From Deltaproteobacteria bacterium (GTDB lineage: Bacteria > Myxococcota > Myxococcia > SLRQ01), in the NCBI GenBank assembly GCA_029210625.1, contig JARGFU010000001.1:325806-389805 (forward strand): a DNA stretch of 64,000 bases. Reading direction: 5' to 3'. How positions within the stretch are numbered: the first letter of the stretch is position 1; every line of letters begins with the position of its first letter. The position numbers were made by a program, and so were the translations under genes. The notes below the pieces were generated by a model, which saw only the letters and a list, made by a program, of their open reading frames with translations, did no database searches and had not been told where the DNA came from. This document shows positions 1 to 64,000 of this stretch, in pieces.

Positions 1-1
1 G

Positions 2-2710
2 CTCGAGCGCAAGCTCGTCGGCACCGTCAACGGCGGGAACTTTGGCGAGGTGCTCACCGCCGGAGACCTGAACCGGGACGGCTTCGCCGAGATCGTGGTG
101 GGCTCACCGAACGCCTCCCGCGGGGCAGGCTCCCACGGCCTGGTCAACGTCTTCGACGGCCGCACCGGCCGCAAGCTGGTCCACGACGCCGGCCCGGCGC
201 AGGGCTCCCTGCTCATCCCCAACTGGGGCCGCGGGCTGGCGATCACCGAGGACAACGACCTCGACGGCTTCCCCGAGCTCCTCGTCGGCGGTCAGGGCGG
301 CGAGGTCTACGCCTTCTCCGGGCGGGACCGCAGCCTGGCCTGGACCGACAGCGACGCCGGCGGCAACGCGGGCTACGCCATCGCCGCCGCCGGCCTGGCC
401 AACGCCTCCTTCCAGACCCCGGTCGACGGCTTCCCCGAGCACGCCGTGGGTGATCCCATGGGCGGAGCCAGCAACAACGGCGTGATCCGCTTCTACTCCG
501 GCGTCTCCTCGGCGCCCTTCGCCACCCGCACCTTCGGCGCCGCGCCCGAGGACCGCCTGGGTCAGCACCTCTCCCCGGCCGTCCCCCTCGCCGGCCCGAG
601 CGGCCACAGCGTGATGACGGCGGTCGGCACCGGCGACGGCTTCACCAGCTACGGCCGGGTGGTGGTGATCGACAGCACCAACGGCACCCTGCTGGGGACC
701 ATCCTCGGCTCGGACTACCCCACCGCGATCACCGGCGCCGCGCCCCTGACCCGGGTCCAGTCGGTCGGCACCGGCTACAACTGGATCGCCGTCCCCCGCG
801 CCAACGCGAACGAGGTGGAGGTCTGGCAGGTCGACGAGTCGGGCATCAGCCTCTACCAGACCATCGGCGCCCCGGTCGGCGTCCCGGCGGGCGCGATCTT
901 CGGCCAGTCGGTCGCCTGGTTCGATCTGGACGCCGACGGCTACCAGGATCTCCTGGTGGGCGCCGCCGGGACCGCGGCGAGCGGCGAGGGCTCCTTCTGG
1001 GGCTTCGACGTCGAGGCCGGCGGCCGGGTCCTGCTGCGCCAGGATGCCCCGCAGGGGACCGCGGGCTTCGGCTGGAGCATGGCGGTGGCCGACGTCTTCA
1101 ACGACGGGATCCCGGACATCGTCGTCGGCGCCCCCTACACCATGAACGCCGGCGGCTTGATGCTGGGCTGGGTGGGGGTCTACCAGCTCACCGATCTCTC
1201 GATCTCCCCGAACGACGTGCGCTCCACCACCCGGCGCGAGATCCAGCTGAACGTGAGCGGCGGCACCCCGCCCTACACCTTCCTCCTGGACACCAACGGC
1301 ACCGGCGTGGGCGGCCAGCCCCAGCCGACGGTCACCTCCGACGGCGTCTACCGGGCCGGCACCGGCCTGGGGGTGGACACCGTCAAGGTCACCGACGCCC
1401 GGGGCCGGGTGCGCCTGCTCTCGATCCCGCTGATCTCGGAGCTGGACGGTGGCGCGTTCCGCAACTCCGACGGGCCCAACGACGGCGGCCAGCTCGGCGC
1501 CTCCCTGGCCATCCTCGGCGATCGGAACTTCGACGGTGTGCCGGAGTTCCTGGTCGGCGCGCCGCAGGGGCAGGGCCTCGGCGGCGCCGTGGGGGTGATC
1601 TACCTCTACGATGGCGCCACCGGCGGCGTGATCGCCTCGATCCCCTCGCCCAACAACACCATCGGGGACCGCTTCGGGGCCGCGGTGGCCGGCGTCTCGG
1701 ACGTGGACGGCGACGGCTACGCCGAGTTCCTGGTCGGCGCCCCCGGCGTCCTGGCGGAGACCGGCCGGGTCTACCTCTTCGCCGGCACGAGCCTGGCGAA
1801 CCTCGATCAGCTCGACGGCAACTTCCCCGGGGACCGCTTCGGCGAGAACATCGTCTTCCTCGGCCAGTGGAACGGCGAGTTCGGCCACGACTTCGCGGTG
1901 GCGGCGCCCGGCGCCAACTACGTGCGCATCCACCAGCTCGTCAGCGGGGCGGCGCCCTCCCTGGGCGACTCCGACTGCCGCGCCGCCTCCCCCTGCGTGC
2001 TCTCCCTGCCCACCACCGGCGCCGACCTGAGCAACCCCGAGGACTTCGGCATCGCCATGGCCCACGGAGACATCACCGGCGACCTGGTGCCCGAGCTCAT
2101 CGTCGGCGCCCCGGGCCAGGACGGCTCCTTCCTCAACGGCCTCACCGACGCCGGGCGGGTGATGGTCTTCGGCGGGGCCTGGAACGGCTTCTCCGCCGGC
2201 TACGTCATCCTCGACCGGCCGGGCGACCGGGACTTCATGACCCTCGGCAGCTCGCTGGCCGTGATCGGCGACTTCGACGACGACGGCTACCGCGACATCC
2301 TGGTGGGCGCCGGCAAGGACAGCTCCGGCGGCATCTACGGGGGCGGCAGCGTCTCGGTGCTCTCCAGCCAGAGCGGCAACATCCTCTACCGCCAGATGGG
2401 CACCTCCCTCCTGGGACAGCTGGGCATCCAGGTGGCCAGCTCCGATCTGGACCGGGACGGCTTCGTCGACTGGGTGATCGGCGCCAAGGAGGAGACCGCG
2501 GCGATCCAGGTCTTCGACGGTGAGACCATCCGGATCCGGACGGTGCTGGCGGGCTACTCCAGCGCCGGCACCGGCGAGCGGCTGCTCGCGGGCTTCGACT
2601 TCGACCGCAACGGCCTCGACGACGTGCTCTTCGGCTCGCCGAGCTGGGACGACGGCTTCCCCCTGTCTCCCGACGGAAGGATCACCGTGCGCGGGACCGT
2701 CGGACCGTAG
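2..2710 (+). CDS. FG-GAP (integrin-alpha-like) repeat protein, 5' partial
   Basis: The reading frame is open from the window edge (LERKLVGTVNGG... precedes the first ATG at 50). It contains many DxDGxxDxxVGAP FG-GAP repeats. The antisense 948-aa ORF is a GC shadow. Confidence 0.8.
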   Translation, partial: LERKLVGTVNGGNFGEVLTAGDLNRDGFAEIVVGSPNASRGAGSHGLVNVFDGRTGRKLVHDAGPAQGSLLIPNWGRGLAITEDNDLDGFPELLVGGQGGEVYAFSGRDRSLAWTDSDAGGNAGYAIAAAGLANASFQTPVDGFPEHAVGDPMGGASNNGVIRFYSGVSSAPFATRTFGAAPEDRLGQHLSPAVPLAGPSGHSVMTAVGTGDGFTSYGRVVVIDSTNGTLLGTILGSDYPTAITGAAPLTRVQSVGTGYNWIAVPRANANEVEVWQVDESGISLYQTIGAPVGVPAGAIFGQSVAWFDLDADGYQDLLVGAAGTAASGEGSFWGFDVEAGGRVLLRQDAPQGTAGFGWSMAVADVFNDGIPDIVVGAPYTMNAGGLMLGWVGVYQLTDLSISPNDVRSTTRREIQLNVSGGTPPYTFLLDTNGTGVGGQPQPTVTSDGVYRAGTGLGVDTVKVTDARGRVRLLSIPLISELDGGAFRNSDGPNDGGQLGASLAILGDRNFDGVPEFLVGAPQGQGLGGAVGVIYLYDGATGGVIASIPSPNNTIGDRFGAAVAGVSDVDGDGYAEFLVGAPGVLAETGRVYLFAGTSLANLDQLDGNFPGDRFGENIVFLGQWNGEFGHDFAVAAPGANYVRIHQLVSGAAPSLGDSDCRAASPCVLSLPTTGADLSNPEDFGIAMAHGDITGDLVPELIVGAPGQDGSFLNGLTDAGRVMVFGGAWNGFSAGYVILDRPGDRDFMTLGSSLAVIGDFDDDGYRDILVGAGKDSSGGIYGGGSVSVLSSQSGNILYRQMGTSLLGQLGIQVASSDLDRDGFVDWVIGAKEETAAIQVFDGETIRIRTVLAGYSSAGTGERLLAGFDFDRNGLDDVLFGSPSWDDGFPLSPDGRITVRGTVGP

Positions 2711-2725
2711 ACCGATCCTTCGGGT

Positions 2726-2743
2726 CGGCCGCCCCCGCGGCCG
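2726..2743. terminator. GC hairpin (CGGCCG-loop-CGGCCG) between convergent genes
   Basis: A 6-bp perfect stem lies between the stop at 2710 (+) and the stop at 2748 (-). There is no U-tract, so this is a candidate bidirectional terminator only. Confidence 0.35.
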
Positions 2744-2747
2744 GCCC

Positions 2748-4127
2748 TTACTCCCGGGCCATCTCCGCGGGCAGCACCAGCAGGCGCTGCTTGATGGTGA
2801 GCATCTGCACGGCCAGCGAGCACTTCTCCATGAACATCTGGAAGGCCCGCAGGTCCTCGTTGCTGAAGGTGCCGCCCATGGGGCCGCTGCAGAGCACGAT
2901 GGCGCCGGCCCGCTGGTTGGAGACCAGGGGCACCATGAAGGTGTCGTCACCGTTGGGCAGGTTCAGCCACTTCAGGAGCGCCTCGGCGTCGGAGCCGGGC
3001 GCCACCGGCCCCAGGTGAAAGCCCGCCCGCCCGAAGCAGTTGCCGAAGGAGTCGGGGGAGACCCCATCGGTGAGGGTGTAGCAGCGCATCTGGAACTCGC
3101 GGGAGCCCTTGGCCACGTGCATGTGGTAGCCGTCGGCGCGCAGCATGAAGATGGCGATGTTCTCGAAGTAGGTCTGACCGAAGCGGAAGACCAGGCCCAG
3201 GATCTCGTCGCGGGCCTGGATCCCCAGCAGCTTTCGCACGACCTGCGGCAGGGTGATCGGCCCCAGCTCCTCACCCGCGGGCGTCGGCGCGGCGGCCGGG
3301 GAGGCTGCCGGCGCGGTCGCGGCCGCGAAGGGCAGCGGGGCAGGCACCGGCGCGGGGGGCTCGGTGTTGCGCACCGGGGCCGGGGCCGGGGCAGCGGCGA
3401 CCGGCATCGGAGCGGCGACCGGCGCCTGGGCGGCGACCGACGCCTGGGCGGCGACCGGCGCCGGAGCGGCGACCGGCATCGGGGCGGGCGCCGGAGCCGG
3501 AGCGGCCACCGGCATCGAGGCGGGCGCCGGGGCCGGCGCCGCCTGCGCGGGGGCCGAGAAGTCGATCTGCGGCGTGGACGGCTGCTGCGCCAGCTCGATC
3601 TCGTTGCCGGAGAAGGCGGCGGCGTAGCCCGCCGAGTTGGTCAAGGTGAGGGCCGGATCCTCGGAGATGCGGATGTAGCGCTCGGGCCGGCTGACCTCGT
3701 AGTAGCGCTCGAGGAGCGACCAGATGAGCAGCTCCGGCGCCACGTAGGGGCGCACGTCCAGCCCGGTGGCGAAGCTCACCTCGTCCACCATCGAGAGGTT
3801 GCTCGGATCGAGGATCGCCACGTGCAGGCGCCGCTTCTCCTTGAAGAAGGGGATGAGCGTGTAGCGCTCCGCCAGCTCTCGCGGCACCAGCTTGAGGATC
3901 TGCGGAGAGACGTCCTCCAGCGAGTCGATGGGCGCGGGGGGGAGGCCCGACTGCCTCGCGAGCAGGCTGGTGAGGAACTCCTGATTCACGAATCCCAGCT
4001 CGATGAGGATCGTGCCCAGCTTGCCCCCGTAGATCAGCTGGGCCTTCAGGGCCTCCTCGAGCTGCGGCTGGGAGAGGCCTCCGGCCTCCACCAGCATCTC
4101 CCCCAGTCTCATCTTCCCCTTAGCCAT
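2748..4127 (-). CDS. T2SSE_N (MshEN-like) domain + Pro/Ala-rich linker + GAF-like domain protein
   Basis: The start at MAKGKMRLGEMLVEAGGLSQPQLEEALKAQLIYGGKLGTILIELGFV matches the GspE/MshE N-terminal domain. A long APAPAP linker follows. The C-terminal part (FRFGQTYFENIAIFML...GAIVLCSG) is GAF-like. ATG at 4127 was chosen in place of the upstream ORF start. Confidence 0.7.
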   Translation of the reverse strand: MAKGKMRLGEMLVEAGGLSQPQLEEALKAQLIYGGKLGTILIELGFVNQEFLTSLLARQSGLPPAPIDSLEDVSPQILKLVPRELAERYTLIPFFKEKRRLHVAILDPSNLSMVDEVSFATGLDVRPYVAPELLIWSLLERYYEVSRPERYIRISEDPALTLTNSAGYAAAFSGNEIELAQQPSTPQIDFSAPAQAAPAPAPASMPVAAPAPAPAPMPVAAPAPVAAQASVAAQAPVAAPMPVAAAPAPAPVRNTEPPAPVPAPLPFAAATAPAASPAAAPTPAGEELGPITLPQVVRKLLGIQARDEILGLVFRFGQTYFENIAIFMLRADGYHMHVAKGSREFQMRCYTLTDGVSPDSFGNCFGRAGFHLGPVAPGSDAEALLKWLNLPNGDDTFMVPLVSNQRAGAIVLCSGPMGGTFSNEDLRAFQMFMEKCSLAVQMLTIKQRLLVLPAEMARE

Positions 4128-4296
4128 GGGGCACAGATCTATTCGCCCTGGCCCTCCCGTGTAAACCAGGGTCCCGGGAGAATCCCCTCGTCCAGGTGCA
4201 ACTTTCCACCTGAAGCCCGTAAAATGGCCGGATAGGGGCCGGAGAGGGGAATCTCCTCTCTCTCCTGCATGAACCCGAATCGCCAGAGAGGCCGAG

Positions 4297-5658
4297 ATGC
4301 TGCGCTCCACCCTCCTCTACGGAACCCTCGTCCTGCTGTTCCTCCCGCTCTCGGGTTGTGAGGGCTGCGCCGAGCCCCTGGCCCGCTGGGAGCCCGACGC
4401 CGGCCCGGGGGTGCCCGACGGGAGCACCCCGGACGGAGGCCAGAGCGACGGCGGGGGCGGCGACGCCGGGACGAGCGACGGCGGCGGCTCCGATGGGGGC
4501 GGGGGCAGCGACGGCGGCGTGGCCGTCCTCAGCTGCGCCGTCCTCTGCCACGGCGACGAGGGGAACCCGGCGCCGGCCCTCGACCTCGGCGCCGGCAGCG
4601 ATCCGGACCGCAGGGGCGTGGGCGCCCACCGCCAGCACCTCGCCACCGGCACCGACTGGCACCGGGAGGTGCGCTGCGAGGACTGCCACCTCGTCCCCTC
4701 CGCGGTGGGAGACGTCGGCCACATCGACACCCCGCAGCCCGCCGAGCTCACCTGGGGGGCGCTGGCCTCGGCCGACGGCCAGACCCCGGCCTTCGATCAG
4801 GGACAGTGCTCGGTCTACTGCCACGGACCGACCCTCCACCCCGGCGGCACCAACACCGAGCCCTTCTGGACCGCCGTGGGCGCGGGTCAGGCGGACTGCG
4901 GCACCTGCCACGGGCTGCCTCCCTCGGCCCCCCACCCGGCCACCGTGGCCGAGTGCGGTGTCTGTCACCCCACCCTCTCCGCGAGCGACCGCAGCTTCCT
5001 CGAGCCGGAGCGGCACGTCGACGGCGTCCTCGATCTCGGCGCCCTGGGCTGCGCGATCTGCCACGGGGACGGCACCCTGGCCGATCCGCCGGGTGACCTC
5101 GCGGGCAACGTCGACCCGGGCGCGCAGGGCGTCGGCTTCCACCGCTCCCACACCCAGGACACGGCGCTCCACCTCGCCTGGGACTGCGGCACCTGCCACC
5201 CGGCCCGCTGGGCGGACTACCTCGACCCCGGCCACCTCGACGGTGACAACGTGGCCGAGGTCCTCTTCGACGACCCCCAGAGCGGGGGCCTCAACCCGGT
5301 GGCCAGCTACACCCGCGCGACGGCCACCTGCTCGGCGGTCTACTGCCACGGCAACGGCCACTCCCGGAACCGCACCCTGATCTGGAACGCGCCGACCTCG
5401 ACGGCCTGCAACGCCTGCCACCACGACAACACCACCCCCGAGAATCAGATGGACCTCTCGGGCGAGCACTGGAAGCACATCGGCGATCGCAACTACCCCT
5501 GCTCGCGCTGCCACGCGGCGGTGGCCAACCCCGACAAGACGATCAACGATCGCAGCCTCCACGTGGACGGTCAGGTGAGCGTCTCGGAGTCCTCCTGGAA
5601 CCCGGCGGGGCGCGGCTCCTGCAACCCCTCCTGCCACGGCTTCGAGTACTGGAGGTAG
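4297..5658 (+). CDS. lipoprotein multihaem c-type cytochrome-like protein (multiple CxxCH / Cx3-4CH motifs)
   Basis: Signal peptide with LSGC lipobox. At least seven CxxCH motifs (CAVLCH, CEDCH, CGTCH, CGVCH, CAICH, CNACH, CSRCH) plus CSVYCH and CSAVYCH variants. GAGAGG RBS precedes the ATG. Confidence 0.8.
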   Translation: MLRSTLLYGTLVLLFLPLSGCEGCAEPLARWEPDAGPGVPDGSTPDGGQSDGGGGDAGTSDGGGSDGGGGSDGGVAVLSCAVLCHGDEGNPAPALDLGAGSDPDRRGVGAHRQHLATGTDWHREVRCEDCHLVPSAVGDVGHIDTPQPAELTWGALASADGQTPAFDQGQCSVYCHGPTLHPGGTNTEPFWTAVGAGQADCGTCHGLPPSAPHPATVAECGVCHPTLSASDRSFLEPERHVDGVLDLGALGCAICHGDGTLADPPGDLAGNVDPGAQGVGFHRSHTQDTALHLAWDCGTCHPARWADYLDPGHLDGDNVAEVLFDDPQSGGLNPVASYTRATATCSAVYCHGNGHSRNRTLIWNAPTSTACNACHHDNTTPENQMDLSGEHWKHIGDRNYPCSRCHAAVANPDKTINDRSLHVDGQVSVSESSWNPAGRGSCNPSCHGFEYWR

Positions 5659-5691
5659 CGCCGGACCCGCGCTTCCTGGCATGACCCGGGG

Positions 5692-6560
5692 ATGAGCGCG
5701 CGTCCCGAGCGTGGGCTCGACTTCACCGTCGACCTGCCCCTCCACCTCATCCAGGCCCTGCGCCTCGTCCAGGCCCTCGGCGAGTCCTCGCACCGCCTTC
5801 GCCTGCCCGCCGCGGCGCTGCCGACCTTCCGCTACCTCGACCGCTTCTTCCCCACCGCGGTCGAGCCCCTCGAGGAGGGACACCCACCCTGCGCGGCGTC
5901 ACCCTCGATCACGAGGCGCCCCGGACGGCCCTGGGCGAGCTCTCCCGGCCGCTGATCTTCCCCCGGGCGCTCTTCGATCACCTGCGCGCACGGTGGCGCG
6001 AGGAGCGGGACCTGCACTTCTCCTTCTCCGGCCTGCGAACGCCGAGCCGCAACGAGACGCTGCGCCAGTGGTTCGAGCGGCACCGCGAGGCCCTCGACCC
6101 GGCGACCCGGCGCGGCCCCTCCCGCTGGCTCGCCACGGCGTCTCACCGCCTCGCCGGCCGCCGGCCCCTCCTCCCGGAGGCGATGGCCTACCCGGGCCTC
6201 TCGCTCTTCGCCTCCAGCCGGGGGCGGCGCTTCCCGGTGAAGGCCTGGGATCCGGACTACTACGACACCCTCTGCCGCAGCCTCTTCGTGCTCTGCCCCG
6301 ACGGTGACTTCGTCTGGACCTACCGCTTCTTCGAGGCGATGGCCTGCGGGGCCCTGCCGGTGATCGAGAGCACCTGCGTCCACCACGAGGGCTTCACCTT
6401 CGCGACCCTCGACACGCCCCTCGCCGAGCTCGAGCGCTCCCCCCGGGCCCTGGAGGAGAACTTCGAGCGCTGCCGCGAGCGGCTCACCGTCCCCCGCGAG
6501 GCGCTCGACGCGGCGATCGAGGCCGCCCTATCGAGAGAGGCGGAAGCGGCGGTACACTGA
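5692..6560 (+). CDS. exostosin-like (GT47-family) glycosyltransferase, apparent frameshift near 5880
   Basis: The C-terminal part (CPDGDFVWTYRFFEAMACGALPVIES) matches the exostosin domain. The homologous frame (frame 0) has no ATG, GTG or TTG from 5685 to 6182. The plausible N-terminus is in frame 1 (5692-5955). This implies a frameshift or a sequencing error. Confidence 0.45.
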
Positions 6561-6597
6561 CCGTCTCGTTCGCTTCGTTCACGCCCACGGGGGAAAC

Positions 6598-7128
6598 ATG
6601 CCGCGGTACATCCTGGTCTGCGCCGTCCTCTTCCAGGCCGGCTGCGCAACCATCCTCGGCCACAACCACCACACGATGACGGTGACGAGCACCCCCGCCG
6701 GCGCCTCGGTCTTCCTCAACGGCGCCCCGATGGGCCAGACCCCCGTGCAGTTCGTGGTCCAGGACCTCGGCACGCCGAACGCCCTGAAGATCCGCCTCGA
6801 GGGCTACGAGGACGAGTCGCAGCGGGTCCTGCGCCGGGTGCAGACCGTGGCCTTCTGCAACCTCTTCAACTTCATCTGCTGGGGCGTCGACTACCTCTCG
6901 GACAGCATGTTCGAGATCAAGAACAACGAGGTCCACTTCGACCTGCGCCCCCGCCTGCCGGCCGCCGCGCCGCCGAGCCCCTACCCGGCCGCCGCGCCGC
7001 CCGGCGCCCCCCTGCCCTCCCCCACCGCCCCGGTGGAGGCGCTCCCCGCTCCCCCCCCGGGGGAGGGCCTCGAGCCGCCCCCCGAGCTCTCGGCGCCCCC
7101 GCTGGTGGCGCCGCCCGACGTCCCCTGA
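6598..7128 (+). CDS. PEGA-domain lipoprotein with Pro-rich C-terminus
   Basis: Lipobox FQAGC. PEGA-like motif TPAGASVFLNGAPMGQTP. GGGGGA RBS. Confidence 0.75.
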   Translation: MPRYILVCAVLFQAGCATILGHNHHTMTVTSTPAGASVFLNGAPMGQTPVQFVVQDLGTPNALKIRLEGYEDESQRVLRRVQTVAFCNLFNFICWGVDYLSDSMFEIKNNEVHFDLRPRLPAAAPPSPYPAAAPPGAPLPSPTAPVEALPAPPPGEGLEPPPELSAPPLVAPPDVP

Positions 7129-7145
7129 TTCGAGGAGAAGATCCC

Positions 7146-7928
7146 ATGCGCAACGGCACCCTCATCGCTCCCCTGCTCGCCCTCGGCCTGGCGGCCTGCG
7201 GCCCCGGCGGCTCGGAGGGAGAGGAGGACCTCCGCAGCCTGGAGGTGGCCCTGGCCTCGAGCACCTCGGTGGCCCAGACCGCCTCCATCGCCCTCCAGGC
7301 CATGAACGGCGGCTCGGCCTGCGCGACCGTCGTCACCGCCTGCGCGGCCTTCCCCTGCAGCGGCGAGGTCTCGATCGACCTGGGCGCCGGCTGCCCGCTG
7401 CCCCTGGGCGGGGTGGCCAGCGGGACGGTGAGCGTGACCGGGCAGTGGACGGACGCCACCAGCGCCACGATGACCTCGCAGTTCGTGAACGCCACCTCCG
7501 AGGGCCGGGACGTCGTCGCCGTCAGCGCGACCTCGGTGGTGGTGAGCCAGACGGGCGACCGGGTGGACATCAGCTACGTGGGTCAGGACGTCGAGGTGCG
7601 GGGCGAGATCGCGGTGGCCGCGCAGTCGACCTACGTGCTCGAGGTCGACACCGCGGGCACCCCCGACGACCCCTCCGACGACACGACGACCGTGACCAGC
7701 ACCCAGCAGGGCGTCACGGGCACCGACGTGGTGCAGCTGGCGATCACCTCTGCCGTGATCTCCCCCGACTGCCGGCTCAACCCCATCGACGGTCAGGCGA
7801 CCCTCCAGGAGGTCGGCAGCGGCTCGACCATCTCGATCAACATGGAGACGATCGAGTTCCACGCGGCCTGCGACGGCCAGGCCGAGAACCTCTTCGGCGG
7901 CACCGTCGACCTGGACTTCCTGGAGTAG
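7146..7928 (+). CDS. hypothetical lipoprotein
   Basis: Signal peptide plus LAACG lipobox. GGAGAAG RBS. Compact spacing with the neighbouring genes. Confidence 0.6.
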   Translation: MRNGTLIAPLLALGLAACGPGGSEGEEDLRSLEVALASSTSVAQTASIALQAMNGGSACATVVTACAAFPCSGEVSIDLGAGCPLPLGGVASGTVSVTGQWTDATSATMTSQFVNATSEGRDVVAVSATSVVVSQTGDRVDISYVGQDVEVRGEIAVAAQSTYVLEVDTAGTPDDPSDDTTTVTSTQQGVTGTDVVQLAITSAVISPDCRLNPIDGQATLQEVGSGSTISINMETIEFHAACDGQAENLFGGTVDLDFLE

Positions 7929-7931
7929 CCG

Positions 7932-10097
7932 GTGGCTGAAGGCCCGCGCCCCGCAGAGAGCGAGCTGCCCCGGGTGGTCGACTGGACCGAGATCACCCTC
8001 ACCCACCGCTGCAACCAGCGCTGCTTCTTCTGCTACGAGGAGGCCCGGGACAACGCCACCGAGCCCGACCTCGAGCGCGTCAAGGAGCTCCTGCGGGCCA
8101 CCGCCGGCCACGCCGAGCAGGTGGTCCTCTGCGGCAAGGAGATCCTCATGCGGCGCGACGTGCCGCAGATCGTCGCCTACGCCTCCAGCCTCGGCCTGAA
8201 GGCGGTGGTCTTCACGAACGGCCAGGCCCTGGCCCGGGAGGGGGTGGTCGAGGAGCTCGCCGAGGCTGGCTGCGCGGGGGTGGCCGTCTCCTTCCACTTC
8301 CCCGACGCGGAGACCTTCGCCCGCGGCGCGCGGATCAGCCCCAAGGGCTTCGAGCTGATCCTCGCGGGCCTGCGCCGGGTGCGCGACTACAACCTCGCCC
8401 ACCCCGAGCGGCCCCTCCCCATCTCCACCGAGTCCGACGTCTTCGCGCTGAACGTCGGCCGCCTCGAGGAGATGCGCGACACCCTGCGCGAGGCCCTCGA
8501 GGGCGCCCCCTGGCGGATGCGCCTGGCGAGCCTCCTGCCGGCCCGGACCTACGACATCGGCCTGGACCGCGTCCTCGATCCTTTGCCCGCGCGGCGAGAG
8601 GAGATCGCGGCCTTCGTCGAGAGCCAGCCGGAGGGCATCCCCCTGGGCTTCGTGAAGGTGCCCCTCTGCCTCCTGCCCGAGGGGGAGGAGCACCGCTCCC
8701 TCGACGCCCAGTACGTCTACGAGGGCACCCGCCTCACCTTCAACCACGCCGAGGCCGACCGGATCTCCATCGACGAGGCCTCGGCCTCGATCACGCGGGA
8801 CCTCGCGTCGGTGATGCGCCTGCACCCCTACCGGTGGGTCTGCCGCGCCTGCGCGCTGGCCCCCATGTGCCGCTTCGAGCGCGTGCACTGGGATCACCCG
8901 GGCTTCGGCCCCGATCGCGAGCAGCGCCCCACCCCCTATCGCCCGGAGGGCGTCGCCCCGGCGGCCCTCGACGGCCTGCCCCTCCCCACCCGGCGGCGGG
9001 GAGCGGCCGAGGTCCTCGCGCCCCTCGGCGCGAGCACCGACGGGGTGGGGAGGGTCGAGGCCCTGAACACCTTCCTCGGCGGGCTGCGCTATCCGGAGGA
9101 GGAGCTCCTCTCCGCGCTGAAGGAGCTGGACACCGGGTCGATCCGCCTCGTCGACGCCTGGAGCGAGGGCCCGCCGGTGCTGGTCGTGCGCCTGGAGATC
9201 GACGGCGCGCCCCTCGATCTCCACCTCGGCGTGCCCTCCCTGCGCCCGCCCTTCGCCCTGGTCGACTACCTCGACGTGCGGCCCCTGGGCGACGCGCCGC
9301 CCCCGGCGCTCCTCGCGCGGGCCCTGCGCCACCTCGCCACCCTGGTGCCGCCGCCCCCCGAGCGCTGGGCCGAGGACACCTTCTTCGACGATCACCTCGG
9401 GCGCCTCTACGCCGCGCTCTCGCCCCGCCTGGGCGAGGCGCTCTGGCCGGGCCTCGGCGGCCTGGGGCCCTTCGCCAGCGTGGGCCTCTCGGTGGACGAG
9501 GATCGCGGCCTGCACCTCTCCCTCGAGGGCCCGGGCGGAGTGAAGGCCGAGCTCCTCGCCCACGGTGGCGATCGCGCCGGGGCGCCGCCCTCCCTCGGCC
9601 TGGAGGTCGAGGCCGGCGCCGGCGCTGAGGACCTGCGCGCCCTGCTCTCGGCGCTCGGGATCGAGGCCAGCGACCTCTCCGCCTGGCAGGGCGCCGGGGG
9701 CGGCCTCGCCGCCCGGGACGAGGGCGCGGGCTGGCGCGCGCAGGGAGGCGGCGGCCGGGAGGCGCGCGGCGGGGGCGGCGATCCCTCCGGCGCCCTGACC
9801 ATCGAGGTCGCGCCGAAGGAGCGCCCCGAGCCGCGCTACCGCTTCCACGTCGCCCGCTGCCTCCAGGGCCAGTCCTACTTCAAGCGGGTGGGCGACCTGG
9901 GGCTCTGGTACAGCCACGACCACCACGACAAGGTGGCCGAGGTCTGCGCCGGGCCGATCCTCCTGGCCATGGAGGAGCTCGCCGGGACCCCGCCGGGGGC
10001 CGGCACGCTGGAGCGCTGGGCCGAGGGCCTGGAGGCGGCCTCCGTCGCCCGGCGGGTCGGCGGCCGCCTCGACTGGCGGCTGCGCTGGAGCGACTGA
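7932..10097 (+). CDS. radical SAM/SPASM-like enzyme with ~350-aa C-terminal extension (paralog of 55279-56820)
   Basis: CNQRCFFC is a CxxxCxxC motif. FTNG is present. A second CxxCx5C cluster (CRACALAPMC) follows. The C-terminal LSVDE..LHLSLEGPGG motif is shared with the protein encoded at 55279-56820. GTG start lies 4 nt after the upstream stop. Confidence 0.8.
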   Translation: MAEGPRPAESELPRVVDWTEITLTHRCNQRCFFCYEEARDNATEPDLERVKELLRATAGHAEQVVLCGKEILMRRDVPQIVAYASSLGLKAVVFTNGQALAREGVVEELAEAGCAGVAVSFHFPDAETFARGARISPKGFELILAGLRRVRDYNLAHPERPLPISTESDVFALNVGRLEEMRDTLREALEGAPWRMRLASLLPARTYDIGLDRVLDPLPARREEIAAFVESQPEGIPLGFVKVPLCLLPEGEEHRSLDAQYVYEGTRLTFNHAEADRISIDEASASITRDLASVMRLHPYRWVCRACALAPMCRFERVHWDHPGFGPDREQRPTPYRPEGVAPAALDGLPLPTRRRGAAEVLAPLGASTDGVGRVEALNTFLGGLRYPEEELLSALKELDTGSIRLVDAWSEGPPVLVVRLEIDGAPLDLHLGVPSLRPPFALVDYLDVRPLGDAPPPALLARALRHLATLVPPPPERWAEDTFFDDHLGRLYAALSPRLGEALWPGLGGLGPFASVGLSVDEDRGLHLSLEGPGGVKAELLAHGGDRAGAPPSLGLEVEAGAGAEDLRALLSALGIEASDLSAWQGAGGGLAARDEGAGWRAQGGGGREARGGGGDPSGALTIEVAPKERPEPRYRFHVARCLQGQSYFKRVGDLGLWYSHDHHDKVAEVCAGPILLAMEELAGTPPGAGTLERWAEGLEAASVARRVGGRLDWRLRWSD

Positions 10098-10107
10098 GGC
10101 GAGCGCT

Positions 10108-12297
10108 TCAGGCCGGCGAGCCCGGCAGCGCGTAGGGCGCGTGGCGGCTCGCCACCCGGTCGACGGCGCGCAGGAAGCTCTTCACGGTGCGCTGGTGGGC
10201 CTGGCTCTCCAGGGGGGTCTCCTTCACGTAGGAGACCAGGAAGTGCTCGGTGCGGAAGAAGCAGGGCCGCCCGCTGGTCGGGTCGTCGAGCCGGAGCTCG
10301 TAGCGCTGACCCTCGAGGGTGATCGTGAGGGCCACGCTCGCCTCGCCGGTCACCGGGAGGGCCTGGAGCACCTCGAGCCCCGCCACCACCGGGCCGAGCT
10401 TCTCTCGCACCGCCTGCGCCACCCGCTGCAGCACCCGCGCGCGCCGCAGCTCGGCCTGCAGGGCGGGGTCGAGGTCGGCCTCCGGATCCGGATCCCCGGC
10501 GGACGCGGGGTCGGCGGAGGCCTCCTTCGCCTCCTCCCCGGACGCGTCGGTGCGCCAGGCGCGCCGCTCGGCCTCGAGGGCCGCCTCGACCTTCACCCGG
10601 TAGGGCCCCTTCGCCTCCTCGGCCAGCGGCGCGAGCTCGGGCGGGTGGGCCTCGTCGACCCCCGCGGCCTCGCTCGCCGCGCGGACCGCGGCGATGGCCT
10701 CGAGGGCGAAGAGGTCCGGACGATCGAGGGGCAGGCCCTCGGCCTCCCAGCCGCAGATCCTCTCGTAGAGGGCATCCCCATCGAAGAGGGAGTCGGAGTA
10801 CTTGTCCCGCATCGCGGCGGCGCAGAAGCGCACGACCAGGGCGAAGGCCCAGCCGGTGCGCGGATCGAGGAAGCGCCAGGGCAGGAAGGTGTCGAAGGAC
10901 ACGTTGTTCACCGAGGCCTCGTAGAGCAGGGAGAGGTCGGCGAACTGCGTCTGGAGGATGTCCCCCTTCGACTCCGCGAGCTTGGTGATCGGCGAGCCCC
11001 GGTAGAAGAGGATCGGGGTGTAGAGCCAGACCCCCAGGGGCTCGAAGCCGCGCTCGATGGCCCGCTCGATCCCGGTCTCGAACATGTCGAGGGTCGTCCA
11101 GGGCGAGCAGGTGATGTAGCCCCAGGTGGGATCGAACTCGAAGTTGTCGGGGAACTCGGCGGCGAACTCCCGCAGGAAGCGGCTGCCCTCGTCGATCTGC
11201 TGGAGGGTGACGTACTTGTTGAAGAGGATGTTCTCCTCCTCGATGAGGTTCTCGGCCCCCATCCGGAAGAGGAGGACCCCGTGCCCCTTCTCGGCCAGCT
11301 TCGGCAGCGCCTTGCGCAGGGCGGGCTCGACCTGCACCAGCCGGTCGATGCGCGGCTCGAAGCAGAAGGTGGTGGGCCGCAGGGGCAGCGTGCAGACCTG
11401 CTCGGCGAAGCGCTCGAGCTGGGTGAAGAGGCGGATGTCGAGGAGGTCGATGTAGCCCTGGTGGCGGCCGTCCTCGCCGCCCGTCTCCACCAGCCGCCGC
11501 AGCTGCACCATGGCCGCCTCGACCGGATCGGCGTGCATGTCGCTCGTGGGTCCGCGGTACCAGGTGCAGTAGGAGCAGCCGTGATCGTGCTGGCAGTCCG
11601 AGAGATCGAGCCCCTCGAAGTAGGGGTTGTCCTTCACGGTGCGGAAGTGGTCGCAGGTGACGCCGCCGACCAGGGGGAGGTGCGGGGCGTAGGCGCGCGA
11701 GCGCTCGTTCGCCATGATCACGTCGAAGGAGGGCTCGAAGGTCCCCAGGAAGTACTTGCCGAAGTCCGGGTTGGTGGCCGGGTCCTCGCCCATCCACCGC
11801 AGGAGCCAGTCGGTGCGGCTCTGCATCCAGTTGAAGAGGGTGCCGCCGAGCTTCTCGTAGAGCCGCTTGTCCGCGTCGCTCATCCCGAGGGCGTCGAGGT
11901 CCTCGGTGACCATCGACTCGGGGCGCCAGAGGGGCACGACCCCCGGCGGCGCCGAGTGGTCCGAGACGCTGGCCAGCGCGACCTCCCCGGCCTCCCGGAG
12001 GACCTCCAGGGTGGCCTCGGTGACCGGGTGGCTCATCAGGACGTGGGTCGGCTCGAGCTCGCGCAGGTGCCGGCGCAGGGTCTCCAGGTCCTCGGGCGGG
12101 AGGTCGATCAGCTGCAGGACCTCCTTCTCCCCCACCTTCACGATGGAGATCTGGGCGCCGAAGCAGAGCCAGCGGGCCTCCTGGCCGTAGGCCTCGAAGC
12201 CGCCCTTGATCAGGGGGTAGAGCCGGCTGTCGAAGACCCACCGCTCGTGGGTCACGAACTCCAGCATGAGGAGCCGGCGCTCCCCAGTGCCGGGCAT
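10108..12297 (-). CDS. B12-binding-like N-domain + putative radical-SAM-like core with atypical Cx5Cx2C triad
   Basis: The N-terminus resembles a cobalamin-binding domain. A cysteine triad CQHDHGCSYC is present. ATG at 12297 is preceded by an AAGGAAAGG RBS. Convergent with the rSAM gene at 7932. Confidence 0.65.
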   Translation of the reverse strand: MPGTGERRLLMLEFVTHERWVFDSRLYPLIKGGFEAYGQEARWLCFGAQISIVKVGEKEVLQLIDLPPEDLETLRRHLRELEPTHVLMSHPVTEATLEVLREAGEVALASVSDHSAPPGVVPLWRPESMVTEDLDALGMSDADKRLYEKLGGTLFNWMQSRTDWLLRWMGEDPATNPDFGKYFLGTFEPSFDVIMANERSRAYAPHLPLVGGVTCDHFRTVKDNPYFEGLDLSDCQHDHGCSYCTWYRGPTSDMHADPVEAAMVQLRRLVETGGEDGRHQGYIDLLDIRLFTQLERFAEQVCTLPLRPTTFCFEPRIDRLVQVEPALRKALPKLAEKGHGVLLFRMGAENLIEEENILFNKYVTLQQIDEGSRFLREFAAEFPDNFEFDPTWGYITCSPWTTLDMFETGIERAIERGFEPLGVWLYTPILFYRGSPITKLAESKGDILQTQFADLSLLYEASVNNVSFDTFLPWRFLDPRTGWAFALVVRFCAAAMRDKYSDSLFDGDALYERICGWEAEGLPLDRPDLFALEAIAAVRAASEAAGVDEAHPPELAPLAEEAKGPYRVKVEAALEAERRAWRTDASGEEAKEASADPASAGDPDPEADLDPALQAELRRARVLQRVAQAVREKLGPVVAGLEVLQALPVTGEASVALTITLEGQRYELRLDDPTSGRPCFFRTEHFLVSYVKETPLESQAHQRTVKSFLRAVDRVASRHAPYALPGSPA

Positions 12298-12340
12298 CCT
12301 TTCCTTGGAACACATCCCCTGCACCTCACCAGAAGCAGCG

Positions 12341-12366
12341 GGAAAAGAAAAGCGAAGCCTGCCTCG
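12341..12366 (-). terminator. intrinsic terminator candidate (CGAGG-cagg-CUUCG followed by CUUUUCUUUUCC)
   Basis: The only T-rich run in the region. It lies directly 3' of the dehydrogenase gene stop at 12378 on the minus strand. Confidence 0.5.
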
Positions 12367-12377
12367 AGCGCGTCGGG

Positions 12378-13250
12378 CTAGCTGCGTGCGGCCCGGATGG
12401 CCTCGAAGACGGCCGAGAAGTCGGCGTCCCCGTGGCCCTCCTGCTGGGCGATCGAGAGGTAGTGCTCGACCGCGCGGGTGATCAGCAGGGGCAGGGTGGC
12501 GTGGCGGGCGGCGCCGTCGATCAGGCGGGCGTCCTTGCGGGCCAGGCGCAGCGGGAAGGAGGTCGGGTAGTCCCGCGCCAGCATCGCCTCGCCCTTCATC
12601 CGGGCGTAGGGCAGGTCGAGCGCCCCTCCCTCGATGGCCTCGAAGAAGAGCGCGGGATCGAGCTCGAGCTCGCCGGCGAGGGCCAGGCTCTCGCCGAGGA
12701 CGCCGGTGAGCCCGACGATCCAGTTGTTCACCACCAGCTTCAGGCGGGTGCCGGCGCCGGCCTCCCCCACCCAGAGGGTGCGGCTGCCCACCGCCTCGAA
12801 GATCGGCGCGGCGCGCTCGCGCGTGGAGGCCTCGCCGGAGGCGAGGAGGGTCAGCGTCCCGGCCTCGGCCGGAGCCCGGGTGCCCAGGACCGGCGCGTCG
12901 ACGAAGGCGACCCCGTGCTCCCGGGCGAGGAGGGAGAGCTCGGTCACCTCGGGCACCCCCACCGTCGCCGACTGGATCCAGAGGACCCCTGGCGCCAGGC
13001 CGGCGACGCGCTCGGCGTTCATCACCTCGCGGGTGGCCGGGCCGTCGGCGAGGAGGGTGAGCACCACCGTGGCGCCCTCCAGGGCCTCCTCGATCGAGGC
13101 GGAGACCACGGCTCCGTCCGCGGCGAGGCTGGCCGCCTTCTCCGGGGTGCGGTTCCAGACTCGCAGGGGGTGGCCGGCCTTCAGGAGGTTGCGCCCCATG
13201 GCCGCGCCCATGATCCCGGTTCCGAGGAGAGCGACGCTTTCCTTCGTCAT
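12378..13250 (-). CDS. NAD(P)-dependent 3-hydroxyisobutyrate/6-phosphogluconate dehydrogenase-family oxidoreductase
   Basis: ALLGTGIMG Rossmann motif and the family-typical mid and C-terminal blocks. Start MTKESVALLG at 13250. Confidence 0.85.
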   Translation of the reverse strand: MTKESVALLGTGIMGAAMGRNLLKAGHPLRVWNRTPEKAASLAADGAVVSASIEEALEGATVVLTLLADGPATREVMNAERVAGLAPGVLWIQSATVGVPEVTELSLLAREHGVAFVDAPVLGTRAPAEAGTLTLLASGEASTRERAAPIFEAVGSRTLWVGEAGAGTRLKLVVNNWIVGLTGVLGESLALAGELELDPALFFEAIEGGALDLPYARMKGEAMLARDYPTSFPLRLARKDARLIDGAARHATLPLLITRAVEHYLSIAQQEGHGDADFSAVFEAIRAARS

Positions 13251-13257
13251 GGTCGAA

Positions 13258-13803
13258 CTACGACTGGCCGTCGGCCTGGGTGTCACGGGAGATCACCAGC
13301 TCGATGGTGATGGTCCCCCGGTAGGTGCGGAGTCGATCGGTGGCGTCGCGGTTGCCCAGCCCGGTCAGGGTCAGGCCGGGATCCGACAGGTGCCAGATCA
13401 GGCGCCGGGCCTCACCCTGCCCCGAGAACTGGAACCAGCTCGTGCCGCTCTGGCCCTCGCCCTGACACTTGTAGGCCGCGCGGCCCTTGGTGCAGGTCGC
13501 GCGATAGGTCATCAGCTCGAGGGACTCCTTCTGGGTGGTCACCATGCGCAGCTCGCAGGTGCCTCCCTTGCCCTCGGTGAAGGCGACCTCCATGGCCTCG
13601 TAGCGCGGCCAGACCGGGGCCGGCGGCAGGCGCTGGAAGTAGGCGCGGCCGGCCTCGGCGCAGAGGCTCTTGGGGGCCTGGGTCCGGGGACGCTTCGCCT
13701 TCTTCCCGCCGGCGGCCGAGGCCGAGAGCGGCAGCGCGAGCGTCATCGCCAGGAGGAGGCTCACGCCGAGCCGTCTGCTGCAGAGCACCATCGCTCGATC
13801 CAT
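13258..13803 (-). CDS. secreted hypothetical protein
   Basis: N-terminal signal peptide (LLLAMTLALPLSASAAG). Sits between operon neighbours on the same strand. Confidence 0.5.
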   Translation of the reverse strand: MDRAMVLCSRRLGVSLLLAMTLALPLSASAAGGKKAKRPRTQAPKSLCAEAGRAYFQRLPPAPVWPRYEAMEVAFTEGKGGTCELRMVTTQKESLELMTYRATCTKGRAAYKCQGEGQSGTSWFQFSGQGEARRLIWHLSDPGLTLTGLGNRDATDRLRTYRGTITIELVISRDTQADGQS

Positions 13804-13831
13804 ACCGGATCCCGGAGAAGATCGCACCCAC

Positions 13832-15355
13832 CTACGAGAGCGGAACCTCCAGCATCCCCCGGGCGACCTTCAGGGCCATCGCCATGATGGTCAGCTGCGG
13901 GTTCACCCCGAGGGAGCTCGGCACGATGCTGCCGTCGGCCACGTAGAGGTCCTCGAGGCCCCAGAGCTTGCCCTGCTCGTCGACCACCGAGCTCTTCTCG
14001 CTCTCGCCCATCCGGCAGGTGCCCAGGGGGTGCTGGGAGCTGCACTCGAGGTCCCGGGGCTTCACCTTCTCGAGGTCGAGGGAGCGGAAGCGCTCGGGGC
14101 TGACGCCCCCCAGCCCCAGGATGGGCAGGAAGAGCTCCTTCGCCCCGGCGGCGAGGTAGATCTCGCCCATCTCCCGCAGGATCTTGGGCACCACCGCGAG
14201 GTCCTCGGGCGCCATCCGGTAGGTCACGAAGGGCTCGCGGCCCAACCCCCGCCGCACCCGGCCGCCGCCCTCGTCGTGGATGATCCCGCCGAAGACCGCC
14301 AGGTTGGGGATGTGCCGGGCGTGGTGCAGGTGCCCCGGCCCGACCCCCGGCAGGGTCGCCGCCAGCACCCCCGGCGGCAGGAAGAGGCCGATCATGGTGA
14401 AGCGCTCGTGCTCGAAGGCGTCGCTGTAGGCCGCCTGGAGCGAGCCCGCCCAGCCCCGCACCGGCTCGTCGAAGCGGGCCATCACCCGGAAGCCCGGGTG
14501 GAGGGTCATGTTGCGGCCGACCTGCCCCGAGGGCCCGACCAGGCCGCTCTTCTGGAGCACGAGGGGGCCGTGGTAGGAGCCGGCGGCGAGCACCACCCGC
14601 CGGGCCTTCACGCGCAGGCGCCCCCGCGGCGCGTCGCCTCGCCCGCCGAGGAGGCGGCCCACCACCCCGGTGGCCCTTCCCTTGGCGTGGGTGATCTTCT
14701 CGACCAGGCAGCCCGAGTGGATCCGGGCGCCGGCGGCCACCGCCCGCGGCAGATAGTTCAGGTCGACCGAGCGCTTGGCCTGGTGAGGGCAGCCGAAGTT
14801 GCAGCGCCCGCAGCCATGACACCCCTCGGTGTTGCGGCGGATGGGCTCGAGGGGGTGCCCGCGGGCGGCCGCGCCCTTGCCGAAGAGCAGGGTGCTGCCC
14901 GAGCGCATCTCCTCGGGGACCGTCTCGACGTGGATCGCCTTCTCGACCTCCTCGAAGTAGGGCTCGAGGGCCCTCGAGGACAGGCCCTTCAGGCGCCGCT
15001 CCTTCACCCAGGTGTCGGTGATGTGCTCGGGGGTGCGGAAGCAGACGCCGCCGGTGATCACCGAGGAGCCTCCGACGCAGCGGCCCATGGTCACGTTGAT
15101 GAAGGGGGAGCGCCCGACGCCCAGGGCGAAGGTGGTGCCGCCGCCCCGGAAGAGCGCCTGCATCGACTCGAGGGTGCTGTAGCCGGCGTACTCGGAGGCG
15201 GGGACGTGGCCGCCCTCCTCCAGGACGATCACGTCCTGCCCGGCCTCGGCGGCCTCGGCGGCGACCACCGCGCCCCCGGCCCCCGAGCCGATGATCACCA
15301 GATCGCAGGAGAGCTCGAGGTCACCCGCGTGCGCCCGCCCGTCGTGGACCTTCAC
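13832..15355 (-). CDS. GMC-family FAD-dependent oxidoreductase
   Basis: DLVIIGSGAGG FAD motif and C-terminal GMC signature blocks. GTG start at 15355 with an AGGAAGGGG RBS. GTGA overlap with the upstream gene. Confidence 0.85.
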   Translation of the reverse strand: MKVHDGRAHAGDLELSCDLVIIGSGAGGAVVAAEAAEAGQDVIVLEEGGHVPASEYAGYSTLESMQALFRGGGTTFALGVGRSPFINVTMGRCVGGSSVITGGVCFRTPEHITDTWVKERRLKGLSSRALEPYFEEVEKAIHVETVPEEMRSGSTLLFGKGAAARGHPLEPIRRNTEGCHGCGRCNFGCPHQAKRSVDLNYLPRAVAAGARIHSGCLVEKITHAKGRATGVVGRLLGGRGDAPRGRLRVKARRVVLAAGSYHGPLVLQKSGLVGPSGQVGRNMTLHPGFRVMARFDEPVRGWAGSLQAAYSDAFEHERFTMIGLFLPPGVLAATLPGVGPGHLHHARHIPNLAVFGGIIHDEGGGRVRRGLGREPFVTYRMAPEDLAVVPKILREMGEIYLAAGAKELFLPILGLGGVSPERFRSLDLEKVKPRDLECSSQHPLGTCRMGESEKSSVVDEQGKLWGLEDLYVADGSIVPSSLGVNPQLTIMAMALKVARGMLEVPLS

Positions 15356-15786
15356 GGAGACGCCCCTTCCTGCGGCCGCGCCTCGTCCCCCTCCGCGAGC
15401 AGGCAGCGGGCGTCGAAGCCGATCTCCCTGGCGGCCGAGGGCTCCTCCCAGTAGGCGGTGCAGAGCATGGCCTTCAGGCCCCACATCACCGCCGCCAGGG
15501 GGCCGGACTCCAGGCGCTCCAGGGCGTGGATCCGCCGCTCGAGGGGCAGGCGGGCGAGGCCCGGCAGGCGGAAGATCAGGAGCGGCGCCACGAGCCCGGC
15601 CACCCGCAGCATCCAGCGGTAGAGGCGCAGGGTGCTCGGGCCCGCGGCGAGGAGGAAGCCCTCGAGGGCATCGACCACGAAGGTGACCCGCGCGGGGGGC
15701 GGGGCCCCCTCCTCGCTCGCGAAGAGGGCCTCGGTCACGGCCTCGGCGGTGCGGCGCTGGCCGCGAGAGAGGACGGTGCTCGCCAT
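15352..15786 (-). CDS. small hypothetical protein translationally coupled to GMC oxidoreductase
   Basis: 4-bp overlap (GTGA) with the GMC gene start. Hydrophobic central segment. Confidence 0.45.
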   Translation of the reverse strand: MASTVLSRGQRRTAEAVTEALFASEEGAPPPARVTFVVDALEGFLLAAGPSTLRLYRWMLRVAGLVAPLLIFRLPGLARLPLERRIHALERLESGPLAAVMWGLKAMLCTAYWEEPSAAREIGFDARCLLAEGDEARPQEGASP

Positions 15787-15840
15787 CGCAGGATCGAGGT
15801 TACCCGGGACCCGCGCGCGGCGATAGACGCGCGTCCGACC

Positions 15841-16986
15841 TCAGAAGAGCTGGAGGAGGGTCACGTCCTCCTCGAGGTCGCCGCCGCGGTAGACGTGCAG
15901 CTGCGCCTGCTCCTCCCCCACGGTGGGGGTCACGATCAGCAGCTCGTCCTGGCCGTCCTGATCGAGATCGCCGTGGTGGAGATCCACCGGCGGGCCGGGC
16001 AGCTCGAGGTCCGCCGGGCGCAGGAAGCTCCCGCCCCCGCTCCCCAGGTAGATCCACACCCGGTGATCGGCCGAGCCCACCGCGAGGTCGTCGTGCCCGT
16101 CGCCGTCGGCGTCGAGGACCTCGAGGCTGATCGGATCGAGCTCGGGCAGCGAGGCGGTGAAGATCTGGTCGTAGGCGCCGCCGTCGGCGAGGACCACGCC
16201 GAGGATCCCCGGGGCGGCGAAGACCAGGTCGAGGAGGCCGTCCCCGTCCACCTCGGCGGCCCCCAGCACCGAGGCCAGCTCGATCCCCGGCGGCAGGGCG
16301 AGGGGGGTGAAGGCCCCGGTGTCCGAGCCGAAGAGGAGCACCCCCTCGGTGCCGGTGAGCAGCTCGCGGGTGGCGATGAGGTCGTCGGTGCCGTCCCGGT
16401 CGAGGTCCACCGCCCGCGGCGCCGGCGGCACCCCGAGGCGGGGCGGACGGGGCAGCTGGACCGAGTCCAGGCCCGGCCCGGGGTAGTGGTCGCTCACCAG
16501 GGCGCCGGCGACCAGGAGGTCGTCATCCCCGTCCCCGTTGAAGTCCCCGGCCACGAAGGCCCCGCAGTCCTGGCAGCGCGCCACCCGGCCGTCGGGCGGG
16601 ACCGAGAAGCCCTCGCCCCTCGGATCCGTCAGGAGCGCGACCCCGGACGAGAGGAGCACCGCCACGGTCGGCCCCCGGGCGCTGCGGTTCAGGGCCTGCA
16701 GATCGATGACCTGCTCGCTGGTGTCCAGGCGCAGGCGCAGGGCGATCCCCAGGCGGCCGTCCCCCTGGTTGGTGCGCATCGAGATGGGGGTGTCGGAGTC
16801 CGAGCCCACCACCACGTCCAGCCAGCCGTCAGCGTTCAGGTCGCTCGCGTGCACCGAGGTGGGCCGGTCGGCGAGGATCCGGGCCCGCTGCACCCGCTCG
16901 AAGAGCCCCTCGGGGGGGTGCGGGCAGGCCACGGCGAGCAGGAGGCTCCCCCCCAGCGCCAGAGAGGCGATAGAACGCCCGATCAT
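15841..16986 (-). CDS. FG-GAP/VCBS repeat lipoprotein
   Basis: Repeats of the form DLNADGWLDVVVG, DFNGDGDDDLLVAG and DADGDGHDDLAVG. Signal MIGRSIASLALGGSLLLAVAC. An alternative ATG lies at 17017. Confidence 0.7.
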   Translation of the reverse strand: MIGRSIASLALGGSLLLAVACPHPPEGLFERVQRARILADRPTSVHASDLNADGWLDVVVGSDSDTPISMRTNQGDGRLGIALRLRLDTSEQVIDLQALNRSARGPTVAVLLSSGVALLTDPRGEGFSVPPDGRVARCQDCGAFVAGDFNGDGDDDLLVAGALVSDHYPGPGLDSVQLPRPPRLGVPPAPRAVDLDRDGTDDLIATRELLTGTEGVLLFGSDTGAFTPLALPPGIELASVLGAAEVDGDGLLDLVFAAPGILGVVLADGGAYDQIFTASLPELDPISLEVLDADGDGHDDLAVGSADHRVWIYLGSGGGSFLRPADLELPGPPVDLHHGDLDQDGQDELLIVTPTVGEEQAQLHVYRGGDLEEDVTLLQLF

Positions 16987-17512
16987 GCTGCAGTCCTTCA
17001 GAGACATCTTCCCGACGGTCGATTCTAGCGCGTTCGTGCACGAGCGCTCCTTTCTGGCCGGCGACGTGGTGGTCGGCCCCGAGAGCAGCATCTGGCCGGG
17101 GGCGTCGATCCGCGGCGACGTCGGCCCGATCCGGATCGGCGCCCGGACCAACATCCAGGACAACGCGGTGGTGCACGTCACCGGGGGCCGCTCCCCCACC
17201 CTGATCGGGGACCGGGTCACCGTGGGTCACCTGGCGCTGCTCCACGGCTGCCAGGTCGGCGACGACTGCCTCATCGGCATGGGGTCCATCCTCCTGGACG
17301 ACGCCAAGATCTCGCCCTGGAGCTACGTGGCCGCCGGCAGCCTGGTCACCCCGGGGAAGGTCTTCCCCGAGGGGGTGATGATCATGGGCCGGCCGGCCCG
17401 GGTGGTGCGGGAGCTCACCGAGCTGGACCGCCAGGAGATCGTCCAGGGGGCCCTCAACTACCTGGAGCTCCTGCCGGCCTACGCCCTCCCGGGCACCTCT
17501 TCTGCCCGCTGA
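16985..17512 (+). CDS. gamma-class carbonic anhydrase family protein (hexapeptide repeat, YrdA/PaaY-like)
   Basis: MLQSFRDIFPTVDSSAFVHE...SSIWPGASIRGDV aligns to YrdA-type gamma-CA proteins. The start ATG is embedded in a CATG shared with the divergent gene. Confidence 0.85.
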   Translation: MLQSFRDIFPTVDSSAFVHERSFLAGDVVVGPESSIWPGASIRGDVGPIRIGARTNIQDNAVVHVTGGRSPTLIGDRVTVGHLALLHGCQVGDDCLIGMGSILLDDAKISPWSYVAAGSLVTPGKVFPEGVMIMGRPARVVRELTELDRQEIVQGALNYLELLPAYALPGTSSAR

Positions 17513-17567
17513 TTTCCTCGGCGTCCGGTGGTATAGCCCGGTGCCTTCCCCCTTCGAGGAACCCACC

Positions 17568-18704
17568 ATGGCAAACCCCGCCTTTCCCGAGCTGAACCCG
17601 ACCCTCCTCGCGGCCCTCGAGGGCCGCAGCCTGCAGGTCACCGGCGACTTCGACACCGACTCCCTGGGCGCGATCCTGGATCTCGCCGACGCCTTCTGGG
17701 CCCTCGATCGGGCCGGCGTGCGCGCGCCCCTCTGCCCCAACGAGCTGGCCTACGCGCTCTTCTTCGATCAGTCGACGCGCACCCGCTCGGCCTGGGCCGG
17801 CGCCGCCGCCCGCCTCGGGATGCAGCCGGTGATCGTCGACGGCAGCAGCACCCAGGTCGCCCACGGCGAGACCGCCGAGGAGACCGGCGCGATGCTGGGC
17901 ATGAACGCCCACGCCCTCGGCGTGCGCCACGACCTGATCCTCCACCAGGGCCGGGCCTTCATCGGCGACATCCTCAAGGGGATCAGCGACTACCTGAAGG
18001 CGACCGACGACAAGCGCTGCGTGCCCATCGTGAACCTGCAGTGCGACTACGATCACCCGACCCAGACCCTGGCGGACCTGCTCCACCTGCGGCACCGCTT
18101 CGGCGGCGTGCAGGGCAAGAAGATCGCGGTCTCCTGGGCCTACTCGCCCTCCTACGCCAAGCCCCTCTCGGTGCCCCAGGGCCTGATCACCCTGCTGCCC
18201 CGCTTCGGCGCCAACGTGGTGCTGGCGCACCCGCCGGGCTACCGCCTGATGGACGAGGCCCTGCAGAAGGCCGAGGCCGGCGCGAAGGCCGGCGGCGGCA
18301 GCTTCGAGATCGTCGACTCCATGGACGCCGCCTTCGAGGGCGCCGACGTGGTCTACCCCAAGAGCTGGGGTCCGATGGAGCTGATGGAGGAGCGCCTCGC
18401 CGCGAAGGACCGCGCCGACCTCGCCGAGATCGAGGCGCGGGCGCTGGATCAGAACGCCCGCCACCGCGACTGGATCTGCAACGAGGAGCGGCTGGCCAAG
18501 GCCGCCGCCGACCCCCTCTACATGCACTGCCTGCCGGCGGATATCGGCGCCGAGGCCTCCAGCGGCGTGCTCGAGCAGTACCGGGTCTCCCTCGCCGAGG
18601 AGGCCAACGGCAAGGTCTACGTGATCATGGCCCTCCTCGCCGCCGCCAAGGTCCCGGGCCTCGCGGCGAAGATGGACGCCCTGCGGCAGGAGATGAAGGC
18701 GTGA
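17568..18704 (+). CDS. carbamoyltransferase-family protein (OTCase/ATCase fold, YgeW-like)
   Basis: STRTR motif (FFDQSTRTRSAW), HPTQTLADL and HCLPA motifs. GAGGAA RBS before ATG at 17568. Confidence 0.85.
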   Translation: MANPAFPELNPTLLAALEGRSLQVTGDFDTDSLGAILDLADAFWALDRAGVRAPLCPNELAYALFFDQSTRTRSAWAGAAARLGMQPVIVDGSSTQVAHGETAEETGAMLGMNAHALGVRHDLILHQGRAFIGDILKGISDYLKATDDKRCVPIVNLQCDYDHPTQTLADLLHLRHRFGGVQGKKIAVSWAYSPSYAKPLSVPQGLITLLPRFGANVVLAHPPGYRLMDEALQKAEAGAKAGGGSFEIVDSMDAAFEGADVVYPKSWGPMELMEERLAAKDRADLAEIEARALDQNARHRDWICNEERLAKAAADPLYMHCLPADIGAEASSGVLEQYRVSLAEEANGKVYVIMALLAAAKVPGLAAKMDALRQEMKA

Positions 18705-20245
18705 GCGAGCTCGCGAAGAGGGTGATGGAGCTGGCCGCGCGCGACCGCGCGCTGGCCGTGGAGATCCTGGCCGAGGTCGTGCGGATCCCCGCCGACTTCG
18801 TCGACCGTCCGGTGGACGAGGGCGGCGATCCCGCCTGCGGCCTCTCCAACCACGAGGGCCCCCGCCTCGAGTACCTCAAGCGCCGCATCGTCGAGATCGG
18901 CGCGGTGCGCCGGGAGGAGGACGTCTTCTTCGACGGCTTCGGCAACCTGGTCTGGCAGGTGCAGGACGAGGACGACGGCATCCCGGCCGCCGAGAAGAAG
19001 GTGATCTACCTCGACGGCCACAGCGACACCGTGCAGGCCCTGCGCCCGCAGTGGCGGCAGAAGACCGGCGGCGGCCTCGACGCCTACGACGGCCTGGTCG
19101 ACCCCGAGAAGCTCGACCGCGCCTTCCTGCGCTCCGAGCTGGGCTACCTGCCCCCCGACGGGGAGTGGGAGCACCTCGTCTTCGGCCGCGGCACCGCCGA
19201 CCAGCTCTCGGGCGTGGTCAGCGAGGTGCTCGCCACCCGCATCCTCCTCGAGCTCGCCCCCGAGGGCGCCCTGCGCGGCTGCATCGTGCGGGCCTACGCC
19301 TCGGCGGCCGAGGAGGACAACGACGGCGGCGGCCCGATGTACATCGTGAAGGAGGAGTGGCCGGGCGCCGGTCCCGAGCTCATCCCCGACGTGGTGATCC
19401 TCACCGAGGGCACCGGCGACGCGAACAAGGGCGCCCTGGGCATCTACCGGGGGCAGCGCGGCCGCATGCAGATCGAGGTCGAGGTGATCGGCCGCTCCTG
19501 CCACGGCTCGATGCCCTGGGAGGGGAAGAACCCCCTCGAGTTCGGCGCGGCGATCCTGGTCGAGGCGGCCCGGGCCTACGACGCCCGCGAGGGCTTCCTC
19601 GACGACGCCTTCCTGGGCCACGGCACCCGCACCGCCTCGTGGGCCAAGCTCGACACCCCGAGCGACTGCGCCGTGCCCGAGCGCTTCGTCTTCCGCTTCG
19701 ATCGCCGCCTGACCGTCGGCGAGAGCGCGGAGGTCGCGGTGGCCGACGTCGAGGGGCTGCCCGCGGTGAAGGCTGCCCGGGAGGCGGGCCTGACGGTGAA
19801 CATCACCGTGCCCACCTACGACCAGCCGACCTGGAAGGGCTACCGCCCGGGCAACGCCCAGATCTATCCGGGCTGGGCGACCCCCGAGGAGCACCCGGCG
19901 ATCGAGGCCGCGGTGACCGCCTACCGGGAGGTCGTCACGCCGGCGATCCCCGAGGAGGCCGCGCAGACCGGCGCGACCCTGCGGCGCGAGCCGCGGGTGG
20001 ACCGCTGGATCTTCTCCACCGACGGCGTCGGCTTCCCGGTGCCCAAGGACGACACCACGATCGCCGTGCCGGCCACCAAGCAGTGGGTGGTCTCCGGCGA
20101 GGTGAAGCACCCGGCGATGTTCGGCTGCGGCCCGGGCATCGAGCAGAACACCCACAAGATCGGCGAGTGCGTCGACGCGCGGGAGCTGGAGCGAGCGATC
20201 GCGTTCCTGGCTCGGTTTCCGTCGGTCTTCTTCGGAGCGGAGTAG
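18701..20245 (+). CDS. M20-family metallohydrolase (YgeY/ArgE/DapE-like)
   Basis: YLDGHSDTV metal-binding motif with a dimerisation-domain layout. GTG at 18701 overlaps the upstream stop (GTGA). An alternative ATG lies at 18725. Confidence 0.85.
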   Translation: MSELAKRVMELAARDRALAVEILAEVVRIPADFVDRPVDEGGDPACGLSNHEGPRLEYLKRRIVEIGAVRREEDVFFDGFGNLVWQVQDEDDGIPAAEKKVIYLDGHSDTVQALRPQWRQKTGGGLDAYDGLVDPEKLDRAFLRSELGYLPPDGEWEHLVFGRGTADQLSGVVSEVLATRILLELAPEGALRGCIVRAYASAAEEDNDGGGPMYIVKEEWPGAGPELIPDVVILTEGTGDANKGALGIYRGQRGRMQIEVEVIGRSCHGSMPWEGKNPLEFGAAILVEAARAYDAREGFLDDAFLGHGTRTASWAKLDTPSDCAVPERFVFRFDRRLTVGESAEVAVADVEGLPAVKAAREAGLTVNITVPTYDQPTWKGYRPGNAQIYPGWATPEEHPAIEAAVTAYREVVTPAIPEEAAQTGATLRREPRVDRWIFSTDGVGFPVPKDDTTIAVPATKQWVVSGEVKHPAMFGCGPGIEQNTHKIGECVDARELERAIAFLARFPSVFFGAE

Positions 20246-20283
20246 GGCGGCGGCTCGGAGCCGCGGAGCTCAGCTTCGTGGCT

Positions 20284-20388
20284 TCGAGCTGTGAGCTGTG
20301 AGCAACCAGGTGTTCGGATCTGAACCGGGCACCCGGGAGCCTGTTTCCCAGCGGTGAACCAAGTTGCTCGTAGCTCGCAGCTCACAGC
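20284..20388. repeat. intergenic heptamer-repeat element pair (GAGCTGT)x2 ... (AGCTCGY/AGCTCAC)x3 forming an imperfect long hairpin
   Basis: tcgagctgtgagctgtgagc at 20284-20303 is the reverse complement of the motif ttgctcgtagctcgcagctcacagc at 20364-20388. The same family recurs at 35897 and 38278. Confidence 0.6.
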
Positions 20389-20452
20389 CCTCGGCATGCC
20401 GCCCCACCCTTCACCGGCGCCGCTCCCCACACCGCGCTATGCTGCCCCCTCG

Positions 20453-21166
20453 ATGCCCACCGCAACCTCGAGCCTCGTCGGCCCCGTCCGCATCTCCAAC
20501 GTCTGGGTGATGCGGGACGGGGAGGGGCGCACCTTCCTCGTCGACGCGGGCCACGCCCTCGAGCGGCAGACCCTGCTCTGGGGGCTGCGCCGCCTCGGCG
20601 TGGCCGGGCCCGGGGACCTCGACGCCATCCTCCTCACCCACCGCCACTCGGATCACGCCGGGAACGCCGCCTTCCTGCGCGAGCGCTTCCGGGCGCCGGT
20701 CCACTGCCACCGGGCCGACGCGGTGATCCTCGAGGGGGAGGTCCCGCCGCCCCGCCTGGCCCGCCGCGGCGCCCCGATCCACCACGACGCCCTCTGCCAC
20801 CTCGAGGATCGCTACCCCTCACGCACCACCGTGGACGAGGCCTTCGAGGCGGGCAGCATCGGCCTGGGCTTCGAGGCGGTGCACGTGGGCGGCCACACCG
20901 AGGGCTCGGTGATGTTCCTCCACGAGGCGAGCGGCACTCTCTTCACCGGCGACGCGATCCTCGCGGGGATCCCGGTGCAGCGCCTCGTGCGCTGGCTGCG
21001 CCTGGCGCGGCCCGAGTACAGCCTCGACGTCGAGGCCTGCCACCGCGCCACCCTCGCCTTCCTGGCGAAGGGGCCGCCGCTGAAGGTGCTCTGCGCCGGG
21101 CACGGTCCCCGGGTGGACCGCGGCCTCGAGGGGCACCTCGCCCGCCTGCAGCGGCTGGGCGCCTGA
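20453..21166 (+). CDS. MBL-fold metallo-hydrolase
   Basis: LLTHRHSDHAGN (HxHxDH) motif. Start MPTATSSLVGPVRISNVWVM was chosen. Confidence 0.75.
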   Translation: MPTATSSLVGPVRISNVWVMRDGEGRTFLVDAGHALERQTLLWGLRRLGVAGPGDLDAILLTHRHSDHAGNAAFLRERFRAPVHCHRADAVILEGEVPPPRLARRGAPIHHDALCHLEDRYPSRTTVDEAFEAGSIGLGFEAVHVGGHTEGSVMFLHEASGTLFTGDAILAGIPVQRLVRWLRLARPEYSLDVEACHRATLAFLAKGPPLKVLCAGHGPRVDRGLEGHLARLQRLGA

Positions 21167-21170
21167 GGGC

Positions 21171-23054
21171 TCAGCCCTCGACGCGGTGCAGGCCCTCCTC
21201 CAGGAGGGCCACCCGGGCCGCCTCCGAGCGCTGCCGGTAGGCTTCGCTCTCGAAGAACTCCCGCAGGCGGCGGCTCACCGGCAGGTAGAAGTGGGCCGCG
21301 TCCCAGACCAGCGGCCTGCCGTCCCCGAGCCGGATCTCTCCCTGATCGACGGCCCGGGAGGCCTCGCCGAGGTCGAGGCCGGCGAGGAGTCCCTTCAGGG
21401 CGGCGAAGCGCCCCTCCATCTCGGGGTCGAGGAAGCGGAAGTGCCGCGAGCCCACCAGGGCGTTGTGGTAGTGCGCCGGCCGGTGGAGCAGCCCGTCGAA
21501 GCCCAGGCGGACGCAGATGCCGGAGAGGGCGATGAGCACCTCCTCGCTGATCCCCAAGCCGGGGTGCTGCTGGCCGGGCAGGGGCGGCCGCTCCAGGGAG
21601 AAGGAGGCCATGGGATCCTGGAGGAGGAGCCATTCGACCCAGAGCACCTCGAGCCCCTGCTCCTGCTGGGGATCGCCCGGGGGCGCCGGGAGCGAGGCGC
21701 GGTAGGCGACCAGCTCGACCAGCAGGCGGCGGGCGCGCTCCGGGTCGCGCTTGCCCACGCCGTGCAGGCGCAGGATCTGGTGACCGCGATCCGCGAAGTC
21801 GCCCGAGGCCTGCAGGTCGCGGTAGCCCCGCTCGCGGATCTGGTCGAGGATCCCGTAGCGCTCCAGCGCGTACTCCATGCCGGAGAGGGTGTAGAAGTCG
21901 AGGAAGCGCTGGGCCGGCGGCCGCGCCGAGAGGTCGTCGAGGACGTCGGAGAGATCCAGCTGGAGGGGCGCGTCGAGGCCCCGCAGGCCGAGGAGGCCGG
22001 AGCTGGCCTCGGTCTGGAGCCGGCCCGGCTCGAGGCTGCGGAAGACTCGCTTGAAGCGCTGCCGGGGATCCTCGGTGGAGGCCTCCCGGCCCACCGGCCG
22101 ATCGGTGAGGATCCAGCGCAGGAGCCGGGCCCAGCCCTCCACCGCCAGCCGCTGGTAGCCGCCCCCGAGGGTGATCACCAGCTTCCGGCCCAGGCGGCGG
22201 CAGCACTCCACCACCCGCCGGTCGCGCTCGAAGACCCCGTCCAGGGTCAGCGCGAAGTCGCCGAGGCGGTCACCGGCCAGCACGTCGTTGCCCGCGATGT
22301 AGAAGACGAGCTCGGGCGCGTGGCGCTCGAGGGCCGGCAGGACCACCTCCTCCAGCGCCGCGAGGTAGGCGGCGTCACCGGTCCCCGGCGGCAGCTCGAG
22401 GGAGAGATCCGCCACGGCCTCCACGTGGGTCCAGACCGAGCCGTGGACCGAGAGGGTGAGCACCTCCTCGTCGGCGGCGAAGGCCACGAGGTTGCCGTTG
22501 CCCTGGTGGTAGTCGAGGTCGACGATGGCCACCCGGCCGATCCCCGCCCGATCCCGCAGCATGTGGATGGCCGCGGCGACGTCGTTGTAGATGCAGAAGC
22601 CGCTGCCCTGCTCGGGCTCGGCGTGGTGGAAGCCCCCGCCGAGGTTCACGGCGATCGTCCGCTCGGTGTGGATCAGCGAGCGCGCCGCGCTCACCGTCCC
22701 CCCGCAGGCCAGGCGGGCGGAGCGCAGCAGCGCGTCGACCCGCACCATCTCGGTCGGCAGCCCGAAGATCCGGGCGAGGGTCTCGGGGTGGGTGACCGCC
22801 TCGAGGTGCGCCTCGGAGTGGACCTTGCGCAGGGAGGGCAGGCTGATGGCCCGGGGCACCCGCAGGTCCTCCGGCCGCACCAGCCTCTCCCGGGCGAGGG
22901 TGCCCAGGAGGGTCTCGCCCCGGAAGGCGTCGATCCCGACGGCCCGGGCCGTCTCGCCGAGGGCCTCCGCCCCGTAGCCCGGGTGGTAGTAGAGGCTCAC
23001 CTCGCGGGCGAGGCGCCTGCGCGCCCGGCGGCGGTCGAGGAAGGAGGCGATCAT
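21171..23054 (-). CDS. histone deacetylase-family (arginase/deacetylase superfamily) protein with C-terminal extension
   Basis: GFCIYNDVA, DLDYHQGNG and AGNDVLAGDRLG motifs. Start at MIASFLD (23054). Confidence 0.8.
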   Translation of the reverse strand: MIASFLDRRRARRRLAREVSLYYHPGYGAEALGETARAVGIDAFRGETLLGTLARERLVRPEDLRVPRAISLPSLRKVHSEAHLEAVTHPETLARIFGLPTEMVRVDALLRSARLACGGTVSAARSLIHTERTIAVNLGGGFHHAEPEQGSGFCIYNDVAAAIHMLRDRAGIGRVAIVDLDYHQGNGNLVAFAADEEVLTLSVHGSVWTHVEAVADLSLELPPGTGDAAYLAALEEVVLPALERHAPELVFYIAGNDVLAGDRLGDFALTLDGVFERDRRVVECCRRLGRKLVITLGGGYQRLAVEGWARLLRWILTDRPVGREASTEDPRQRFKRVFRSLEPGRLQTEASSGLLGLRGLDAPLQLDLSDVLDDLSARPPAQRFLDFYTLSGMEYALERYGILDQIRERGYRDLQASGDFADRGHQILRLHGVGKRDPERARRLLVELVAYRASLPAPPGDPQQEQGLEVLWVEWLLLQDPMASFSLERPPLPGQQHPGLGISEEVLIALSGICVRLGFDGLLHRPAHYHNALVGSRHFRFLDPEMEGRFAALKGLLAGLDLGEASRAVDQGEIRLGDGRPLVWDAAHFYLPVSRRLREFFESEAYRQRSEAARVALLEEGLHRVEG

Positions 23055-23145
23055 CGCGCCCTGGAGCCTACCCCCTTTTCCCTTCACGGGGATGGCCGAT
23101 GGCGGGGGGTGGTCGCGGCCCGCATCGCGGTTACACTGGAGCGCG

Positions 23146-23652
23146 ATGAGCACGAAGCAGCGGGCCACCCTCACCGTCCAGGAGCGCGACTACACCGTCG
23201 AGGAGGTCGGCGAGGTCATCCGCACCGCCTCCTCCCTGGTGAGGGTGGGGGACGCGGCCCTGGCCACCCCCCCGAAGGACACCCTGGGCTTCGGCGAGCT
23301 CACCGAGCTGGCCAGGGAGCTGGGCATCCCCCAGGAGCAGCTGCTGGCCGCCATCCCCGAGGCCGACGCGCGCCGGGCGCGGGCCCTGAAGCGCACCAAG
23401 CGGAAGATGCGCTTCTGGAAGCACCTCCTCACCTACATCCCGGTGGTGGGCGGCCTCATGGCGATCGACTACTTCGTGACCCTCTTCGGGGCGCCGGGCA
23501 TCGCCGTGGGCACCGTGGTCTTCGCGGGCCTCTGGGGCATCGGCCTGGTGATGCACGGCCTGCGCACCTACCTCACCGGCCCCGAGGGCGCCCTGCACCG
23601 CTCGGTCTACGCCGGCGAGCTCGAGGCGGAGAAGAGGAAGAAGCTGACCTAG
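23146..23652 (+). CDS. small two-TM membrane protein (hypothetical)
   Basis: Two hydrophobic helices (IPVVGGLMAIDYFVTLF / VVFAGLWGIGLVMHGL). Divergent from the HDAC-family gene. Confidence 0.5.
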   Translation: MSTKQRATLTVQERDYTVEEVGEVIRTASSLVRVGDAALATPPKDTLGFGELTELARELGIPQEQLLAAIPEADARRARALKRTKRKMRFWKHLLTYIPVVGGLMAIDYFVTLFGAPGIAVGTVVFAGLWGIGLVMHGLRTYLTGPEGALHRSVYAGELEAEKRKKLT

Positions 23653-25076
23653 GTGCCCTTGCTCTTCACGAACTCCGTGAAGAGCCCGGCGATCCGCTCG
23701 GCGTCCGCGGTGCAGTCGTTGATGCCGATGCCGTAGAGGTGGTTGCCGGTGAGGAAGAGGCCCGGGTGGGCTCCGGCGAGCCGCTCGAGGACCTTCCCCA
23801 TGCTGACGAGGTGGCCCACCGGGTACTGGGGGACGGCCTGGGGCCAGCGGAAGATCCGCTGGTGGCTGGGCGGCACCCAGCGCATCCCCATGGTGAGCTC
23901 CAGCTCGGAGCGCACCAGGGCCAGCAGCTCGTCGTCCGGCAGCGCCGCCAGCTCGGGGGCCCGGGCGCCGCCGACCATCACCCGCATCAGCACGTAGCCC
24001 TTGGGGGCGCGGTGGCCGGGGTAGATCGAGGAGGTCCAGAGGCAGCCGAGGATCTTGCGCTTCTCTCGCCCGGGGATGAGGTAGCCGAAGCCGCGCAGAT
24101 CGTGGTGGATGGCGTCCTTGGGGAAGCCCAGCCCGACCACGGTCATCGAGGCGTAGGGGGTCCCGCGCAGCAGGCCGGCGCTCTCGGCGTCGACGCCCTC
24201 GAGGAGGGAGGCGGCCGCCGGCGCCGGGGTGGCGAGGACGACCACGTCGGCTTCCAGGGTCTCGCCGGGCTCACCGACCAGGTGGACCTTCCAGCCGGCG
24301 CCGTTCCTCGCCAGGGCCTCGACGGTCACGCCGGTGCGCAGGTCACCCTCGATGGCCTCGGCGATCCCGTCGATGAGCTGGGTGAGGCCGCCGGCCATGG
24401 AGGTGAGGTGCCCCCCGGGGCCCGCGGCGCCGCCGCTGGACTGCTGCACCTCGCCCCGCTTGGCGGCGAGGCGCCGCTCCTTCGCCCGGGCGCGCATCCC
24501 CTTGATGAGGCCGCCGTGCTCGAGCTCCAGCTTCTTCACCGCGGGGAAGGCCGCGGCCACCGAGAGGCGCTCGGGGTCACCGGCGAAGATCCCGGTGACG
24601 AAGGGATCGAGGAGGCGCTCGACGGCGTGGTTCCCGAGGCGGCGCCGGCCGAACTCGGCCAGGGTCTCGTCCTCGGGGCCGACCTTCTGGAAGGGCTCGA
24701 GGAGGATCCGCAGGCGCCCGCCGAGGGGCAGCACCGAGGAGGTCATGAAGCCCGGGGGCGAGGTCGGCAGCGCCTGCAGCCTCCCGTCGAGGTAGAGCAG
24801 GCGCGTCTTGGAGGCCTCGTCCGCCGGGAGGGTCTTGTCCTCCAGGCCGAGGTCCTTCACCAGGCGCACCGTGCCCGGCTTCGAGTCGAGGTAGCCGTTG
24901 GGGCCGGTCTCGACCACCCAGCCCTCGTGGCGGTCGGAGCGGATCTTCCCGCCGAGGTGAGCGTCGCGCTCCAGGAGGGTGATCTCGGGCTTCACGCCGG
25001 CGGCGCGCGCCGCCTCCTGGACCCGGTAGGCCGAGGCGAGACCCGAGATCCCGCCGCCGATGATGACGATCTTCAT
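23649..25076 (-). CDS. hemY: protoporphyrinogen/coproporphyrinogen III oxidase (HemY family)
   Basis: MKIVIIGGGISGLASAY FAD motif. Full-length PPOX architecture. ATGA overlap with hemE. Confidence 0.9.
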   Translation of the reverse strand: MKIVIIGGGISGLASAYRVQEAARAAGVKPEITLLERDAHLGGKIRSDRHEGWVVETGPNGYLDSKPGTVRLVKDLGLEDKTLPADEASKTRLLYLDGRLQALPTSPPGFMTSSVLPLGGRLRILLEPFQKVGPEDETLAEFGRRRLGNHAVERLLDPFVTGIFAGDPERLSVAAAFPAVKKLELEHGGLIKGMRARAKERRLAAKRGEVQQSSGGAAGPGGHLTSMAGGLTQLIDGIAEAIEGDLRTGVTVEALARNGAGWKVHLVGEPGETLEADVVVLATPAPAAASLLEGVDAESAGLLRGTPYASMTVVGLGFPKDAIHHDLRGFGYLIPGREKRKILGCLWTSSIYPGHRAPKGYVLMRVMVGGARAPELAALPDDELLALVRSELELTMGMRWVPPSHQRIFRWPQAVPQYPVGHLVSMGKVLERLAGAHPGLFLTGNHLYGIGINDCTADAERIAGLFTEFVKSKGT

Positions 25077-26119
25077 CGCCGGGACAGTCTATGCACTGCC
25101 TCGACGAGGGCCACGGCGTGCTCGGGCTCGGTGTACTGCGTGATCCCGTGGCCGAGGTTGAAGATGTGGCCCGGCGCGGTGCCGGCGGCGTCGAGGATGC
25201 CCTTCACCTTCTCCTCGATCTTGGGGATCGGGGCGTAGAGGGTCATCGGGTCGAGGTTGCCCTGCACGGCGGCCCGGCCGGCGATCCGGCGGCGCGCGTC
25301 GTCGAGGGGGATCCGCCAGTCGATGCCGAGGACGTCGGCGCCGGACTCGAGCATGACCTCGATCAGCGAGGCCGACTGCCCCACGAAGAAGATGACCGGG
25401 ATGTCCTCGCAGGCCAGCTGGTCGATGATCCGCTGGACGTAGGGCAGCTCGTACTCGCGGAAGTCGGCCGGCGAGAGGGCGCCGCCCCAGGAGTCGAAGA
25501 TCTGCACCGCCTGGGCGCCCGCCTCGATCTGGGCGTTGAGGTAGAGCGCGGTGGTGTCGGCGATCTTCTCCATCATCAGGCGGTAGGTCGCCGGCTCGGC
25601 GTGGATCATCCGCTTGAGGTTGAGGAAGTCCTTCGAGCCGCCGCCCTCGACCATGTAGGTGGCCAGGGTGAAGGGCGCGCCGGCGAAGCCGATCAGGGGC
25701 ACCCGCCCGGCGAGGCGCTCGCGGATCTTGCGGATCGCCTCCATCACGTAGCCCATCGTCTCGACGGGGTCCGGGACCACCAGCGCCTCGGCGGCCGCGA
25801 GGGAGCGCACCGGCGGGGTGATCTTCGGCGGCCCGCCCTCGAAGGAGAGCTCGAGGCCCATCGCCTCGCAGGGCACGAGGATGTCGCAGAAGAGGATGGC
25901 CGCGTCGACGCCGAGGCGGTCGATCGGCTGCACGGTGACCTCGGCCGCGAGGTCCGGGGTCTTGCACAGCTCGATGAAGCTCACCTTCTCGCGGATCGCC
26001 CGGTACTCGGGCAGATAGCGGCCCGCCTGGCGCATGATCCAGATGGGGGTGAACTCGGTGGGGAGGCCAAAAGCGGCGCGGAGGAAGGGATGTGCGGGCT
26101 CGGTGACTGGGTCTCTCAT
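25073..26119 (-). CDS. hemE: uroporphyrinogen decarboxylase
   Basis: TPIWIMRQAGRYLPEY signature. Start MRDPVTEP aligns with the E. coli HemE N-terminus. Confidence 0.9.
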   Translation of the reverse strand: MRDPVTEPAHPFLRAAFGLPTEFTPIWIMRQAGRYLPEYRAIREKVSFIELCKTPDLAAEVTVQPIDRLGVDAAILFCDILVPCEAMGLELSFEGGPPKITPPVRSLAAAEALVVPDPVETMGYVMEAIRKIRERLAGRVPLIGFAGAPFTLATYMVEGGGSKDFLNLKRMIHAEPATYRLMMEKIADTTALYLNAQIEAGAQAVQIFDSWGGALSPADFREYELPYVQRIIDQLACEDIPVIFFVGQSASLIEVMLESGADVLGIDWRIPLDDARRRIAGRAAVQGNLDPMTLYAPIPKIEEKVKGILDAAGTAPGHIFNLGHGITQYTEPEHAVALVEAVHRLSRR

Positions 26120-26226
26120 CGGGGGGAGGGATAGCACAGCCGGACGCCACCGGGGAGGCACATGGGGCACGAGATCGGCGTCGCCGCCTTGGGCTATGAT
26201 GGGCTCTCGCGAGAGAGGGAGAGGGG

Positions 26227-28221
26227 ATGTCCGACGAACGCCGGCCCAGCCCGGAAGAGGTCACCGACCCGGATCGCACGGATCCGAGGGCGGAGCGGCC
26301 CGAGCGCCGCCCGGAGGCCACCGACCCCGGGAGCCCGGCGCCCGCCCGCTCCACCGATCCGACCCCGGGAGACGCCGAGCCCACCCGGATGGAGGCTCCT
26401 CCCACCTCCCGGCCCCCAAAGGAGGCCCCCTCCACCGACCCCACCCCGGCCGACGCCGAGCCCACCCGGATGGAGGCTCCCCCCACGTCCCGGCCCCCGA
26501 AGGAGGCCCCCTCCTCCGACCCCACCCCGGCGAACATCGAGCCCACCCGCCTGGAGCCTCCCCCCACTTCTCGCCCTTCGAAGGAGGCCCCCTCCACCGA
26601 CCCCACCCCGGCGAACATCGAGCCCACCCGCCTGGAGGCTCCTCCCACCTCCCGGCCCCCGAAGGAGGCTCCCTCCACCGACCCCACCCCGGCGAACATC
26701 GAGCCCACCCGCCTGGAGGCACCTCCCACGTCTCGCGCCCCGAAGGCCGCGGCGTCCACCGACCCCACCCCGGCCGACGCCGAGCCCACCTTCCGGGGCG
26801 TGCCCCCCGCTGCCCGGCCGGCGACCGGGGACACCGCCGTGCCCTCGCTGGCGCAGCTGCGCGAGAGCCGCCGCCAGCGGCGCCCCTCGGACCGCGTCAT
26901 CATCGCCCTGGCGGCCCTCGGCGGCGTCGCCGTGCTCCTCGCCGCCTTCGCCCTCACCCGCCGGGAGACCGTCGATCCCCACGCCGAGCTGCAGGAGCGC
27001 CACGCCCGGGCCGAGCAGATCTACGTCTCGGGGATGGAGGCCTTCCGCGCCGAGGAGTGGGAGCGGGCGGAGGCGGCCTTCGCCGAGGCGGTCTCCCTCC
27101 ACCCCCGGCACGAGAAGGCCAAGGACTACCTCGACGCCTCCCGGCGTGAGCGCGAGGCAGCGCTGGCCCTCGCCGACGCCGCGCGGCTCCTCGAGCAGGG
27201 AGACCTCGCTGCGGCGACGACCGCGCTCGCCCGGGTGCGGCGCGACTCGATCCTCGCCGGACAGGCCGAGGAGCTGCAGAAGCGCATCGACGGCGTGAAG
27301 CTCGCCGGCGTGCTCGACGTCTTCCACGAGGCGCTGGCGGGCACCGATCCGATGGCGGTGCTCTCGGCGCTCGAGGCGGCCGCCGGGCAGCCGGCCCTCG
27401 AGCGGGCCCGTCGCGAGCTCACCGCCCTCGAGGCCATCTCGCTGGACGCCGCCGCCGAGCAGCTCACCCTGGCCCGGGAGCGCGCGCCCGACGCCGCGGA
27501 CGTGCGGGTCGCCCAGCGCCAGCTCGAGGCGCGGCGGGAGGCGATCACGACGGCCATCAGCCTGAAGAAGGTCGAGATCAGAGAGCTGGAGGGTGACGCG
27601 GAGGACGCCGAGGCCCGGCGGATCAAGGAGGCGATCGAGCGCACCCTGCGCCCGGCGCGCGCGGCCTTCGAGCGGGGCGCCCTCGGCGAGGCCGGCCGGA
27701 TCCTCAAGGCCGGCCCCGCGCGGGCCGACGATCTGCCGGAGGTGCGCCGGGCGGTGAAGGCCGCGCGGGACGCCCTCCCCCGCTACCAGCGCTCCATCAC
27801 CGCCGCCCAGCGCTCGGAGAAGCAGCGCGACCTCTCGAGCGCCGCCACCCACTACACCCAGGCCCACCAGGCGGCCCGGAAGATCGACGCCGGGGGCACC
27901 CCCACCCAGACCGCCCTCGAGGGCGCGGTGCGGACCCGCTACCTCGCCGGCCGCGCGGCCTTCAACGCGGAGAAGTGGCCCGAGGCCTTTGCCCAGTGGT
28001 CCCAGGGCGGGCGCCTCGACCCCTCGGACGCCAACCTCTCCCGCGGGCTGAAGGACCTGGACGCCAAGGCCAAGGAGCTCTACCTGCAGGCCTACGTGAA
28101 CAAGCCCTCGGTGCCCGAGCGAGCGCGCCGGGGCTTCCAGCTGGTGCTCAAGATGACCCCGCCGGGGAGCGAGTGGAACCGCAAGTCGCGGGAGCAGCTC
28201 GCCGAGCTGGGAGGACCCTGA
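26227..28221 (+). CDS. membrane-anchored protein with six N-terminal 27-aa tandem repeats, one TM helix and a TPR/coiled-coil-like periplasmic domain
   Basis: Repeats of the form STDPTPA(D/N)(A/I)EPTR(M/L)EAPPTSRPPKEAP. TM segment VIIALAALGGVAVLLAAFAL. GAGGGG RBS. Confidence 0.7.
   Translation: MSDERRPSPEEVTDPDRTDPRAERPERRPEATDPGSPAPARSTDPTPGDAEPTRMEAPPTSRPPKEAPSTDPTPADAEPTRMEAPPTSRPPKEAPSSDPTPANIEPTRLEPPPTSRPSKEAPSTDPTPANIEPTRLEAPPTSRPPKEAPSTDPTPANIEPTRLEAPPTSRAPKAAASTDPTPADAEPTFRGVPPAARPATGDTAVPSLAQLRESRRQRRPSDRVIIALAALGGVAVLLAAFALTRRETVDPHAELQERHARAEQIYVSGMEAFRAEEWERAEAAFAEAVSLHPRHEKAKDYLDASRREREAALALADAARLLEQGDLAAATTALARVRRDSILAGQAEELQKRIDGVKLAGVLDVFHEALAGTDPMAVLSALEAAAGQPALERARRELTALEAISLDAAAEQLTLARERAPDAADVRVAQRQLEARREAITTAISLKKVEIRELEGDAEDAEARRIKEAIERTLRPARAAFERGALGEAGRILKAGPARADDLPEVRRAVKAARDALPRYQRSITAAQRSEKQRDLSSAATHYTQAHQAARKIDAGGTPTQTALEGAVRTRYLAGRAAFNAEKWPEAFAQWSQGGRLDPSDANLSRGLKDLDAKAKELYLQAYVNKPSVPERARRGFQLVLKMTPPGSEWNRKSREQLAELGGP
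26350..26800 (+). repeat. 81-nt in-frame tandem repeat (~5.5 copies) inside the CDS at 26227-28221
   Basis: Near-identical nucleotide units encode the 27-aa repeat. The antisense ORF 26261-26722 reflects the same periodicity. Confidence 0.8.
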
Positions 28222-28223
28222 CG

Positions 28224-28778
28224 ATGCGCGCGGCGGCCCCCTCGTCCCTCCTCGCCCTCCTCTTCCTGGCGGCCTGCGGACCGCCGGCGCCGGAGGAGTT
28301 CGAGCGCCTGCCCCTGGCCGATCCTCTCCCGGACTTCGCCCTCGAGGACGTGAACCCCGCCTCGGCGAGCCACGGGCTCAGCCTGGGGCCGAGCCACCTG
28401 CGCGGGAAGGTCTCGGCCTGGTACTTCGGCCACAGCACCTGAAGCTACTGCCGGGGCCAGTTCGGCTCCCTCGACTACATCCAGGCCGAGCTGGACGCCG
28501 AGCCGGCCTCCCGACCGATCCAGATCTTCGGCGTGAACGGCGCCGGCCACGAGTCCGCCAACGCCCTGATGGTCGAGGGCCGCACGCTGCCCCTGCTCCA
28601 GGACCTCGAGAGCGTGGACGCCTGGGGCAGCTGGTCGGTGATCTACCGGGACGTGATCATCCTCGACCCCGACGGGGTCGCCACCCACGCGGTGAACCTC
28701 TCGGCCTTCCCCCTCGACGATCAGCGCCGCATCGACGCCCTCGAGGCGCTGCTGCGCTACGTCGCCGACGAGCTCTGA
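28224..28778 (+). CDS. lipoprotein thioredoxin-fold (TlpA/redoxin-like) thiol-disulfide oxidoreductase, candidate selenoprotein (TGA at 28440-28442 read as Sec)
   Basis: Two ORFs in the same frame are separated by a single TGA. Read through, this gives GKVSAWYFGHST-U-SYCRGQFG, a redoxin active site with Sec replacing the first Cys (UxxC). A downstream cis-Pro block follows (RTLPLLQD...VIILDPDGV). Lipobox LAACG. Confidence 0.7.
28443..28480 (+). promoter_or_regulatory. candidate bacterial SECIS-like hairpin immediately 3' of the in-frame UGA
   Basis: GGGGCC-AGUUC-GGCUCC is a 6-bp stem, including one G-U pair, with a 5-nt loop starting ~11 nt after the UGA. This is fold-by-eye only. Confidence 0.3.
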
Positions 28779-31475
28779 TCACTCCTGGGGCGAGAAGAGC
28801 CAGCGGCCGCCCGGGGTGATCCCCGCGGCCTGCCGGGCCTCGGCGGCCTCGAGCACCGCCTCGGGGTCGGTGGCGATGACCTTGTAGCGGCCCTCGAGCC
28901 ACGGGACGAGCTGATCGCCGTGGTTCGGGTGATCGAGCTCGTCGATCGTCCCGCCCGGGATGATCTGCTCGCTGCGCGGACCCTCCGGGTCCATCACCGT
29001 GAACATCCGCAGCGAGGGCCCGTGGGTGCTGGTGTAGTCGCGGTTGAAGCCCGCGACGTTGATGGTGTGCAGCCCGCCGGGCTCGGGGACGGGCCCGAGG
29101 TCGAAGGCGTTGGGGACCCCGAAGACCCCGAAGATGGACTGGAGGTGCGCCCGGTGGATCCGGCCCCAGAGCCACTCTTCCGGATCGTTGCCCAGCCGGC
29201 CCTGCAGCTCGGTGACGGCGTCGGCCAGCGCCTGCAGGAGGATCTCCTCCCGGGTCTCGACCGTGCCAGCGGAGTTCACGTTGTCGAAGTAGTGGTTGCG
29301 GTCCTCCTCCAGGGCGAAGAAGAAGGCCTTGTGCATGGCCTGGTCCGCCCGGCCGGCCCGGCCGGCCACGGCCGCGCCCGCCGCCGAGAGCTCGTCCCGG
29401 AAGGTGGCCTCGATCGCCTGGAAGAGCCACGAGGAGAAGAGGCTGGACGCGATCGCCGCCTCGCGCTCGGCGGCGTCGCTGCTCGGCGCGGCGTCGGTGT
29501 CGTGATCGGAGAGGCCGGTGGGCTGGCTGTAGTCCCAGGCCGTGAGCCGGGCGAGGGCGTCGCCGATGCCGAGGGAGGTGACCAGGTCCGCCCGGGCGCC
29601 GGCCGCGTCCAGGAGGTGAGGCAGGAGGGCCGCGGCCAGGTCGCTCTTCGTGTCGGTCTGGATCTCGCGCATCCGCTCGAGGGTGACCGGCCCCTCGGCC
29701 AGGGCCTCCTCCAGCAGCCGGGTGATCCGGCCGGCGCGCAGGCCGAGGTCGCGGGTGTAGTAGAGGTAGTGGGCGTCGTTGACCGGGTTGCCGTCGGCGG
29801 TGGTGCCCACGATGTCGTTGTTGGCGGTGACCAGGAAGCCGCTCGCGGGGTTGTCCGCCTGGGGCAGCTCGTCGACCGGGATGTCCCCCTTCCACTCGTG
29901 GGTCCCCTCGCCGGGCATCGGCAGCCAGGGCGGGCTCGCCGAGAGGTCACCGTCGCGGATGGGCACCCGGGCGTAGGGGAAGTAGGCGACCTCACCGTCG
30001 ATGTCGCCGATGAGCAGGTTCTGGGCGCCCACCTCGAAGTCGAGCCAGGCCGTCTTCGCCTCGGCCACGTTGCCGGCCTTCATGATCCCCAGGGCCGCGC
30101 CGATCTCGTTGCTGACCTCCATCCCGGTCCAGCGGCCGGAGATCGCGGTCGCCCCCCGGCTCGGGTCGACGCAGGGCTGGTCCGGATCGGCGAGCTCCTG
30201 GGCGCTGAAGCCCTCGGAGGACCAGAGGGGGCCGTGGTGCGGCACGATGCAGAGCTTCTCCTCGTCGAAGCCGTCGCCGTCGAGCGGGCCGCGGGGGAAG
30301 CGGACCGTGACCTTCTGGACGGCGACGTCGCTGCCCTGGAAGCGCACCGTGTCCACGCCGGTGACCGTCTCCTGGTAGAGGTCCGAGACGTCGTAGCCCA
30401 TGGTCGTCACCGACCAGGCGATCTGCTGGTTGTGGCCGATCATGATGCCGGGGGTGCCCGGGAAGGCGACGCCGCGCAGGTTCATCTCGCCCTTCGCCTT
30501 CGGGAGCGAGGTCGCGTCGATGTGCACCTCGTGCCAGACCGAGGGCGACCAGAGGGGCAGGTGCGGATCGTCGGCGACGATCACCCTGCCCTCGGCGGTG
30601 TGCTCGGCCGAGACGATCCAGTTGTTCGAGCCGGGCTCGGCGCCGAAGAAGCGGTGGAGGTACTCGGGGCCCTCGCGCGCGTCGAGGGCCGCCTGGATCG
30701 CCGGCGCCGCCTGGCGCAGGCGCTGGAGGAGGGCGGCGTCGGGCCTCCACTTGCTCCCCAGGGCGCCGCTCCCGTAGTAGCCCGGCAGGGCGAAGGTGGG
30801 ATCCAGGGGCGCCGAGGGCGCCAGATCGGCGAAGGTCTGGGCGTCGAGGCCCGCGGCCATGGCGGCGCCGCCGAGCTCCACGTCCAGCTGGGCCGAGAGC
30901 ATCATCGAGAAGAGGCGGCCGATGGCCACCGTGTCCACCGGGGCCCAGTCCGCGGGCTCCTCGGCGCCGTCGAGGACCAGGCCGAAGTCGTACTCCCCGG
31001 GCACCGGCGCCCGGGCGCTGCCCATCTCGTCGAGGTAGGCGTTCACCCCCGCGGCGTAGGCCTCGAGGTAGGCCAGGAGGTCGGCGTCGAGAGACTCGAC
31101 GATGTGCTCGGCCACGTGGCGGCCGTCGGAAGGGTGGGTCATCACCCGCCGGGTCTCCCGGTCCACCGAGCGCACCGCGGGGTTGGCGCCGAAGAGGACG
31201 CCGAGGGTGCCCTTGCCGTAGTTGCGGAAGAGGTCCATCTCGAAGAAGCGGTCCCGGGCCTGGATGTAGCCCTGGGCCGTGACGCACTCGAGATCCTCCC
31301 GGCAGTAGATGTGGGGGATGCCCCACTCGTCCCGCAGGACCTCCACCTCGTGGGCGATCCCCGGCAGGAGGATCTCCTCCTCCGGCTCGAGCGCCTTGAA
31401 GCTGACCTTGCTGCAGCCGGCCAGGCTGGTGGCGAAAAGCGGCGCGAGAGCGAGGAGCAGGAGCGTCTTCTTCAT
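28779..31475 (-). CDS. penicillin amidase/acylase-family (Ntn hydrolase, S45) lipoprotein
   Basis: GSNNWIVS catalytic N-terminal Ser motif. Signal MKKTLLLLALAPLFATSLAGC. GAAAGGAAG RBS before ATG at 31475. Confidence 0.85.
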   Translation of the reverse strand: MKKTLLLLALAPLFATSLAGCSKVSFKALEPEEEILLPGIAHEVEVLRDEWGIPHIYCREDLECVTAQGYIQARDRFFEMDLFRNYGKGTLGVLFGANPAVRSVDRETRRVMTHPSDGRHVAEHIVESLDADLLAYLEAYAAGVNAYLDEMGSARAPVPGEYDFGLVLDGAEEPADWAPVDTVAIGRLFSMMLSAQLDVELGGAAMAAGLDAQTFADLAPSAPLDPTFALPGYYGSGALGSKWRPDAALLQRLRQAAPAIQAALDAREGPEYLHRFFGAEPGSNNWIVSAEHTAEGRVIVADDPHLPLWSPSVWHEVHIDATSLPKAKGEMNLRGVAFPGTPGIMIGHNQQIAWSVTTMGYDVSDLYQETVTGVDTVRFQGSDVAVQKVTVRFPRGPLDGDGFDEEKLCIVPHHGPLWSSEGFSAQELADPDQPCVDPSRGATAISGRWTGMEVSNEIGAALGIMKAGNVAEAKTAWLDFEVGAQNLLIGDIDGEVAYFPYARVPIRDGDLSASPPWLPMPGEGTHEWKGDIPVDELPQADNPASGFLVTANNDIVGTTADGNPVNDAHYLYYTRDLGLRAGRITRLLEEALAEGPVTLERMREIQTDTKSDLAAALLPHLLDAAGARADLVTSLGIGDALARLTAWDYSQPTGLSDHDTDAAPSSDAAEREAAIASSLFSSWLFQAIEATFRDELSAAGAAVAGRAGRADQAMHKAFFFALEEDRNHYFDNVNSAGTVETREEILLQALADAVTELQGRLGNDPEEWLWGRIHRAHLQSIFGVFGVPNAFDLGPVPEPGGLHTINVAGFNRDYTSTHGPSLRMFTVMDPEGPRSEQIIPGGTIDELDHPNHGDQLVPWLEGRYKVIATDPEAVLEAAEARQAAGITPGGRWLFSPQE

Positions 31476-31633
31476 CGGGGCTTCCTTTCGAGGGCGGCGC
31501 ATTCTCCCGCCCGGCCCCCGATCCGGCAAGGCGGGCCGGACCCCCAGACGATCTGGGTCAACGACCCCGTTCGGCATAGATTGCAGGCTCACCTAGCGGC
31601 CCCCCGCCGCCCCTTCGAATCCGAGGGTCTCCC

Positions 31634-34600
31634 ATGCTGCGCCGTCTCCTGCCCACCCTGCTCGGCCTCTCCCTCCTCGCCGCTGCCGGCTGCCCGACCA
31701 AGATCGACCGGACGCCAGAGGTGCTGCTCTTCACTGCCGACCCAACCGAACGCGTCGGCGCGGGAAGCGTGACGCTCAGGTGGATCACCCGAAATGCCAC
31801 CTCCCTCGAGTTGATGGGCCCCAGCGGTGCCATCGACACCGGAATGGCTCTGCCAGGGGACGGTCGGGTCACCGCATTTCTGGACGAGAACGGCGCCTTC
31901 TCCTTCACCCTCATCGGAATCGGCGACGAGGGCCTGCGATCGAAGCCCGCCGTGGTCTCGGTTTCAGTGAGCGGGGTCGGGCAACCCAGGATTCTCGAGT
32001 TTTCGGCCCAGCCCCCCCGTATTGCCGAGGGCCAGCCGGTGACTCTGACATACCGCGCCGAGTACACGACCTCCGTGGTTTTCCGGGACAGCACTGGGGA
32101 TGCGATTCTTCGACGGAATGACGCCGAAGGGACGGTCTCCTTCTCACCCACCGCCGACGAGACCTACACCCTCGAAGCCTACGGTCAGTCCGACTGGATG
32201 GCATCTGCCACAGTCTTGGTTGAGGTCGATCCAGCACCTGACATCCTCGTTTTCGCTGCGTCACCTGCGGATCCAGTTCTGCTGGAAACACCTGTCGTGA
32301 TCTCCTGGGAAACCGCTTTCACCGACCGGGTTGTCCTGCGCGACCCCTACGGTACGATCGTAGTGGACTCGGCCACCGAGACGACGGGCACGTACACGAC
32401 GTCAGCAGCGAGGGCCGCCTCCTGGGAGCTCGAGGCCATCAACTCCCTGGCGACCGCAACCCGCACTCTTTCTCTCGACGCCTTCGGGCCGCCCACCATC
32501 GAGAGCTTCGAGGCCGACCCCTCCCTTCCTGTGGCCCCCGGCACAGAGGTCACCCTGAGCTGGACCACCAGTGAGATCGATACGATTCGGATTCTGGACG
32601 ACGCAGGAGGCGAGGTCCTCACGAGCTCACCCTCCCTCGTGACCAACCACCGGGTCGGCCCCACTGAAACCACGCTCTACACCCTCGAGGGCACGGGGCC
32701 AGGTGGAACCGCCACGCGAGAGGTGACCGTCACCGTGCATCCGCTCCCGATAATCGACTCGTTCACCTTCTCCCCTGGGTCCCCCATCGATCCGGGAAGC
32801 GACATTTTCCTCGAATGGACCACGACGAATGCCGACAGGGTACGGCTCCTCGACGGCACCGGAGGCGTCCTCGCCGACACCACCCTGGATCTCGACAGCG
32901 GCAGGACGGTGGCGATCCCCCTCGACACATCCTTCACTCTGGAGGCCAGCAACGATGTGGGCCAGGCCTCGGCAGCGGTGTCCGTTGAGACCCTGGTGGT
33001 CATCGATCGCTTCGAGGCGGTCCCTTCCACCATCCCTCCCGGCGGGGTCGTCGCTGGACAGTGGGATGCCCGGGGAGGGCTGGGCTACAGCCTGACCCGG
33101 GATGGCAATATCATCTGCGCCGGTTCCCATGTCGGCCGCGCCGCCTCGAACAGCTGCAGTTTTGCCGCACCGCAGACCGCAGGACCGGCGACTCTCGAGC
33201 TGATCATCACTAGCCCGGCTGGCCGGACCTCCACCTCCCAGACAACACTCATGGTCAGCGCCGGCCCGAGGATCGGGAGCTTCACCGCATCCGCCGATTT
33301 CATCACCCTGGGCGATCCCATCGACCTCGCCTGGACGGTGCAGAACGACGCCTCCGGCGTGACGCCGACCCTCACCCTCACCGACGATCAGGGGGGCACC
33401 CACGACGTCTCGGCGCTGAACGCCAACGCCGACAGCTACAGCTTCACGCCCTCGGCGCCGGGCACCTACGTCTTCACCCTGACCGCCGACACCCCGGGCA
33501 CGACGGCGGCGTCGGCCACGGCCACGGTGGTGGTCGCGCCCGTGCCCCGGATCCTCTCCCTGGAGGCGAGCCCCTCGCTGCTAGACACCATCCTCGGCAT
33601 CGATCGCTCGATGATCACCTGGACCAGCGAGGGCGGCGCCTCGGCCTGGCTCTGGGAGCTGGACGCCGGCGGCGCCTCGATCTCACCGGCCCTCTGGCAG
33701 AGCACGACTCCGGGCGAGATCGCGGCCTTCGGCCTGCAGGCCGTGCCCACCGCGACGACCACCTACCGCCTGGAGGTCTGGAACGCGGCCGGAGCGACGA
33801 CCACCGCCGAGGTCACGGTGCGGGTGGACGAGCTGGGCTTCATCTCGACCGGCCTCGCCCCCGCTCAGATCGTCGCCGGCGAGAGCGCGACCCTCTCCTG
33901 GCAGGCCAGCAGCCAGGCCACCTCGGTGAGCGTCAACCCGACGCCGGGGATGCTCCTCGAGGCGCCCACCGGCGCCTTCCAGGACATCTCGACCACCGGC
34001 ACCGAGGTCACGAACCTGACGACCTCCGACTTTAGTTTGGATTACTGGGACGAAGGGGTCTCCCTCGTCAGTCTCCCCTTCGCCTTCCCCTTCTACGGTG
34101 AAAGCCTGACGCAGGTAGTCGTCACCACCAACGGCTACCTCGCCTTCGACGCCGGTCTCGCGGATCCTCTCGCGACCAACCCCTCGACCTTTCCGAGCAC
34201 GGGAGCCCCCCATGGTGGGTTCATCGCTCCCTTCTGGGATGATCTGGATGCCCATGACGGGGGCGCGACGCCGGGCGCCCCCGGCACCCTCTACACGCAA
34301 TCTGGAACCGATGCGAACGGCAACTACTTCGTCGTCCAGTGGACGAACTACCTCCTCTGGTCCGTCTCGCCTCACGGCGACCTGAACTTCCAGGTCTGGA
34401 TCTGGGAGGACGGGAGCATCGAGGTCCGCTACGGCACCATGACCTCGGCCTCGAACCAGGCGGCCGCCGATGGCAGCAGCGCCACGATCGGCGTCGAGAG
34501 TGTCGATGGCACCACCGGCCACGCCATCTCGGTGAACACCGCCGCGCCCGGCGGCCTCTCGAACACCGGCTGGCGCCTCTCGCCCGCCTCCTTCGGCACC

Positions 34601-35203
34601 GCCGACACCCACGTCGTCAGCCCTTCGGCCTCGACCGACTACCAGCTCTGCGCCAGCGACGGCACCTCGACGGTCTGTGAGACCCTGCGCCTGGTGGTGG
34701 TGAAGCCCGGCGACGTGATGGTGAGCGAGCTGATGCTCTCGCCGGTGGCTGCCCCTGTGCCAGACGGCCAGTGGATCGAGCTCTCCAACACCTCGGCCGA
34801 GACCCTCGACCTCTCGGGCTGGATCCTCGGAGACGGCACCGGCAGCCACACCCTCTCCCCCGGCGCCCCCCTGCTGCTCGCCCCCGGGGCGCTCCACGTC
34901 CTCGCCTTCGGAGACGACCCCGCCCTCAACGGAGGCATCACCGGCGCCGAGGCCTTCGGCTCGGCCCTCACCCTCTCCCCGGCCGGCGGGAGCCTCACCT
35001 TGAGCTGCAGCACCCTGACGGTGGATGCGGTGACCTGGGATGGGACCTGGACCTTCAGCAACGGTGCGGCGCTCCAGGCCGGCGCGCTCACCCCCGGTGA
35101 TCCGGCGTCGAACGACGGCTTCACTGCCTGGTGTGATGCGGACACGCCCTACGGTGATGGAGATCTCGGGACGCCGGGGGCCCCGAATAGCAGCTGTCCC
35201 TAG
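31634..35203 (+). CDS. large secreted lipoprotein with repeated Ig-like modules and C-terminal lamin-tail domain (LTD)
   Basis: Lipobox LLAAAGC. Repetitive ~100-aa modules. The C-terminus SELMLSPVAAPVPDGQWIELSNTSAETLDLSGWILGDGTG matches the LTD. Confidence 0.8.
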   Translation: MLRRLLPTLLGLSLLAAAGCPTKIDRTPEVLLFTADPTERVGAGSVTLRWITRNATSLELMGPSGAIDTGMALPGDGRVTAFLDENGAFSFTLIGIGDEGLRSKPAVVSVSVSGVGQPRILEFSAQPPRIAEGQPVTLTYRAEYTTSVVFRDSTGDAILRRNDAEGTVSFSPTADETYTLEAYGQSDWMASATVLVEVDPAPDILVFAASPADPVLLETPVVISWETAFTDRVVLRDPYGTIVVDSATETTGTYTTSAARAASWELEAINSLATATRTLSLDAFGPPTIESFEADPSLPVAPGTEVTLSWTTSEIDTIRILDDAGGEVLTSSPSLVTNHRVGPTETTLYTLEGTGPGGTATREVTVTVHPLPIIDSFTFSPGSPIDPGSDIFLEWTTTNADRVRLLDGTGGVLADTTLDLDSGRTVAIPLDTSFTLEASNDVGQASAAVSVETLVVIDRFEAVPSTIPPGGVVAGQWDARGGLGYSLTRDGNIICAGSHVGRAASNSCSFAAPQTAGPATLELIITSPAGRTSTSQTTLMVSAGPRIGSFTASADFITLGDPIDLAWTVQNDASGVTPTLTLTDDQGGTHDVSALNANADSYSFTPSAPGTYVFTLTADTPGTTAASATATVVVAPVPRILSLEASPSLLDTILGIDRSMITWTSEGGASAWLWELDAGGASISPALWQSTTPGEIAAFGLQAVPTATTTYRLEVWNAAGATTTAEVTVRVDELGFISTGLAPAQIVAGESATLSWQASSQATSVSVNPTPGMLLEAPTGAFQDISTTGTEVTNLTTSDFSLDYWDEGVSLVSLPFAFPFYGESLTQVVVTTNGYLAFDAGLADPLATNPSTFPSTGAPHGGFIAPFWDDLDAHDGGATPGAPGTLYTQSGTDANGNYFVVQWTNYLLWSVSPHGDLNFQVWIWEDGSIEVRYGTMTSASNQAAADGSSATIGVESVDGTTGHAISVNTAAPGGLSNTGWRLSPASFGTADTHVVSPSASTDYQLCASDGTSTVCETLRLVVVKPGDVMVSELMLSPVAAPVPDGQWIELSNTSAETLDLSGWILGDGTGSHTLSPGAPLLLAPGALHVLAFGDDPALNGGITGAEAFGSALTLSPAGGSLTLSCSTLTVDAVTWDGTWTFSNGAALQAGALTPGDPASNDGFTAWCDADTPYGDGDLGTPGAPNSSCP

Positions 35204-35210
35204 GAGAGGC

Positions 35211-35244
35211 CGTGCACGTGCACGTGTACGTGAACGTGCACGTG
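35211..35244. repeat. (ACGTGN)5-6 hexanucleotide tandem repeat, GTGCAC/CACGTG palindrome-rich
   Basis: cgtgcacgtgcacgtgtacgtgaacgtgcacgtg lies between convergent 3' ends. A second copy family lies at 55212. Confidence 0.7.
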
Positions 35245-35252
35245 ATTGAGAC

Positions 35253-35840
35253 CTAGCGGATCCGGGCCTGGGGCAGCTCGAAGGGCGCGCCCTCGGGCGT
35301 GAGATCGAGCAAGGCCAGGGTGATGTAGGCGGAGAGTCCCCAGAGCACCTCGCCATCCCAGTCGAAGAAGTAGAGGGGATAGGTCCTCCCCTCGTGCTCG
35401 ACCATCTGGCTGCGCCACCCCTTCGCCTCTCGCAACCTCGCGAAGGGGATGGAGAAGATCCGGGCGACCTCGTCGTCCTGGGGTGTCAGCGGCGGCAGCG
35501 CCTCGACCCAGCCGACCACCGGCGTGACCGCCGTGCGGTTGGTGACGGTGGGGAAGGCGTCGAGGCGGCCGAGGAGCTCCACCGAGGCGCGGGGCAGCCC
35601 GATCTCCTCCTCGGCCTCCCGCAGGGCGGTGACCTCGGGGCTGCCGTCCCCCGGCTCGGCGTTGCCGCCGGGGAAGGCGACCTGCCCCCGGTGGGTGCCG
35701 ACGCTCTCGGTGCGGCGGGTCAGCAGGAGCTCGGGCCCCTCCGGGGTCGAGACGATGGGCACCAGCACGGCGGCGTGGCTCTCCCGATCGATCTTCCTGG
35801 CCTCCCGCTCCTCGAGGCGCTCTCGCAGCAGCTCACGCAT
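35253..35840 (-). CDS. NUDIX hydrolase, CoA pyrophosphatase-like
   Basis: Nudix box GGNAEPGDGSPEVTALREAEEEIGL. Start MRELLRERLE at 35840. Confidence 0.8.
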   Translation of the reverse strand: MRELLRERLEEREARKIDRESHAAVLVPIVSTPEGPELLLTRRTESVGTHRGQVAFPGGNAEPGDGSPEVTALREAEEEIGLPRASVELLGRLDAFPTVTNRTAVTPVVGWVEALPPLTPQDDEVARIFSIPFARLREAKGWRSQMVEHEGRTYPLYFFDWDGEVLWGLSAYITLALLDLTPEGAPFELPQARIR

Positions 35841-35896
35841 CTTCAGGAGTCTGGGCCCGCGAAGGCCCCCATGCACTGCACGATCTTCACGACGGA

Positions 35897-35925
35897 CTCA
35901 CAGCTCACAGCTCGTAGCTCGCAGC
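35897..35925. repeat. heptamer-repeat element (AGCTCAC AGCTCAC AGCTCGT AGCTCGC)
   Basis: Lies in the 58-bp spacer between two same-strand genes. Same family as 20284/20364 and 38278. Confidence 0.6.
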
Positions 35926-35934
35926 CCATTCTGA

Positions 35935-37572
35935 CTACTCGGCATCCATGAAGGGGTACCCGGGCGCCACCGGCGGCACGAAGGTCTCCTTGATCGTCCG
36001 GGGCGAGACCCAGCGCAGGAGGTTCTGGGCCGAGCCGGCCTTGTCGTTGGTCCCCGAGGCCCGGCTGCCGCCGAAGGGCTGCTGCCCGACCACCGCGCCG
36101 GTGGGCTTGTCGTTGATGTAGAAGTTGCCGGCGGCGTGGCGCAGCATCCGCAGGGCGATCTCGATGGCGCCCCGGTCCCGGGAGAAGACGGCGCCGGTCA
36201 GGGCGTAGGGGGAGGTCGCGTCGCAGAGCGCCAGGGTCTCCTCGTAGGCGTCGTCGTCGTAGAGGTGCACGCCGACGATCGGCCCGAAGATCTCCTCGGC
36301 CATCAGCTTGTCCTGCGGATCCTCGACCAGGGCGATGGTGGGCTCGACGAAGTAGCCCACCGAGTCGTCGGCGTTGCCGCCGCAGACCACCTCGATGCCA
36401 CTCGAGCTGCGGGCGTGCTCCTGGTAGGCGGCGTTGCGGTCGAAGGCCGCCCGGCCGATCACCGCGCCCATGAAGTTCCGGAAGTCGGCGACGTCGCCCA
36501 TCTTCAGGCTGGCCACCATCTCGATCAGCCGCGCCTTCAGGGCGGGCCACATCGAGCGGGGGACGTAGCAGCGCGAGGCCGCCGAGCACTTCTGCCCCTG
36601 AAGCTCGAAGCCGCCCCGGACGATGGCGGTGGCCACGGCGTCGAGGTCGTCCTTCGCGGAGGGGTGGACGACGATGAAGTCCTTGCCGCCGCTCTCCCCG
36701 ACGATCCGCGGGTAGGCGCGGTAGCGATCGAGGCGCTCGCCGATCTTGCCGAAGAGGGCCTTGAGCACCGCGGTCGAGCCGGTGAAGTGCAGGCCCGCGA
36801 AGTCCGGGCTCTCGAGGGCCCGGTCCACCAGGGAGGCCGGGTCGCCGGTGACCAGGTTGATCACCCCGGGCGGCACGCCGGCGGCCTCGAAGAGGAGCAT
36901 CAGCTGGTAGGCGCTGTGCATCGCCAGCAGCGAGGGCTTCCAGACCACCGTGTTGCCCATCAGCGCCGGCGCGGCGCAGAGGTTCGCGGCGATGGAGGTG
37001 AAGTTGAAGGGGGTCACGGCCAGCACGAAGCCGTCGAGCGGGCGGTAGTCGACCTGATCCCAGAGGCCGCGCACCGAGCCGGGCTGGTCACCGTGGATCT
37101 GTTCGGCGTAGGCCGCGTTGAAGCGGAAGAAGTCGGCCAGCTCGCAGGCCGCGTCGATCTCGGCCTGGAAGGCGGTCTTCGACTGCCCGAGCATGGTCGA
37201 GGCGTTGATCCGCTGGCGCCAGGGGCCGGCCAGCAGGTCGGCGGCCTTCAGGAAGATCGCCGAGCGGGCCCGCAGGGGCATCGCCATCCACGCCTCCCGC
37301 GCGTCCTGCGCGGCGGCGATGGCCTGATCCATGTGCGAGGTTTCACCCCAGTGGTAGCGGCCGATGACGTGGGCGTGGCGGTGGGGCATCACCGCGTCGC
37401 GCTGCTCGCCGGTCGTCACCCGCTCGCCCCCGATCACCATCGGGATCTCGAGGACCTCGCCCGACTGCCGGGCGAGCTCGGCCTTGAGGGCCGCCCGCTC
37501 GGGGCTGCCCGGCGCGTAGGAGAGCACGGGCTCGTTCACGGGGTGGGGGACTTTCACGCGTGCGTCGATCAT
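35935..37572 (-). CDS. L-glutamate gamma-semialdehyde (delta-1-pyrroline-5-carboxylate) dehydrogenase, aldehyde dehydrogenase superfamily
   Basis: ALDH catalytic blocks (ESGGKDF, QKCSAASR). The C-terminus NLLRWVSPRTIKETF is typical of RocA/PruA-type P5CDH. Alternative start at 37608. Confidence 0.8.
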   Translation of the reverse strand: MIDARVKVPHPVNEPVLSYAPGSPERAALKAELARQSGEVLEIPMVIGGERVTTGEQRDAVMPHRHAHVIGRYHWGETSHMDQAIAAAQDAREAWMAMPLRARSAIFLKAADLLAGPWRQRINASTMLGQSKTAFQAEIDAACELADFFRFNAAYAEQIHGDQPGSVRGLWDQVDYRPLDGFVLAVTPFNFTSIAANLCAAPALMGNTVVWKPSLLAMHSAYQLMLLFEAAGVPPGVINLVTGDPASLVDRALESPDFAGLHFTGSTAVLKALFGKIGERLDRYRAYPRIVGESGGKDFIVVHPSAKDDLDAVATAIVRGGFELQGQKCSAASRCYVPRSMWPALKARLIEMVASLKMGDVADFRNFMGAVIGRAAFDRNAAYQEHARSSSGIEVVCGGNADDSVGYFVEPTIALVEDPQDKLMAEEIFGPIVGVHLYDDDAYEETLALCDATSPYALTGAVFSRDRGAIEIALRMLRHAAGNFYINDKPTGAVVGQQPFGGSRASGTNDKAGSAQNLLRWVSPRTIKETFVPPVAPGYPFMDAE

Positions 37573-37658
37573 GGCCGGGGAGTCTATCGCTTCGGGGGGA
37601 GCGATCAACGGGGGCCGAATTGACGCGGCCGGCGCCGATTTGTCAGGCTGGGGAGCGC

Positions 37659-38270
37659 GTGACCTTCCTCCTTCGTCTGGGTCTCCTGACCCTCCTCCTC
37701 GGCGCGGCCGGCTGCATCTCGCCGCCGACCTTCCAGGATCAGCCGGTGGACTGCAGCAGCGACGCGGACTGCGCCTGGATGGAGGGCGGGGCCACCTGCG
37801 CCTCCCTGGGCTTCTGCGTCCCCTCCTCCCCGGTCGAGGAGGATGGCGGCGGGGGCGGCGATGGAGGCCGGGACGGCGGCGCCGACGCCGACGGCGGGAG
37901 CGATCGGGATGGAGGCAGGAGCGACGGCGGCGCTCCGGACGGGGGCGGCGAGGACGCCGGCTGGACCTGCCCCGATCCCTGCGTCCCCCCCACCGTGGAG
38001 ATCCTCGAGCCGGCGCAGGACGCCGCGGTCTCCTCTCCCCTGGTCCTCTTCGTGAAGATCGTCGAGGGGTCCCTCCCGATCCAGGAGGTGAGCTGCAACC
38101 TGCCGACCTACACGGCCTGGGCCCTCGCCCTCCCCGACTCCGGGGGCTACGCCTGCACCCTCCCCCTCGACGAGGTCGCCATCGGCGCCGGCTTCAGCGT
38201 CGCCGTCAACGCCGTGGACGTGATGGGCCACCCCGGCACCACCATCGCCTGGTACACCCGCAAGGACTGA
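37659..38270 (+). CDS. Cys-containing lipoprotein with Gly/Asp-rich low-complexity segment
   Basis: GTG start with a GGGGAG RBS. Signal LGLLTLLLGAAGC. Confidence 0.55.
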   Translation: MTFLLRLGLLTLLLGAAGCISPPTFQDQPVDCSSDADCAWMEGGATCASLGFCVPSSPVEEDGGGGGDGGRDGGADADGGSDRDGGRSDGGAPDGGGEDAGWTCPDPCVPPTVEILEPAQDAAVSSPLVLFVKIVEGSLPIQEVSCNLPTYTAWALALPDSGGYACTLPLDEVAIGAGFSVAVNAVDVMGHPGTTIAWYTRKD

Positions 38271-38277
38271 AGAGCCC

Positions 38278-38306
38278 GCAGCTCATAGCTCGCAGCTCAC
38301 AGCTGC
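38278..38306. repeat. heptamer-repeat element (AGCTCAT AGCTCGC AGCTCAC AGCTGC)
   Basis: Intergenic. Same family as 20284 and 35897. Confidence 0.6.
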
Positions 38307-38318
38307 TATGCTCACCGG

Positions 38319-38777
38319 ATGAAGCGCCTCTCCCCGCTCCCACTGGCTCTCCTCCTCGCCCTGGCCAGCACCGCCTGCCTCGCCCCCCTGGAGCCCTGCA
38401 CCGAGTGCCCCGACGTCGCGGGCACCTACGAGTTCGTGGCGCAGGAGACCACCGTCGAGTCGGAGAACGGCAACCTCGCCCTCTGCAACGAGGTCTACTA
38501 CACGGGGGTCACCGACCTGGTGATCCTCCAGCAGAGCGGCTCGGCCCTCCAGCTCACCGGCTACCTCTCGATGGAGGGCACCCTCTACGAGGACGACACC
38601 CTCGCCTTCAACCGGGTGGACTTCGGCGAGACCCCGGTCGGCCCCGTCACCGCGCGCATCTCGGCCAACTTCGCCCCCGAGAACGGCCGCAAGATCATCA
38701 AGGGCCGCCTGCGCTTCGACATCCAGGAGCACGACTGCGACGTCTGGTCGGTCCTGACGATGACCGAGGTCCAGTAG
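38319..38777 (+). CDS. small lipoprotein, paralog A
   Basis: Signal ALLLALASTAC. Shares C..CTxCxxVAGxY and GTLYEDD motifs with the next gene. Confidence 0.65.
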   Translation: MKRLSPLPLALLLALASTACLAPLEPCTECPDVAGTYEFVAQETTVESENGNLALCNEVYYTGVTDLVILQQSGSALQLTGYLSMEGTLYEDDTLAFNRVDFGETPVGPVTARISANFAPENGRKIIKGRLRFDIQEHDCDVWSVLTMTEVQ

Positions 38778-38788
38778 CGAGCACCCCC

Positions 38789-39238
38789 GTGCGCGTCTCC
38801 CTCCTCCTCGCGCTGCTGCTCGCGCCGCTCCTCGCCGGCTGCCCGCCCATCCAGCCCTGCACCGATTGCCTGGAGGTGGCCGGGGAGTACCTCATCCGGG
38901 CCCAGCCCATCGACGGGCTCTCGGGGGGCGGACCGGACAACCCCTGCGGCGCCGTCGCCTTCCCCGGCGTGAACGATCGCCTGCTGATCACCCAGGCCGG
39001 CTCCCAGCTCACGGCCAGCGGCTGGATGGAGCTCGACGGCACCCTCTACGAGGACGACAGCCTGATCCTGGGACCCGAGCACTACCTCCAGACCGCCCAG
39101 GGCGAGGTGCTCCTCAGCCTCACCGGGCTCTTCGTCCCGGCCCGGGACGGCTGGGTGGTGCAGGGTCAGGTCGTCTTCGACATCCCGATGCAGGCCTGCA
39201 CCACCAGCACGCCGCTGGAGCTGGTCCAGCAGCCCTAG
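38789..39238 (+). CDS. small lipoprotein, paralog B (tandem duplicate of 38319-38777)
   Basis: GTG start 11 nt after the upstream stop. Signal LLLALLLAPLLAGC. Motifs are conserved with paralog A. Confidence 0.6.
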   Translation: MRVSLLLALLLAPLLAGCPPIQPCTDCLEVAGEYLIRAQPIDGLSGGGPDNPCGAVAFPGVNDRLLITQAGSQLTASGWMELDGTLYEDDSLILGPEHYLQTAQGEVLLSLTGLFVPARDGWVVQGQVVFDIPMQACTTSTPLELVQQP

Positions 39239-39273
39239 CGCGAGGCGGGTCGGCTGATCCATATTGCTCCGCT

Positions 39274-41256
39274 ATGGCCAACCGACGACCCACCGAGATC
39301 CAGCTCTCCGGCCGCATCCTCTACCTGACCGGCGATCCCTCGCTCGTCAGGCAGCAGCTCGAGTCCGGCGAAACCCTCCCCTGGGACCCCGCGCGGCCCC
39401 GGATGGACAACATCTCCACCGACGAGATCACCCCGGGGTGGGTCTGCTTCTACTACGACGAGACCCTGGGCGAGTACGTCTACGTGGGGATGCGCGAGAA
39501 GGCGGTCCAGAAGGATCAGGTGAAGTCCTTCGGCGCCGACGTCGTCGTCTCCGGCCTCTCCAAGGGCTGCGGCTCCTCCCGCGAGACCGCCCCCTACGCC
39601 GAGGTCTGGGCAGGCGTAAAGCTGGTGATCGCCGAGACCATCGAGAAGATCTACGGGCAGAACTCGGTGAACGTCGGCCTGCTCACCAGCACCGACTTCG
39701 GGCTCGTCCCCCGCATCCTCGCCGGCGAGAAGATCCCGCTCTCCGAGTTCACCAGGGGGATGGATCCGATCTCGACGGCCATCGTCGAGCACGGCGGCCT
39801 CTTCCCCTACAACGAGGCGCGCCTCGCCGGTGAGATCGCCCCGCCGAAGATCGAGACCGCCGCCCGGCCGATGACGATGGTCGAGAAGATCGTCGCCCGG
39901 CACGCCATCGCCGACGCCAAGACCGGCGCGCTCGGCATCCCCGCGGTGAAGCCCGGTGACGCCCTCTTCGTGCGCACCGACGTGCGCTTCTCCCACGAGT
40001 ACGTCACCCCGATGGCGGCCTCCCTCTTCCTGCAGTCCCTCGGCGAGGACGCGAGGGTCAGCGAGCCCGAGAGCGTCTTCGCCTTCCGGGATCACCTCAC
40101 CTTCCTGGGCCAGGTCATGCCCGAGGAGCAGCGGAAGATGGGCCTGCTCGAGCGGGCCGACGGCCTGGCGACGACCCAGCAGGGCTTCGCCGAGAAGCAG
40201 GGCATCAAGCTCTACGGTGAGGTGGAGGGCGGCGGCTCCGAGGCGATCTGCCACAACGCGATCCTCGAGGACATCGGCCTGCCCGGGCAGATCATCCTGG
40301 GCACCGACTCCCACACCTGCACCGCCGGCGCGTTCGGCGCCTTCGCGTTCGGGGTCGGGAGCACCGACATGGCCAACGCCTGGTACACCCGCGACGTCCG
40401 GGTGAAGGTGCCCGAGACCATCAAGGTGCACCTGAAGGGCCAGCGGAGGAAGGGCGTCACCGCCAAGGACGTGATCCTCCTGGTGATGGCCCAGGACTAC
40501 ATCAAGAGCGGCAAGGGCATCGGCCAGGTGCTCGAGTTCTGCGGCCCCGGCCTCGCCGACCTCGGCATGGACGAGCGCGCCACCCTCACCAACATGGCCG
40601 TGGAGGCCGGCGGGTTCACCGGCATCTGCGAGGCCGACGAGAAGACCCTGGAGTGGCTGCAGTGGATCCGCCCGGGCGTCGACCTCGAGGCCGCCCGCGC
40701 CGGCATCGTCGCCTCCGACGAGGACGCCTCCTACGTGCACACCGTCGAGTTGGACCTCGGCGACATCGAGCCGATGGTCGCCACCCCCGGCGATCCCCGC
40801 AACGGCATCCCGCTCTCCACCCTCGACGCCGTCGAGGGCGGCCCGGTGAAGATCGACATCGCCTACGGCGGCTCCTGCACCGGCGGGAAGATGGAGGACA
40901 TGGACCTCTACGCCTCGGTGCTCAAGGCCGCCCTGGCCGAAGGGAAGAAGGTCGCCGAGGGCGTGGACCTCTTCATCCAGTTCGGCTCCCAGAAGATCCG
41001 CAAGTACGCCGAGGAGAAGGGCTACATCGAGGTCTTCGAGGAGGCCGGCGCGCAGCTGATCAACCCCAGCTGCGGCGCCTGCATCCGGGCGGGCCCGGGC
41101 GTCTCCTACAGCGAGGAGACGGTGAGCGTCTCGGCGATCAACCGGAACTTCCCGGGCCGCAGCGGCCCCGGCAAGGTCTACCTGGCCTCGCCGCTCGTCG
41201 TCGCCGCCAGCGCCATCGCCGGCCACATCGTCTCTCCCGACGCACTCCTGGCCTAG
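39274..41256 (+). CDS. aconitase-superfamily hydro-lyase, fused swivel (LeuD-like) + catalytic (LeuC-like) domains
   Basis: N-terminal DNISTDEITPG swivel motif, then MTMVEKIVARHA..., GTDSHTCTAGAFGAFAFGVGSTD and CGACIRAGPG, consistent with Fe-S cluster ligands. Confidence 0.8.
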   Translation: MANRRPTEIQLSGRILYLTGDPSLVRQQLESGETLPWDPARPRMDNISTDEITPGWVCFYYDETLGEYVYVGMREKAVQKDQVKSFGADVVVSGLSKGCGSSRETAPYAEVWAGVKLVIAETIEKIYGQNSVNVGLLTSTDFGLVPRILAGEKIPLSEFTRGMDPISTAIVEHGGLFPYNEARLAGEIAPPKIETAARPMTMVEKIVARHAIADAKTGALGIPAVKPGDALFVRTDVRFSHEYVTPMAASLFLQSLGEDARVSEPESVFAFRDHLTFLGQVMPEEQRKMGLLERADGLATTQQGFAEKQGIKLYGEVEGGGSEAICHNAILEDIGLPGQIILGTDSHTCTAGAFGAFAFGVGSTDMANAWYTRDVRVKVPETIKVHLKGQRRKGVTAKDVILLVMAQDYIKSGKGIGQVLEFCGPGLADLGMDERATLTNMAVEAGGFTGICEADEKTLEWLQWIRPGVDLEAARAGIVASDEDASYVHTVELDLGDIEPMVATPGDPRNGIPLSTLDAVEGGPVKIDIAYGGSCTGGKMEDMDLYASVLKAALAEGKKVAEGVDLFIQFGSQKIRKYAEEKGYIEVFEEAGAQLINPSCGACIRAGPGVSYSEETVSVSAINRNFPGRSGPGKVYLASPLVVAASAIAGHIVSPDALLA

Positions 41257-41319
41257 CTCCACCGCAGCTCCTCGGGGCACCTCGCTGGCCCGTCGCCACG
41301 GCGAGGAGTAGATTGGCCC

Positions 41320-43212
41320 TTGTTGAGCGCGCCGGGAAAAAGACGGCTGGTCTTCGTCCAGTTCTCGCCTACCACCGAGGGGAGCCGGCGCTCGCCGCTC
41401 TTCTTCTCCACGGCGATCTACCAGCTCAAGGCCTACCTGGAGAGCGATCCGGTCCTGAAGGAGCGCTACGAGCTGGAGATCCGCCTCATCGAGGAGCCGG
41501 GGCAGAGCCGCTTCAAGGACTGCGACGCCTACTACATCGACACCCTGCGCACGCTGCTGGCCGGGGACCCCGACGTGCTGGCCTTCAGCCTCTACGTCTG
41601 GAACCTCGACAGCGCCCTGAACCTCGCCCGGGCGCTGCGGCCCATGCGCCCGGACCGCCTCCTCCTCGCCGGGGGTCCCGAGATCTACGAGCGGCCCCGC
41701 TTCGTCGAGAGCTACCCGGAGTTCGACCTGCTCCTCGAGGGTGACGGCGAGCTCCCCCTGCAGCGCACCCTCCACGCCCTCCTCGAGCGCGAGCCCCCCC
41801 TCGAGGGCATCGAGGGCCTCTCCTTCCGGGACGCGAGGGGCGAGTGGGTCCACAACCGCTCCAACCTCCAGACCCTCGACCTCGACGAGATCCCCAACTT
41901 CTACGCCGAGCACCCCGAGCAGCTCTACGGTCAGGCCAACTACATGACCACCCGGGGCTGCTCCTTCGCCTGCACCTACTGCCTCTGGGCCAAGCAGCGC
42001 TTCCGCGCCCGCTCTCCGGCGACGATCCTCGCCGAGCTGGAGACCATCCTCTCGGCCGAGGCCGTCGACAGCCTCTCGATCTGGGACTACGACCTCCTCG
42101 AGGTCTTCGAGAACGAGCCGGAGCTGGGCACCACCTTCATCGAGTTCTTCGAGCGGCACCGCCGCGCCCCCCTCCACTTCTTCTCCACCGCGGAGCACCT
42201 GGCCGCGGCGCCGGTCGAGCTCCTCACCGAGCGCCTCAACGTCGGCCGGATCAGCGTCGGCGTGCAGTCGTGCAACCCCGAGACCCTCCTGGCGGTGAAC
42301 CGGCCCTGGGCGGCCGATCCCCTGGAGCACCTGGCCCGGGTGGACGACCACCTCCGGACGCTGATCTCGATCCAGCTCGTCTACCCGATGCCGGCGGAGA
42401 CCCCGGAGACCTTCCTCGAGCTGGTGCGCTCCCTGACCCGCCTGGGCTACTTCCGGATCCAGATCTTCCCGCTGATGGTCCTGCGGGGGACCTCGATGTC
42501 GAAGCACGCCGACCGCTGGGGTCTCGAGCACCTCTCCGCCCCGCCCTACTACTGCTACCGGACCCCCAGCGCGGCGCCGGACTCGGTGTGGACGGTCACC
42601 GGGCTCGCCCGGGTCCTCGAGATCATCGAGACCCGCTCCGCTCCCCTCGACCCCGGCGAGCGGCTCCTGCGCTGGTACCGCGCCCACCCGGGGCTGGTGG
42701 ACGACTTCATCGCCCGCATCGCCGCCGGGGACGAACCCGAGGCGATCGCCCTCGACACCCTGCGCGAGGCCCTCCCCGAGCTGGCCCCCTCCGAGCCGGT
42801 GCCCGAGTACGAGCCGGAGCCGGAGCCTGAACCCGAACCCGAACCCGAGCCGGAGCCCGAACCGGAGCCCGAGCCGGAGCCGGAGCTCGAGTCCCCGGAC
42901 ACGGGCCGACCTCCCCCGGTGGACTGGAACGACATCGGGGACGAGGTCATGCGCCTGCTGGCCGAGACCTGGCCGCCGGGGGTCGAGGTGAGCTTCGGCG
43001 AGGAGCACATCGCGCTGACCCTCTATCCCGAGCGCGGCCCGGCCCAGCTCGTCCTGCGCCGCTCGGCCTCGGGCGAGCCCTACTACCGCGCCACCTCCCG
43101 CTACGAGCTCTCCTACGGCGGCGCCTTCCCGGACCTCGGGATCGTCGACCGGATCGCCGAGCTCCTCGAGGGCATCGCGCCCCCCCGGCAGGGCGAAGAG
43201 GAGGGAGCGTGA
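41320..43212 (+). CDS. B12-binding-domain radical SAM enzyme (class B-like) with C-terminal (EP)n low-complexity tail
   Basis: N-terminal cobalamin-binding-like domain. TTRGCSFACTYCLW is a CxxxCxxC motif. TTG start with a GAGGAG RBS. Confidence 0.8.
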   Translation: MLSAPGKRRLVFVQFSPTTEGSRRSPLFFSTAIYQLKAYLESDPVLKERYELEIRLIEEPGQSRFKDCDAYYIDTLRTLLAGDPDVLAFSLYVWNLDSALNLARALRPMRPDRLLLAGGPEIYERPRFVESYPEFDLLLEGDGELPLQRTLHALLEREPPLEGIEGLSFRDARGEWVHNRSNLQTLDLDEIPNFYAEHPEQLYGQANYMTTRGCSFACTYCLWAKQRFRARSPATILAELETILSAEAVDSLSIWDYDLLEVFENEPELGTTFIEFFERHRRAPLHFFSTAEHLAAAPVELLTERLNVGRISVGVQSCNPETLLAVNRPWAADPLEHLARVDDHLRTLISIQLVYPMPAETPETFLELVRSLTRLGYFRIQIFPLMVLRGTSMSKHADRWGLEHLSAPPYYCYRTPSAAPDSVWTVTGLARVLEIIETRSAPLDPGERLLRWYRAHPGLVDDFIARIAAGDEPEAIALDTLREALPELAPSEPVPEYEPEPEPEPEPEPEPEPEPEPEPEPELESPDTGRPPPVDWNDIGDEVMRLLAETWPPGVEVSFGEEHIALTLYPERGPAQLVLRRSASGEPYYRATSRYELSYGGAFPDLGIVDRIAELLEGIAPPRQGEEEGA

Positions 43213-44196
43213 GCGGCCCCCGCCTCCATGTGCCCCTCAAGGCCGTGGACGAGGTCGGCCCCCTGGTCGAGGCCGGCGCCGGCTCCTTCTACGCCGGCCT
43301 CATCCTGCCTCGCCCCGGGGGGGGAGGACGCCGCGGCGGATCCCGCGAGCTGCCTGGTCAGCCGGCGTGCCCACCCCAGCAACAACTTCCAGCGGGTGGA
43401 GGACTTCCTCGAGGCCCAGCGCCAGCTCCACGCCGCGGGCAGATCCCTCTTCCTCACCCTCAACGAGCACAGCAACCCGCCGGAGGTGGTGGACCGCATC
43501 GAGGCCCTCCTCCAGCAGCTGGTCTCGAGCCCGGGGCTCACCGGCGTCATCGTCGCCGACCTCGGCCTCGCCCGCTTCCTCTCGGAGCGCTTCCCCGAGC
43601 TGATCCTGGTGGCCAGCACCGGCCTCGCCCTCTCCAACAGCGGCGCGGTGGAGCTGGTGCGCCGCCTCGGCATCCGGCGGGTGGTCTTCCCGCGGATGCT
43701 CCACCTGGAGGAGATGGCCGCCCTGGTCGAGCGCTGCCCCGAGGTCGAATTCGAGACCTTCGTGATGAACGACCGCTGCCCGAACGTCGACGGGCTCTGC
43801 AACTTCGTCCACTGGGAGGTCGGTGAGACCCACTTCCCCAACCAGTGCCGCTTCGTCCGCCTCGACGGCGCCACGGGTCCCGACCAGCGCCCCGGCAACT
43901 TCAACCTCTCCCTCCGCTTCCGGGAGGACGCCTGCGGCGCCTGCTCCCTCCACGCCCTGCGAGAGGCCGGCGTGCAGCACCTGAAGATCGTCGGCCGGGA
44001 TCGGGGGCTCGAGAACAAGCGGCAGGCGGTGAGCTTCCTGGCCGGGCTCCTCGAGCGGCTGGCGGCCGGCCCCCTCCCCGCCGGCGAGTTCCACGCGCTC
44101 GCCCGCGAGCGCTACGCCGAGACCTTCGGCCGGGCCTGCACCCCCGACCAGTGCTACCTTCCCGGCGAGGGTGAGGCCAAGGAGCCCGCGGCCTGA
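43209..44196 (+). CDS. U32-family (collagenase-like; UbiU/RlhA/TrhP-type) protein, frameshifted at a G8 tract
   Basis: The N-terminus MSGPRLHVPLKAVDEVGPLVEAGAGSFYAGL is in frame 0. From 43325 on, homology continues in frame +1 (RAHPSNNFQRVEDF...IVADLGLARF...FVMNDRCPNVDGLCNFVHW). GTG start overlaps the upstream stop (GTGA). Confidence 0.65.
43317..43324 (+). repeat. G8 homopolymer at the U32 frameshift site
   Basis: cgccccGGGGGGGGagg. Deleting one G restores a continuous U32 reading frame. Confidence 0.7.
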
Positions 44197-44241
44197 TCGG
44201 ACCCCTCGAGGGCCGCTCACCCCGGAAGCGACGGTAGCTCG

Positions 44242-45681
44242 ATGGAACAGGCCCTCTTCGTCTCCTGCCTGGACGATCTGCGACACGCCCACACGCGGCG
44301 CTACGATCGGATCTACTTCGGGGTCGAGGTCTGCCACTGGCTGATGCCGAGCCCCCTCCAGCTGCGCTCGGCCCTCGACTTCGCGAAGCTGCAGGGCCTG
44401 CCGCTCACCCTCGTCACGCCCGTCCTCCCCGAGGTGGGCCTCGAGCGCGTCCGCCCCCTCCTCGCGCTCCTCCCGCCGGGCAGCGAGGTCGTGGTGAACG
44501 ACCTGGGGCTGATCCCCGACGTGAGCGAGGCCGGTCACCACCCCCTCCTGGGGAGGATCCTGCTCAAGGTGAAGCGCGACCCCCGGATCGGCGCCGAGGA
44601 TCTGGAGCACCCGGGCCTGGCCGCGCACCTGCGCGCGTCGAACGTGACCAACCACGCCTTCCAGGCGCTGCTGCGCTCCCTGGGCATCCAGCGCATCGAG
44701 CTGGACAACGTGCAGCAGGGCTACGACCTCGACCTGCCCGACGATCTGCGCACCTCGCTCTATCGCCCCTACGTCTCGGCCGCCGTCACCCGCCGCTGCG
44801 GCCTGAACTTCAGCGAGGGGAACACCGATCTCCTCTGGCGGGACGGGAGCTGCCGGGAGCACTGCCAGGAGACCCAGCTGGAGGTGAGCACCCTCAAGCA
44901 GGTGGGCTCGACGAAGGTCTGGGCCTCCTACCAGGCGCGAGGGGCCAGCCTCTTCTACGCCAACCACGCCGAGCCGGAGGACACCGAGGGCTGGAACCTC
45001 GACCGGGAGGTCCACCTCCCCCGCCCGCCGGTCTTCGCCTCCCTGCCGCCGGACGAGGCCGAGCCCGCCTGGGACAGCGCCTACCGCGAGCAGGGCCTCG
45101 AGGTCGCCTGGAACCACGCCGAGGCCGACCCCCTCCTGCTCGAGCTCGCCGGCCGGGAGCCTCCCCTCGAGGGGGCGAACGCCCGGGCGGTGGAGCTCGG
45201 CTGCGGCACCGGCCGCAACGCCGCCGCCCTGCAGGACCTGGGCTTCGAGGTGCTGGGGATCGAGCGCTCGCCGGCGGCCCTGGCCCTGCTCCGCGAGCAC
45301 CACCCGGCGGTGCAGGCGGTGCTCGGGGACGTGCTCGAGTTCCCCCTGGCCGACGACGCCCACGCGCTGGTGGCCGACTACGGCTGCCTCCATGCCCTCG
45401 CCCCCTCCCGCTGGGGGCGCTACGCCGAGCGGGTGAAGGCCACCCTCGCCCCGGGGGGCCGCCTCCTCCTCTTCGCCCGCCGGCTCCCCGAGGGTCACGC
45501 CCCCGAGGCCCCCGTCTTCGTCGTACCGGGCGGCCTCCCCGAGTGGGGCCTCTCGGAGGCCCACGCCCGTGAGCTCTTCGGGCCCTCCCTCTCCCTGGAG
45601 GAGGTGGTCCCCTACGAGGGCGCCGCCCACGCCTCCGGCGTCGAGCAGTTCAACTACTTCCTCTTCCGGAGGATCGCGTGA
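44242..45681 (+). CDS. fusion protein: U32-family (UbiV-like) domain + class I SAM-dependent methyltransferase domain
   Basis: N-terminal DRIYFGVEVCHWLM...VVVNDLGLI is U32-like. C-terminal VELGCGTGRNAAAL...PGGRLLLF is an MTase motif I / post-I pattern. Confidence 0.75.
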   Translation: MEQALFVSCLDDLRHAHTRRYDRIYFGVEVCHWLMPSPLQLRSALDFAKLQGLPLTLVTPVLPEVGLERVRPLLALLPPGSEVVVNDLGLIPDVSEAGHHPLLGRILLKVKRDPRIGAEDLEHPGLAAHLRASNVTNHAFQALLRSLGIQRIELDNVQQGYDLDLPDDLRTSLYRPYVSAAVTRRCGLNFSEGNTDLLWRDGSCREHCQETQLEVSTLKQVGSTKVWASYQARGASLFYANHAEPEDTEGWNLDREVHLPRPPVFASLPPDEAEPAWDSAYREQGLEVAWNHAEADPLLLELAGREPPLEGANARAVELGCGTGRNAAALQDLGFEVLGIERSPAALALLREHHPAVQAVLGDVLEFPLADDAHALVADYGCLHALAPSRWGRYAERVKATLAPGGRLLLFARRLPEGHAPEAPVFVVPGGLPEWGLSEAHARELFGPSLSLEEVVPYEGAAHASGVEQFNYFLFRRIA

Positions 45682-46763
45682 GCCTCACCCCCCTCAAGGG
45701 CTTCACCCCGGCCGCCTCGACGCCTCGCCTCATCGCCGGCCCCTGCGCCGCCGAGACCCGGGAGCAGGTCCTGGAGGCGGCCCGCGCGCTGGCGGGGACG
45801 CCGGGGCTGATGTGGTTTCGCACGGGGGTCTGGAAGCCGCGCACCCGCTCGGCGAGCTTCGAGGGCGCGGGCGAGCCGGCCCTCGCGTGGCTGGCCGAGG
45901 TCCGGGAACTGGGGCTCGAGCCCTGCCTGGAGGTCGCCCTCCCGCGGCACGTGGAGCAGGCGCTGGCCGCCGGCATCGACTGCTTCTGGATCGGCACCCG
46001 CACCGTGGGCAGCCCCTTCGCGGTGCAGGAGCTGGCCGACGCCCTCGCCGGCTGCGGCGAGGTCTCGCTCCTGGTGAAGAACCCCCTGAGCCCCGACCTG
46101 GGCCTCTGGCTCGGCGCCCTCGAGCGCCTGGAGCGCGCCGGGCTCACGCGCCTGGGCGGGATGCACCGCGGCTTCCTGATGCACTCCCAGGAGGGCCAGC
46201 CCCGGGGAGAGCGCTATCGCTTCAGCCCCCGCTGGCGCCTGGTCCTGGCGCTGCGCCGCCTCCTGCCCGACCTGCCGATCTTCGCGGACCCCAGCCACCT
46301 CGCCGGCCACCGCGAGCTCGTCGGCGAGGTCGCGCAGATGGCCCTCGACCTGGGCCTGGACGGCCTGATGCTCGAGGTCCACCCCCGGCCGGACGAGGCC
46401 CTCTGCGACGCCGAGCAGCAGCTCGATCCGCCCGGGCTCGGCCGGCTCCTCGGCGAGCTGATCCTGCGCCGGCCGGAATCGCCGGCGCCGGCCTTCGGCA
46501 GCGAGCTCGAGAAGCTGCGGGCGGCGATCGACGAGGCCGACGCCGCCATCCTCGAGGCGGTGGCCCGCCGGCTCGGCATCGTCGAGGAGATCGCCCGGCT
46601 GAAGCAGGGGGAGCGGGTGACGCCCTTCCAGCGGGCCCGGATGATCGAGGTGCTCGAGAGCTGGCGGGAGGCGGGCACGAGGCTCGGGCTCGACGACCGG
46701 CTCACGACCGAGCTCTACGAGCTCCTCCACGAGGCCGCCCTCGAGGTGCACTGGAAGCGCTGA
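45678..46763 (+). CDS. bifunctional 3-deoxy-7-phosphoheptulonate (DAHP) synthase (type I-beta) / chorismate mutase (AroQ) fusion
   Basis: LIAGPCAAETREQ and WKPRTRSASFEG blocks are DAHPS/KDO8PS-family. The C-terminal ~90 aa (LEKLRAAIDEADAAILEAVARRLGIVEEIARLK) is a CM domain. GTGA overlap with the upstream gene. Confidence 0.85.
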   Translation: MSLTPLKGFTPAASTPRLIAGPCAAETREQVLEAARALAGTPGLMWFRTGVWKPRTRSASFEGAGEPALAWLAEVRELGLEPCLEVALPRHVEQALAAGIDCFWIGTRTVGSPFAVQELADALAGCGEVSLLVKNPLSPDLGLWLGALERLERAGLTRLGGMHRGFLMHSQEGQPRGERYRFSPRWRLVLALRRLLPDLPIFADPSHLAGHRELVGEVAQMALDLGLDGLMLEVHPRPDEALCDAEQQLDPPGLGRLLGELILRRPESPAPAFGSELEKLRAAIDEADAAILEAVARRLGIVEEIARLKQGERVTPFQRARMIEVLESWREAGTRLGLDDRLTTELYELLHEAALEVHWKR

Positions 46764-48051
46764 GCCGCTCGAGGACCCGCTCGGCCAGGGTGAGCACGCC
46801 CTCGAAGCCGAGGTGCGGCCTCGGGCGCAGGGGGTGGGTGTCCACCTGCGGATAGCCGAACTCGAGCACCGGCAGCTCGGGCGCCCGGCCCGCGATCGCC
46901 CGCGCCTCCCAGGCGCTGCCGATCAACAGATCGAGGGGACCCCGCGTCTCGGCCTCCTCCACGGCCGCCTGGAGCCGCTCCACGCTGGGGTCGAAGAGGA
47001 GGCGCTCGACCCGCGCCTCGACGAGCTCCTGCTCCGGCAGCCCCTCCGGGCCTCCCCGGCTGCGGCAGAAGGCCGTGTCGACCTCGAGGCCGAGATCGTC
47101 GGTGAGGCAGCGCACCATCCCCGGGAGCCACTCCCGGGTGGCGGCGATCATCACCCGCCGGCCGAGCAGGCGATCGGCGACCGTCTCGAGGCGCTCGAGG
47201 ATCCGCTCCTGCTCACGGCCGATGAGCTCGGCCAGGTGGGGCCCCCTCCCCCGCGCCTCACCCAGCGCCTGCAGCCAGGCGCTGCTCCCCTCGAGGGAGA
47301 GGGGCAGGGGCAGCTCGAGCGCCGCCGTCTCGCTCGCCCGCCGCAGCCGCTGGGCGGCCTTGCGGGCCCCGGGCAGCGCGATCAGCTGCTCGCAGGCCGC
47401 CACCCGCTGCAGCTCGGGCCAGGGCGCGCCCGAGAGCCAGGGGGGAAGGAGCTCGAGGCCGAGGAGCCCGGCCAGGCGCGCCAGCTCGAGGAGGTCTCCC
47501 TCGACGTCGCCCTCGCTGCGGTGCGCCAGGTAGCCCAGCAGCCCGAGGGTGTCCGGCTCGACGGCCGGGGCCTCGGCGCAGGCGCCGGCCAGCTCCGCCA
47601 GCAGCACCTCCCAGGCGTCCTCGTAGCTCCGGTCGAGGTGGCGGGTGCGGGCGGCGAGCACCGGCACGCCGTGCCGCTTCTGCAGGGCCCGGGCGACCGC
47701 TCGCAGATCCTCCCCGGCCAGGAGGTAGCGGGGCAGCTCCGAGAGCAGCACCAGCGAGGGCGCGATCCGGGCGAAGGCGCCGTCCGCCGTGCTCATCACC
47801 TCGGACTCGGTGCCCATCACCATCTGGGTGTAGGGGTCCCGGGTGACCCAGAGCCGGTTCGGCGCGTCGGGGCGCGTGAGGGTCTGGCGCAGGTCGTGAT
47901 CGATCATCTGCGCCCGGAAGGCCTCCTCGATGCAGGACGAGCCCCGGTAGAGGAGCAGCGCGTCGGGGATCGCCCCGGCCACCATGAAGACCCCGTCCAT
48001 GAAGGAGGGGGTGGTGCGCAGGGTGTCGTCCCGGGGTGGCGCCTCGCTCAT
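46702..48051 (-). CDS. nitrogenase component-1-like (NifD/K/E/N, BchN/B family) protein
   Basis: GAIPDALLLYRGSSC resembles the conserved GA..IPDA..HG..GC block. GGAGG RBS. ATGA overlap with the upstream gene. Confidence 0.65.
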   Translation of the reverse strand: MSEAPPRDDTLRTTPSFMDGVFMVAGAIPDALLLYRGSSCIEEAFRAQMIDHDLRQTLTRPDAPNRLWVTRDPYTQMVMGTESEVMSTADGAFARIAPSLVLLSELPRYLLAGEDLRAVARALQKRHGVPVLAARTRHLDRSYEDAWEVLLAELAGACAEAPAVEPDTLGLLGYLAHRSEGDVEGDLLELARLAGLLGLELLPPWLSGAPWPELQRVAACEQLIALPGARKAAQRLRRASETAALELPLPLSLEGSSAWLQALGEARGRGPHLAELIGREQERILERLETVADRLLGRRVMIAATREWLPGMVRCLTDDLGLEVDTAFCRSRGGPEGLPEQELVEARVERLLFDPSVERLQAAVEEAETRGPLDLLIGSAWEARAIAGRAPELPVLEFGYPQVDTHPLRPRPHLGFEGVLTLAERVLERLSASSAPRGRPRGGARRARS

Positions 48052-50147
48052 GTCCTGACCTCCGGTCCGCGGAAGGCCGCCAGCCTGCGGCGCGAGTCCA
48101 GCCGCCGCAGCAGCCCGCGGAGCCGGCCGTGGCCGCGGCGATGGCCGGCCTCCCCCATCTCCAGGAGCTGGATGCCCACCGGCGCCGCGCCGGCCGCCCA
48201 GATCTCCCGGCCGGCGTTGTGATCGCAGTAGACGAGATCGAGGGACGCGTCGGCGACGAGCCGGGCGAGCTCGACCTCGTCCTCGACCCGCAGGCGGCGG
48301 GGCCCTCCGCCGGAGGCGTCCGTGGGCTCGTCGTCGCCGCCGAGCTGCACCAGGACGAGCTCGGCGCCGGGGAAGTCCAGGAGCTCCTCCACCGAGGCGC
48401 CGTAGAAGAAGCGGGGATCGAGCACCTCCTCGAAGCTGCCCTGATCGAAGAGCACGCCGATCCGGATGGGCTGCTCCGAGGCGCGCAGCCCGGGCAGCGC
48501 GCTCGCCGCGCCCGCCTCGCCGCCGAGGTCGCGGCCGAGGAAGCGATGGATCGCCTCCAGCCACCGGCGCAGGCCCCGCGGCCCGTAGGGTAGCGCCAGC
48601 TCCAGGTAGGGGAGCTCGAAGCCCTCGAGGAAGCGGGTGAAGGTGTGGCGGATCGGCTCCCAGGGAGAGACGAGGGTCAGGGCCGCCTGGCCGAAGCGCG
48701 CCTCGGCGTCCGCGCCGCGGTAGGGGAGCACGACCTCCCCCAGGGCGAGGCCGTGCCGCTCGAGGGTGCCGGCCAGATCCGCGATCCAGGGGGCCTCGGC
48801 CGGGCCGTAGCCCACCAGGTTGATCCGGGGCGCCCCCTGCAGAGCGGCCGCCGCGCCCTCCTGCGCCTGCACCCGCTCCAGGAACTTGTGCCACCAGTTG
48901 CGCGACTGCGGCTCCTCGAAGCCGGCGAGCACCGGCTCCAGGAAGAGCGCGTCGCTGGCCGCGGGCTCGACGCAGCGGCGGCAGGCCGCCTCGGGGGCGT
49001 CCCCCACCATGTGGAACTCGCAGCCCTCCATCACCCGGGGCCGGGTGCCGGGGAAGCGGCGCACGGTCTGATCGACGATCTGCGCCAGGGTGCGCTCACC
49101 GCCGGTGACCGAGATCGTCTCGTCCAGCCCGGTGACCCGCACCCGCTCGATCTCCATGCGCTCCCGGGGATCGTGACCCCGCCAGGGGCGGAAGCTCGTC
49201 TCGATGCTCCGTCCGAGGGCGCCGGTCCCCATGGCGCACTCCCGCGAGGCGTGGAGCACCATCGGGTCGCTGTCGCGAAGGAAGTTCGCCTCGGCGGTGA
49301 GGCCAAAGGTGTCGGCGTCGCCCCAGGCGGAGAAGAAGCGGCTGCTGGCGTGAGGATCGACGCCGGCCCGGTAGCAGGCCGAGATGAGGCTCTGGCGTTG
49401 CCGCGCGGGCTCTCCCCCGGACTCCGGGGAGGGCTCGCTGGCCGGCGCCTCGGGGGGTGGGCCGGCGGGCGGCTCGGGGGGATCGTCCTTCGGCACCCGG
49501 GCCCAGCCCTGGCGGCCGCCGAGGGTGCGCAGGAGCAGGAAGGTGAGGGCGGTGAAGACCTCCGCCTCGAGCGGCCCCTGCGGGATCAGCCGGCCACCGG
49601 CGAGGGCGAAGCCCTCGCTCTCCTCTCCGGTCTCGCGCAGCAGCACCTCTCCCGCGGCGCCGCCCTCGTCCTCGAGCAGGAAGCGCACGGCCTCCCCCTC
49701 GGCCTCCTCGAGCGCCCTCAAGCACCAGCCGGACCAGAAGGGCCGGCCCAGGGGCAGGAGCCCGGCGATGGCGTCGCCGATCGCCTCGGGGGTGAAGGGG
49801 ATCGGCTCTCCCGGGAGCTCCGGGGCGAGCCAGGGAGCGAAGCCCGCCTCGAGGGCCTGCGTCAGGCGGCGGTGGAAGGCCTCCAGCTGGCGGCGGCTCG
49901 CCTCCCCCCGGGGCAGGCCCTCGCCGCCGATCAGGCGCCAGGCCCCCAGCCCGAGGACCGGCCCCTCCCGGGAGGCGGCGCCGGCCAGCTCGAGGATCAT
50001 CGCCCGCCGGTGGCTGCCCTCACCCCAGGCCAGCTCGAGGCTGCCCTCGGCGGTGGGCCGCAGCCGGGCGGGGCCCTCGCTGCGCGTGCCGAACTTCTCG
50101 GCGAGGTGAGAGAGGACCGAGTCCAGGGGCGGCGGTGCCGAGAACAT
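48048..50147 (-). CDS. nitrogenase component-1-like protein with ~350-aa N-terminal extension of unknown function
   Basis: The C-terminal half shows Oxidored_nitro-like blocks (RINLVGYGPAEAPWIADL..). Tight coupling, 6 nt downstream of the nifH-like stop. Confidence 0.6.
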   Translation of the reverse strand: MFSAPPPLDSVLSHLAEKFGTRSEGPARLRPTAEGSLELAWGEGSHRRAMILELAGAASREGPVLGLGAWRLIGGEGLPRGEASRRQLEAFHRRLTQALEAGFAPWLAPELPGEPIPFTPEAIGDAIAGLLPLGRPFWSGWCLRALEEAEGEAVRFLLEDEGGAAGEVLLRETGEESEGFALAGGRLIPQGPLEAEVFTALTFLLLRTLGGRQGWARVPKDDPPEPPAGPPPEAPASEPSPESGGEPARQRQSLISACYRAGVDPHASSRFFSAWGDADTFGLTAEANFLRDSDPMVLHASRECAMGTGALGRSIETSFRPWRGHDPRERMEIERVRVTGLDETISVTGGERTLAQIVDQTVRRFPGTRPRVMEGCEFHMVGDAPEAACRRCVEPAASDALFLEPVLAGFEEPQSRNWWHKFLERVQAQEGAAAALQGAPRINLVGYGPAEAPWIADLAGTLERHGLALGEVVLPYRGADAEARFGQAALTLVSPWEPIRHTFTRFLEGFELPYLELALPYGPRGLRRWLEAIHRFLGRDLGGEAGAASALPGLRASEQPIRIGVLFDQGSFEEVLDPRFFYGASVEELLDFPGAELVLVQLGGDDEPTDASGGGPRRLRVEDEVELARLVADASLDLVYCDHNAGREIWAAGAAPVGIQLLEMGEAGHRRGHGRLRGLLRRLDSRRRLAAFRGPEVRT

Positions 50148-50153
50148 CTGGGC

Positions 50154-51017
50154 TCACGACCCCCGCTGGCTCCCGGACCGCGCGGCCCGGGCGTGCTCCT
50201 GGAAGAGGGCCCGCAGCTCGACGTCGGAGAGCGGGGTGGGCACGATCCGCTCGAGGGCCGCCTCGTCGGCGATCGCCTCGAAGATCGTCACGAGCGCTCC
50301 GCTGGCCTCGCCGGTGGCCCCCTCGCCGCTCCGGAAGAGGGGCTCGCCCTCGAGCTCCGAGAGCACCACCTCCTCGGAGAAGGGGAGGTGACCCACCAGG
50401 CGGGTCTGCAGGGCCTCGGCGAAGCGCTCGAGGAGGCGCAGCTCCTCCGGGCTTCGCACCTTGTTCCCGATGATCCCGGCGACCCGGGCCTGGCCGATGT
50501 CGGAGAGGTTGTCGACGCCGCGGGCGATGTTGTTGGCGGCGTAGAGCGCCATGTACTCGGCGGAGGTGATGAGGAAGACGTCCGAGGGGATGTCCTCCCG
50601 CAAAGGCGTGGCGAAGCCACCGCAGACCACGTCCCCCAGGACGTCGAAGAAGGCCAGGTCGTAGGTGCGCTCGAGCTCCATGGACTCCCGCACCATCTCC
50701 AGCACCAGGCTCACCGCGCGGCCGGCGCAGCCGGTCCCCGGCTCGGGCCCGCCGGTCTCGATGACGTCGACCCCGGTGGGGGTCGAGACGATGAGCCGTT
50801 GCAGATCCTCGGGCCCCATCCGCCCGACCAGGCGGAGGAACTCCTGCATCACCGTGGGCACGGGCTCCCCCCGGTGATGGGCCAGGGTCGAGTCGTGCTT
50901 CGGATCGCAGCCCACCTGCAGCACCCGCAGATCGCGGCTCGCGCCCACCGAGGCGAGGCCCGAGCAGAGGGTCGACTTCCCGATCCCTCCCTTGCCGAAG
51001 AGGATGATCCTTCGCAC
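50154..51017 (-). CDS. NifH/BchL/ChlL-family ATP-dependent reductase iron protein homolog
   Basis: GKGGIGKST P-loop, GCDPKHDST, both cluster Cys (CAGR, VCGGFA). GTG start with an AAGGAAG RBS. Confidence 0.9.
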   Translation of the reverse strand: MRRIILFGKGGIGKSTLCSGLASVGASRDLRVLQVGCDPKHDSTLAHHRGEPVPTVMQEFLRLVGRMGPEDLQRLIVSTPTGVDVIETGGPEPGTGCAGRAVSLVLEMVRESMELERTYDLAFFDVLGDVVCGGFATPLREDIPSDVFLITSAEYMALYAANNIARGVDNLSDIGQARVAGIIGNKVRSPEELRLLERFAEALQTRLVGHLPFSEEVVLSELEGEPLFRSGEGATGEASGALVTIFEAIADEAALERIVPTPLSDVELRALFQEHARAARSGSQRGS

Positions 51018-51087
51018 GCTTCCTTTTCCGATCCGCGGGTCGTTTCGTCCACCGACGAGGCCACCCGGCCTCCCCGGGAGCGGGTCA

Positions 51088-51111
51088 TCCTAAACCAGAG
51101 ATCATGATTCC
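51088..51111. promoter_or_regulatory. 24-bp element CCTAAACCAGAGATCATGATTCCC (left arm of inverted-repeat pair) in the nflH-like promoter region
   Basis: Its reverse complement recurs at 51234-51257 with 21-22 of 24 matches. Lies in the AT-richest segment of the window. Confidence 0.5.
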
Positions 51112-51233
51112 CGAACAGTCGCTGGCGCCGCGGACGTGCCCGGATGCAAGGAAGGGTGAGGGAACATAGCCCTAACTATGCGACCGAGGCCTGACGCCGC
51201 AGGCGGGTGCGGCCTGCAAGCCAGAGGCGTCCG

Positions 51234-51257
51234 GGAATCTTGATTTCTGGTTTAGTA
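51234..51257. promoter_or_regulatory. right arm of the inverted-repeat pair (GGGAATCTTGATTTCTGGTTTAGT)
   Basis: See 51088. The pair brackets ~120 bp of the divergent promoter region between nflH-like and the 51302 gene. Confidence 0.5.
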
Positions 51258-51301
51258 TGGGGCCCCGGAGGCCCGGTGCCCAGCAGATCACCCTCCATTC
51301 G

Positions 51302-52579
51302 ATGCGCTACAATCGCCGGGTGAACCATCGCCTCTCCCTCGCCCTCGTCCTCCCGGCCCTCCTCCTGACGATCCTCGCCGCCGCCTGCTCCGACACCGGC
51401 ACCGGCGTCTGCCCGGACACCGACGAGGACGGGGTCTGCGACCTGAACGAGGCCTGCCCGGGCGGCGACGACAAGGTCGACACCGACCTGGACGGAGTGC
51501 CGGACGACTGCGACAGCTGCCCCCTGAACTGGCCCGACGACTCGGACCTCGACGGCACCTGCGACGTCGACGACCTCTGCCCCGGCCACTCCGACCTCCT
51601 CGACGGGGACGGCGACGGTATGCCGGACGACTGCGACCGCTGCCCCCTCGACAACCCCGACGACTCGGATGGCGACACCCGCTGCGACAGCGACGATGTC
51701 TGCCCCGGCGGCGACGACCGGCAGGACTCCGACGGCGACGGCACCCCCGACGCCTGCGATCTCTGCCCGAACGACACGACCGGCGACTCCGACCTCGACG
51801 GGGTCTGCGACAGCGTGGACCTCTGCCCGGGCTTCGACGACGGCGTCGACTCCGACGGTGACGGGATCCCCGACGGCTGCGACACCTGCAGCTCCGCCTT
51901 CGACACCGACGGCGACTCGGTGCCGGACGACTGCGACGCCTGCCCCGGCTTCGACGACGCGATCGACGCCGACCTCGACGGCGCGCCGGACGGCTGCGAC
52001 CTCTGCCCGGGCTTCGACGACCGGACCGACGCCGACGCCGACGGGATCCCCGACGACTGCGACCTCTGCCCCGCCGGGCCCAACGGCGTCGACACCGACG
52101 GTGACACGGTCCCCGACGCCTGCGACGCCTGCCCGGGCTTCGACGACCGGATCGACCTCGACGGCAACGGCCGCCCCGACGGCTGCGACCCGGCCCTGCC
52201 CGCCCCCACCGGGGTCCGGGCCAGCGGCGACGTCTGCAGCTGGGGCGTCTTCTGGGACGCGGTCACCGACGCCACCTCCTACGAGGTGGGCTGGTTCTGC
52301 AGCGGCTCCTACCAGGGAGACGGCTGCTCCACCGACGCCGACTGCGACTTCACCCTGGTCTGCGTGGGGAGCAGCCCGCCGAGGGTCTGCACCGCCCCGA
52401 CCGCCCACTCGACCACCGGCACCAGCGTGATCCTGGAGAACACCGCCATCGTCACCGGCGGGCAGTGCCTGGTGGTGGACATGGTGGTGAGGGCCTGCGG
52501 CGACGCCGGCTGCAGCGAGTGGGTGCACGTCCCCGCGAGCGGCCTGCCCCTGGCCTGCGGCGGCGGCTGCTGCGTGTAG
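51302..52579 (+). CDS. lipoprotein with ~15 thrombospondin type-3-like Ca-binding repeats (DxDxDGxxDxCDxC) and Cys-rich C-domain
   Basis: Signal LLLTILAAACS. Repeats such as DSDGDGIPDGCDTC and DTDGDTVPDACDAC. Confidence 0.75.
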   Translation: MRYNRRVNHRLSLALVLPALLLTILAAACSDTGTGVCPDTDEDGVCDLNEACPGGDDKVDTDLDGVPDDCDSCPLNWPDDSDLDGTCDVDDLCPGHSDLLDGDGDGMPDDCDRCPLDNPDDSDGDTRCDSDDVCPGGDDRQDSDGDGTPDACDLCPNDTTGDSDLDGVCDSVDLCPGFDDGVDSDGDGIPDGCDTCSSAFDTDGDSVPDDCDACPGFDDAIDADLDGAPDGCDLCPGFDDRTDADADGIPDDCDLCPAGPNGVDTDGDTVPDACDACPGFDDRIDLDGNGRPDGCDPALPAPTGVRASGDVCSWGVFWDAVTDATSYEVGWFCSGSYQGDGCSTDADCDFTLVCVGSSPPRVCTAPTAHSTTGTSVILENTAIVTGGQCLVVDMVVRACGDAGCSEWVHVPASGLPLACGGGCCV

Positions 52580-52588
52580 GAGAGCACG

Positions 52589-53008
52589 GTGTTTCGCCTG
52601 CTCGAGGAGCGGCCCGGCTCAAAGGGGGCACCGGGCGCCGCCACCGAGCTCGAGCCCGCGGAGCTCTCGGGCGCCACCGGCCCGCGGATCGTCTGCGCGG
52701 GCTGCCTGCACGTCCTCACCCGCGGGAGCGAGCGCATCCCCGTGGAGGGCGAGCACGAGCACGTCCGGGTGAACCCCTTCGGCTACGCCTTCCGCTTCGC
52801 CTGCTTCGCCCGGGCGCCGGGCTGCGTCCTGCGGGGCGAGGCGGAGCGCACCGCCACCTGGTTCCCGGGCCGCGCCTGGCGCTACGCCCACTGCGGCGGC
52901 TGCGGCGGACACCTGGGCTGGCACTGGGAGCAGCTCGCCGGCGAGGGGAGCTTCTTCGGGCTGATCGTCCCCCGCATCACCGAGCTACGCGACGCCCCCG
53001 AGGCCTGA
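52589..53008 (+). CDS. CULT-like (cereblon/Mss4-like beta-tent) zinc-binding domain protein
   Basis: CAGC...(~75 aa)...HCGGCGGHLGWHWE mirrors the CxxC...CxxC...GW motif of cereblon-type thalidomide-binding domains. GTG start with an AGGAGA RBS. Confidence 0.5.
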   Translation: MFRLLEERPGSKGAPGAATELEPAELSGATGPRIVCAGCLHVLTRGSERIPVEGEHEHVRVNPFGYAFRFACFARAPGCVLRGEAERTATWFPGRAWRYAHCGGCGGHLGWHWEQLAGEGSFFGLIVPRITELRDAPEA

Positions 53009-53018
53009 AGGCCGAGCT

Positions 53019-55181
53019 TCAGCGGCAGACCGAGAGGTAGCGGGTGGTCCCGAAGACCTCGTGGGGCTCGACCTTGCAGTGGCGCCCCCCGCTGCAGTCG
53101 GCGTCGACGCAGCAGCGGGCCAGGCAGACCCCGGCGCCCAGGTCGCAGACCCCCGAGGCGCACTCGGCGGGGTGGGTGCAGGGCGCGCCGACCACCCCGG
53201 TGGCCGTATCCGGCGCCAGGAGGCAGAGGTCGAAGTCGCCGTAGGCTCCGTAGTTCTGCTTGCCGCAGAAGTGCCGGCGGCCGTTCACCGCGCCGGCGCA
53301 GTCGGCGGCGGTGCAGCAGGGAAGCGTGCAGTAGTCGAGGACGCAGTCGTTGGCGTCCTGCTGCCGGTCGTAGTCCCCGCACCAGGCGTTGGCGTCGGCC
53401 GGACAGCTCGCGGGCGTGGCGCAGGAGGTGTCGTAGGAGACCACCGCCGAGCAGAGCCCCGCCCGGCAGCTCTGGGTGGGCGCGGCCGGGGGCGTGGCGC
53501 AGCCGGCGGTGCCCAGGTCGTCCGCCGGCGCGCCGGCCAGGCAGGCCAGGCGCCCGCCGGAGACCACCGAGCAGACCTCCCCCGGGCAGTGGGCGCCGGT
53601 GCAGCAGCTCTCCTTGCAGACCCCGCCCTCGCAGACGCCGCTGCGGCACTCGGCGTCGGCGATGCAGGGCGCGTGGGCCCGGGCGGCCAGGCCCAGGGCG
53701 GCGTCGGGCTGGCAGAGGCGCAGCATGCAGCCGGAGCAGGCGGCGTCGGGGTCCTTCTCCGGGCGGCAGACCCAGCCCGCCGGGCAGTCCGCCTGGCGGC
53801 AGCACTGCGCGCTGCAGAGGGTCCCGCCGCCGAGATCGTCGACGCCCAGCCCCGAGGCGCAGGCGGTGCAGATCCCGCCGGGGCAGGGCTGGCCCACGTC
53901 ACCGTAGTCCACCGCCGAGCAGCGCCCGCTGCCGGGATCGCAGGTCTGGCCGTGGGGGCAGTCGTACTCGCGGTTGCAGCCCGCGACGCAGTAGCCGCCG
54001 GCCTCGGGCAGCCCGCCGCCGTCGGTGTCACAGACCGTGCTCGGCGGATTGCACGCCGCGTCCGAGAGGCAGTCGCGCGCCTCGCAGTGGCCGGCCGAGG
54101 GCCCCGAGAGGAGGCAGCGCTGCGCCGCCGGGCAGTCGGCGTGGGAGGTGCAGCCCGGCACGCAGGCGCTGCCCTGACAGACGAAGCGCGGCGGCGCGCA
54201 GTCGGCGTCGGCGCCGCAGCTCGAGGGCAGACAGATCCCGCTCGCCAGGTGGCAGCTCTCGCCGCCGGCGCAGTGCCCGTCCGAGGTGCAGCCGGGCTCG
54301 CAGAGCTCGGCCACGCAGCGCGGGGCGCCGTCGGGGCAGTCGGCGTCGGTCCCGCAGGGGGGCATGCAGAAGCCGGAGGTGGGGCTCGCCGGATCGAGAT
54401 CGCAGCTCGGCCGGTCGGCCAGCTCGCAGTCGGCGTGGGCGGCGCAGGGCGGGTGGCAGCGGCCGTCGAGGCCACAGTTGGGCAGGGTGAGGTCCCGGCA
54501 CTCGCTGCTGGTGCGGCAGGGAGGCAGGCAGCGGCCGCTCACCGGCTCGCAGACCGGGAGGGCGTCGGGGCAGGCCGCCCCCGGGCAGCGGCCCTGACAG
54601 AGGCCCGTGCCGGGGTCGCAGACCGGGAGGGCCGGCGGGCAGTCGGCGTCCCGGGCGCAGGGCCCCTGGCACTCGGTGGTGTCGGGGTTGCAGTTGGGCA
54701 GGTCGGCGTTCGGGCAGTCGAGGTGATCCGCGCAGGGATCGTAGCAGCGGCCGTCGGTGCCGCAGTAGGCCTTGCCGATGGCGGCGCAGGAGGTCTGCGG
54801 GCAGGGCGCCAGGCAGACGCCGGCCGCCTCGTCGCAGTTGGGCTCGAAGCCGGGGCAGGGCCAGATCGGACAGGGGGGCCGGCAGAGACCCGCGACCGGA
54901 TCGCAGACCGGGGTGGCGGGATCGATGCAGTCGGCCGCCACCGCGCAGGCGGCGAAGCAGACGCCGAAGCGAGTGTCGCAGTTCGGGCGGGACCCCTGGC
55001 AGTCATTGCTCGAGGTGCAGCCCGGCACGCACTCGCACTCGTAGCAGACCTCTCCCACGACACACTGCGTGCAGTCGCAGGGGAGCGGCTCCTTCGGGCA
55101 GCCACCCAGCAGGAACGAGAGCGAGAGGATGGAGAGCGCGATCCCCCGGTCGAGCCAAGTCATCGGAGAACCATAGCGCAT
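53019..55181 (-). CDS. large lipoprotein built from ~25 Myxococcus-type cysteine-rich repeats
   Basis: Lipobox FLLGGC. Repeated C-x3-5-DC-x5-8-C-x4-8-G-x-C units such as SNDCQGSRPNCDTRFGVC and DADCPPALPVCDPGTGLC. GGAGG RBS. Confidence 0.8.
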   Translation of the reverse strand: MRYGSPMTWLDRGIALSILSLSFLLGGCPKEPLPCDCTQCVVGEVCYECECVPGCTSSNDCQGSRPNCDTRFGVCFAACAVAADCIDPATPVCDPVAGLCRPPCPIWPCPGFEPNCDEAAGVCLAPCPQTSCAAIGKAYCGTDGRCYDPCADHLDCPNADLPNCNPDTTECQGPCARDADCPPALPVCDPGTGLCQGRCPGAACPDALPVCEPVSGRCLPPCRTSSECRDLTLPNCGLDGRCHPPCAAHADCELADRPSCDLDPASPTSGFCMPPCGTDADCPDGAPRCVAELCEPGCTSDGHCAGGESCHLASGICLPSSCGADADCAPPRFVCQGSACVPGCTSHADCPAAQRCLLSGPSAGHCEARDCLSDAACNPPSTVCDTDGGGLPEAGGYCVAGCNREYDCPHGQTCDPGSGRCSAVDYGDVGQPCPGGICTACASGLGVDDLGGGTLCSAQCCRQADCPAGWVCRPEKDPDAACSGCMLRLCQPDAALGLAARAHAPCIADAECRSGVCEGGVCKESCCTGAHCPGEVCSVVSGGRLACLAGAPADDLGTAGCATPPAAPTQSCRAGLCSAVVSYDTSCATPASCPADANAWCGDYDRQQDANDCVLDYCTLPCCTAADCAGAVNGRRHFCGKQNYGAYGDFDLCLLAPDTATGVVGAPCTHPAECASGVCDLGAGVCLARCCVDADCSGGRHCKVEPHEVFGTTRYLSVCR

Positions 55182-55211
55182 CGCAGCCCCTCCGAGCTCC
55201 CGTGGAGAGGC

Positions 55212-55255
55212 CGTGGACGTGTACGTGGACGTGGACGTGCACGTACACGTCCACG
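55212..55255. repeat. (ACGTNN)7 hexanucleotide tandem repeat with 14-nt inverted-repeat arms (CGTGGACGTGTACG ... CGTACACGTCCACG)
   Basis: Second member of the hexamer family seen at 35211. Sits between the rSAM stop (55279) and the Cys-rich lipoprotein start (55181). Confidence 0.7.
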
Positions 55256-55278
55256 GGTTCTCCCCCGACCACCTGACC

Positions 55279-56820
55279 TCAGCCCCGCAGGACCCCCATG
55301 AGGATCTTCAGCCCCTCGACGGTCGCGGGGCCCGGCTCACCGCCCTCGACGCGGTAGCCGCCGCTCGGCTTGCTGCGCTCCTGCGCCAGCCAGAAGGTCA
55401 GCCGCGCGCCCTCGGGGCCCTCGAGGGAGAGCTCGGCCCGCTGGCCGTCCACCGAGAGCTCGAGGGCCGTCCAGCGCAGCTCGCCGAAGGGGGCCGCCGC
55501 GCGCAGGCGGCCGAGGCGGCCGCGCAGGCGGCGCTCGCCCCGGCCGAGGAGATCGCGGCCCGGCGGGTGCACCGGCCGCTCGCCGCCGGCGAGCAGCCCC
55601 TCGAAGAGGGCCAGCAGCGCCTCGTAGACCCCCGCCTCGTCGTCGGGCGCCGAGCGCAGGTGGATCGAGAAGTCGGCGAAGCCGCAGAGGCCCACCTCGG
55701 AGGCGGGGCGCAGGGCGAAGACGAGCTCCCCGGGCTCACCCTCGAGGTGCAGCTCGAGCTCGTTGTCGGCGGTGAGCGAAGGCGCCGCCGCGCCGAAGGC
55801 GGCGAGGGGGCCGAGGGCCGCGGCGCGCTGACCGGCGGCCCAGAGGTGGGGCCAGAGCACGCGCCGGTTCGGGTCGGCCTCGCGCAGCTGCTCGACGTTC
55901 ACCGGCTCGAGCTCCTCGAGGCCGTAGAAGTCCCGGTAGGTCTCGAAGGTCCCCGAGCAGCGCGCGGTGAAGACGCAGGACGCGCAGCCGGTGGTCTTGA
56001 GCTTGTCGGTGCGCTTGTCCTCGTACTTGTCCCAGGGCGCGGAGAGCGCGTCGTCACCGTCGACCGAGACCGTGTAGGTCATCTCGCCGTCGTGGTGGAT
56101 CCACCGGGCGAGGTGCGGCGCCACGCAGTAGGGCAGGTTGCCGATGTTGAGATCGAAGTCGCCGGCGACGCCCTGCGCCAGGGCGGTGAGGGGCCCCCGC
56201 AGCTCGGCGTAGCTCGGGAGGATCGCCCGCAGCTCCTCCTCCTCGCGCACCCCGGCGTCCCGCGGCCGCATCATGTCGAGGTGGAGCTGGTCGATCCCGT
56301 AGCGCTCGATCAGCTCGGGGAAGTGCTGCACGGAGGCGGCGTTGCTCTTCACCACGCACATGTTCGCCGAGACCCGCTCCCCCCGCTCGCGCAGGCCCTC
56401 GAGGGTGGCGAGGATCCGGCCGAAGGAGCCCGGGCGGCGGGTGGTGGCCTCGTGGGCCTCGGCGGTGGCGCCCTGCAGCGAGAGCCGCCAGCGCAGCGGT
56501 GCGCCGAGGGCGATGAGCTCGTCGATGTAGCTGCCCCGCGCGGTCTTCACGCCGTTGGTGAAGAGGACCACCTCCTCGAAGCCCAGCGCGGCGCAGCGCT
56601 GCAGCACGGCCTTGAAGCCGGGCTGGAGGGTGGGCTCACCGCCCAGGAGGGTGATCTTCCGCAGGCCGTGGGCGTGGGCCGCCTCGATGTGCTCCAGGAT
56701 CGGCTCCACCGGCATCGGCCCCGCCTCGCCCCAGGAGGTGCGCTGCCCGCTGACGCAGAAGACGCAGCGGTTGTTGCACATGTGCCCGAGCTGGATCTCG
56801 GCCTGGCGGGTCGGCTCCAT
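55279..56820 (-). CDS. radical SAM/SPASM-domain enzyme with novel C-terminal domain (paralog of 7932-10097)
   Basis: CNNRCVFC is a CxxxCxxC motif. CASCVFTARC is a SPASM-type motif. The C-terminal LELSVDGQRAELSLEGPEG motif is shared with the 7932 gene. AGAAGGTAG RBS. Confidence 0.85.
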   Translation of the reverse strand: MEPTRQAEIQLGHMCNNRCVFCVSGQRTSWGEAGPMPVEPILEHIEAAHAHGLRKITLLGGEPTLQPGFKAVLQRCAALGFEEVVLFTNGVKTARGSYIDELIALGAPLRWRLSLQGATAEAHEATTRRPGSFGRILATLEGLRERGERVSANMCVVKSNAASVQHFPELIERYGIDQLHLDMMRPRDAGVREEEELRAILPSYAELRGPLTALAQGVAGDFDLNIGNLPYCVAPHLARWIHHDGEMTYTVSVDGDDALSAPWDKYEDKRTDKLKTTGCASCVFTARCSGTFETYRDFYGLEELEPVNVEQLREADPNRRVLWPHLWAAGQRAAALGPLAAFGAAAPSLTADNELELHLEGEPGELVFALRPASEVGLCGFADFSIHLRSAPDDEAGVYEALLALFEGLLAGGERPVHPPGRDLLGRGERRLRGRLGRLRAAAPFGELRWTALELSVDGQRAELSLEGPEGARLTFWLAQERSKPSGGYRVEGGEPGPATVEGLKILMGVLRG

Positions 56821-56829
56821 GGCTACCTT

Positions 56830-59064
56830 CTAGTCTCCCTTCGGGGTGTGGACCAGCGAGGCGAGGGCGGCGCCCGCGGCCGGCAGGTCCGCGGTGCCCA
56901 GGCGAAAGACCTCGACCTGCTCGCAGCGGGCGATCAGCGCCTCGAGGTCCGGGCGATCGAGGGAGGGCAGCTCGAGGCAGCTCTGCAGGAGCGCGGCCGC
57001 ACCCTCGGCGGCCGGGAGGGCCTCGAGGCCCCCGGCCTGCGTCCGGTCCGGGAGGATCAGGGCCCGCAGGGGAGCCGGGCCCTCGGCCGGGAGCGAGAGC
57101 CAGCGCAGGGCGTCGGGGTCGGCGGGGTCGCGCGCCGTCAGCTCCAGCCGCAGCCCGGGTGGCAGCAGGCGCTCCCCCTCCCCCTTCACGGTGACCGGCT
57201 TGGAGAGGCCCCGCACCTCGCCGCCGGGGTCGAGCGCGACCAGCTCGTCGCTCTGGTACCCGGCGCCCGCCGCGACCGCGTGCGCGCAGAGCAGGCTCTT
57301 GCCCGCGCCGCTGACGCCCGGGATCACCACCGCGCCGGCCGGGCCGCTCAGCGCGGCCGCGTGGAAGAGGGGCTCGCGCCCGGCGCCGGTCAGCCCGCAC
57401 CACGCGGCCTCCACCAGGGATCGCAGGGCGCTCGAGGCGTTCGCGTCGCCCGCCGGCTCGCCGTCGACGAGGAGGTAGTGGCGGGTCAGCGCCTCGGGGG
57501 AGGGCCGGCGGCTGTGGACCTGGATCCAGCCCAGGATCTCCCCGCGCCCGTCCGCCGCCTCGGGCAGGAGGTGGGCGGAGAGCCAGGGCGAGAGGAGGGC
57601 CCAGGCCTCGGGGCTGGCCTCCAGGTAGACCTGGCCGCGCAGCTGCGGCAGGGCCGAGAGGACGGCCCCCGCGCCGAGCGACTCGCGCAGGAAGAGCCCG
57701 GGCCGCGCGGGCGGGGCGTCCAGGGGGCGCTCCCCGGGCTCGCCGAGGGGCCAGCGCCGCGGCGGCGCCTCCGGGGCGGGCGGCGCCTCCGGGGCGGGCG
57801 GCGCCTGCTCCAGGAGCAGGCCCTCGCGCGTCAGCGCCGAGCGGACCTCGCGCAGATCCTCGTGGAAGGCGGCCTCGCCGCCGGGCTCGCCGTAGGCCCG
57901 GGCGAAGTGGGCGGCGGTGGCCTCCACGCCCTCCCCCGCGGCGAAGTGCTCGAGGGCCTCGGCCGCCGTGGCGTTGAGGAGGTGGACCTTGCCGGCGCCC
58001 CGCCGCAGGAGCAGCCGCTCCTCGCCGCAGTCGAAGGACTCGACGCCGGGCGCGAGGTGGAGCGCCGCCTCCGGGGCCGGCGCTCCGGGCTCGCCGGGCG
58101 GGAGGTAGTCGCAGCGGGGGTTCTTCGCTCTCGCGTCACCGAGCTCGGTGAGGGGCAGCGCGCGGCAGTCGAAGCACTGGGCCTTGCGATCGCAGCCGCG
58201 GCAGTCCTCGACGTCGTCGACGGTGAGCGCCCAGAGCCCGGCGAGGGGCCCCTCGGCCAGCACCCGCGGCAGCGGCGTCTCGGCCACGTTTCCCACCACC
58301 GCCGAGCGGGAGAAGATGCAGGGGGTGACCCGGCCCGAGGGGTCGATGGCGAGCTTCCCGTCCCAGCAGGTCGCCTGCGCCGCGTTGCCCCCGGGGGCGT
58401 GGAGCGTGGCCCAGGCCGAGTCCCGGCAGGCGGTGCAGGAGGGCACGTCCCCCGGCCGGGAGGCGGTGCGCCCTCGCCCGGTCGGACGGACGGGATCCAC
58501 CGAGAGGGGCGTGAGCACCCCCAGCCGCCGCACCAGGCTCTCCACCGCGGCGGCGTCGCCGGCGTTGCCCTCGGTCAGGACGGTGGCGACGCGCAGGTGC
58601 AGGCCCACGGCGCAGACCCGGCGGATCGTCTCCACGGTGGCCTCGAAGCTGCCCTCGACCCCGGTGACGGCGTCGTGCACCGGGGCGCGGGCGGAGTGGA
58701 GCGAGATGGCCAGGGCGACGCCGTGGCGGGCGAGGAAGGCGAGGTCGTCGTCGGAGAGCCGGGTCCCGTTGGTGAAGAGCTCGATGGCGAGCCCGCGCCG
58801 GCTGGCGTGCTCCACGAGGCGCCGCCAGTCGGGATGCGCGGTGGCCTCGCCGCCGGTGAACTGCACCGAGCTGCCGCCGGCGGCGACGATCTCGTCGAGG
58901 AGCTCGAGCCAGCGCTCGGTGGGCAGGCTGCGGTGCGGCGTCTCCGGCGTGCTGTGGGTGTAGCACTGCTCGCAGCGCAGGTTGCAGGCGTGGGTGAGCT
59001 CGAGCCAGGCGAACTCGAGCCCTCCCTCGCCGCGCCCTGCCGGCGCGCTGGATCCCGCCCTCAT
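56830..59064 (-). CDS. multidomain RiPP-maturase-like protein: radical SAM/SPASM + PqqD-like RRE + HprK-like P-loop (putative peptide kinase) domain
   Basis: CNLRCEQC is a CxxxCxxC motif. CTACRDSAW is a SPASM-region motif. HLLNATAAEALEHFAAGEGVEATAAHFARAY is a PqqD-like fold. GVSGAGKSLL is an HprK-type P-loop. Start MRAGSS (59064) was chosen over the upstream GTG. Confidence 0.8.
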   Translation of the reverse strand: MRAGSSAPAGRGEGGLEFAWLELTHACNLRCEQCYTHSTPETPHRSLPTERWLELLDEIVAAGGSSVQFTGGEATAHPDWRRLVEHASRRGLAIELFTNGTRLSDDDLAFLARHGVALAISLHSARAPVHDAVTGVEGSFEATVETIRRVCAVGLHLRVATVLTEGNAGDAAAVESLVRRLGVLTPLSVDPVRPTGRGRTASRPGDVPSCTACRDSAWATLHAPGGNAAQATCWDGKLAIDPSGRVTPCIFSRSAVVGNVAETPLPRVLAEGPLAGLWALTVDDVEDCRGCDRKAQCFDCRALPLTELGDARAKNPRCDYLPPGEPGAPAPEAALHLAPGVESFDCGEERLLLRRGAGKVHLLNATAAEALEHFAAGEGVEATAAHFARAYGEPGGEAAFHEDLREVRSALTREGLLLEQAPPAPEAPPAPEAPPRRWPLGEPGERPLDAPPARPGLFLRESLGAGAVLSALPQLRGQVYLEASPEAWALLSPWLSAHLLPEAADGRGEILGWIQVHSRRPSPEALTRHYLLVDGEPAGDANASSALRSLVEAAWCGLTGAGREPLFHAAALSGPAGAVVIPGVSGAGKSLLCAHAVAAGAGYQSDELVALDPGGEVRGLSKPVTVKGEGERLLPPGLRLELTARDPADPDALRWLSLPAEGPAPLRALILPDRTQAGGLEALPAAEGAAALLQSCLELPSLDRPDLEALIARCEQVEVFRLGTADLPAAGAALASLVHTPKGD

Positions 59065-59156
59065 ACGACCTGGCAGTATAGGCCGCCGTCGGCAGGATGC
59101 GGTTGCAGGACGACCCGAAAGCCTGTCATCTTCGGCTGGAGAGAGGACCCAACCCC

Positions 59157-59402
59157 TTGGCGAAGAAGGAAGACCTGAAGCCACCCACCGAGGAGGCGGC
59201 CGACCCGGTGCGCCGGGGCAAGCGCCTGCGCCGCTACCTCGCGCCGAAGATCCGGACCCTCGCCCTGCCGACCCTCCAGGCCAGCCCCGCCTGCGGACCG
59301 GCCGGCTGCCCGCCCAACCTCCAGGGCTGCGGACCCAACGTCTGCGGTCCGGTCATGCCGCCCCCGAGCTGCGGACCCGCGGGCTGCGGGCCCCGCAACT
59401 GA
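59157..59402 (+). CDS. candidate Cys-rich precursor peptide (core ACGPAGCPPNLQGCGPNVCGPVMPPPSCGPAGCGPRN)
   Basis: A small ORF in the 345-bp gap directly upstream of, and divergent from, the maturase. TTG start with a GGAGAGAGG RBS; an alternative ATG lies at 59097. There are five CGP motifs in 40 aa, encoded by a CTGCGGNCC nucleotide repeat. Confidence 0.45.
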   Translation: MAKKEDLKPPTEEAADPVRRGKRLRRYLAPKIRTLALPTLQASPACGPAGCPPNLQGCGPNVCGPVMPPPSCGPAGCGPRN

Positions 59403-59409
59403 CGCGGCG

Positions 59410-59907
59410 TCACCAGGCGACGACGCCGGCCCGGCGCAGCAGCACCAGGGTGTCGGCCACCTGCGGCCGCAGGCGAGCGAGGCTGACCTCGTAGCGGCCG
59501 GCGAGCGAAGCGCCGAGCGCCCGCACGCTGCGCTCACCGTCGCAGAGCTCGAGGATCTCCCGGGCCGTCTCGTTGAGCCGCAGGCGGGCGCCCGCGGCGG
59601 TCGAGACCTCGACCTCGGTGGCGGAGATCCGCTCGACGCGCAGCTCCGCGGTGATCCGTGGCCGCTGCCGGGCGAGGCGCCGCCAGCGAAAGATCGAGCG
59701 CGCCCCGAGCGCCGCTGGACCGAGGGACTCGAGCTGCAGGGCACCCACCAGGATCGCGGCCGAGCCGGCGCCGAGCAGTCCACCGATCAGATCACGTCGG
59801 CTGAGGACCCGCTCGTGGGACCGAGGGGCCGTGCTTCCCCGATCGATTGCTGCTCGGTTGTTCACACTACCTACGACCTCCGGGGAGGACCCCCCGGATG
59901 GGCTCAT
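59410..59907 (-). CDS. PqqD-family (RRE-like) small protein with N-terminal SRRDLIGG Tat-like/hydrophobic segment
   Basis: The C-terminal 90 aa (RLRLNETAREILELCDGERSVRALGASLAGRYEVSLARLRPQVADTLVLLRRAGVV) match the PqqD signature. Ends 8 nt from the precursor ORF. Confidence 0.5.
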   Translation of the reverse strand: MSPSGGSSPEVVGSVNNRAAIDRGSTAPRSHERVLSRRDLIGGLLGAGSAAILVGALQLESLGPAALGARSIFRWRRLARQRPRITAELRVERISATEVEVSTAAGARLRLNETAREILELCDGERSVRALGASLAGRYEVSLARLRPQVADTLVLLRRAGVVAW

Positions 59908-59914
59908 TGTAGGG

Positions 59915-59946
59915 ATCCGCGAATCGGGATCGCAAACGGGATCTTC
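59915..59946 (-). promoter_or_regulatory. three GATCCC direct repeats at 12-14 nt spacing immediately 5' of the PqqD-like gene
   Basis: On the minus strand the sequence reads aaGATCCCgtttgcGATCCCgattcgcgGATCCCtaca-ATG. Candidate operator or iterative binding site. Confidence 0.4.
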
Positions 59947-59962
59947 CGCCCAAGGCCTGGCC

Positions 59963-60325
59963 CTAGAGGCGGGGGGCGAGGAAGCGGGCGATGGCCAGCA
60001 TGTCCTCCCAGCCGATGCGGGAGAAGGTCAGGGCCACGCCCGGGGCCTCCTCGTCGCAGCGGACGACCCGGCCGGAGAGCCGAAGCTCGTCGTCGAGCTC
60101 GGGGATGGTGAGGGTGAGGGGGACCACCTGCCCCACCGCCGCCTTCACCCCGGTGAGGTAGACGCCGGTCAGGGAGAGGTTGCAGGCCTCGAGCTCGCGC
60201 TCGCCGCGGCGGGTGGGCACCCGGACCCGGAGCGCCCCTCCGACGCGCGGGGGGCGGCCCCTCCAGCCGGAGGGGCGTGAGGTGCGGGTCTGGAGGGCAT
60301 CTTCGAAGGGCAGGGTCGCGTCCAT
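59963..60325 (-). CDS. PilZ-domain (c-di-GMP-binding) protein
   Basis: RRGER...NLSLTGVYLTG matches the RxxxR / (D/N)xSxxG PilZ motifs. ~120 aa. Confidence 0.7.
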   Translation of the reverse strand: MDATLPFEDALQTRTSRPSGWRGRPPRVGGALRVRVPTRRGERELEACNLSLTGVYLTGVKAAVGQVVPLTLTIPELDDELRLSGRVVRCDEEAPGVALTFSRIGWEDMLAIARFLAPRL

Positions 60326-60421
60326 GGGTCCGTTCCTTTCGAGCCCATGCTCGCAGCGGATCGGACCGGGTCAACTTTTTGCCGCCCGGTAGGCCCCGCT
60401 CCCACTCCCGTCCCCGCCCTC

Positions 60422-60637
60422 CTACTTGCGCAGGGTGAGGGCGGCCTTGGCGATGAGGATCACCCAGGGGATGCCGTGCATGAGGAGGTCGAAGACGTCG
60501 ATGGGCCGCTTCAGGGTGCCCTTGAAGAGCATCTGGAGCTTCTCGACGATGTGGGGGGGCGCGAAGGGGGCGAGCCCCAGGGTGAGGCAGGCCACGACCA
60601 CGAACTCCCACGGCATCTTCTGGATCCACTCGACCAT
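60422..60637 (-). CDS. small membrane protein (hypothetical, ~71 aa)
   Basis: MVEWIQKMPWEFVVVACLTLGLAPFAPPHI... has two hydrophobic segments. The upstream part of the ORF looks non-coding. Confidence 0.4.
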   Translation of the reverse strand: MVEWIQKMPWEFVVVACLTLGLAPFAPPHIVEKLQMLFKGTLKRPIDVFDLLMHGIPWVILIAKAALTLRK

Positions 60638-60716
60638 CGTGACGATCGAGAGCCGCCGGGAGCAGAAAGGATTCGTCGCCAGGGGTGAAGCCGTCCTATC
60701 CTCTCGGGACGCCCCC

Positions 60717-61565
60717 ATGACGACCCCCCCCTCCACCCGGGTCCTGGGCGTGGGCCACGTCGGCCGGCGCCTGCTCGAGACCCTCGGCGCCGATGGTCTG
60801 CCCGCACGCGGCACGGTGCGCGATCCGGGGCGGGCCGATCTCCTGCGGGACGCCGGCCTCTACTGCGTCCCCCTGGACCTCGACGAGCACGCCGGGGCCG
60901 CCTCCCTCGGCGCCCTGCTCGAAGAGGGCGAGCACCTGGTGGTGACCCTCCCCCCGGACGGCTCCGGGCTGCGCGCCCGGGCCCTCGCCCAGGCCGTGGA
61001 GCTCGCCCGGCCCGGGAGGGTGATCCTGCTCTCCTCCACCGGGGTCTACGCCGAGGTCGGGGGCGGCGAGGTCGACGAGGAGAGCCCTCTGGCCGACACC
61101 CCGGCGGCCCTTCGCCGGCGGGAGATGGAGGCGACCCTCGCCGGCGCCTGCGAGCGCGCCGGCGCCCCCTTCTTCGCCCTGCGCCTCCCGGCGATCTACG
61201 GCCACGGCCGGGGCCTGCACCGGAGCCTGGAGGCCGGCCGGATCCGGCTCTGGGGAGGCGGCGAGCAGCTCCTCAACCGGATCCACGTCGACGACATCGT
61301 CGGCGCGATCCTCGCGGTGATGGAGGCGCCGGCCGACGCCGCGGGCGTCTACAACCTCTCCGACGACCACCCCTGCACCCTGCGGGAGATCGTCACCTGG
61401 CTCTGCGAGCGGCTGGAGCTACCCCTGCCCCCGGAGGCCCCGCTGGAGGAGGCCCCCCTCACCCTGCAGGGCAGCAAGCTCGTCCGCAGCGCGCGCCTGC
61501 GCGAGCGCACCGGCTGGGCGCCCCGCTACCCCTCCTACCGGGAGGGGATGGCCGCGGCCCCCTGA
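60717..61565 (+). CDS. NAD-dependent epimerase/dehydratase (atypical SDR) family protein
   Basis: N-terminal VLGVGHVGRRL Rossmann-like motif. Mid YG...R block. Confidence 0.7.
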   Translation: MTTPPSTRVLGVGHVGRRLLETLGADGLPARGTVRDPGRADLLRDAGLYCVPLDLDEHAGAASLGALLEEGEHLVVTLPPDGSGLRARALAQAVELARPGRVILLSSTGVYAEVGGGEVDEESPLADTPAALRRREMEATLAGACERAGAPFFALRLPAIYGHGRGLHRSLEAGRIRLWGGGEQLLNRIHVDDIVGAILAVMEAPADAAGVYNLSDDHPCTLREIVTWLCERLELPLPPEAPLEEAPLTLQGSKLVRSARLRERTGWAPRYPSYREGMAAAP

Positions 61566-61575
61566 TCGTCCGGCT

Positions 61576-62688
61576 TCAGCTGGCGCCCGGTCCGCCCAGC
61601 GGGCCGAGGCCGCCGGCGCGGGCGCGCTGCTCGAGGACGAGGTCGGCGAGCACCAGGCAGGTCATGGCCTCGACGATGGGCACCGCCCGGGGCAGGACGC
61701 AGGCGTCGTGGCGGCCGCGGGCCTCGAGGGTCGCGCCCACCCCCTCGCGGTCGATGGTGCTCTGCGGCTGGCCGATGGTCGCCACCGGCTTGAAGGCCAC
61801 CCGGAAGAGGAGGCTCTCGCCGGTGCTGATCCCGCCGAGGACGCCGCCCGCCCGGTTGGGGAGGCTGCGCACCCTCCCCTCCTCGAAGGCCAGGGGATCG
61901 TTGTGCTCGCTGCCCTTCATCCGGGCCGCGCGGAAGCCCTCGCCGATCTCGAAGCCGCGGCTCGCCGGCAGGCTCAGGGCGGCCGCCGCCAGGCGGGCCG
62001 GGAGCTTGTCGAAGACCGGCTCGCCGAGGCCGGGGGGCAGCCCCCGGGCGACGCAGACCACGACCCCGCCCAGCGAGTCCCGCTCGGCGCGCGCGGCGTC
62101 GATGGCGTCGATCATCTGGGTGCTGGCCAGGGGATCGGGGCAGCGGACCTCGCTGACGTCGACCTCGTGCTGGTTCACGCGCTCGGGATCGACCCCGGTG
62201 GCCTCCACCTCGCCGACGGCCTGCACCCAGGCGACGACCTCCAGGGGCAGCAGGCTGGCGAGCCACTGGCGGGCCACCGCGCCGGCGATCACCCGGGCCG
62301 CGGTCTCCCGGGCGCTGGCCCGGCCGCCGCCGCGGGGGTCGCGGTGCCCGTACTTGGCCTCGTAGGTGTAGTCGGCGTGGCCGGGTCGGTAGAGCCCGGC
62401 GAGGGCCTCGTAGTCCCTGGGCCGCGCGTCCTCGTTGCGGATCAGCGCGGCGATGGGCGTGCCGAGGGTGAGCCCCTCGTGGACCCCGGAGAGGAGCTCG
62501 ACCCGGTCGCCCTCCTGGCGGGGCGAGGCCCCGGCGCCCTGCCCCGGCCGCCGGCGATCCAGCTCGGCCTGCAGGGCGGAGAGGTCGAGGGCCAGCCCGG
62601 CCGGGCAGCCGTCGATCACGCAGCCGAGGGCCGCCCCGTGGGACTCCCCGAAGGTGCTCACCCGGAAGAGGCGCCCGAAGGTGTTCAC
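61576..62688 (-). CDS. aroC: chorismate synthase
   Basis: MNTFGRLFRVSTFGESHG, GGGRASARETAARV and GGISTGE signatures. GTG start. Confidence 0.9.
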   Translation of the reverse strand: MNTFGRLFRVSTFGESHGAALGCVIDGCPAGLALDLSALQAELDRRRPGQGAGASPRQEGDRVELLSGVHEGLTLGTPIAALIRNEDARPRDYEALAGLYRPGHADYTYEAKYGHRDPRGGGRASARETAARVIAGAVARQWLASLLPLEVVAWVQAVGEVEATGVDPERVNQHEVDVSEVRCPDPLASTQMIDAIDAARAERDSLGGVVVCVARGLPPGLGEPVFDKLPARLAAAALSLPASRGFEIGEGFRAARMKGSEHNDPLAFEEGRVRSLPNRAGGVLGGISTGESLLFRVAFKPVATIGQPQSTIDREGVGATLEARGRHDACVLPRAVPIVEAMTCLVLADLVLEQRARAGGLGPLGGPGAS

Positions 62689-62741
62689 GAGAGCGCCGAC
62701 CGGCTTGATTTCGGTCGCAAGACCGCCGATTTCCTTCGCAT
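62685..62741 (-). other. 18-codon leader ORF (MRRKSAVLRPKSSRSALS) translationally coupled to aroC, preceded by a hairpin
   Basis: GAGGAGG RBS 9 nt before the ATG. Its stop overlaps the aroC GTG (GTGA). A GACGGGG-uuggg-CCCCGUC hairpin abuts the RBS. Confidence 0.35.
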
Positions 62742-62845
62742 CGCTGCGTTGTCCTCCTCGACGGGGCCCAACCCCGTCTTCGTCGTCCGCCTTGCGCTAC
62801 TCGTAACTAGGCGGCCTTGCTCGGTCAATCAAACCGGTCGGCGCT

Positions 62846-63508
62846 CTACCGGAGGTTCCCCGCCAGCAGGTAGCGGATCGTGCAGGGCAGCGTGCAGCCG
62901 GTGCCCGCGTCCGCGTCGCGGGCCTGGCAGGCCGGCGCGGTGTCCACGGCGTAGTTCAGGGAGCCGCCGAGGCCGACGATCTCGCTGAGGGGAGGAAGTC
63001 CCAGGACGTCCTCCCCCGCGCCGCCGTCGGGGCTCGCTCCCCCGTCGTCGATCCCGCCGTCGTCCACGCCCCCGTCGTCGACCCCGCCGTCGGCCGGCGT
63101 CCCGCCATCGGTGGGATCGCCGCCGTCCGCCGCGCGCAGCGGCTCGAAGACGAAGCGCTCCTCCACCATGGGCGAGCAGCCGCAGAGCGGCAGGCTGGTG
63201 GCGTTCTGGCCGGAGAAGACCAGCGCCCCGGACTCGACCTGGCCGGTGACGACGGCCTGCTCGACGTAGGAGGGGGGCACCGAGACGATCATGTAGACCC
63301 GGTCGGTCCCCGAGTCGCCGGAGAGGCGCACCCGGAAGTCGAAGTCTCCGTCCTGGACCACGTCACCGATCTCGCAGTCGGCGATCTCCTGGGTCGCCCG
63401 CACGTCGTACTCGCCCAGGGAGACGTCCCCCACCCGCGACTCGGGCTGGGGGCAGGCGGCGAGCGCGAGCACCAGCGCGCCTGAAAGGAAGATCCGCTCA
63501 GCCCGCAT
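62846..63508 (-). CDS. lipoprotein with Gly/Asp-rich (DDGG)n segment
   Basis: ATG at 63508 with a GGAGGGAG RBS. Signal FLSGALVLALAACP. Confidence 0.6.
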   Translation of the reverse strand: MRAERIFLSGALVLALAACPQPESRVGDVSLGEYDVRATQEIADCEIGDVVQDGDFDFRVRLSGDSGTDRVYMIVSVPPSYVEQAVVTGQVESGALVFSGQNATSLPLCGCSPMVEERFVFEPLRAADGGDPTDGGTPADGGVDDGGVDDGGIDDGGASPDGGAGEDVLGLPPLSEIVGLGGSLNYAVDTAPACQARDADAGTGCTLPCTIRYLLAGNLR

Positions 63509-64000
63509 CGCTGCTCCCTCCATCGGCCTCGCCGCCGTCCAGGCCGGTCGGCTGGCAGCGGCCCACCCGGCAGACCTCGGCGGGGGCGCACTCGGCGTCG
63601 CTCTCGCAGTCGGCCTCGGTGCAGACCCCTCCGTGACAGGTGAAGCCGGTCCCCACGCACTCCTCGTCGGCGGCGCAGGCGTCGCCGGGGCCCGTGCGGT
63701 AGCAGAGGCCGTCGGCGGCGCAGGTCTCCCCGGCGCCGCAGTCTCCCTCCGCCACGCAGGCCACCGGCGCATCGAGGGTCACGCCGAGCCCGTGAGCGGC
63801 CCGGCCCTCGGCGCCCTGGGCGTCCTCGACGCTCAGCCAGACGGTGTAGGTGCCGGCCGCGCCGTAGACGTGCTCCACCCGGGGCGAGGCGCTGACCACC
63901 TCGGCGCTGCCGTCCCCGAAGAGGAAGCGGTAGGCGATGATGGTGCCGTCGGGGTCGAAGCTCTCCGAGGCGTCGAAGGAGGCCGCGGCCCCGGCCTGCA
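63498..64000 (-). CDS. PKD-domain protein with Cys-rich C-terminus, 5' partial (continues beyond window)
   Basis: The frame is open to the window edge. FDASESFDPDGTIIAYRFLFGDGS...HVYGAAGTYTVWLSVED is a PKD signature. The C-terminal Cys pattern resembles the Myxococcus-type repeats. Confidence 0.65.
   Translation of the reverse strand, partial: QAGAAASFDASESFDPDGTIIAYRFLFGDGSAEVVSASPRVEHVYGAAGTYTVWLSVEDAQGAEGRAAHGLGVTLDAPVACVAEGDCGAGETCAADGLCYRTGPGDACAADEECVGTGFTCHGGVCTEADCESDAECAPAEVCRVGRCQPTGLDGGEADGGSSDAG

Follow-up and report, generated by a model that had tools for sequence, protein, structure and literature searches.

We analyzed a window of 64,000 nucleotides, the whole stretch of DNA under study, and found that a minus-strand operon of three genes in it probably encodes a nitrogenase-like (NFL) reductase of the Group VI type, which would hold a single [4Fe-4S] cluster between its D-like and K-like subunits, act on an organic substrate and have no tie to the adjacent U32 operon. 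The operon appears to be a further member of the already described, uncharacterized Group VI family, and not an unprecedented system, because the features of the locus match the published description of the group, against which the comparison was made. According to Méheust et al. (2020), Group VI was described in Elusimicrobia and aquatic Myxococcales and had no characterized member; its genes have radical SAM, HemN_C and B12 neighbors, and a role in tetrapyrrole reduction was proposed from phylogeny and these neighbors. A review that covers the group (North & Shafaat 2026) counts working out what such systems do among the main challenges of the field. No other NFL group lacks a characterized member, and the locus adds to Group VI a complete H-D-K operon, together with a ligand prediction for a 3+1 [4Fe-4S] cluster and a novel N-terminal domain of the D-like subunit.

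The operon (Table 1) consists of nflH, a 699-aa NifD-like gene and a 449-aa NifK-like gene. A check of the open reading frames in the window returned exactly the tight coupling claimed in the original prediction: the TGA of nflH is followed by a 6-nt spacer (gcccag) and then by the ATG of the 699-aa gene, whose own stop codon, TGA, shares an ATGA (48048-48051) with the start codon of the 449-aa gene. The coordinates also agree with the claimed 62-bp overlap between the 3' end of the K-like gene and a convergent plus-strand gene; the overlap falls in the C-terminal tail of the K-like protein, where conservation is poor. A search for sigma-70-like promoters found none, the single terminator-like site is within chance expectation, and neither a riboswitch nor any other Rfam family turned up around the cluster in any of 12 sources (the window and 11 related loci). 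The operon is encoded on a 530-kb Myxococcota contig, and its products are deposited as proteins MDF1561699-701.

Table 1. Coordinates of the NFL operon, the parts of its D-like subunit and neighboring genes in the window
Feature	Position	Strand	Description
nflH	50154-51017	-	287 aa, GTG start; NifH-like Fe-protein ATPase
D-like gene	48048-50147	-	699 aa, ATG start, TGA stop
N-terminal domain of D-like subunit	49503-50147	-	residues 1-215; two-lobed alpha+beta, family-specific
Pro/Glu-rich linker of D-like subunit	49392-49502	-	residues 216-252; predicted disordered; sequence ARVPKDDPPEPPAGPPPEAPASEPSPESGGEPARQRQS
Nitrogenase component-1 core of D-like (alpha/BchN-type) subunit	48048-49391	-	residues 253-699
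K-like gene (beta/BchB/BchZ-type subunit)	46702-48051	-	449 aa, ATG start
DAHP-synthase/chorismate-mutase gene	45678-46763	+	convergent to K-like gene
HxsC-like radical SAM gene	55279-56820	-	4.3 kb upstream of cluster, same strand; Pfam Radical_SAM 1.5e-21
Radical SAM/SPASM gene	56830-59352	-	840 aa, adjoins HxsC-like radical SAM gene; Pfam Radical_SAM 3.5e-22, SPASM 1.7e-4

All three proteins match Pfam families far beyond chance, in keeping with the proposed three-component system of one NifH-like and two NifD/K-like proteins. NflH matches Fer4_NifH (E = 3.4e-65), and both component-1-like proteins are detected by the Oxidored_nitro HMM, the 699-aa protein with E = 6.7e-13 over residues 297-540 and the 449-aa protein with E = 1.3e-39 over its full length. 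NflH carries the Walker A/P-loop motif GKGGIGKST at residues 8-16 and cysteines exactly at residues 97 (50727-50729) and 132 (50622-50624), the [4Fe-4S] ligand positions C97/C132 of the Av protein, confirming a NifH/BchL-family ATPase with both cluster cysteines. Its NCBIfam scores are all below cutoff (bits/cutoff: nifH 231/394, CfbC 224/402, BchL 182/345, BchX 145/331), and its nearest solved chain is MarH 9fmg_D (7.6e-53). We carried out the phylogenetic placement suggested in the original prediction as a neighbor-joining tree of the H proteins. In this tree, the window protein groups with homologues from an Elusimicrobia MAG and from Myxococcota (84% bootstrap), apart from NifH, MarH, BchL and BchX, but the separation of the whole H family from the references, which took in no original Group VI, CfbC/D or IsrHDK sequences, has a bootstrap of only 59%.

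We located the metal-ligand positions of the D-like protein from a family alignment (A3, 19 sequences), a profile alignment to MarD/VnfD and a MAFFT alignment with NifD, BchN and BchY. Two cysteines of the D-like protein are invariant, C304 (49236-49238) at the position of NifD C88 and C376 (49020-49022) at that of NifD C154. A third, C258, is possibly at the NifD C62 position; it is kept in 9 of 16 members, lies 46 residues from C304 (versus 26 in NifD), and falls in a part of the structure model that is of low confidence. The sole invariant cysteine of the K-like protein, C40 (47932-47934; 19/19 family members), corresponds in position to NifK C95, BchB D36 and the BchZ cysteine, and equivalents of C70 and C153 are missing from this protein. 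The ligand check thus gave 3-4 of the 6 P-cluster cysteine positions as kept (D C304, D C376, possibly D C258; K C40) and both FeMo-co ligand positions as lost in the D-like protein: P495/W496 occupy the NifD C275 position, and the NifD H442 column is variable in the family, with Q in the window protein. This ligand pattern leads us to predict one [4Fe-4S] cluster of the DPOR/COR type between the subunits. Identity of the D-like and K-like proteins to NifD/K is 16-19%. For the D core, Foldseek returned BchB, VnfD and NifE with E-values near 1e-10, and the D-profile matched MarD at 2.9e-19, the Mar proteins being the nearest solved structures by sequence.

In line with the original prediction, the operon does not encode a nitrogenase, DPOR, COR, CfbCD or Mar: every NCBIfam score lies far under its cutoff, and none of these systems has the metal-ligand pattern seen here. 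Nitrogenase (Nif/Vnf/Anf) and Mar/Nfa were rejected on the P-cluster cysteine count, the missing C275/H442 equivalents and the lack of a NifB-like gene in the window; DPOR (BchLNB) on the scores for BchL (above), BchN (39-43/324-420) and BchB (37/490) and the absence of bch genes from the window; COR (BchXYZ) on the BchX score and an identity to BchY/BchZ of 16-19%; and CfbCD (F430) on the CfbC score and the presence of two different component-1 paralogues. The operon nevertheless resembles DPOR/COR in its three components, the predicted single inter-subunit [4Fe-4S] cluster with a 3+1 split and the lack of an M-cluster, and K-like C40 lies exactly at the BchB D36/BchZ cysteine position. It differs from them in that identity is only 16-21%, equivalog scores are far below cutoff, chlorophyll gene context is absent, the D-like protein has an extra N-terminal domain and one of its three alpha-type cysteines is variable. 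CfbCD is likewise a simple [4Fe-4S] NFL, and the CfbC model scores NflH almost like the nifH model (224 vs 231 bits), but CfbD is of one subunit type, whereas the window has distinct D and K paralogues in a bacterial, non-methanogen context. Mar (MarBHDK; PDB 9fmg, 9d9u), although closest among solved structures by sequence, has both a P-cluster and an L-like [8Fe-9S-C] cluster, and it depends on MarB or NifB.

With Group VI as described, the locus shares a NifH paralogue with P-loop and C97/C132, very divergent D/K proteins that keep no more than four of the six P-cluster cysteines and have no C275/H442 equivalents, carriers in Elusimicrobia and aquatic Myxococcales with several copies per genome, and nearby radical SAM genes, including B12-binding ones; within the 64-kb window, no NifB gene was found near the operon. 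Enhygromyxa salina SWB007, a cultivated strain, is listed as a carrier of a Group VI nifH. The locus differs in that the MAG of the window is absent from the 2020 genome list of Méheust et al., and that an N-terminal domain of about 215 aa in the D-like protein is not reported in the available text of Méheust 2020 or North & Shafaat 2026.

The N-terminal extension of the D-like protein had been put at about 350 aa, but is actually about 250 aa, comprising the domain and the linker (Table 1), with the core starting at about residue 253. In the predicted structure, the domain is confidently folded and the linker has pLDDT < 50 at residues 219-250. Contrary to the claim that the extension has no obvious relatives, a domain profile detects it in about 85 proteins of the family, including that of the Elusimicrobia MAG; we found neither a Pfam family nor a solved structural relative for the domain. 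The domain marks the family because of its presence in these relatives; hhalign revealed no internal duplication in it. Its most likely role is to bind the substrate, to pass it on or to serve as a docking site for a partner protein. The domain offers a natural handle for substrate identification.

An exhaustive HMMER search gave 132 representatives of the family, mostly 670-730 aa in length and with no canonical NifD/K among them; a word-indexed protein search retrieved nothing beyond the query, whether it was run with the D-like protein or with the 19-sequence alignment. The relatives are mainly from Myxococcota, plus the one Elusimicrobia MAG, and four loci (L008, L017, L027, L032) have two clusters each. 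The H-D-K or D-K-H module is kept across otherwise unrelated neighborhoods, in which no neighbors recur but radical SAM genes. These genes directly adjoin the cluster in L016, L018, L021 and L022 and, in a Pfam census of 69 neighboring ORFs, Radical_SAM (3/69) is tied with NAD_binding_8 as the commonest family; the association is missing in about half of the loci. Apart from the radical SAM genes, the neighborhood is uninformative. The window has four such genes (7929-10097, 41320-43212, 55279-56820 and 56830-59352), three of them within 10 kb of the cluster, and they are of B12, HxsC-like and SPASM types, not NifB. Among about 35 genes scanned in the 64-kb window, we found no nifB/E/N, bch or cfb genes, which bears out the reported lack of molybdenum-cofactor, chlorophyll or F430 context. 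The HxsC-like gene matches NCBIfam HxsC4 (1.2e-23, below cutoff) and is homologous (7.5e-29) to the HxsC-like radical SAM gene beside the NFL cluster in L021, and its product is a possible but unproven partner of the NFL cluster. The adjoining SPASM gene, for which every NCBIfam match is below cutoff, could possibly encode another.

By analogy with DPOR, COR and CfbCD, we propose that C97 and C132 would ligate the [4Fe-4S] cluster of an NflH homodimer, which would bind and hydrolyze MgATP and pass low-potential electrons to the single [4Fe-4S] cluster at the D-like/K-like interface. The latter would be coordinated by D C304, D C376, probably D C258, and K C40, a 3+1 arrangement that recalls the DPOR NB-cluster, except that every ligand would be a cysteine, as in COR. 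This cluster would in turn reduce an organic substrate sitting in the D/K cavity; the likeliest reaction is one in which a C=C bond of a conjugated or hydrophobic compound is reduced in steps by 2e-/2H+. N2 would not be the substrate, because the protein is expected to have no P-cluster and no FeMo-co or L-cluster. The nflHDK genes would form a self-contained module with no functional tie to the convergent prephenate/U32 operon.

The original prediction had instead suggested a pathway shared with that convergent operon, which consists of B12-radical SAM, U32, U32-methyltransferase and DAHPS-chorismate mutase genes. In such a pathway, the NFL might, for example, reduce an aromatic or quinone-type intermediate from a prephenate-dependent, O2-independent hydroxylation. 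The two operons adjoin and overlap by 62 bp at their 3' ends, both suggest 'anaerobic-style' chemistries, and the B12-radical SAM gene of the convergent operon belongs to a class typical of Group VI neighborhoods. However, tblastn, gene tables and the Pfam census found no U32, chorismate mutase (CM_2), DAHP synthase or aconitase-like gene at any of the roughly 17 homologous loci for which flanking sequence exists, and no detectable orthologue of the window B12-radical SAM gene beside the other clusters. The proposed synteny check therefore leaves the shared pathway unsupported; convergent transcription also speaks against co-regulation, and the overlap is confined to the unconserved K-like tail. 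We consider the shared pathway very improbable and, with a neighborhood uninformative apart from radical SAM genes, not worth pursuing on synteny grounds. That the operon serves bacteriochlorophyll synthesis, as the DPOR or COR of a phototrophic myxobacterium, is hardly conceivable. Some Myxococcota carry photosynthesis gene clusters (PMC10576062), and the K-like protein gives weak BchN and BchB matches; the Bch scores, however, are so far below cutoff that this reading is effectively refuted.

Tetrapyrrole reduction to make a novel cofactor, the role originally proposed for Group VI, is unlikely here but has to be reckoned with. All simple-[4Fe-4S] NFLs of known function (DPOR, COR, CfbCD) reduce tetrapyrroles, and the SPASM radical SAM protein of the window has weak AhbD/NirJ-like matches. 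These matches are generic and far below cutoff, however, and we found no tetrapyrrole biosynthesis genes in the window or the related loci examined and no cobalamin or other riboswitch in the window and 11 related loci. An enzyme like isethionate reductase (ISR, Group IV-F) or Mar would cleave C-S or other C-X bonds reductively with a radical SAM partner, in anaerobic scavenging of sulfur or another nutrient. For ISR (IsrBHDK, compared here by description and not by sequence), too, a simple [4Fe-4S] cluster is predicted and a radical SAM partner is required, radical SAM genes recur around the NFL clusters, and MarH and MarD are the nearest solved chains by sequence. Such a role is nonetheless improbable: isrB lies directly upstream in a sulfonate-assimilation locus, yet neither the window nor the related loci have an isrB/marB-type gene in that position or any sulfonate, taurine or sulfur-assimilation genes, the window proteins have neither the P-cluster cysteines of Mar nor its C270/H429 ligands, and the family-specific D N-domain is unreported for Isr or Mar. 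A rather unlikely variant of the Group VI assignment is that these enzymes are not tetrapyrrole reductases, and that the conserved, structurally unprecedented two-lobed D N-domain captures a hydrophobic or peptide-derived substrate from radical SAM maturases (HxsC-like, SPASM, B12-dependent), which the ATP-driven [4Fe-4S] system then reduces. If so, anaerobic Myxococcota and Elusimicrobia would obtain a novel cofactor or natural product from the reduction.

Three minus-strand nitrogenase-like (NFL) genes, nflH and those for a D-like and a K-like subunit, were found exactly where they had been predicted (Table); the G+C content of the window is about 73%, and the deposited proteins are MDF1561698-701 ("MAG: Deltaproteobacteria bacterium"; 530-kb contig). 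The TGA of nflH is followed by a 6-nt spacer (gcccag) and the ATG of the D-like gene, which is joined to the K-like gene by an ATGA overlap, both junctions being as originally claimed. Pfam analysis identified Fer4_NifH in NflH (E = 3.4e-65) and, in agreement with the two predicted component-1-like proteins, Oxidored_nitro at residues 297-540 of the D-like subunit (E = 6.7e-13) and over the full length of the K-like subunit (E = 1.3e-39). The operon is real and well-formed, and had been correctly recognized as a nitrogenase-like system of unassigned function.

Table. Coordinates of NFL genes and radical SAM (rSAM) genes in the window and of NFL clusters at related loci (L numbers)
Feature	Location	Strand	Size or remark
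nflH	50154-51017	-	287 aa
D-like gene	48048-50147	-	699 aa
K-like gene	46702-48051	-	449 aa
rSAM, B12-type	41320-43212	+	KedN5-like, (EP)n repeat
rSAM, HxsC-like	55279-56820	-	7.5e-29 to HxsC-like gene of L021
rSAM, SPASM	56830-59352	-	Pfam
Fourth rSAM protein	7929-10097	+	722 aa
Second NFL cluster, L008	2661-7554		divergent, adjoins first in opposite orientation
Second NFL cluster, L017	15711-20010		as for L008
Second NFL cluster, L027	14758-15981		as for L008
Second NFL cluster, L032	2760-4665		as for L008
NFL H-D-K cluster, L021	64-6033 and 13401-21852		within rSAM-rich locus

NflH carries the P-loop, and its cysteines lie exactly at positions 97 and 132. We mapped the ligands of the other subunits by profile alignment to MarD and VnfD, and by MAFFT alignment with annotated NifDK (Rahnella plasmid) and BchNB and BchYZ (Roseobacter plasmid). 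Among 19 aligned members of the D-like family, H299, C304 and C376 are among the invariant residues; C304 corresponds to NifD C88 and C376 to NifD C154. C258 may correspond to NifD C62, with a cysteine in just 9 of 16 members and atypical spacing. The position of the FeMo-co cysteine, NifD C275, is occupied by P495/W496, and that of NifD H442 is variable in the family. The sole invariant cysteine of the K-like subunit, C40 (19/19), takes the position of NifK C95, BchB D36 and a BchZ cysteine; equivalents of C70 and C153 were absent from the MAFFT alignments. With three to four of the six P-cluster positions kept and none of the M-/L-cluster ligands, the simplest reading would be a single [4Fe-4S] cluster between the subunits, its ligands split 3+1 as in DPOR/COR.

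All curated NCBIfam scores fell well short of cutoff (nifH, 231 bits against 394; CfbC, 224 against 402), and the D-like protein had no NCBIfam match. When this 699-aa protein was searched exhaustively by HMMER against 1.84 billion representatives (E ≤ 1e-3), only 132 matched. Most of these are 670-730 aa long, and they include neither canonical NifD/K nor BchN/B or the like, so the D-like family is a small and distinct one, far removed from the classical clades.

The operon fits each descriptive criterion in accounts of Group VI; as to cofactor-assembly genes, nifB, nifE and nifN were absent among about 35 genes scanned in the window. In Méheust et al. 2020, these nitrogenase paralogues were defined in groundwater Elusimicrobia and occur as well in fourteen genomes of aquatic Myxococcales and two of Gracilibacteria; their NifH has a GXGXXG motif and C97/C132, their D/K proteins are very divergent with some P-cluster cysteines missing, cluster-assembly genes are lacking, some genomes hold several copies, and many radical SAM genes, some B12-binding, adjoin them. 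A 2026 Chemical Reviews article adds that at most four of the six P-cluster cysteines are present, that neither C275 nor H442 is retained as a ligand and that the genomes have no NifB. The label "group VI" appears in a 2025 Nature paper on MCR activation too, which mentions a debate about the presence of an active-site cluster in these proteins. Our bootstrapped neighbor-joining tree placed the H protein of the window with homologues from Elusimicrobia and Myxococcota and separate from NifH, MarH, BchL and BchX (84%), and the entire H family, second-copy paralogues included, was recovered at 59%. Phylogenetic membership in Group VI is probable but not proven, because the tree is without the original Group VI sequences, CfbC and IsrH. 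The family to which the operon probably belongs has been described before and has no characterized member.

The D-like subunit was said to carry an N-terminal extension of about 350 aa with no obvious relatives. In the AF2 model of the whole protein (pLDDT 76.7) the extension is about 250 aa long, comprising a folded N-domain (residues 1-215) and a low-confidence Pro/Glu-rich linker (about 219-250) ahead of the component-1 core. Modeled alone, residues 1-222 reached pLDDT 86 and pTM 0.83, with a predicted fold of two alpha+beta lobes; an internal repeat was sought and not found. As to relatives, the claim holds outside the D-like family, where the N-domain has none that is recognizable: no Pfam family in 16 of 16 members checked, no sequence match in the PDB and a best Foldseek E of only 0.05. 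Within the family it does not, since the N-domain profile matched the N-terminus of about 85 proteins, including the Elusimicrobia homologue (3.6e-42), second-copy paralogues and clusters of D-K-H order. The N-domain is therefore a family hallmark and not a peculiarity of the window gene. Neither term searches of Méheust et al. 2020 and the 2026 review nor section 7 of the latter yielded any reference to it. Family members P0058, P0061, P0094 and P0131 are larger, at 860-960 aa; the N-domain of P0058 lies at residues 271-485, leaving additional uncharacterized sequence N-terminal to it.

Several Myxococcota MAGs and a single Elusimicrobia MAG contain homologous H-D-K clusters; others lie on metagenome contigs, and remoter family members on long contigs. 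The gene order is D-K-H at L012, L016 and L020, and L008, L017, L027 and L032 have double clusters. The duplication is old, because the second-copy H proteins of L008 and L017 form a separate clade (100% bootstrap). Flanking genes vary and are mainly housekeeping (purine synthesis, glycosyltransferases, Ldh, tRNA synthetase), and no riboswitch was found near the cluster in the window or 11 related loci.

We consider it reasonably probable that an ATP-driven NflH dimer would supply electrons to a [4Fe-4S] cluster of DPOR/COR type between the D and K subunits, that this cluster would reduce an organic substrate which the N-domain binds or hands off, and that the module would be independent of the neighboring U32/prephenate operon. 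Tetrapyrrole reduction, a speculative role in Méheust et al. 2020, would by analogy be a possible but unlikely activity, and the context at the window locus gives it no support. The only recurrent neighbors of NFL clusters are radical SAM genes, directly adjacent at L016 (rSAM-SPASM), L018 and L022 (B12-rSAM). Five lie beside the cluster of L021, among them a genuine HxsB (501 bits; cutoff, 370), together with HxsA4-like, HxsD-like and HxsC4-like genes and a second nflH. This locus thus has a true His-Xaa-Ser system, and its contents include two B12-rSAM genes, a carbamoyltransferase and a glycosyltransferase. In a Pfam census of 69 neighboring ORFs at 11 further loci, Radical_SAM shared the top frequency with NAD_binding_8, at just three members each. 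That the enzymes act on a radical SAM product, peptide-derived or hydrophobic, captured by the N-domain, is a rather doubtful proposal.

The nearest solved chains are methylthio-alkane reductase subunits (9fmg and 9d9u), matched at 7.6e-53 by NflH, 2.9e-19 by the D-family profile and only 4.9e-7 by the K-like protein; a reaction like that of isethionate reductase, breaking a C-S or C-X bond, seems improbable. The last 62 bp of the K-like gene are shared with the convergent gene at 45678-46763, a DAHP-synthase/chorismate-mutase fusion (Pfam), and an aromatic or prephenate pathway shared with the U32 operon had been proposed. U32, chorismate mutase, DAHP synthase, aconitase-like and orthologous B12-rSAM genes were all absent beside the other NFL clusters examined, and such sharing is very improbable. 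Bacteriochlorophyll synthesis is hardly credible, with scores of 182 against 345 for BchL, 145 against 331 for BchX, 39-43 against 324-420 for BchN and 37 against 490 for BchB. Group VI is a recognized unsolved problem, which gives the operon moderate interest, and experiments could start from the ligand map and the conserved N-domain.

Elsewhere in the window, 4273-5658 (+) encodes a multi-heme cytochrome with c7 and Geobacter-type motifs, which, like the 722-aa radical SAM protein, would suit a MAG living anaerobically or microaerobically. Two large repeat proteins, at 51257-52579 (+) and 53019-55181 (-), separate nflH from the upstream radical SAM genes: one is rich in Asp and Cys and carries DxDxDG repeats resembling thrombospondin type 3, with a weak MtsC match, and the other (720 aa) has cysteine-rich repeats and a signal-like N-terminus. 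A 139-aa protein (52589-53008, +) with two CxxC pairs (VCAGC ... HCGGCGGHLGW) had no match in Pfam or NCBIfam and may be a small zinc-binding protein. The U32/prephenate operon (39277-46763, +) comprises five tightly packed genes, encoding an aconitase-family protein of fused LeuD/LeuC type, a radical SAM protein that binds B12, a U32 protein weakly similar to UbiU/TrhP, a 479-aa protein whose C-terminal half is a SAM methyltransferase and whose N-terminal half is unassigned, and the DAHP synthase-chorismate mutase fusion. Since prephenate is the oxygen donor of U32 hydroxylases, this combination would suggest a pathway of O2-independent hydroxylation and methylation with its own prephenate supply.

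Follow-up and report, generated by a model that had tools for sequence, protein, structure and literature searches.

An inverted repeat beside a nitrogenase-like gene cluster is probably a copy of a low-copy palindromic element family in Myxococcota-like bacteria

The two 24-mers that form an inverted repeat between a nifH-like gene and a divergent lipoprotein gene are most likely the terminal inverted repeats of one small non-coding palindromic element of approximately 166–174 bp. We assign a probability of about 60% to the reading that the repeat in the window (the whole 64-kb stretch of DNA analysed here) is a copy of a new low-copy family of the MITE/ERIC/Correia type and probably forms a leader hairpin on the transcript of the lipoprotein gene. 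The family comprises four full copies that fold as rods, carry compensatory changes and a strand bias, and lie in unrelated genomic contexts. Other uncultured Myxococcota-like bacteria carry the element next to unrelated genes, so the inverted repeat most likely does not act as a switch dedicated to the nitrogenase-like operon.

The inverted repeat and its palindromic unit

The 24-bp inverted repeat described in the original prediction is real. An inverted-repeat search returned two arms of 31 nt each that are complementary at 27 of 31 positions (87%) across a gap of 112 nt (Table 1). The degenerate 24-mer CTAAACCAGARATCAWGATTCCCG was found at exactly two sites in the 64 kb, 51090–51113 on the plus strand and 51232–51255 on the minus strand, approximately 142 bp apart from start to start, and its expected number in 100 dinucleotide-preserving shuffles was 0. 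Each 24-mer had originally been placed one base off; CCTAAACCAGAGATCATGATTCCC occupies 51089–51112, and 51233–51256, taken as the reverse complement, gives the second 24-mer. After this correction the arms match at 21 of 24 positions, within the 21–22 that had been claimed. A search of the window for a third arm returned none, even when 7 of 24 mismatches were allowed. Among the 173 inverted-repeat pairs in the window with arms no more than 250 nt apart, only those at 62690–62847 and 55204–55263 stand out besides the element.

Two details of the predicted repeat were revised. An internal near-palindrome had been assigned to each arm; the left arm of the window copy contains a perfect 8-bp palindrome, ATCATGAT, and the right arm reads ATCAAGAT instead. 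The DNA between the arms had been taken for the least GC-rich of the window, which it is not, as its GC content of 68.8% corresponds to the 23rd percentile of 112-nt windows. The AT-rich part is the arms, with GC contents of 45% (5′ arm) and 42% (3′ arm) versus 72.7% for the window. Relative to its host, the element as a whole is AT-rich too (59.8% GC, the 0.27th percentile of 174-nt windows).

The flanking genes are those that had been described, an nflH-like gene and a divergent gene for a lipoprotein with TSP3-like repeats, and the element sits in the 284-bp spacer between them. The NifH-family gene, whose nearest NifH-like homolog is 54% identical, is followed by two Oxidored_nitro genes. 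The lipoprotein gene had no Pfam match at E ≤ 0.001. The intergenic region was scanned for sigma-70, sigma-54, and NifA-site consensus sequences, and nothing convincing was found.

Complementarity runs beyond the arms through all 174 nt, making the entire unit an imperfect palindrome. With six bases of flanking sequence added at either end (51080–51265, 186 nt), the plus strand folded to −99.1 kcal/mol (z = −6.6) and the minus strand to −90.4 kcal/mol. The element contains no conserved open reading frame, and the ATG of the left arm is missing from the copy between polA and queA described below. A short outward reading frame starting from each arm (MISGL...) was rejected as a coding candidate, given that frame and length vary among copies. 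Comparison with Rfam 15 gave no match at the gathering score anywhere in the window and only chance-level matches around the element (E ≥ 0.58), and the arm sequence had no match in the searched literature.

Two known classes of RNA were considered and set aside. A retron non-coding RNA was rejected on two grounds: the fold is an unbranched rod, and the element is flanked by the NifH-family and lipoprotein genes in the window and by polA and queA at another copy. A riboswitch or pathway-specific leader RNA was rejected because the downstream genes, encoding the lipoprotein, QueA, an aldehyde-dehydrogenase-like protein, and a thioesterase, share no pathway.

Table 1. Positions of the element, its parts, its flanking genes, and its further copies. 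Positions in the upper part refer to the window and those of the copies to the respective contig.
Feature	Position	Strand	Description
NifH-family gene	50154–51017	−	Pfam Fer4_NifH, 3.4e-65; first gene of the nitrogenase-like cluster; GTG start 68 nt from the 5′ arm
Whole element	51086–51259	+	174-nt imperfect palindrome forming one unbranched rod; plus strand folds better
5′ arm (left terminal inverted repeat)	51086–51116	+	Core 24-mer CTAAACCAGAGATCATGATTCCCG at 51090–51113
Terminal TA dinucleotide	51091–51092	.	Partner TA at 51253–51254; if TA is the duplicated target, the element proper is 51093–51252
Conserved middle helix, 5′ side	51130–51147	+	GCGGACGTGCCCGGATGC; the same in the window copy, L122, and L124; L075 differs by compensated changes
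Apical hairpin	51165–51180	+	CATAG, loop CCCTAA, CTATG; stem kept in 4/4 copies, loop variable
Conserved middle helix, 3′ side	51199–51220	+	GCAGGCGGGTGCGGCCTGCAAG; holds G-U pairs conserved on the plus strand
3′ arm (right terminal inverted repeat)	51229–51259	+	Core 24-mer is the reverse complement of 51232–51255
Lipoprotein gene	51302–52579	+	Lipobox LAAAC; TSP3-like Asp-rich repeats DxDxDGxPDxCDxCP; ATG 42 nt past the 3′ arm
Full copy, L075	4221–4388		MAG SLRQ01; between polA (TAA stop inside the arm) and queA; both arms and conserved interior
Full copy, L122	276–441		JGI metagenome contig; 9–10 nt upstream of an aldehyde-dehydrogenase-like gene
Full copy, L124	842–1007		JGI metagenome contig; 9–10 nt upstream of a thioesterase gene
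Partial copy, L063	3842–3865		5′ half, approximately 50 nt
Partial copy, L063	7576–7599		3′ half, approximately 80 nt
Partial copy, L121	1327–1350		5′ half, on a contig of 71% GC; 91% identical to the window copy over 45 nt

Further copies, termini, and corresponding sites in relatives

Scanning genome contigs with the 20-mer AAACCAGANATCANGATTCC gave at least 120 matches, most of which were noise because the 20-mer also encodes KPEIMIP, a motif conserved in pyruvate phosphate dikinase. At least 135 matches were listed over all scans, 121 of these in stop-free reading frames, and the coding matches listed as examples were mostly pyruvate phosphate dikinase genes (VKPEIMIPL). Among the genome matches listed, one MAG was informative: SLRQ01, annotated as Deltaproteobacteria bacterium CSSed165cm_581, contributed one full and two partial copies. 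A scan of JGI metagenomes with a tighter pattern returned 11 loci, three of which belong to the element family. Viral contigs contained three matches to the arm pattern, none of which the model described below scored as an element, and no match to the interior pattern.

Including the window copy, which is the only one in the 64 kb of its source genome, four full copies were thus available. They measure 166–174 bp with terminal inverted repeats of 24–31 bp, and the other three are 79%, 76%, and 67% identical to the window copy over approximately 165 nt. The QueA encoded beside the copy in SLRQ01 has a nearest homolog of 61% identity.

We built a covariance model from the four full copies, and it scored them at 155–187 bits on the sense strand versus 45–81 bits on the opposite one; for the window copy the scores are 186.6 bits (plus strand) and 80.9 bits (minus strand). 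One further locus (L123), a weak match to the model, was discarded as a CAGAA-type low-complexity stretch and is not a copy. The three truncated copies do not fold (z about 0), which is the pattern expected of decayed remnants. In the SLRQ01 contig that carries two of them (L063), the 3′ and the 5′ half lie in the same orientation and bracket a 3.7-kb gene segment, in the order that a circle opened within the site would give.

The window contains a second rod of similar size at 62687–62850, flush between a stop codon and the start of the chorismate synthase gene, with the same strand bias (−93.3 versus −77.9 kcal/mol). Homology with the element was considered and is not claimed: the two share only TGATT/AATCA and their architecture, and the score of 18.6 bits that the model gave to this rod can be reached by any hairpin of that size.

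The termini follow the consensus TA-AACCAG...CTGGTT-TA. The dinucleotides flanking the full copies are TA/TA in the window and TA/TG, TA/TG, and CA/TA in the others; the CA and TG variants are each one transition away from TA. Since TA is its own reverse complement, a target duplication is indistinguishable from an extended inverted repeat, and no flanking direct repeat longer than TA was seen at the four full copies. A blastn search of plasmid and phage collections for an autonomous insertion sequence with ends of the element type (CTAAACCAGAGATCATGATTCC) returned none that was relevant. No gene for a recombinase, transposase, integrase, or HUH-type protein was found among the checked neighbours of the copies.

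At the thioesterase locus, comparison with five distinct relatives (protein identities of 82%, 79%, 79%, and 76%) showed that the element arm is absent from all five. Where the element would be, three of the relatives have either a spacer of 46–50 nt or an overlapping upstream gene (L135, L136, and L137–L140), and one has a divergent spacer of 111 nt (L141). This absence shows lineage-specific presence rather than a clean empty site, as the proteins are 76–82% identical and the far flank of the metagenome copy is missing.

The original prediction had also named a tiny MITE-like element as one possible reading, and had looked for many dispersed copies with target-site duplications as its mark. 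We favour this reading and hold it in a weaker form than that test demanded, as the copies are few and no target-site duplication is unambiguous. Classic MITEs are usually far more abundant than the copies found here. The low apparent copy number (three family loci in the JGI metagenomes) and the 3′ TG in two of four copies are points against it.

Pairing, strand bias, and alternative readings

RNAalifold on the alignment of the four full copies gave 55 pairs in a single rod. The pair positions are actually paired in 94.5% of cases across the four copies, versus 29–40% in controls in which the partner was slid by 1–3 columns. Changes on both sides were found in 11 of the 55 pairs, compared with 5.3 ± 1.6 in column shuffles, of which none of 500 reached the observed value. 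The pairing of the element is under selection. These compensatory changes are located in the inner helices; the arms, which pair to give the outer helix, keep 16 of their 24 pairs unchanged in the four copies. The arms are conserved in sequence and do not co-vary, which points to recognition by a protein.

The sense strand was the more stable one in all four copies, by 8.5, 24.3, 19.5, and 6.2 kcal/mol, and it forms 6–8 G-U pairs versus 1–2 on the opposite strand. The better-folding strand is in each case that of the gene starting 7–42 nt past the 3′ arm; in the polA–queA copy and the copy before the aldehyde-dehydrogenase-like gene, for which a co-directional context is known, it is also that of the upstream gene. 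Coming from four related sequences, the strand bias and the orientation to the downstream gene are suggestive and not conclusive.

A selected RNA function would account for the compensatory changes and for the bias of G-U pairs to one strand just as well as a MITE would. The copies might accordingly belong to a non-mobile structured RNA, a family of rod-shaped leaders or intercistronic RNAs of approximately 170 nt with a function in cis, for example as a module for RNase III processing or stability before the start codon. Besides the changes in 11 of 55 pairs, this would explain why G-U pairs are kept on one strand only, why the sense strand is the stabler one in 4/4 copies and always that of the immediate downstream gene, and why an unrelated-looking rod of the same size and strand bias precedes the chorismate synthase gene. 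We nevertheless regard it as unlikely. The downstream genes are without a common function, the element is missing at the thioesterase site in five relatives, truncated copies that do not fold exist, the arms keep their sequence, with no change in 16 of 24 pairs, instead of co-varying, and the comparison with Rfam gave no match. By analogy with ERIC and Correia elements, which are both mobile-type repeats and RNA hairpins, a role as structured RNA is also compatible with the MITE/ERIC/Correia-like reading.

A related proposal would combine both aspects in a mobile, strand-specific folded module, the invariant hairpin base of which would be recognised by an enzyme, either in RNase III-type processing or by a single-strand recombinase. 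The copies flush with stop and start codons, the rod before the chorismate synthase gene, and the two halves around 3.7 kb in SLRQ01 all fit this proposal, which we consider rather improbable. If it were true, attC-like or cassette-like recombination would occur outside integrons in Myxococcota.

In the regulatory reading originally put forward, a dimeric transcription factor would bind the two arms as operators, or loop the DNA between them, to control the divergent promoters of the nifH-like and lipoprotein genes; we now consider this reading very unlikely. Near-identical 24-mers approximately 142 bp apart in a divergent promoter region, the 8-bp palindrome ATCATGAT in the consensus arm, and the solo arms near gene starts in L063 and L121 would suit it. 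The same arms with a paired interior nonetheless occur between co-directional housekeeping genes, where they overlap a stop codon, and no further arm was detected in the 64 kb at 7/24 mismatches. We estimate that an 8-bp palindrome arises in a 24-mer by chance in approximately 7% of cases, and the right arm is without it. Paired operators have no need of 55 co-varying base pairs between them, and the interior is not free to vary. Looping at the promoter of the nitrogenase-like operon is further contradicted by the lack of a promoter consensus between or beside the arms and by the better-folding strand, which is that of the lipoprotein gene and not that of the nifH-like operon.

Two recombination-based readings were judged less probable still. 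The termini YTAAAC...GTTTAR resemble the boxes of integron attC sites, the hairpin is strand-biased, and the halves in L063 bracket their segment in opened-circle order, as might be seen if the element were a folded single-stranded recombination site of the attC type or the end of a hairpin-acting transposon. The attC consensus boxes are RYYYAAC...GTTRRRY, and attC sites are usually 57–141 nt in length. With 166–174 nt the element is longer, and each of its terminal boxes, compared by eye, fits the consensus at only 5–6 of 7 positions. Its copies are single and lie between housekeeping genes outside cassette arrays, with no integrase or HUH-type gene nearby. Recombination of attC sites also takes place at the R′ box and not at the hairpin apex, and the L063 halves do not fold. 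These points make such a site highly improbable. Least probable of all the readings weighed here is an invertible promoter segment that would switch the surface lipoprotein or the nifH-like operon, in spite of inverted repeats of 24–31 bp around a 112-bp segment between divergent genes, one of them for a surface lipoprotein. Inversion would alter little, since the interior is a palindrome in its own right and carries compensatory changes; no recombinase was found among the neighbours checked, other copies are flush between the stop and start codons of co-directional genes, and the segment contains no promoter consensus.

Under the favoured reading as a MITE/ERIC/Correia-like element, transposition in trans would have brought the copy to its present site, and TA may have been the target. 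The element would then be transcribed together with the gene that follows it, which in the window is the lipoprotein gene, and the RNA would fold into an imperfect hairpin of about 55 base pairs, lying either in a leader or between two cistrons. Such a hairpin could alter mRNA processing or stability, in the way reported for ERIC and Correia elements, and the nitrogenase-like operon would be affected only incidentally, if at all.

For annotation, these results remove an unsupported link between the inverted repeat and the regulation of the nitrogenase-like cluster. They also define a family of palindromic elements that had not been described before, from Myxococcota-like bacteria of high GC content that are poorly sampled; a covariance model of the family now exists and can be used on complete genomes. 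Should co-transcription hold, the family would be one more case of a small repeat that has come to serve as an RNA hairpin in leaders and intercistronic regions.

Comparison with known systems

Among regulatory DNA, the looping operators of the lac/gal/ara type resemble the arms in that a promoter region contains two copies of almost the same site, separated by more than 100 bp. They differ in that the DNA between the arms is conserved and paired here, the unit occurs at unrelated non-promoter sites, and its distribution is not regulon-like. Integron attC sites share with the element an imperfect palindrome, similar terminal boxes, a variable centre, and a strand-specific fold, whereas the element is too long, its boxes are inexact, it has no R and L boxes with a central unpaired spacer, and neither arrays nor an integrase accompany it.

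REP and REPIN sequences, which are mobilised by RAYT, are extragenic, hairpin-forming, and strand-specific, and are not known to have classic target-site duplications. The element is likewise extragenic, hairpin-forming, and strand-specific. REPs are palindromes of 20–40 nt that carry a conserved GTAG, number in the tens to hundreds, and occur with a RAYT gene. No such feature was seen here, and in contrast to REPs the window arms are not hairpins by themselves.

Correia elements carry IHF sites and outward promoters and are very numerous, whereas the copies found here are few. Correia elements further differ in their unrelated sequence, host phylum, length of 107–155 bp, and demonstrated TA duplication. 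The resemblance lies in the overall design: the Correia/NEMIS elements of Neisseria are likewise small, non-coding, AT-rich, and gene-adjacent, with inverted repeats of approximately 24 bp, TA termini, and a stem-loop transcript (PMC2229807). An action via RNase III has been proposed for them (PMC2229807; PMC2649163). More generally, the bacterial MITE-like class is described as non-coding, AT-rich units of less than 200 bp with terminal inverted repeats and TA termini, the transcripts of which are long stem-loops (PMC2229807, Delihas review). The window element agrees with this description in its length, its lack of a conserved reading frame, its inverted repeats, the consensus TA ends, its AT-rich arms, and its predicted long stem-loop.

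ERIC and YPAL have no sequence in common with the element. ERIC differs in having only 7 bp of contiguous terminal pairing, and YPAL is without TA termini and is not AT-rich. Both, at 127 bp (ERIC) and 168 bp (YPAL), are intergenic imperfect palindromes over their full length and are co-transcribed with flanking genes, and the way they influence mRNA stability varies with their orientation (PMC2229807). The strand bias of the element and its fixed orientation to the downstream gene parallel this orientation dependence of ERIC/IRU and YPAL/RU-2.

Half-copies and gene ends at the borders of the element

Two complementary half-copies of the element (the imperfect palindrome of window positions 51086-51259) were found in L063, a locus of MAG SLRQ01, where they flank a 3.7-kb segment encoding an inositol monophosphatase, a histidine kinase, a LuxR-type response regulator, and a 253-codon ORF. 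Because the outer ends of the half-copy arms point toward this segment, the order is 3' half, segment, 5' half. Such an order would result if a circle had been opened inside the site, or if each of two tandem copies had lost the part on its far side.

The element ends also coincided with the ends of genes. The terminal TA and the next base formed the stop codon of the abutting gene, which was TAA within CTAAACC for polA (L075 4222-4224, at the full copy between polA and queA) and for the 253-codon ORF (L063 7577-7579), and TAG at the edge of a second rod-shaped hairpin (window 62846-62848). TA is scarce in a GC-rich genome, with stop codons being one exception, and a TA-targeting insertion would therefore tend to hit stop codons.

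Features located in the window and in L063 (coordinates are window positions unless L063 is given)
Feature	Coordinates	Strand or orientation	Description	Sequences
Second rod-shaped hairpin	62687-62850	minus	164 nt; 20-nt arms	GAGCGCCGACCGGTTTGATT / AATCAAGCCGGTCGGCGCTC
Two complementary element half-copies	L063 3842-3865 and 7576-7599	same orientation	MAG SLRQ01	
Near-perfect hairpin	55204-55263		29-nt stem, 90% complementary; 2-nt loop	GGAGAGGCCGTGGACGTGTACGTGGACGT / ACGTGCACGTACACGTCCACGGGTTCTCC
Local GC troughs	32161-32334, 4107-4280, 33977-34150, 11078-11251		57-60% GC in 174-nt windows	

Other structured and low-GC sites in the window

The second rod lies between two genes, with its 5' edge inside the TAG stop of the upstream ORF and its 3' edge 1 nt short of the GTG start (62688) of the chorismate synthase gene. 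Its folding energy was -93.3 kcal/mol in the sense direction (z = -6.5) versus -77.9 in the antisense direction, and a comparison with Rfam returned no match. The second rod resembles the element in size, architecture, and strand bias, a likeness for which homology is not claimed. A radical SAM gene on the minus strand (55279-56820) has its stop codon approximately 16 nt upstream of the near-perfect hairpin, which looks like a candidate terminator. The GC content of each of the four local troughs was equal to or lower than that of the element.

Coincidence of the arm sequence with a conserved coding motif

The arm 20-mer AAACCAGANATCANGATTCC also encodes KPEIMIP, a motif conserved in pyruvate phosphate dikinase. 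This coincidence accounts for nearly all of the matches listed in unrelated phyla in the genome scan (L001-L120, the loci retrieved with the arm 20-mer), and a stop-free frame was present at 121 of 135 matches among those listed for all scans together. A search that uses only the arm will be dominated by these matches.

Genes surrounding the element

Inside the lipoprotein gene, a unit of ~123 nt is repeated five times (window 51416-52000) with 67-75% identity and encodes DxDxDGxPDxCDxCP motifs; the protein had no Pfam match at E <= 0.001, although it is TSP3-like in appearance. The nitrogenase-like cluster (window 41320-59184 region) comprises the NifH-family gene and two Oxidored_nitro genes, the first of which encodes an N-terminal stretch of ~290 residues without a Pfam match. 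Of the three radical SAM genes around this cluster, one has a B12-binding domain and another a SPASM domain; genes for a methyltransferase, a peptidase U32, and a DAHP synthase/chorismate mutase fusion are located in the same vicinity. No homolog of the NifH-like protein exceeded 54% identity, and its identity to CfbC of methanogens was ~39%.

Follow-up and report, generated by a model that had tools for sequence, protein, structure and literature searches.

We analysed a 64,000-nucleotide stretch of DNA (the window) from Deltaproteobacteria bacterium (GCA_029210625.1 JARGFU010000001.1:325806-389805), in which positions 53,019 to 59,907 hold a group of genes around a small Cys-rich open reading frame (ORF). 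The features of this locus are the following:

53019-55181, minus strand: Cys-rich lipoprotein (NCBI start 55163; accession MDF1561704.1)
55279-56820, minus strand: second radical SAM enzyme, 513 aa
56830-59064, minus strand: fusion protein, the putative maturase, 744 aa
56833-57633, minus strand: HprK/PEPCK-fold P-loop domain of the fusion (Walker A GVSGAGKS at 57295-57318, then S-D-E)
57805-58059, minus strand: RRE/PqqD-like domain of the fusion (PqqD 1.5e-3)
58111-58437, minus strand: SPASM domain of the fusion (C210, C233, C249, C288, C291, C297, C300, C318; Pfam SPASM 1.3e-4)
58597-59001, minus strand: radical SAM core of the fusion (CxxxCxxC as C27/C31/C34; Radical_SAM 2.7e-22)
59065-59156: divergent intergenic region of 92 bp separating the fusion and precursor genes, read from the sequence
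59157-59402, plus strand: candidate precursor peptide, 81 aa (TTG start, ribosome-binding site GGAGAGAGGA)
59235-59261, plus strand: leader motif Y27-L-A-P-K-I-R-T-L
59283-59399, plus strand: Cys/Gly/Pro core from about S43 (7 Cys, 5 CGP)
59410-59907, minus strand: stand-alone PqqD/RRE-family protein (Pfam PqqD 1e-10)

The lipoprotein, second radical SAM and fusion genes lie where an earlier note on this DNA had placed them. Its single operon of three genes stands in part: the fusion and second radical SAM genes are 9 nt apart, but the lipoprotein gene follows only after 97 nt containing a hexamer repeat. The 345-bp gap 59065-59409 contains the small plus-strand ORF, and no Rfam family of structured RNA matched there. 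The 92-bp region presumably carries promoters for both the fusion gene and the precursor gene, and the divergent fusion/precursor arrangement recurs in three further loci (L001, L002 and L010). The surroundings are housekeeping genes in conserved synteny (aroC, PilZ).

Judged by its sequence, the 81-aa Cys-rich ORF is a real gene. The GC1/GC2/GC3 pattern favours the plus frame, with coding-type GC3, and the sequence is identical to the NCBI gene call MDF1561707.1 (P1V51_01615). GC3, orthologue N-termini and the NCBI calls rule out both a longer 101-aa precursor model (ATG 59097) and a 784-aa fusion model (GTG 59184). As the earlier note had it, the ORF carries five CGP motifs, exactly that number falling within its last 37 residues. 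The six frames of the whole window contain 38 CGP in total; three or more within 40 aa occur nowhere else in them, and in 20000 shuffles of the ORF by codon position the count never reached three. Two further genomes, both divergent, have homologues beside the corresponding fusion gene (L001, E 1e-8; L002, 1.4e-7; L001 versus L002, 2.7e-10), always on the opposite strand, and a weaker CGP-containing ORF occupies the same position in a fourth locus (L010), so that the small ORF is indeed conserved across syntenic loci. Its distance from the fusion ranges from 0.1 to 2 kb in the four. In L004, a short contig, the 344 bp ahead of the fusion start contain no peptide. A word-indexed search with the peptide returned the peptide itself as sole match, and an exact-sequence lookup of gene records for the 81 residues returned none. 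The L002 ORF has no stop at the expected place, and the same assembly has a frameshift in the fusion gene.

The three orthologous peptides share Y-x-x-P-x-I-R-S/T-L/I (YLAPKI, YVPPQI and YVRPRI), then P/A-S-x-x-C-G-P-x-x-C, the Tyr preceding the first Cys by 19-21 residues. C-G-P recurs unchanged in all four peptides, and a Ser three residues before the first Cys is kept in each of the three that bear the leader. The leader motif is known from these three only, the L010 candidate being without it. While the leader is conserved, the core varies strongly in length and sequence; such a pairing of conserved leader and variable Cys core, here within 2 kb of the fusion in all three orthologues, is what a RiPP precursor generally shows. 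The first part of the shared motif fits, at the sequence level, the published [Y/W]xxPx[L/V/I/F/A] motif bound by discrete RREs of lasso type (PMC13381572; PMC10368454), and at the level of the motif the peptides correspond to the YxxPxL leader, recognised by a B1 RRE, that marks lasso systems.

The fusion had been described as a radical SAM/SPASM core joined to a PqqD-like and a P-loop domain, a description upheld by Pfam matches, the NCBIfam model HprK_rel_A and a fold model. All radical SAM and SPASM cysteines are present, and the three radical SAM plus eight auxiliary cysteines are kept in four divergent members of the family. The protein carries the CxxxCxxC motif plus SPASM/twitch domain by which sacti- and ranthipeptide maturases are recognised, but none of the curated maturase families (AlbA, SkfB, StsB, PapB, SCIFF maturase) scores above cutoff; of the NCBIfam maturase models StsB comes closest, at 87.6 bits where its cutoff is 625, and AlbA reaches 78.9 against 850. 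PqqE and MftC also rank among the best NCBIfam matches. A PqqD-like RRE, a general mark of RiPP systems, occurs both as the stand-alone protein and within the fusion. The fused-domain PqqD match (19.2 bits) falls below the Pfam gathering cut-off of 23.4 bits, and so the fused RRE call rests on the structure model. The AlphaFold model, which covers the C-terminal half of the fusion at moderate confidence (pLDDT 67.6), shows the RRE as a beta3-alpha3 fold that Foldseek places closest to TbiB1 (6jx3; target TM 0.82-0.86) and to lasso B1-leader complexes. The corresponding domain of the homologue P0129 matches PqqD at 4.5e-10.

Beyond a Pro-rich linker, the C-terminal 265 aa match NCBIfam HprK_rel_A (1.2e-9; homologue P0001, 8.7e-14). 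On TIGR04352 the fusion scores 37.7 bits and P0001 51.3 bits, over profile positions 87-162 only, and the fusion does not reach the curated cutoff for HprK-related kinase A of 200 bits. The earlier note had proposed searching 56830-59064 with the Radical_SAM, SPASM, PqqD and HPr_kinase_C models; the first three match, PqqD below gathering, whereas Pfam Hpr_kinase_C finds no match. Given this last result we speak of a putative kinase activity, as against plain NTP binding. Placing the domain required a fold search plus NCBIfam, and a PDB sequence search with it gave generic P-loop matches to gluconokinase only. Foldseek with the C-terminal model retrieves PEPCK (1e-5) and HprK/P (1e-2), and fusion members all keep the Walker A motif GxSGxGKS and the D-E pair unchanged; Walker A, the acidic pair after it and the fold together assign the domain to HprK/PEPCK at superfamily level. 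HprK-like kinases paired with RREs phosphorylate Ser of lasso and LPP precursors (PMC13381572). The C-terminal half of the fusion also aligns end to end (P0141, P0201, P0243) with PqqD-HprK-like kinase proteins of about 400 aa (the "HPr-rel-A system", TIGR04352/TIGR04353). These are often paired with a stand-alone PqqD, as at the P0128 locus, and, unlike the fusion, have no radical SAM domain. Genes of the PqqD-HprK-like kind gave about 1,700 hits.

The stand-alone PqqD-family protein bears out its earlier description as Tat-signal-like: a twin-arginine-like S-R-R-D-L-I motif, then a hydrophobic stretch, lie N-terminal of the RRE. Its L002 orthologue is built alike, with GRRRFL and a hydrophobic stretch, and gives a lasso_PqqD match of 1.8e-6. 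Across the compared loci there is no conserved leader peptidase or exporter.

The two genes downstream of the fusion fared less well as system components. The second radical SAM enzyme had been taken for another radical SAM/SPASM protein, but Pfam detects Radical_SAM only, with no detectable SPASM; four conserved extra cysteines (C232, C279, C282, C288) probably bind one auxiliary cluster, and the C-terminus forms an uncharacterised beta/alpha domain some 180 aa long. The enzyme is closest to SkfB. Its family numbers more than 655 Polyangia proteins at 49-57% identity or more, and in five of five loci examined where the fusion is missing, family members sit in other contexts with no CGP peptide. 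It follows the fusion in two of five loci, here and in L001; in L003 and L010 neither it nor the lipoprotein lies downstream. Specificity to the fusion system is ruled out by this family size and by the other contexts, and the enzyme is probably an accessory at most and unlikely to be a core part. Its closest model, HxsC/HxsC4 of the His-Xaa-Ser system, is likewise a radical SAM protein without full SPASM that directly follows a SPASM partner. The scores are low, however (HxsC 83.9 against 500; HxsC4 62 against 268), neither a His-Xaa-Ser precursor nor HxsA lies beside the second enzyme, and the family usually neighbours a radical SAM-methyltransferase and a 575-aa radical SAM enzyme, unlike the His-Xaa-Ser system.

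The lipoprotein was said to consist of Myxococcus-type Cys-rich repeats. It does have 15% Cys, a lipobox (LLGGC) and CxxxDxDC repeats of about 22-30 aa, but no Pfam or NCBIfam model, curated repeat models included, matches even at E up to 10. It contains no CGP and no YxxPx leader motif, none of L001-L006 encodes a homologue, and L002, the sole homologous locus with complete flanks, lacks it. Motif and locus comparison thus rule out a lipoprotein that carries the CGP or leader motifs or is syntenic, and it is probably a neighbour outside the system. The earlier observations mostly hold, and the interpretation placed on them holds in part. A different lipoprotein, with an HExxH motif, is encoded directly upstream of the L002 precursor, an adjacency seen in L002 only.

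The radical SAM/SPASM-RRE-kinase architecture is rare, with five versions found among billions of proteins; the fusions of the compared loci are 33-52% identical. A scan of 185,579 species-representative genomes gave only L004 and, again, the L002 genome, and a JGI metagenome scan gave nothing relevant. Our literature search found no paper on a radical SAM, HPr-kinase and PqqD/RRE combination, in keeping with the earlier view that it had not been described.

In this context, we put forward that the locus is most likely, on sequence grounds, a candidate for a new, undescribed RiPP family. The core idea, in which a Cys-rich precursor is served by a PqqD-like protein and by a maturase of radical SAM/SPASM-RRE-kinase make-up, survives, because the small ORF is kept beside the fusion in independent divergent loci and carries an RRE-type leader motif. 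The RRE, in the maturase or as the stand-alone protein, would bind the Y-x-x-P-x-I-R-S/T-L leader and thereby place the P/A-S-x-x-C-G-P-x-x-C core at the radical SAM active site, where the 5'-deoxyadenosyl radical and two SPASM auxiliary clusters would modify it. The likeliest outcome would be Cys-to-carbon thioether cross-links, and sacti- or ranthipeptide chemistry is plausible. The HprK-like domain would phosphorylate the same tethered peptide with ATP, the likely target being the conserved Ser ahead of the first Cys, Ser43 in this peptide; we infer products that combine thioethers with phosphoserine. The SkfB-like enzyme may add a further modification here and in L001, and the stand-alone RRE, through its Tat-like N-terminus, may pass the product to the envelope. 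A RiPP-type system whose core is the divergent pair, the 81-aa precursor and a single four-module maturase working in this manner, is the reading we favour, and we regard it as rather probable.

Comparison with known systems points in two directions. Like the maturases AlbA, SkfB, CteB and PapB, the fusion unites radical SAM and RRE in one polypeptide, goes with a Cys-rich precursor and has a full SPASM of 7-8 Cys, and the StsB, AlbA and SkfB models are among its best matches. It differs from them in its scores far under their cutoffs, in the fused kinase domain and in the lasso-type leader, and a precursor with CGP repeats matches no described family. Moreover, characterised sacti- and ranthipeptide maturases carry the RRE at the N-terminus, whereas here it is C-terminal to SPASM. 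With the paeninodin-type lasso and LPP clusters (PMC13381572) the locus shares a YxxPx[LVIFA] leader, a B1-like RRE fold and an HprK-like kinase with an RRE; the Tyr of lasso leaders is at -17, comparable to its 19-21 residues ahead of the first Cys here. Yet the stretch of about 8 kb around the locus is free of any lasso cyclase, B2 protease, SpI peptidase, NTP transferase and MsbA-like exporter. Neither a cyclase (Asn-synthetase-like) nor a B2 transglutaminase-like protease was found in 41-64 kb of the window, L001, L002 or L010; of the LPP set only the RRE and HprK-like parts are present, the SpI-like peptidase, NTP transferase and MsbA-like pump being absent. Also unlike those clusters, kinase and RRE are here fused to radical SAM/SPASM and the core is Cys-rich.

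Several alternatives have to be weighed. A PqqD-type chaperone together with a SPASM enzyme defines the PQQ and mycofactocin pathways, and the peptide could by the same logic give rise to an intracellular cofactor, or to a metal- or redox-active peptide, rather than a secreted product. The PqqE and MftC matches, the unconserved exporter and protease and the syntenic housekeeping surroundings are consistent with this. We nevertheless hold it unlikely: all cofactor models stay far under their cutoffs (88 against 381; 84 against 265), the strong core variation is natural-product-like and unlike cofactor precursors, and both the Tat-like RRE and the lipoprotein peptidase of L002 are pointers towards the envelope.

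Thioethers would be the wrong product if the SPASM enzyme acted as anSME does, converting the Cys of the repeated C-x-P to formylglycine or a related residue. anSME, itself a SPASM enzyme, shares the auxiliary-cluster pattern of the fusion and recognises (C/S)-x-(P/A)-x-R with a C-x-P core, which the invariant C-G-P recalls. However, the peptides do not conserve the Arg of CxPxR, their C-x-x-x-x-C spacing is more like that of cross-link donors, and anSME is not among the best 25 of 62 NCBIfam matches, so we give this scenario little credence. We are marginally more sceptical still that the small ORF is a regulatory or metallothionein-like peptide, the fusion acting on a substrate encoded elsewhere. 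The 3-4 known peptide instances, the leaderless L010 candidate and the antisense position to any read-through from the PqqD gene speak for it; against it, the ORF accompanies the fusion rather than the second radical SAM enzyme, and its conserved motif of RRE type is spaced from the Cys core as in a leader. That the radical SAM enzymes instead cross-link the Cys-rich lipoprotein in the cytoplasm before its export, as QhpD does with the QhpC subunit, is very improbable given the absences noted above, even though its gene follows theirs in the same orientation, no terminator-like site intervenes and the protein is so rich in Cys. L002 and L010 likewise have lipoprotein genes close to the small ORF, but those two proteins are unrelated to the one here, and one of them is HExxH peptidase-like.

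Returning to the precursor-maturase reading, a bolder version would see in this locus a new class of RiPP: a single polypeptide would cross-link Cys by radical chemistry and also phosphorylate the same leader-bound peptide, leader and RRE would be of lasso type, Tat hitch-hiking would replace the ABC exporter and the leader would be cut outside the cytoplasm, for instance by the L002 HExxH lipoprotein; taken whole, we consider it doubtful. The rarity of the family limits its present weight. If the precursor-maturase reading is right, the fusion would be the first example of a kinase built into a radical SAM/SPASM maturase, and of lasso/LPP-type YxxPx leader-RRE recognition reused for radical chemistry. 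RiPP pathways would then appear as shuffled modules for recognition, tailoring and core formation, with a compact two-gene system, precursor plus one enzyme, producing doubly modified Cys/Pro-rich peptides, and a Tat-signal-bearing RRE would offer a new idea for RiPP export. As to the gene for that RRE, a promoter-like site at 59935-59906 overlaps its first ATG, and its true start may lie downstream of 59907.

The window has a G+C content of ~75% and derives from an NCBI metagenome-assembled genome (MAG) labelled "Deltaproteobacteria bacterium" (contig of 530 kb; locus tags P1V51_016xx). True genes were told from the many spurious ORFs by the G+C at each codon position, giving the following arrangement:

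53019-55181, minus strand, lipoprotein
55279-56820, minus strand, second radical SAM enzyme (rSAM2)
56830-59064, minus strand, fusion enzyme
59157-59402, plus strand, small ORF
59410-59907, minus strand, PqqD-like protein
59963-60325, minus strand, PilZ

Beyond the PilZ gene lie an SDR gene and chorismate synthase. An earlier note had read this locus as RiPP-like; what it observed is largely corroborated by domain matches, a fold model and the statistics of the Cys-Gly-Pro (CGP) motif, and its interpretation holds in the core idea but not in two of the proposed members. The locus is a credible candidate for a new and rare RiPP family.

The small ORF, the putative precursor, occupies a 345-bp gap where the presumed third codon phase reaches 0.90-0.97 G+C and GC1 exceeds GC2, as expected for a plus-strand gene. 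Translation from a TTG at 59157, preceded by the ribosome-binding site GGAGAGAGGA, yields 81 residues identical to NCBI MDF1561707.1. The five CGP motifs claimed for it are real and not due to chance: they fall within one 37-residue stretch, the six frames of the window hold 38 in total, every other 40-aa stretch contains at most two, and in 20000 codon-position shuffles of the ORF a count of three was never reached. Conservation provides the stronger argument for a gene. Relatives of the fusion are very few, related loci coming from Myxococcia or "delta proteobacterium" MAGs: P0001 (locus L001; 45% identical), P0002 and P0003 (L002 and L003, sister samples), one on a 2.2-kb contig (L004) and P0129 (L010 and L011; 33% identical). 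A peptide is encoded opposite in strand to the fusion in L001 (MSDTPKKVAKAVAGRAARKLVQYVPPQIRSLKVPLMAPPSGVCGPASCGPQGCAPPGPPPGRGRP) and likewise in L002 (MSDDRNDIEDEALEAAEEAIVDGVKKYVRPRIRSIKIPIPRAAPSSSCGPYACHPQICSPVG...), with tblastn E-values among the homologues of 1e-8, 1.4e-7 and 2.7e-10. Since these homologues lie beside the fusion gene, a lack of conservation, named in the earlier note as a finding that would count against the idea, is not what we see. L003 and L004 stop too near the fusion to contribute to this comparison. L010 has, in the same divergent position and with a ribosome-binding site, a 42-aa ORF (...GPCGPGCTGP) in which the leader motif is absent. In L002 the fusion gene is broken by a frameshift (9619-11899; long-read MAG) and the precursor-like ORF (7337-7744) continues antisense through the PqqD gene, reflecting either assembly indels or locus decay in that genome.

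The signature of RiPPs is a leader that is conserved ahead of a core that varies. The three full peptides share Y-x-x-P-x-I-R-S/T-L/I-x-x-P and, some 10 residues on, P/A-S-x-x-C-G-P-x-x-C, which leads into a Cys/Gly/Pro tail whose length varies; a Ser at -3 relative to the first Cys is kept in all three. The first motif conforms to [Y/W]xxPx[L/V/I/F/A], the element that discrete RREs of lasso peptides bind, as does the RRE of the new linear polyphosphorylated peptide (LPP) family (PMC13381572). Its Tyr lies 19-21 residues ahead of the first Cys; the RRE-bound element of lasso leaders is at positions -17 to -12 (PMC10368454).

The fusion matches Pfam Radical_SAM (2.7e-22) and SPASM (1.3e-4), and PqqD at 1.5e-3 (19.2 bits, under the 23.4-bit gathering cut-off). 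Three radical SAM cysteines and eight auxiliary ones (C210, C233, C249, C288, C291, C297, C300 and C318) are kept in four divergent members, which makes this a complete SPASM domain with two clusters. No Pfam kinase model matched the last 265 residues; NCBIfam HprK-related kinase A did (1.2e-9; 8.7e-14 for P0001), and a Walker A GxSGxGKS followed by a D-E pair is invariant among members. Modelling the C-terminal half with AlphaFold from three sequences gave, at moderate confidence (pLDDT 67.6), a beta3-alpha3 RRE, a Pro-rich linker that is disordered, and an alpha/beta domain. With Foldseek against the PDB, the latter retrieved ATP-dependent PEP carboxykinases (E 1e-5) and HprK/P, and the RRE retrieved lasso B1 proteins crystallised with leaders (TbiB1 5v1u, 6jx3; target TM 0.82-0.86).

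Peptide and fusion form the conserved set. A stand-alone PqqD-like protein is found in both loci reaching far enough, the window and L002 (7066-7506). Both proteins carry, N-terminal of the RRE, a twin-arginine-like motif (SRRDLI and GRRRFL, respectively) and a hydrophobic run of 15-18 residues. It would be uncommon for an RRE to be exported or anchored in the membrane.

A "second SPASM enzyme" (rSAM2) and the lipoprotein had also been proposed as components, which our comparisons do not support. The rSAM2 gene follows the fusion by 9 nt in the window and 11 nt in L001, and its product has a C-terminal domain of ~180 aa. Its family exceeds 655 proteins (49-57% identity) across Polyangia, including Minicystis, Polyangium and Byssovorax, and in the L002 genome the orthologue is 300 kb from the fusion. 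At three of five fusion-free loci examined, a radical SAM-methyltransferase and a 575-aa radical SAM enzyme adjoin rSAM2, which stands alone at the other two; a CGP peptide was found near none of the five. The lipoprotein (714-720 aa; 109 Cys in CxxxDxDC-type repeats) had no match in a family search, contains no CGP or YxxPx motif and lacks homologues in related loci; in L002 the place after the fusion is taken by a gene for an aldehyde dehydrogenase. We therefore regard rSAM2 as an accessory that is optional to the system, and the lipoprotein as probably a bystander.

The usual rSAM2 context (L008 3475-7923, L013 1905-5951, L007 15277-17551, with a ~575-aa enzyme) forms a radical SAM cluster of its own, conserved in Polyangia and uncharacterised; two small ORFs accompany it in each of L008 (47/54 aa) and L013 (91/107 aa). 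In the window, the 97-nt spacer from the rSAM2 stop to the lipoprotein start holds about seven tandem hexamers (55201-55255; GTGGAC GTGTAC GTGCAC GTCCAC ...; period 6/12/18), mostly alternating purine/pyrimidine, with only chance miRNA matches in Rfam; it may act in regulation or be prone to form Z-DNA. A 139-aa protein is encoded immediately downstream of the lipoprotein gene but in the other orientation (52589-53008, plus); its CxxC motifs are paired, and it matches Yippee/Mis18, a cereblon-like zinc domain, weakly (E 0.022).

From the domains and residues observed we infer the following steps. The RRE would bind YxxPxI, and the radical SAM/SPASM domain would modify the Cys-rich core, most likely to thioethers, as the analogy to sacti- and ranthipeptide enzymes suggests. 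The HprK-like domain would phosphorylate a Ser, likely that at -3, with a precedent in the RRE-dependent Ser phosphorylation of lasso and LPP precursors by HprK-like kinases (PMC13381572). No exporter or protease is conserved among the loci. L002 encodes a lipoprotein of 569 aa bearing an HExxH motif (7751-9460, minus; Peptidase_MA_2 7.5e-5, below threshold), without homologue in the window, whose gene stops 7 nt ahead of the precursor-like ORF start on the same strand: a possible leader peptidase. Together with the Tat-like RRE it suggests, speculatively, an envelope route.

Curated radical SAM maturase models all score far under their own cutoffs against this locus. Over its full length, the C-terminal half of the fusion aligns with PqqD-HprK-like proteins of ~400 aa, a large family (1,685 matches with E-values of 1e-3 or lower in 1.84 billion representatives), some paired with a stand-alone PqqD. 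What is new is therefore the radical SAM/SPASM enzyme added N-terminally to the PqqD-HprK module, together with the precursor family; literature searches found no published description of this combination.

Elsewhere in the window, an orphan nitrogenase-like set (46705-51017, minus, with 41320-46760, plus) comprises a NifH/CfbC-like ATPase (Fer4_NifH 3e-65; short of the cutoffs for nifH and CfbC) as well as two ~700-aa relatives of nitrogenase component 1, both of which carry a ~290-aa N-terminal extension. It is adjoined by a B12-binding radical SAM enzyme, a U32 peptidase, a methyltransferase and a DAHP synthase-chorismate mutase fusion.
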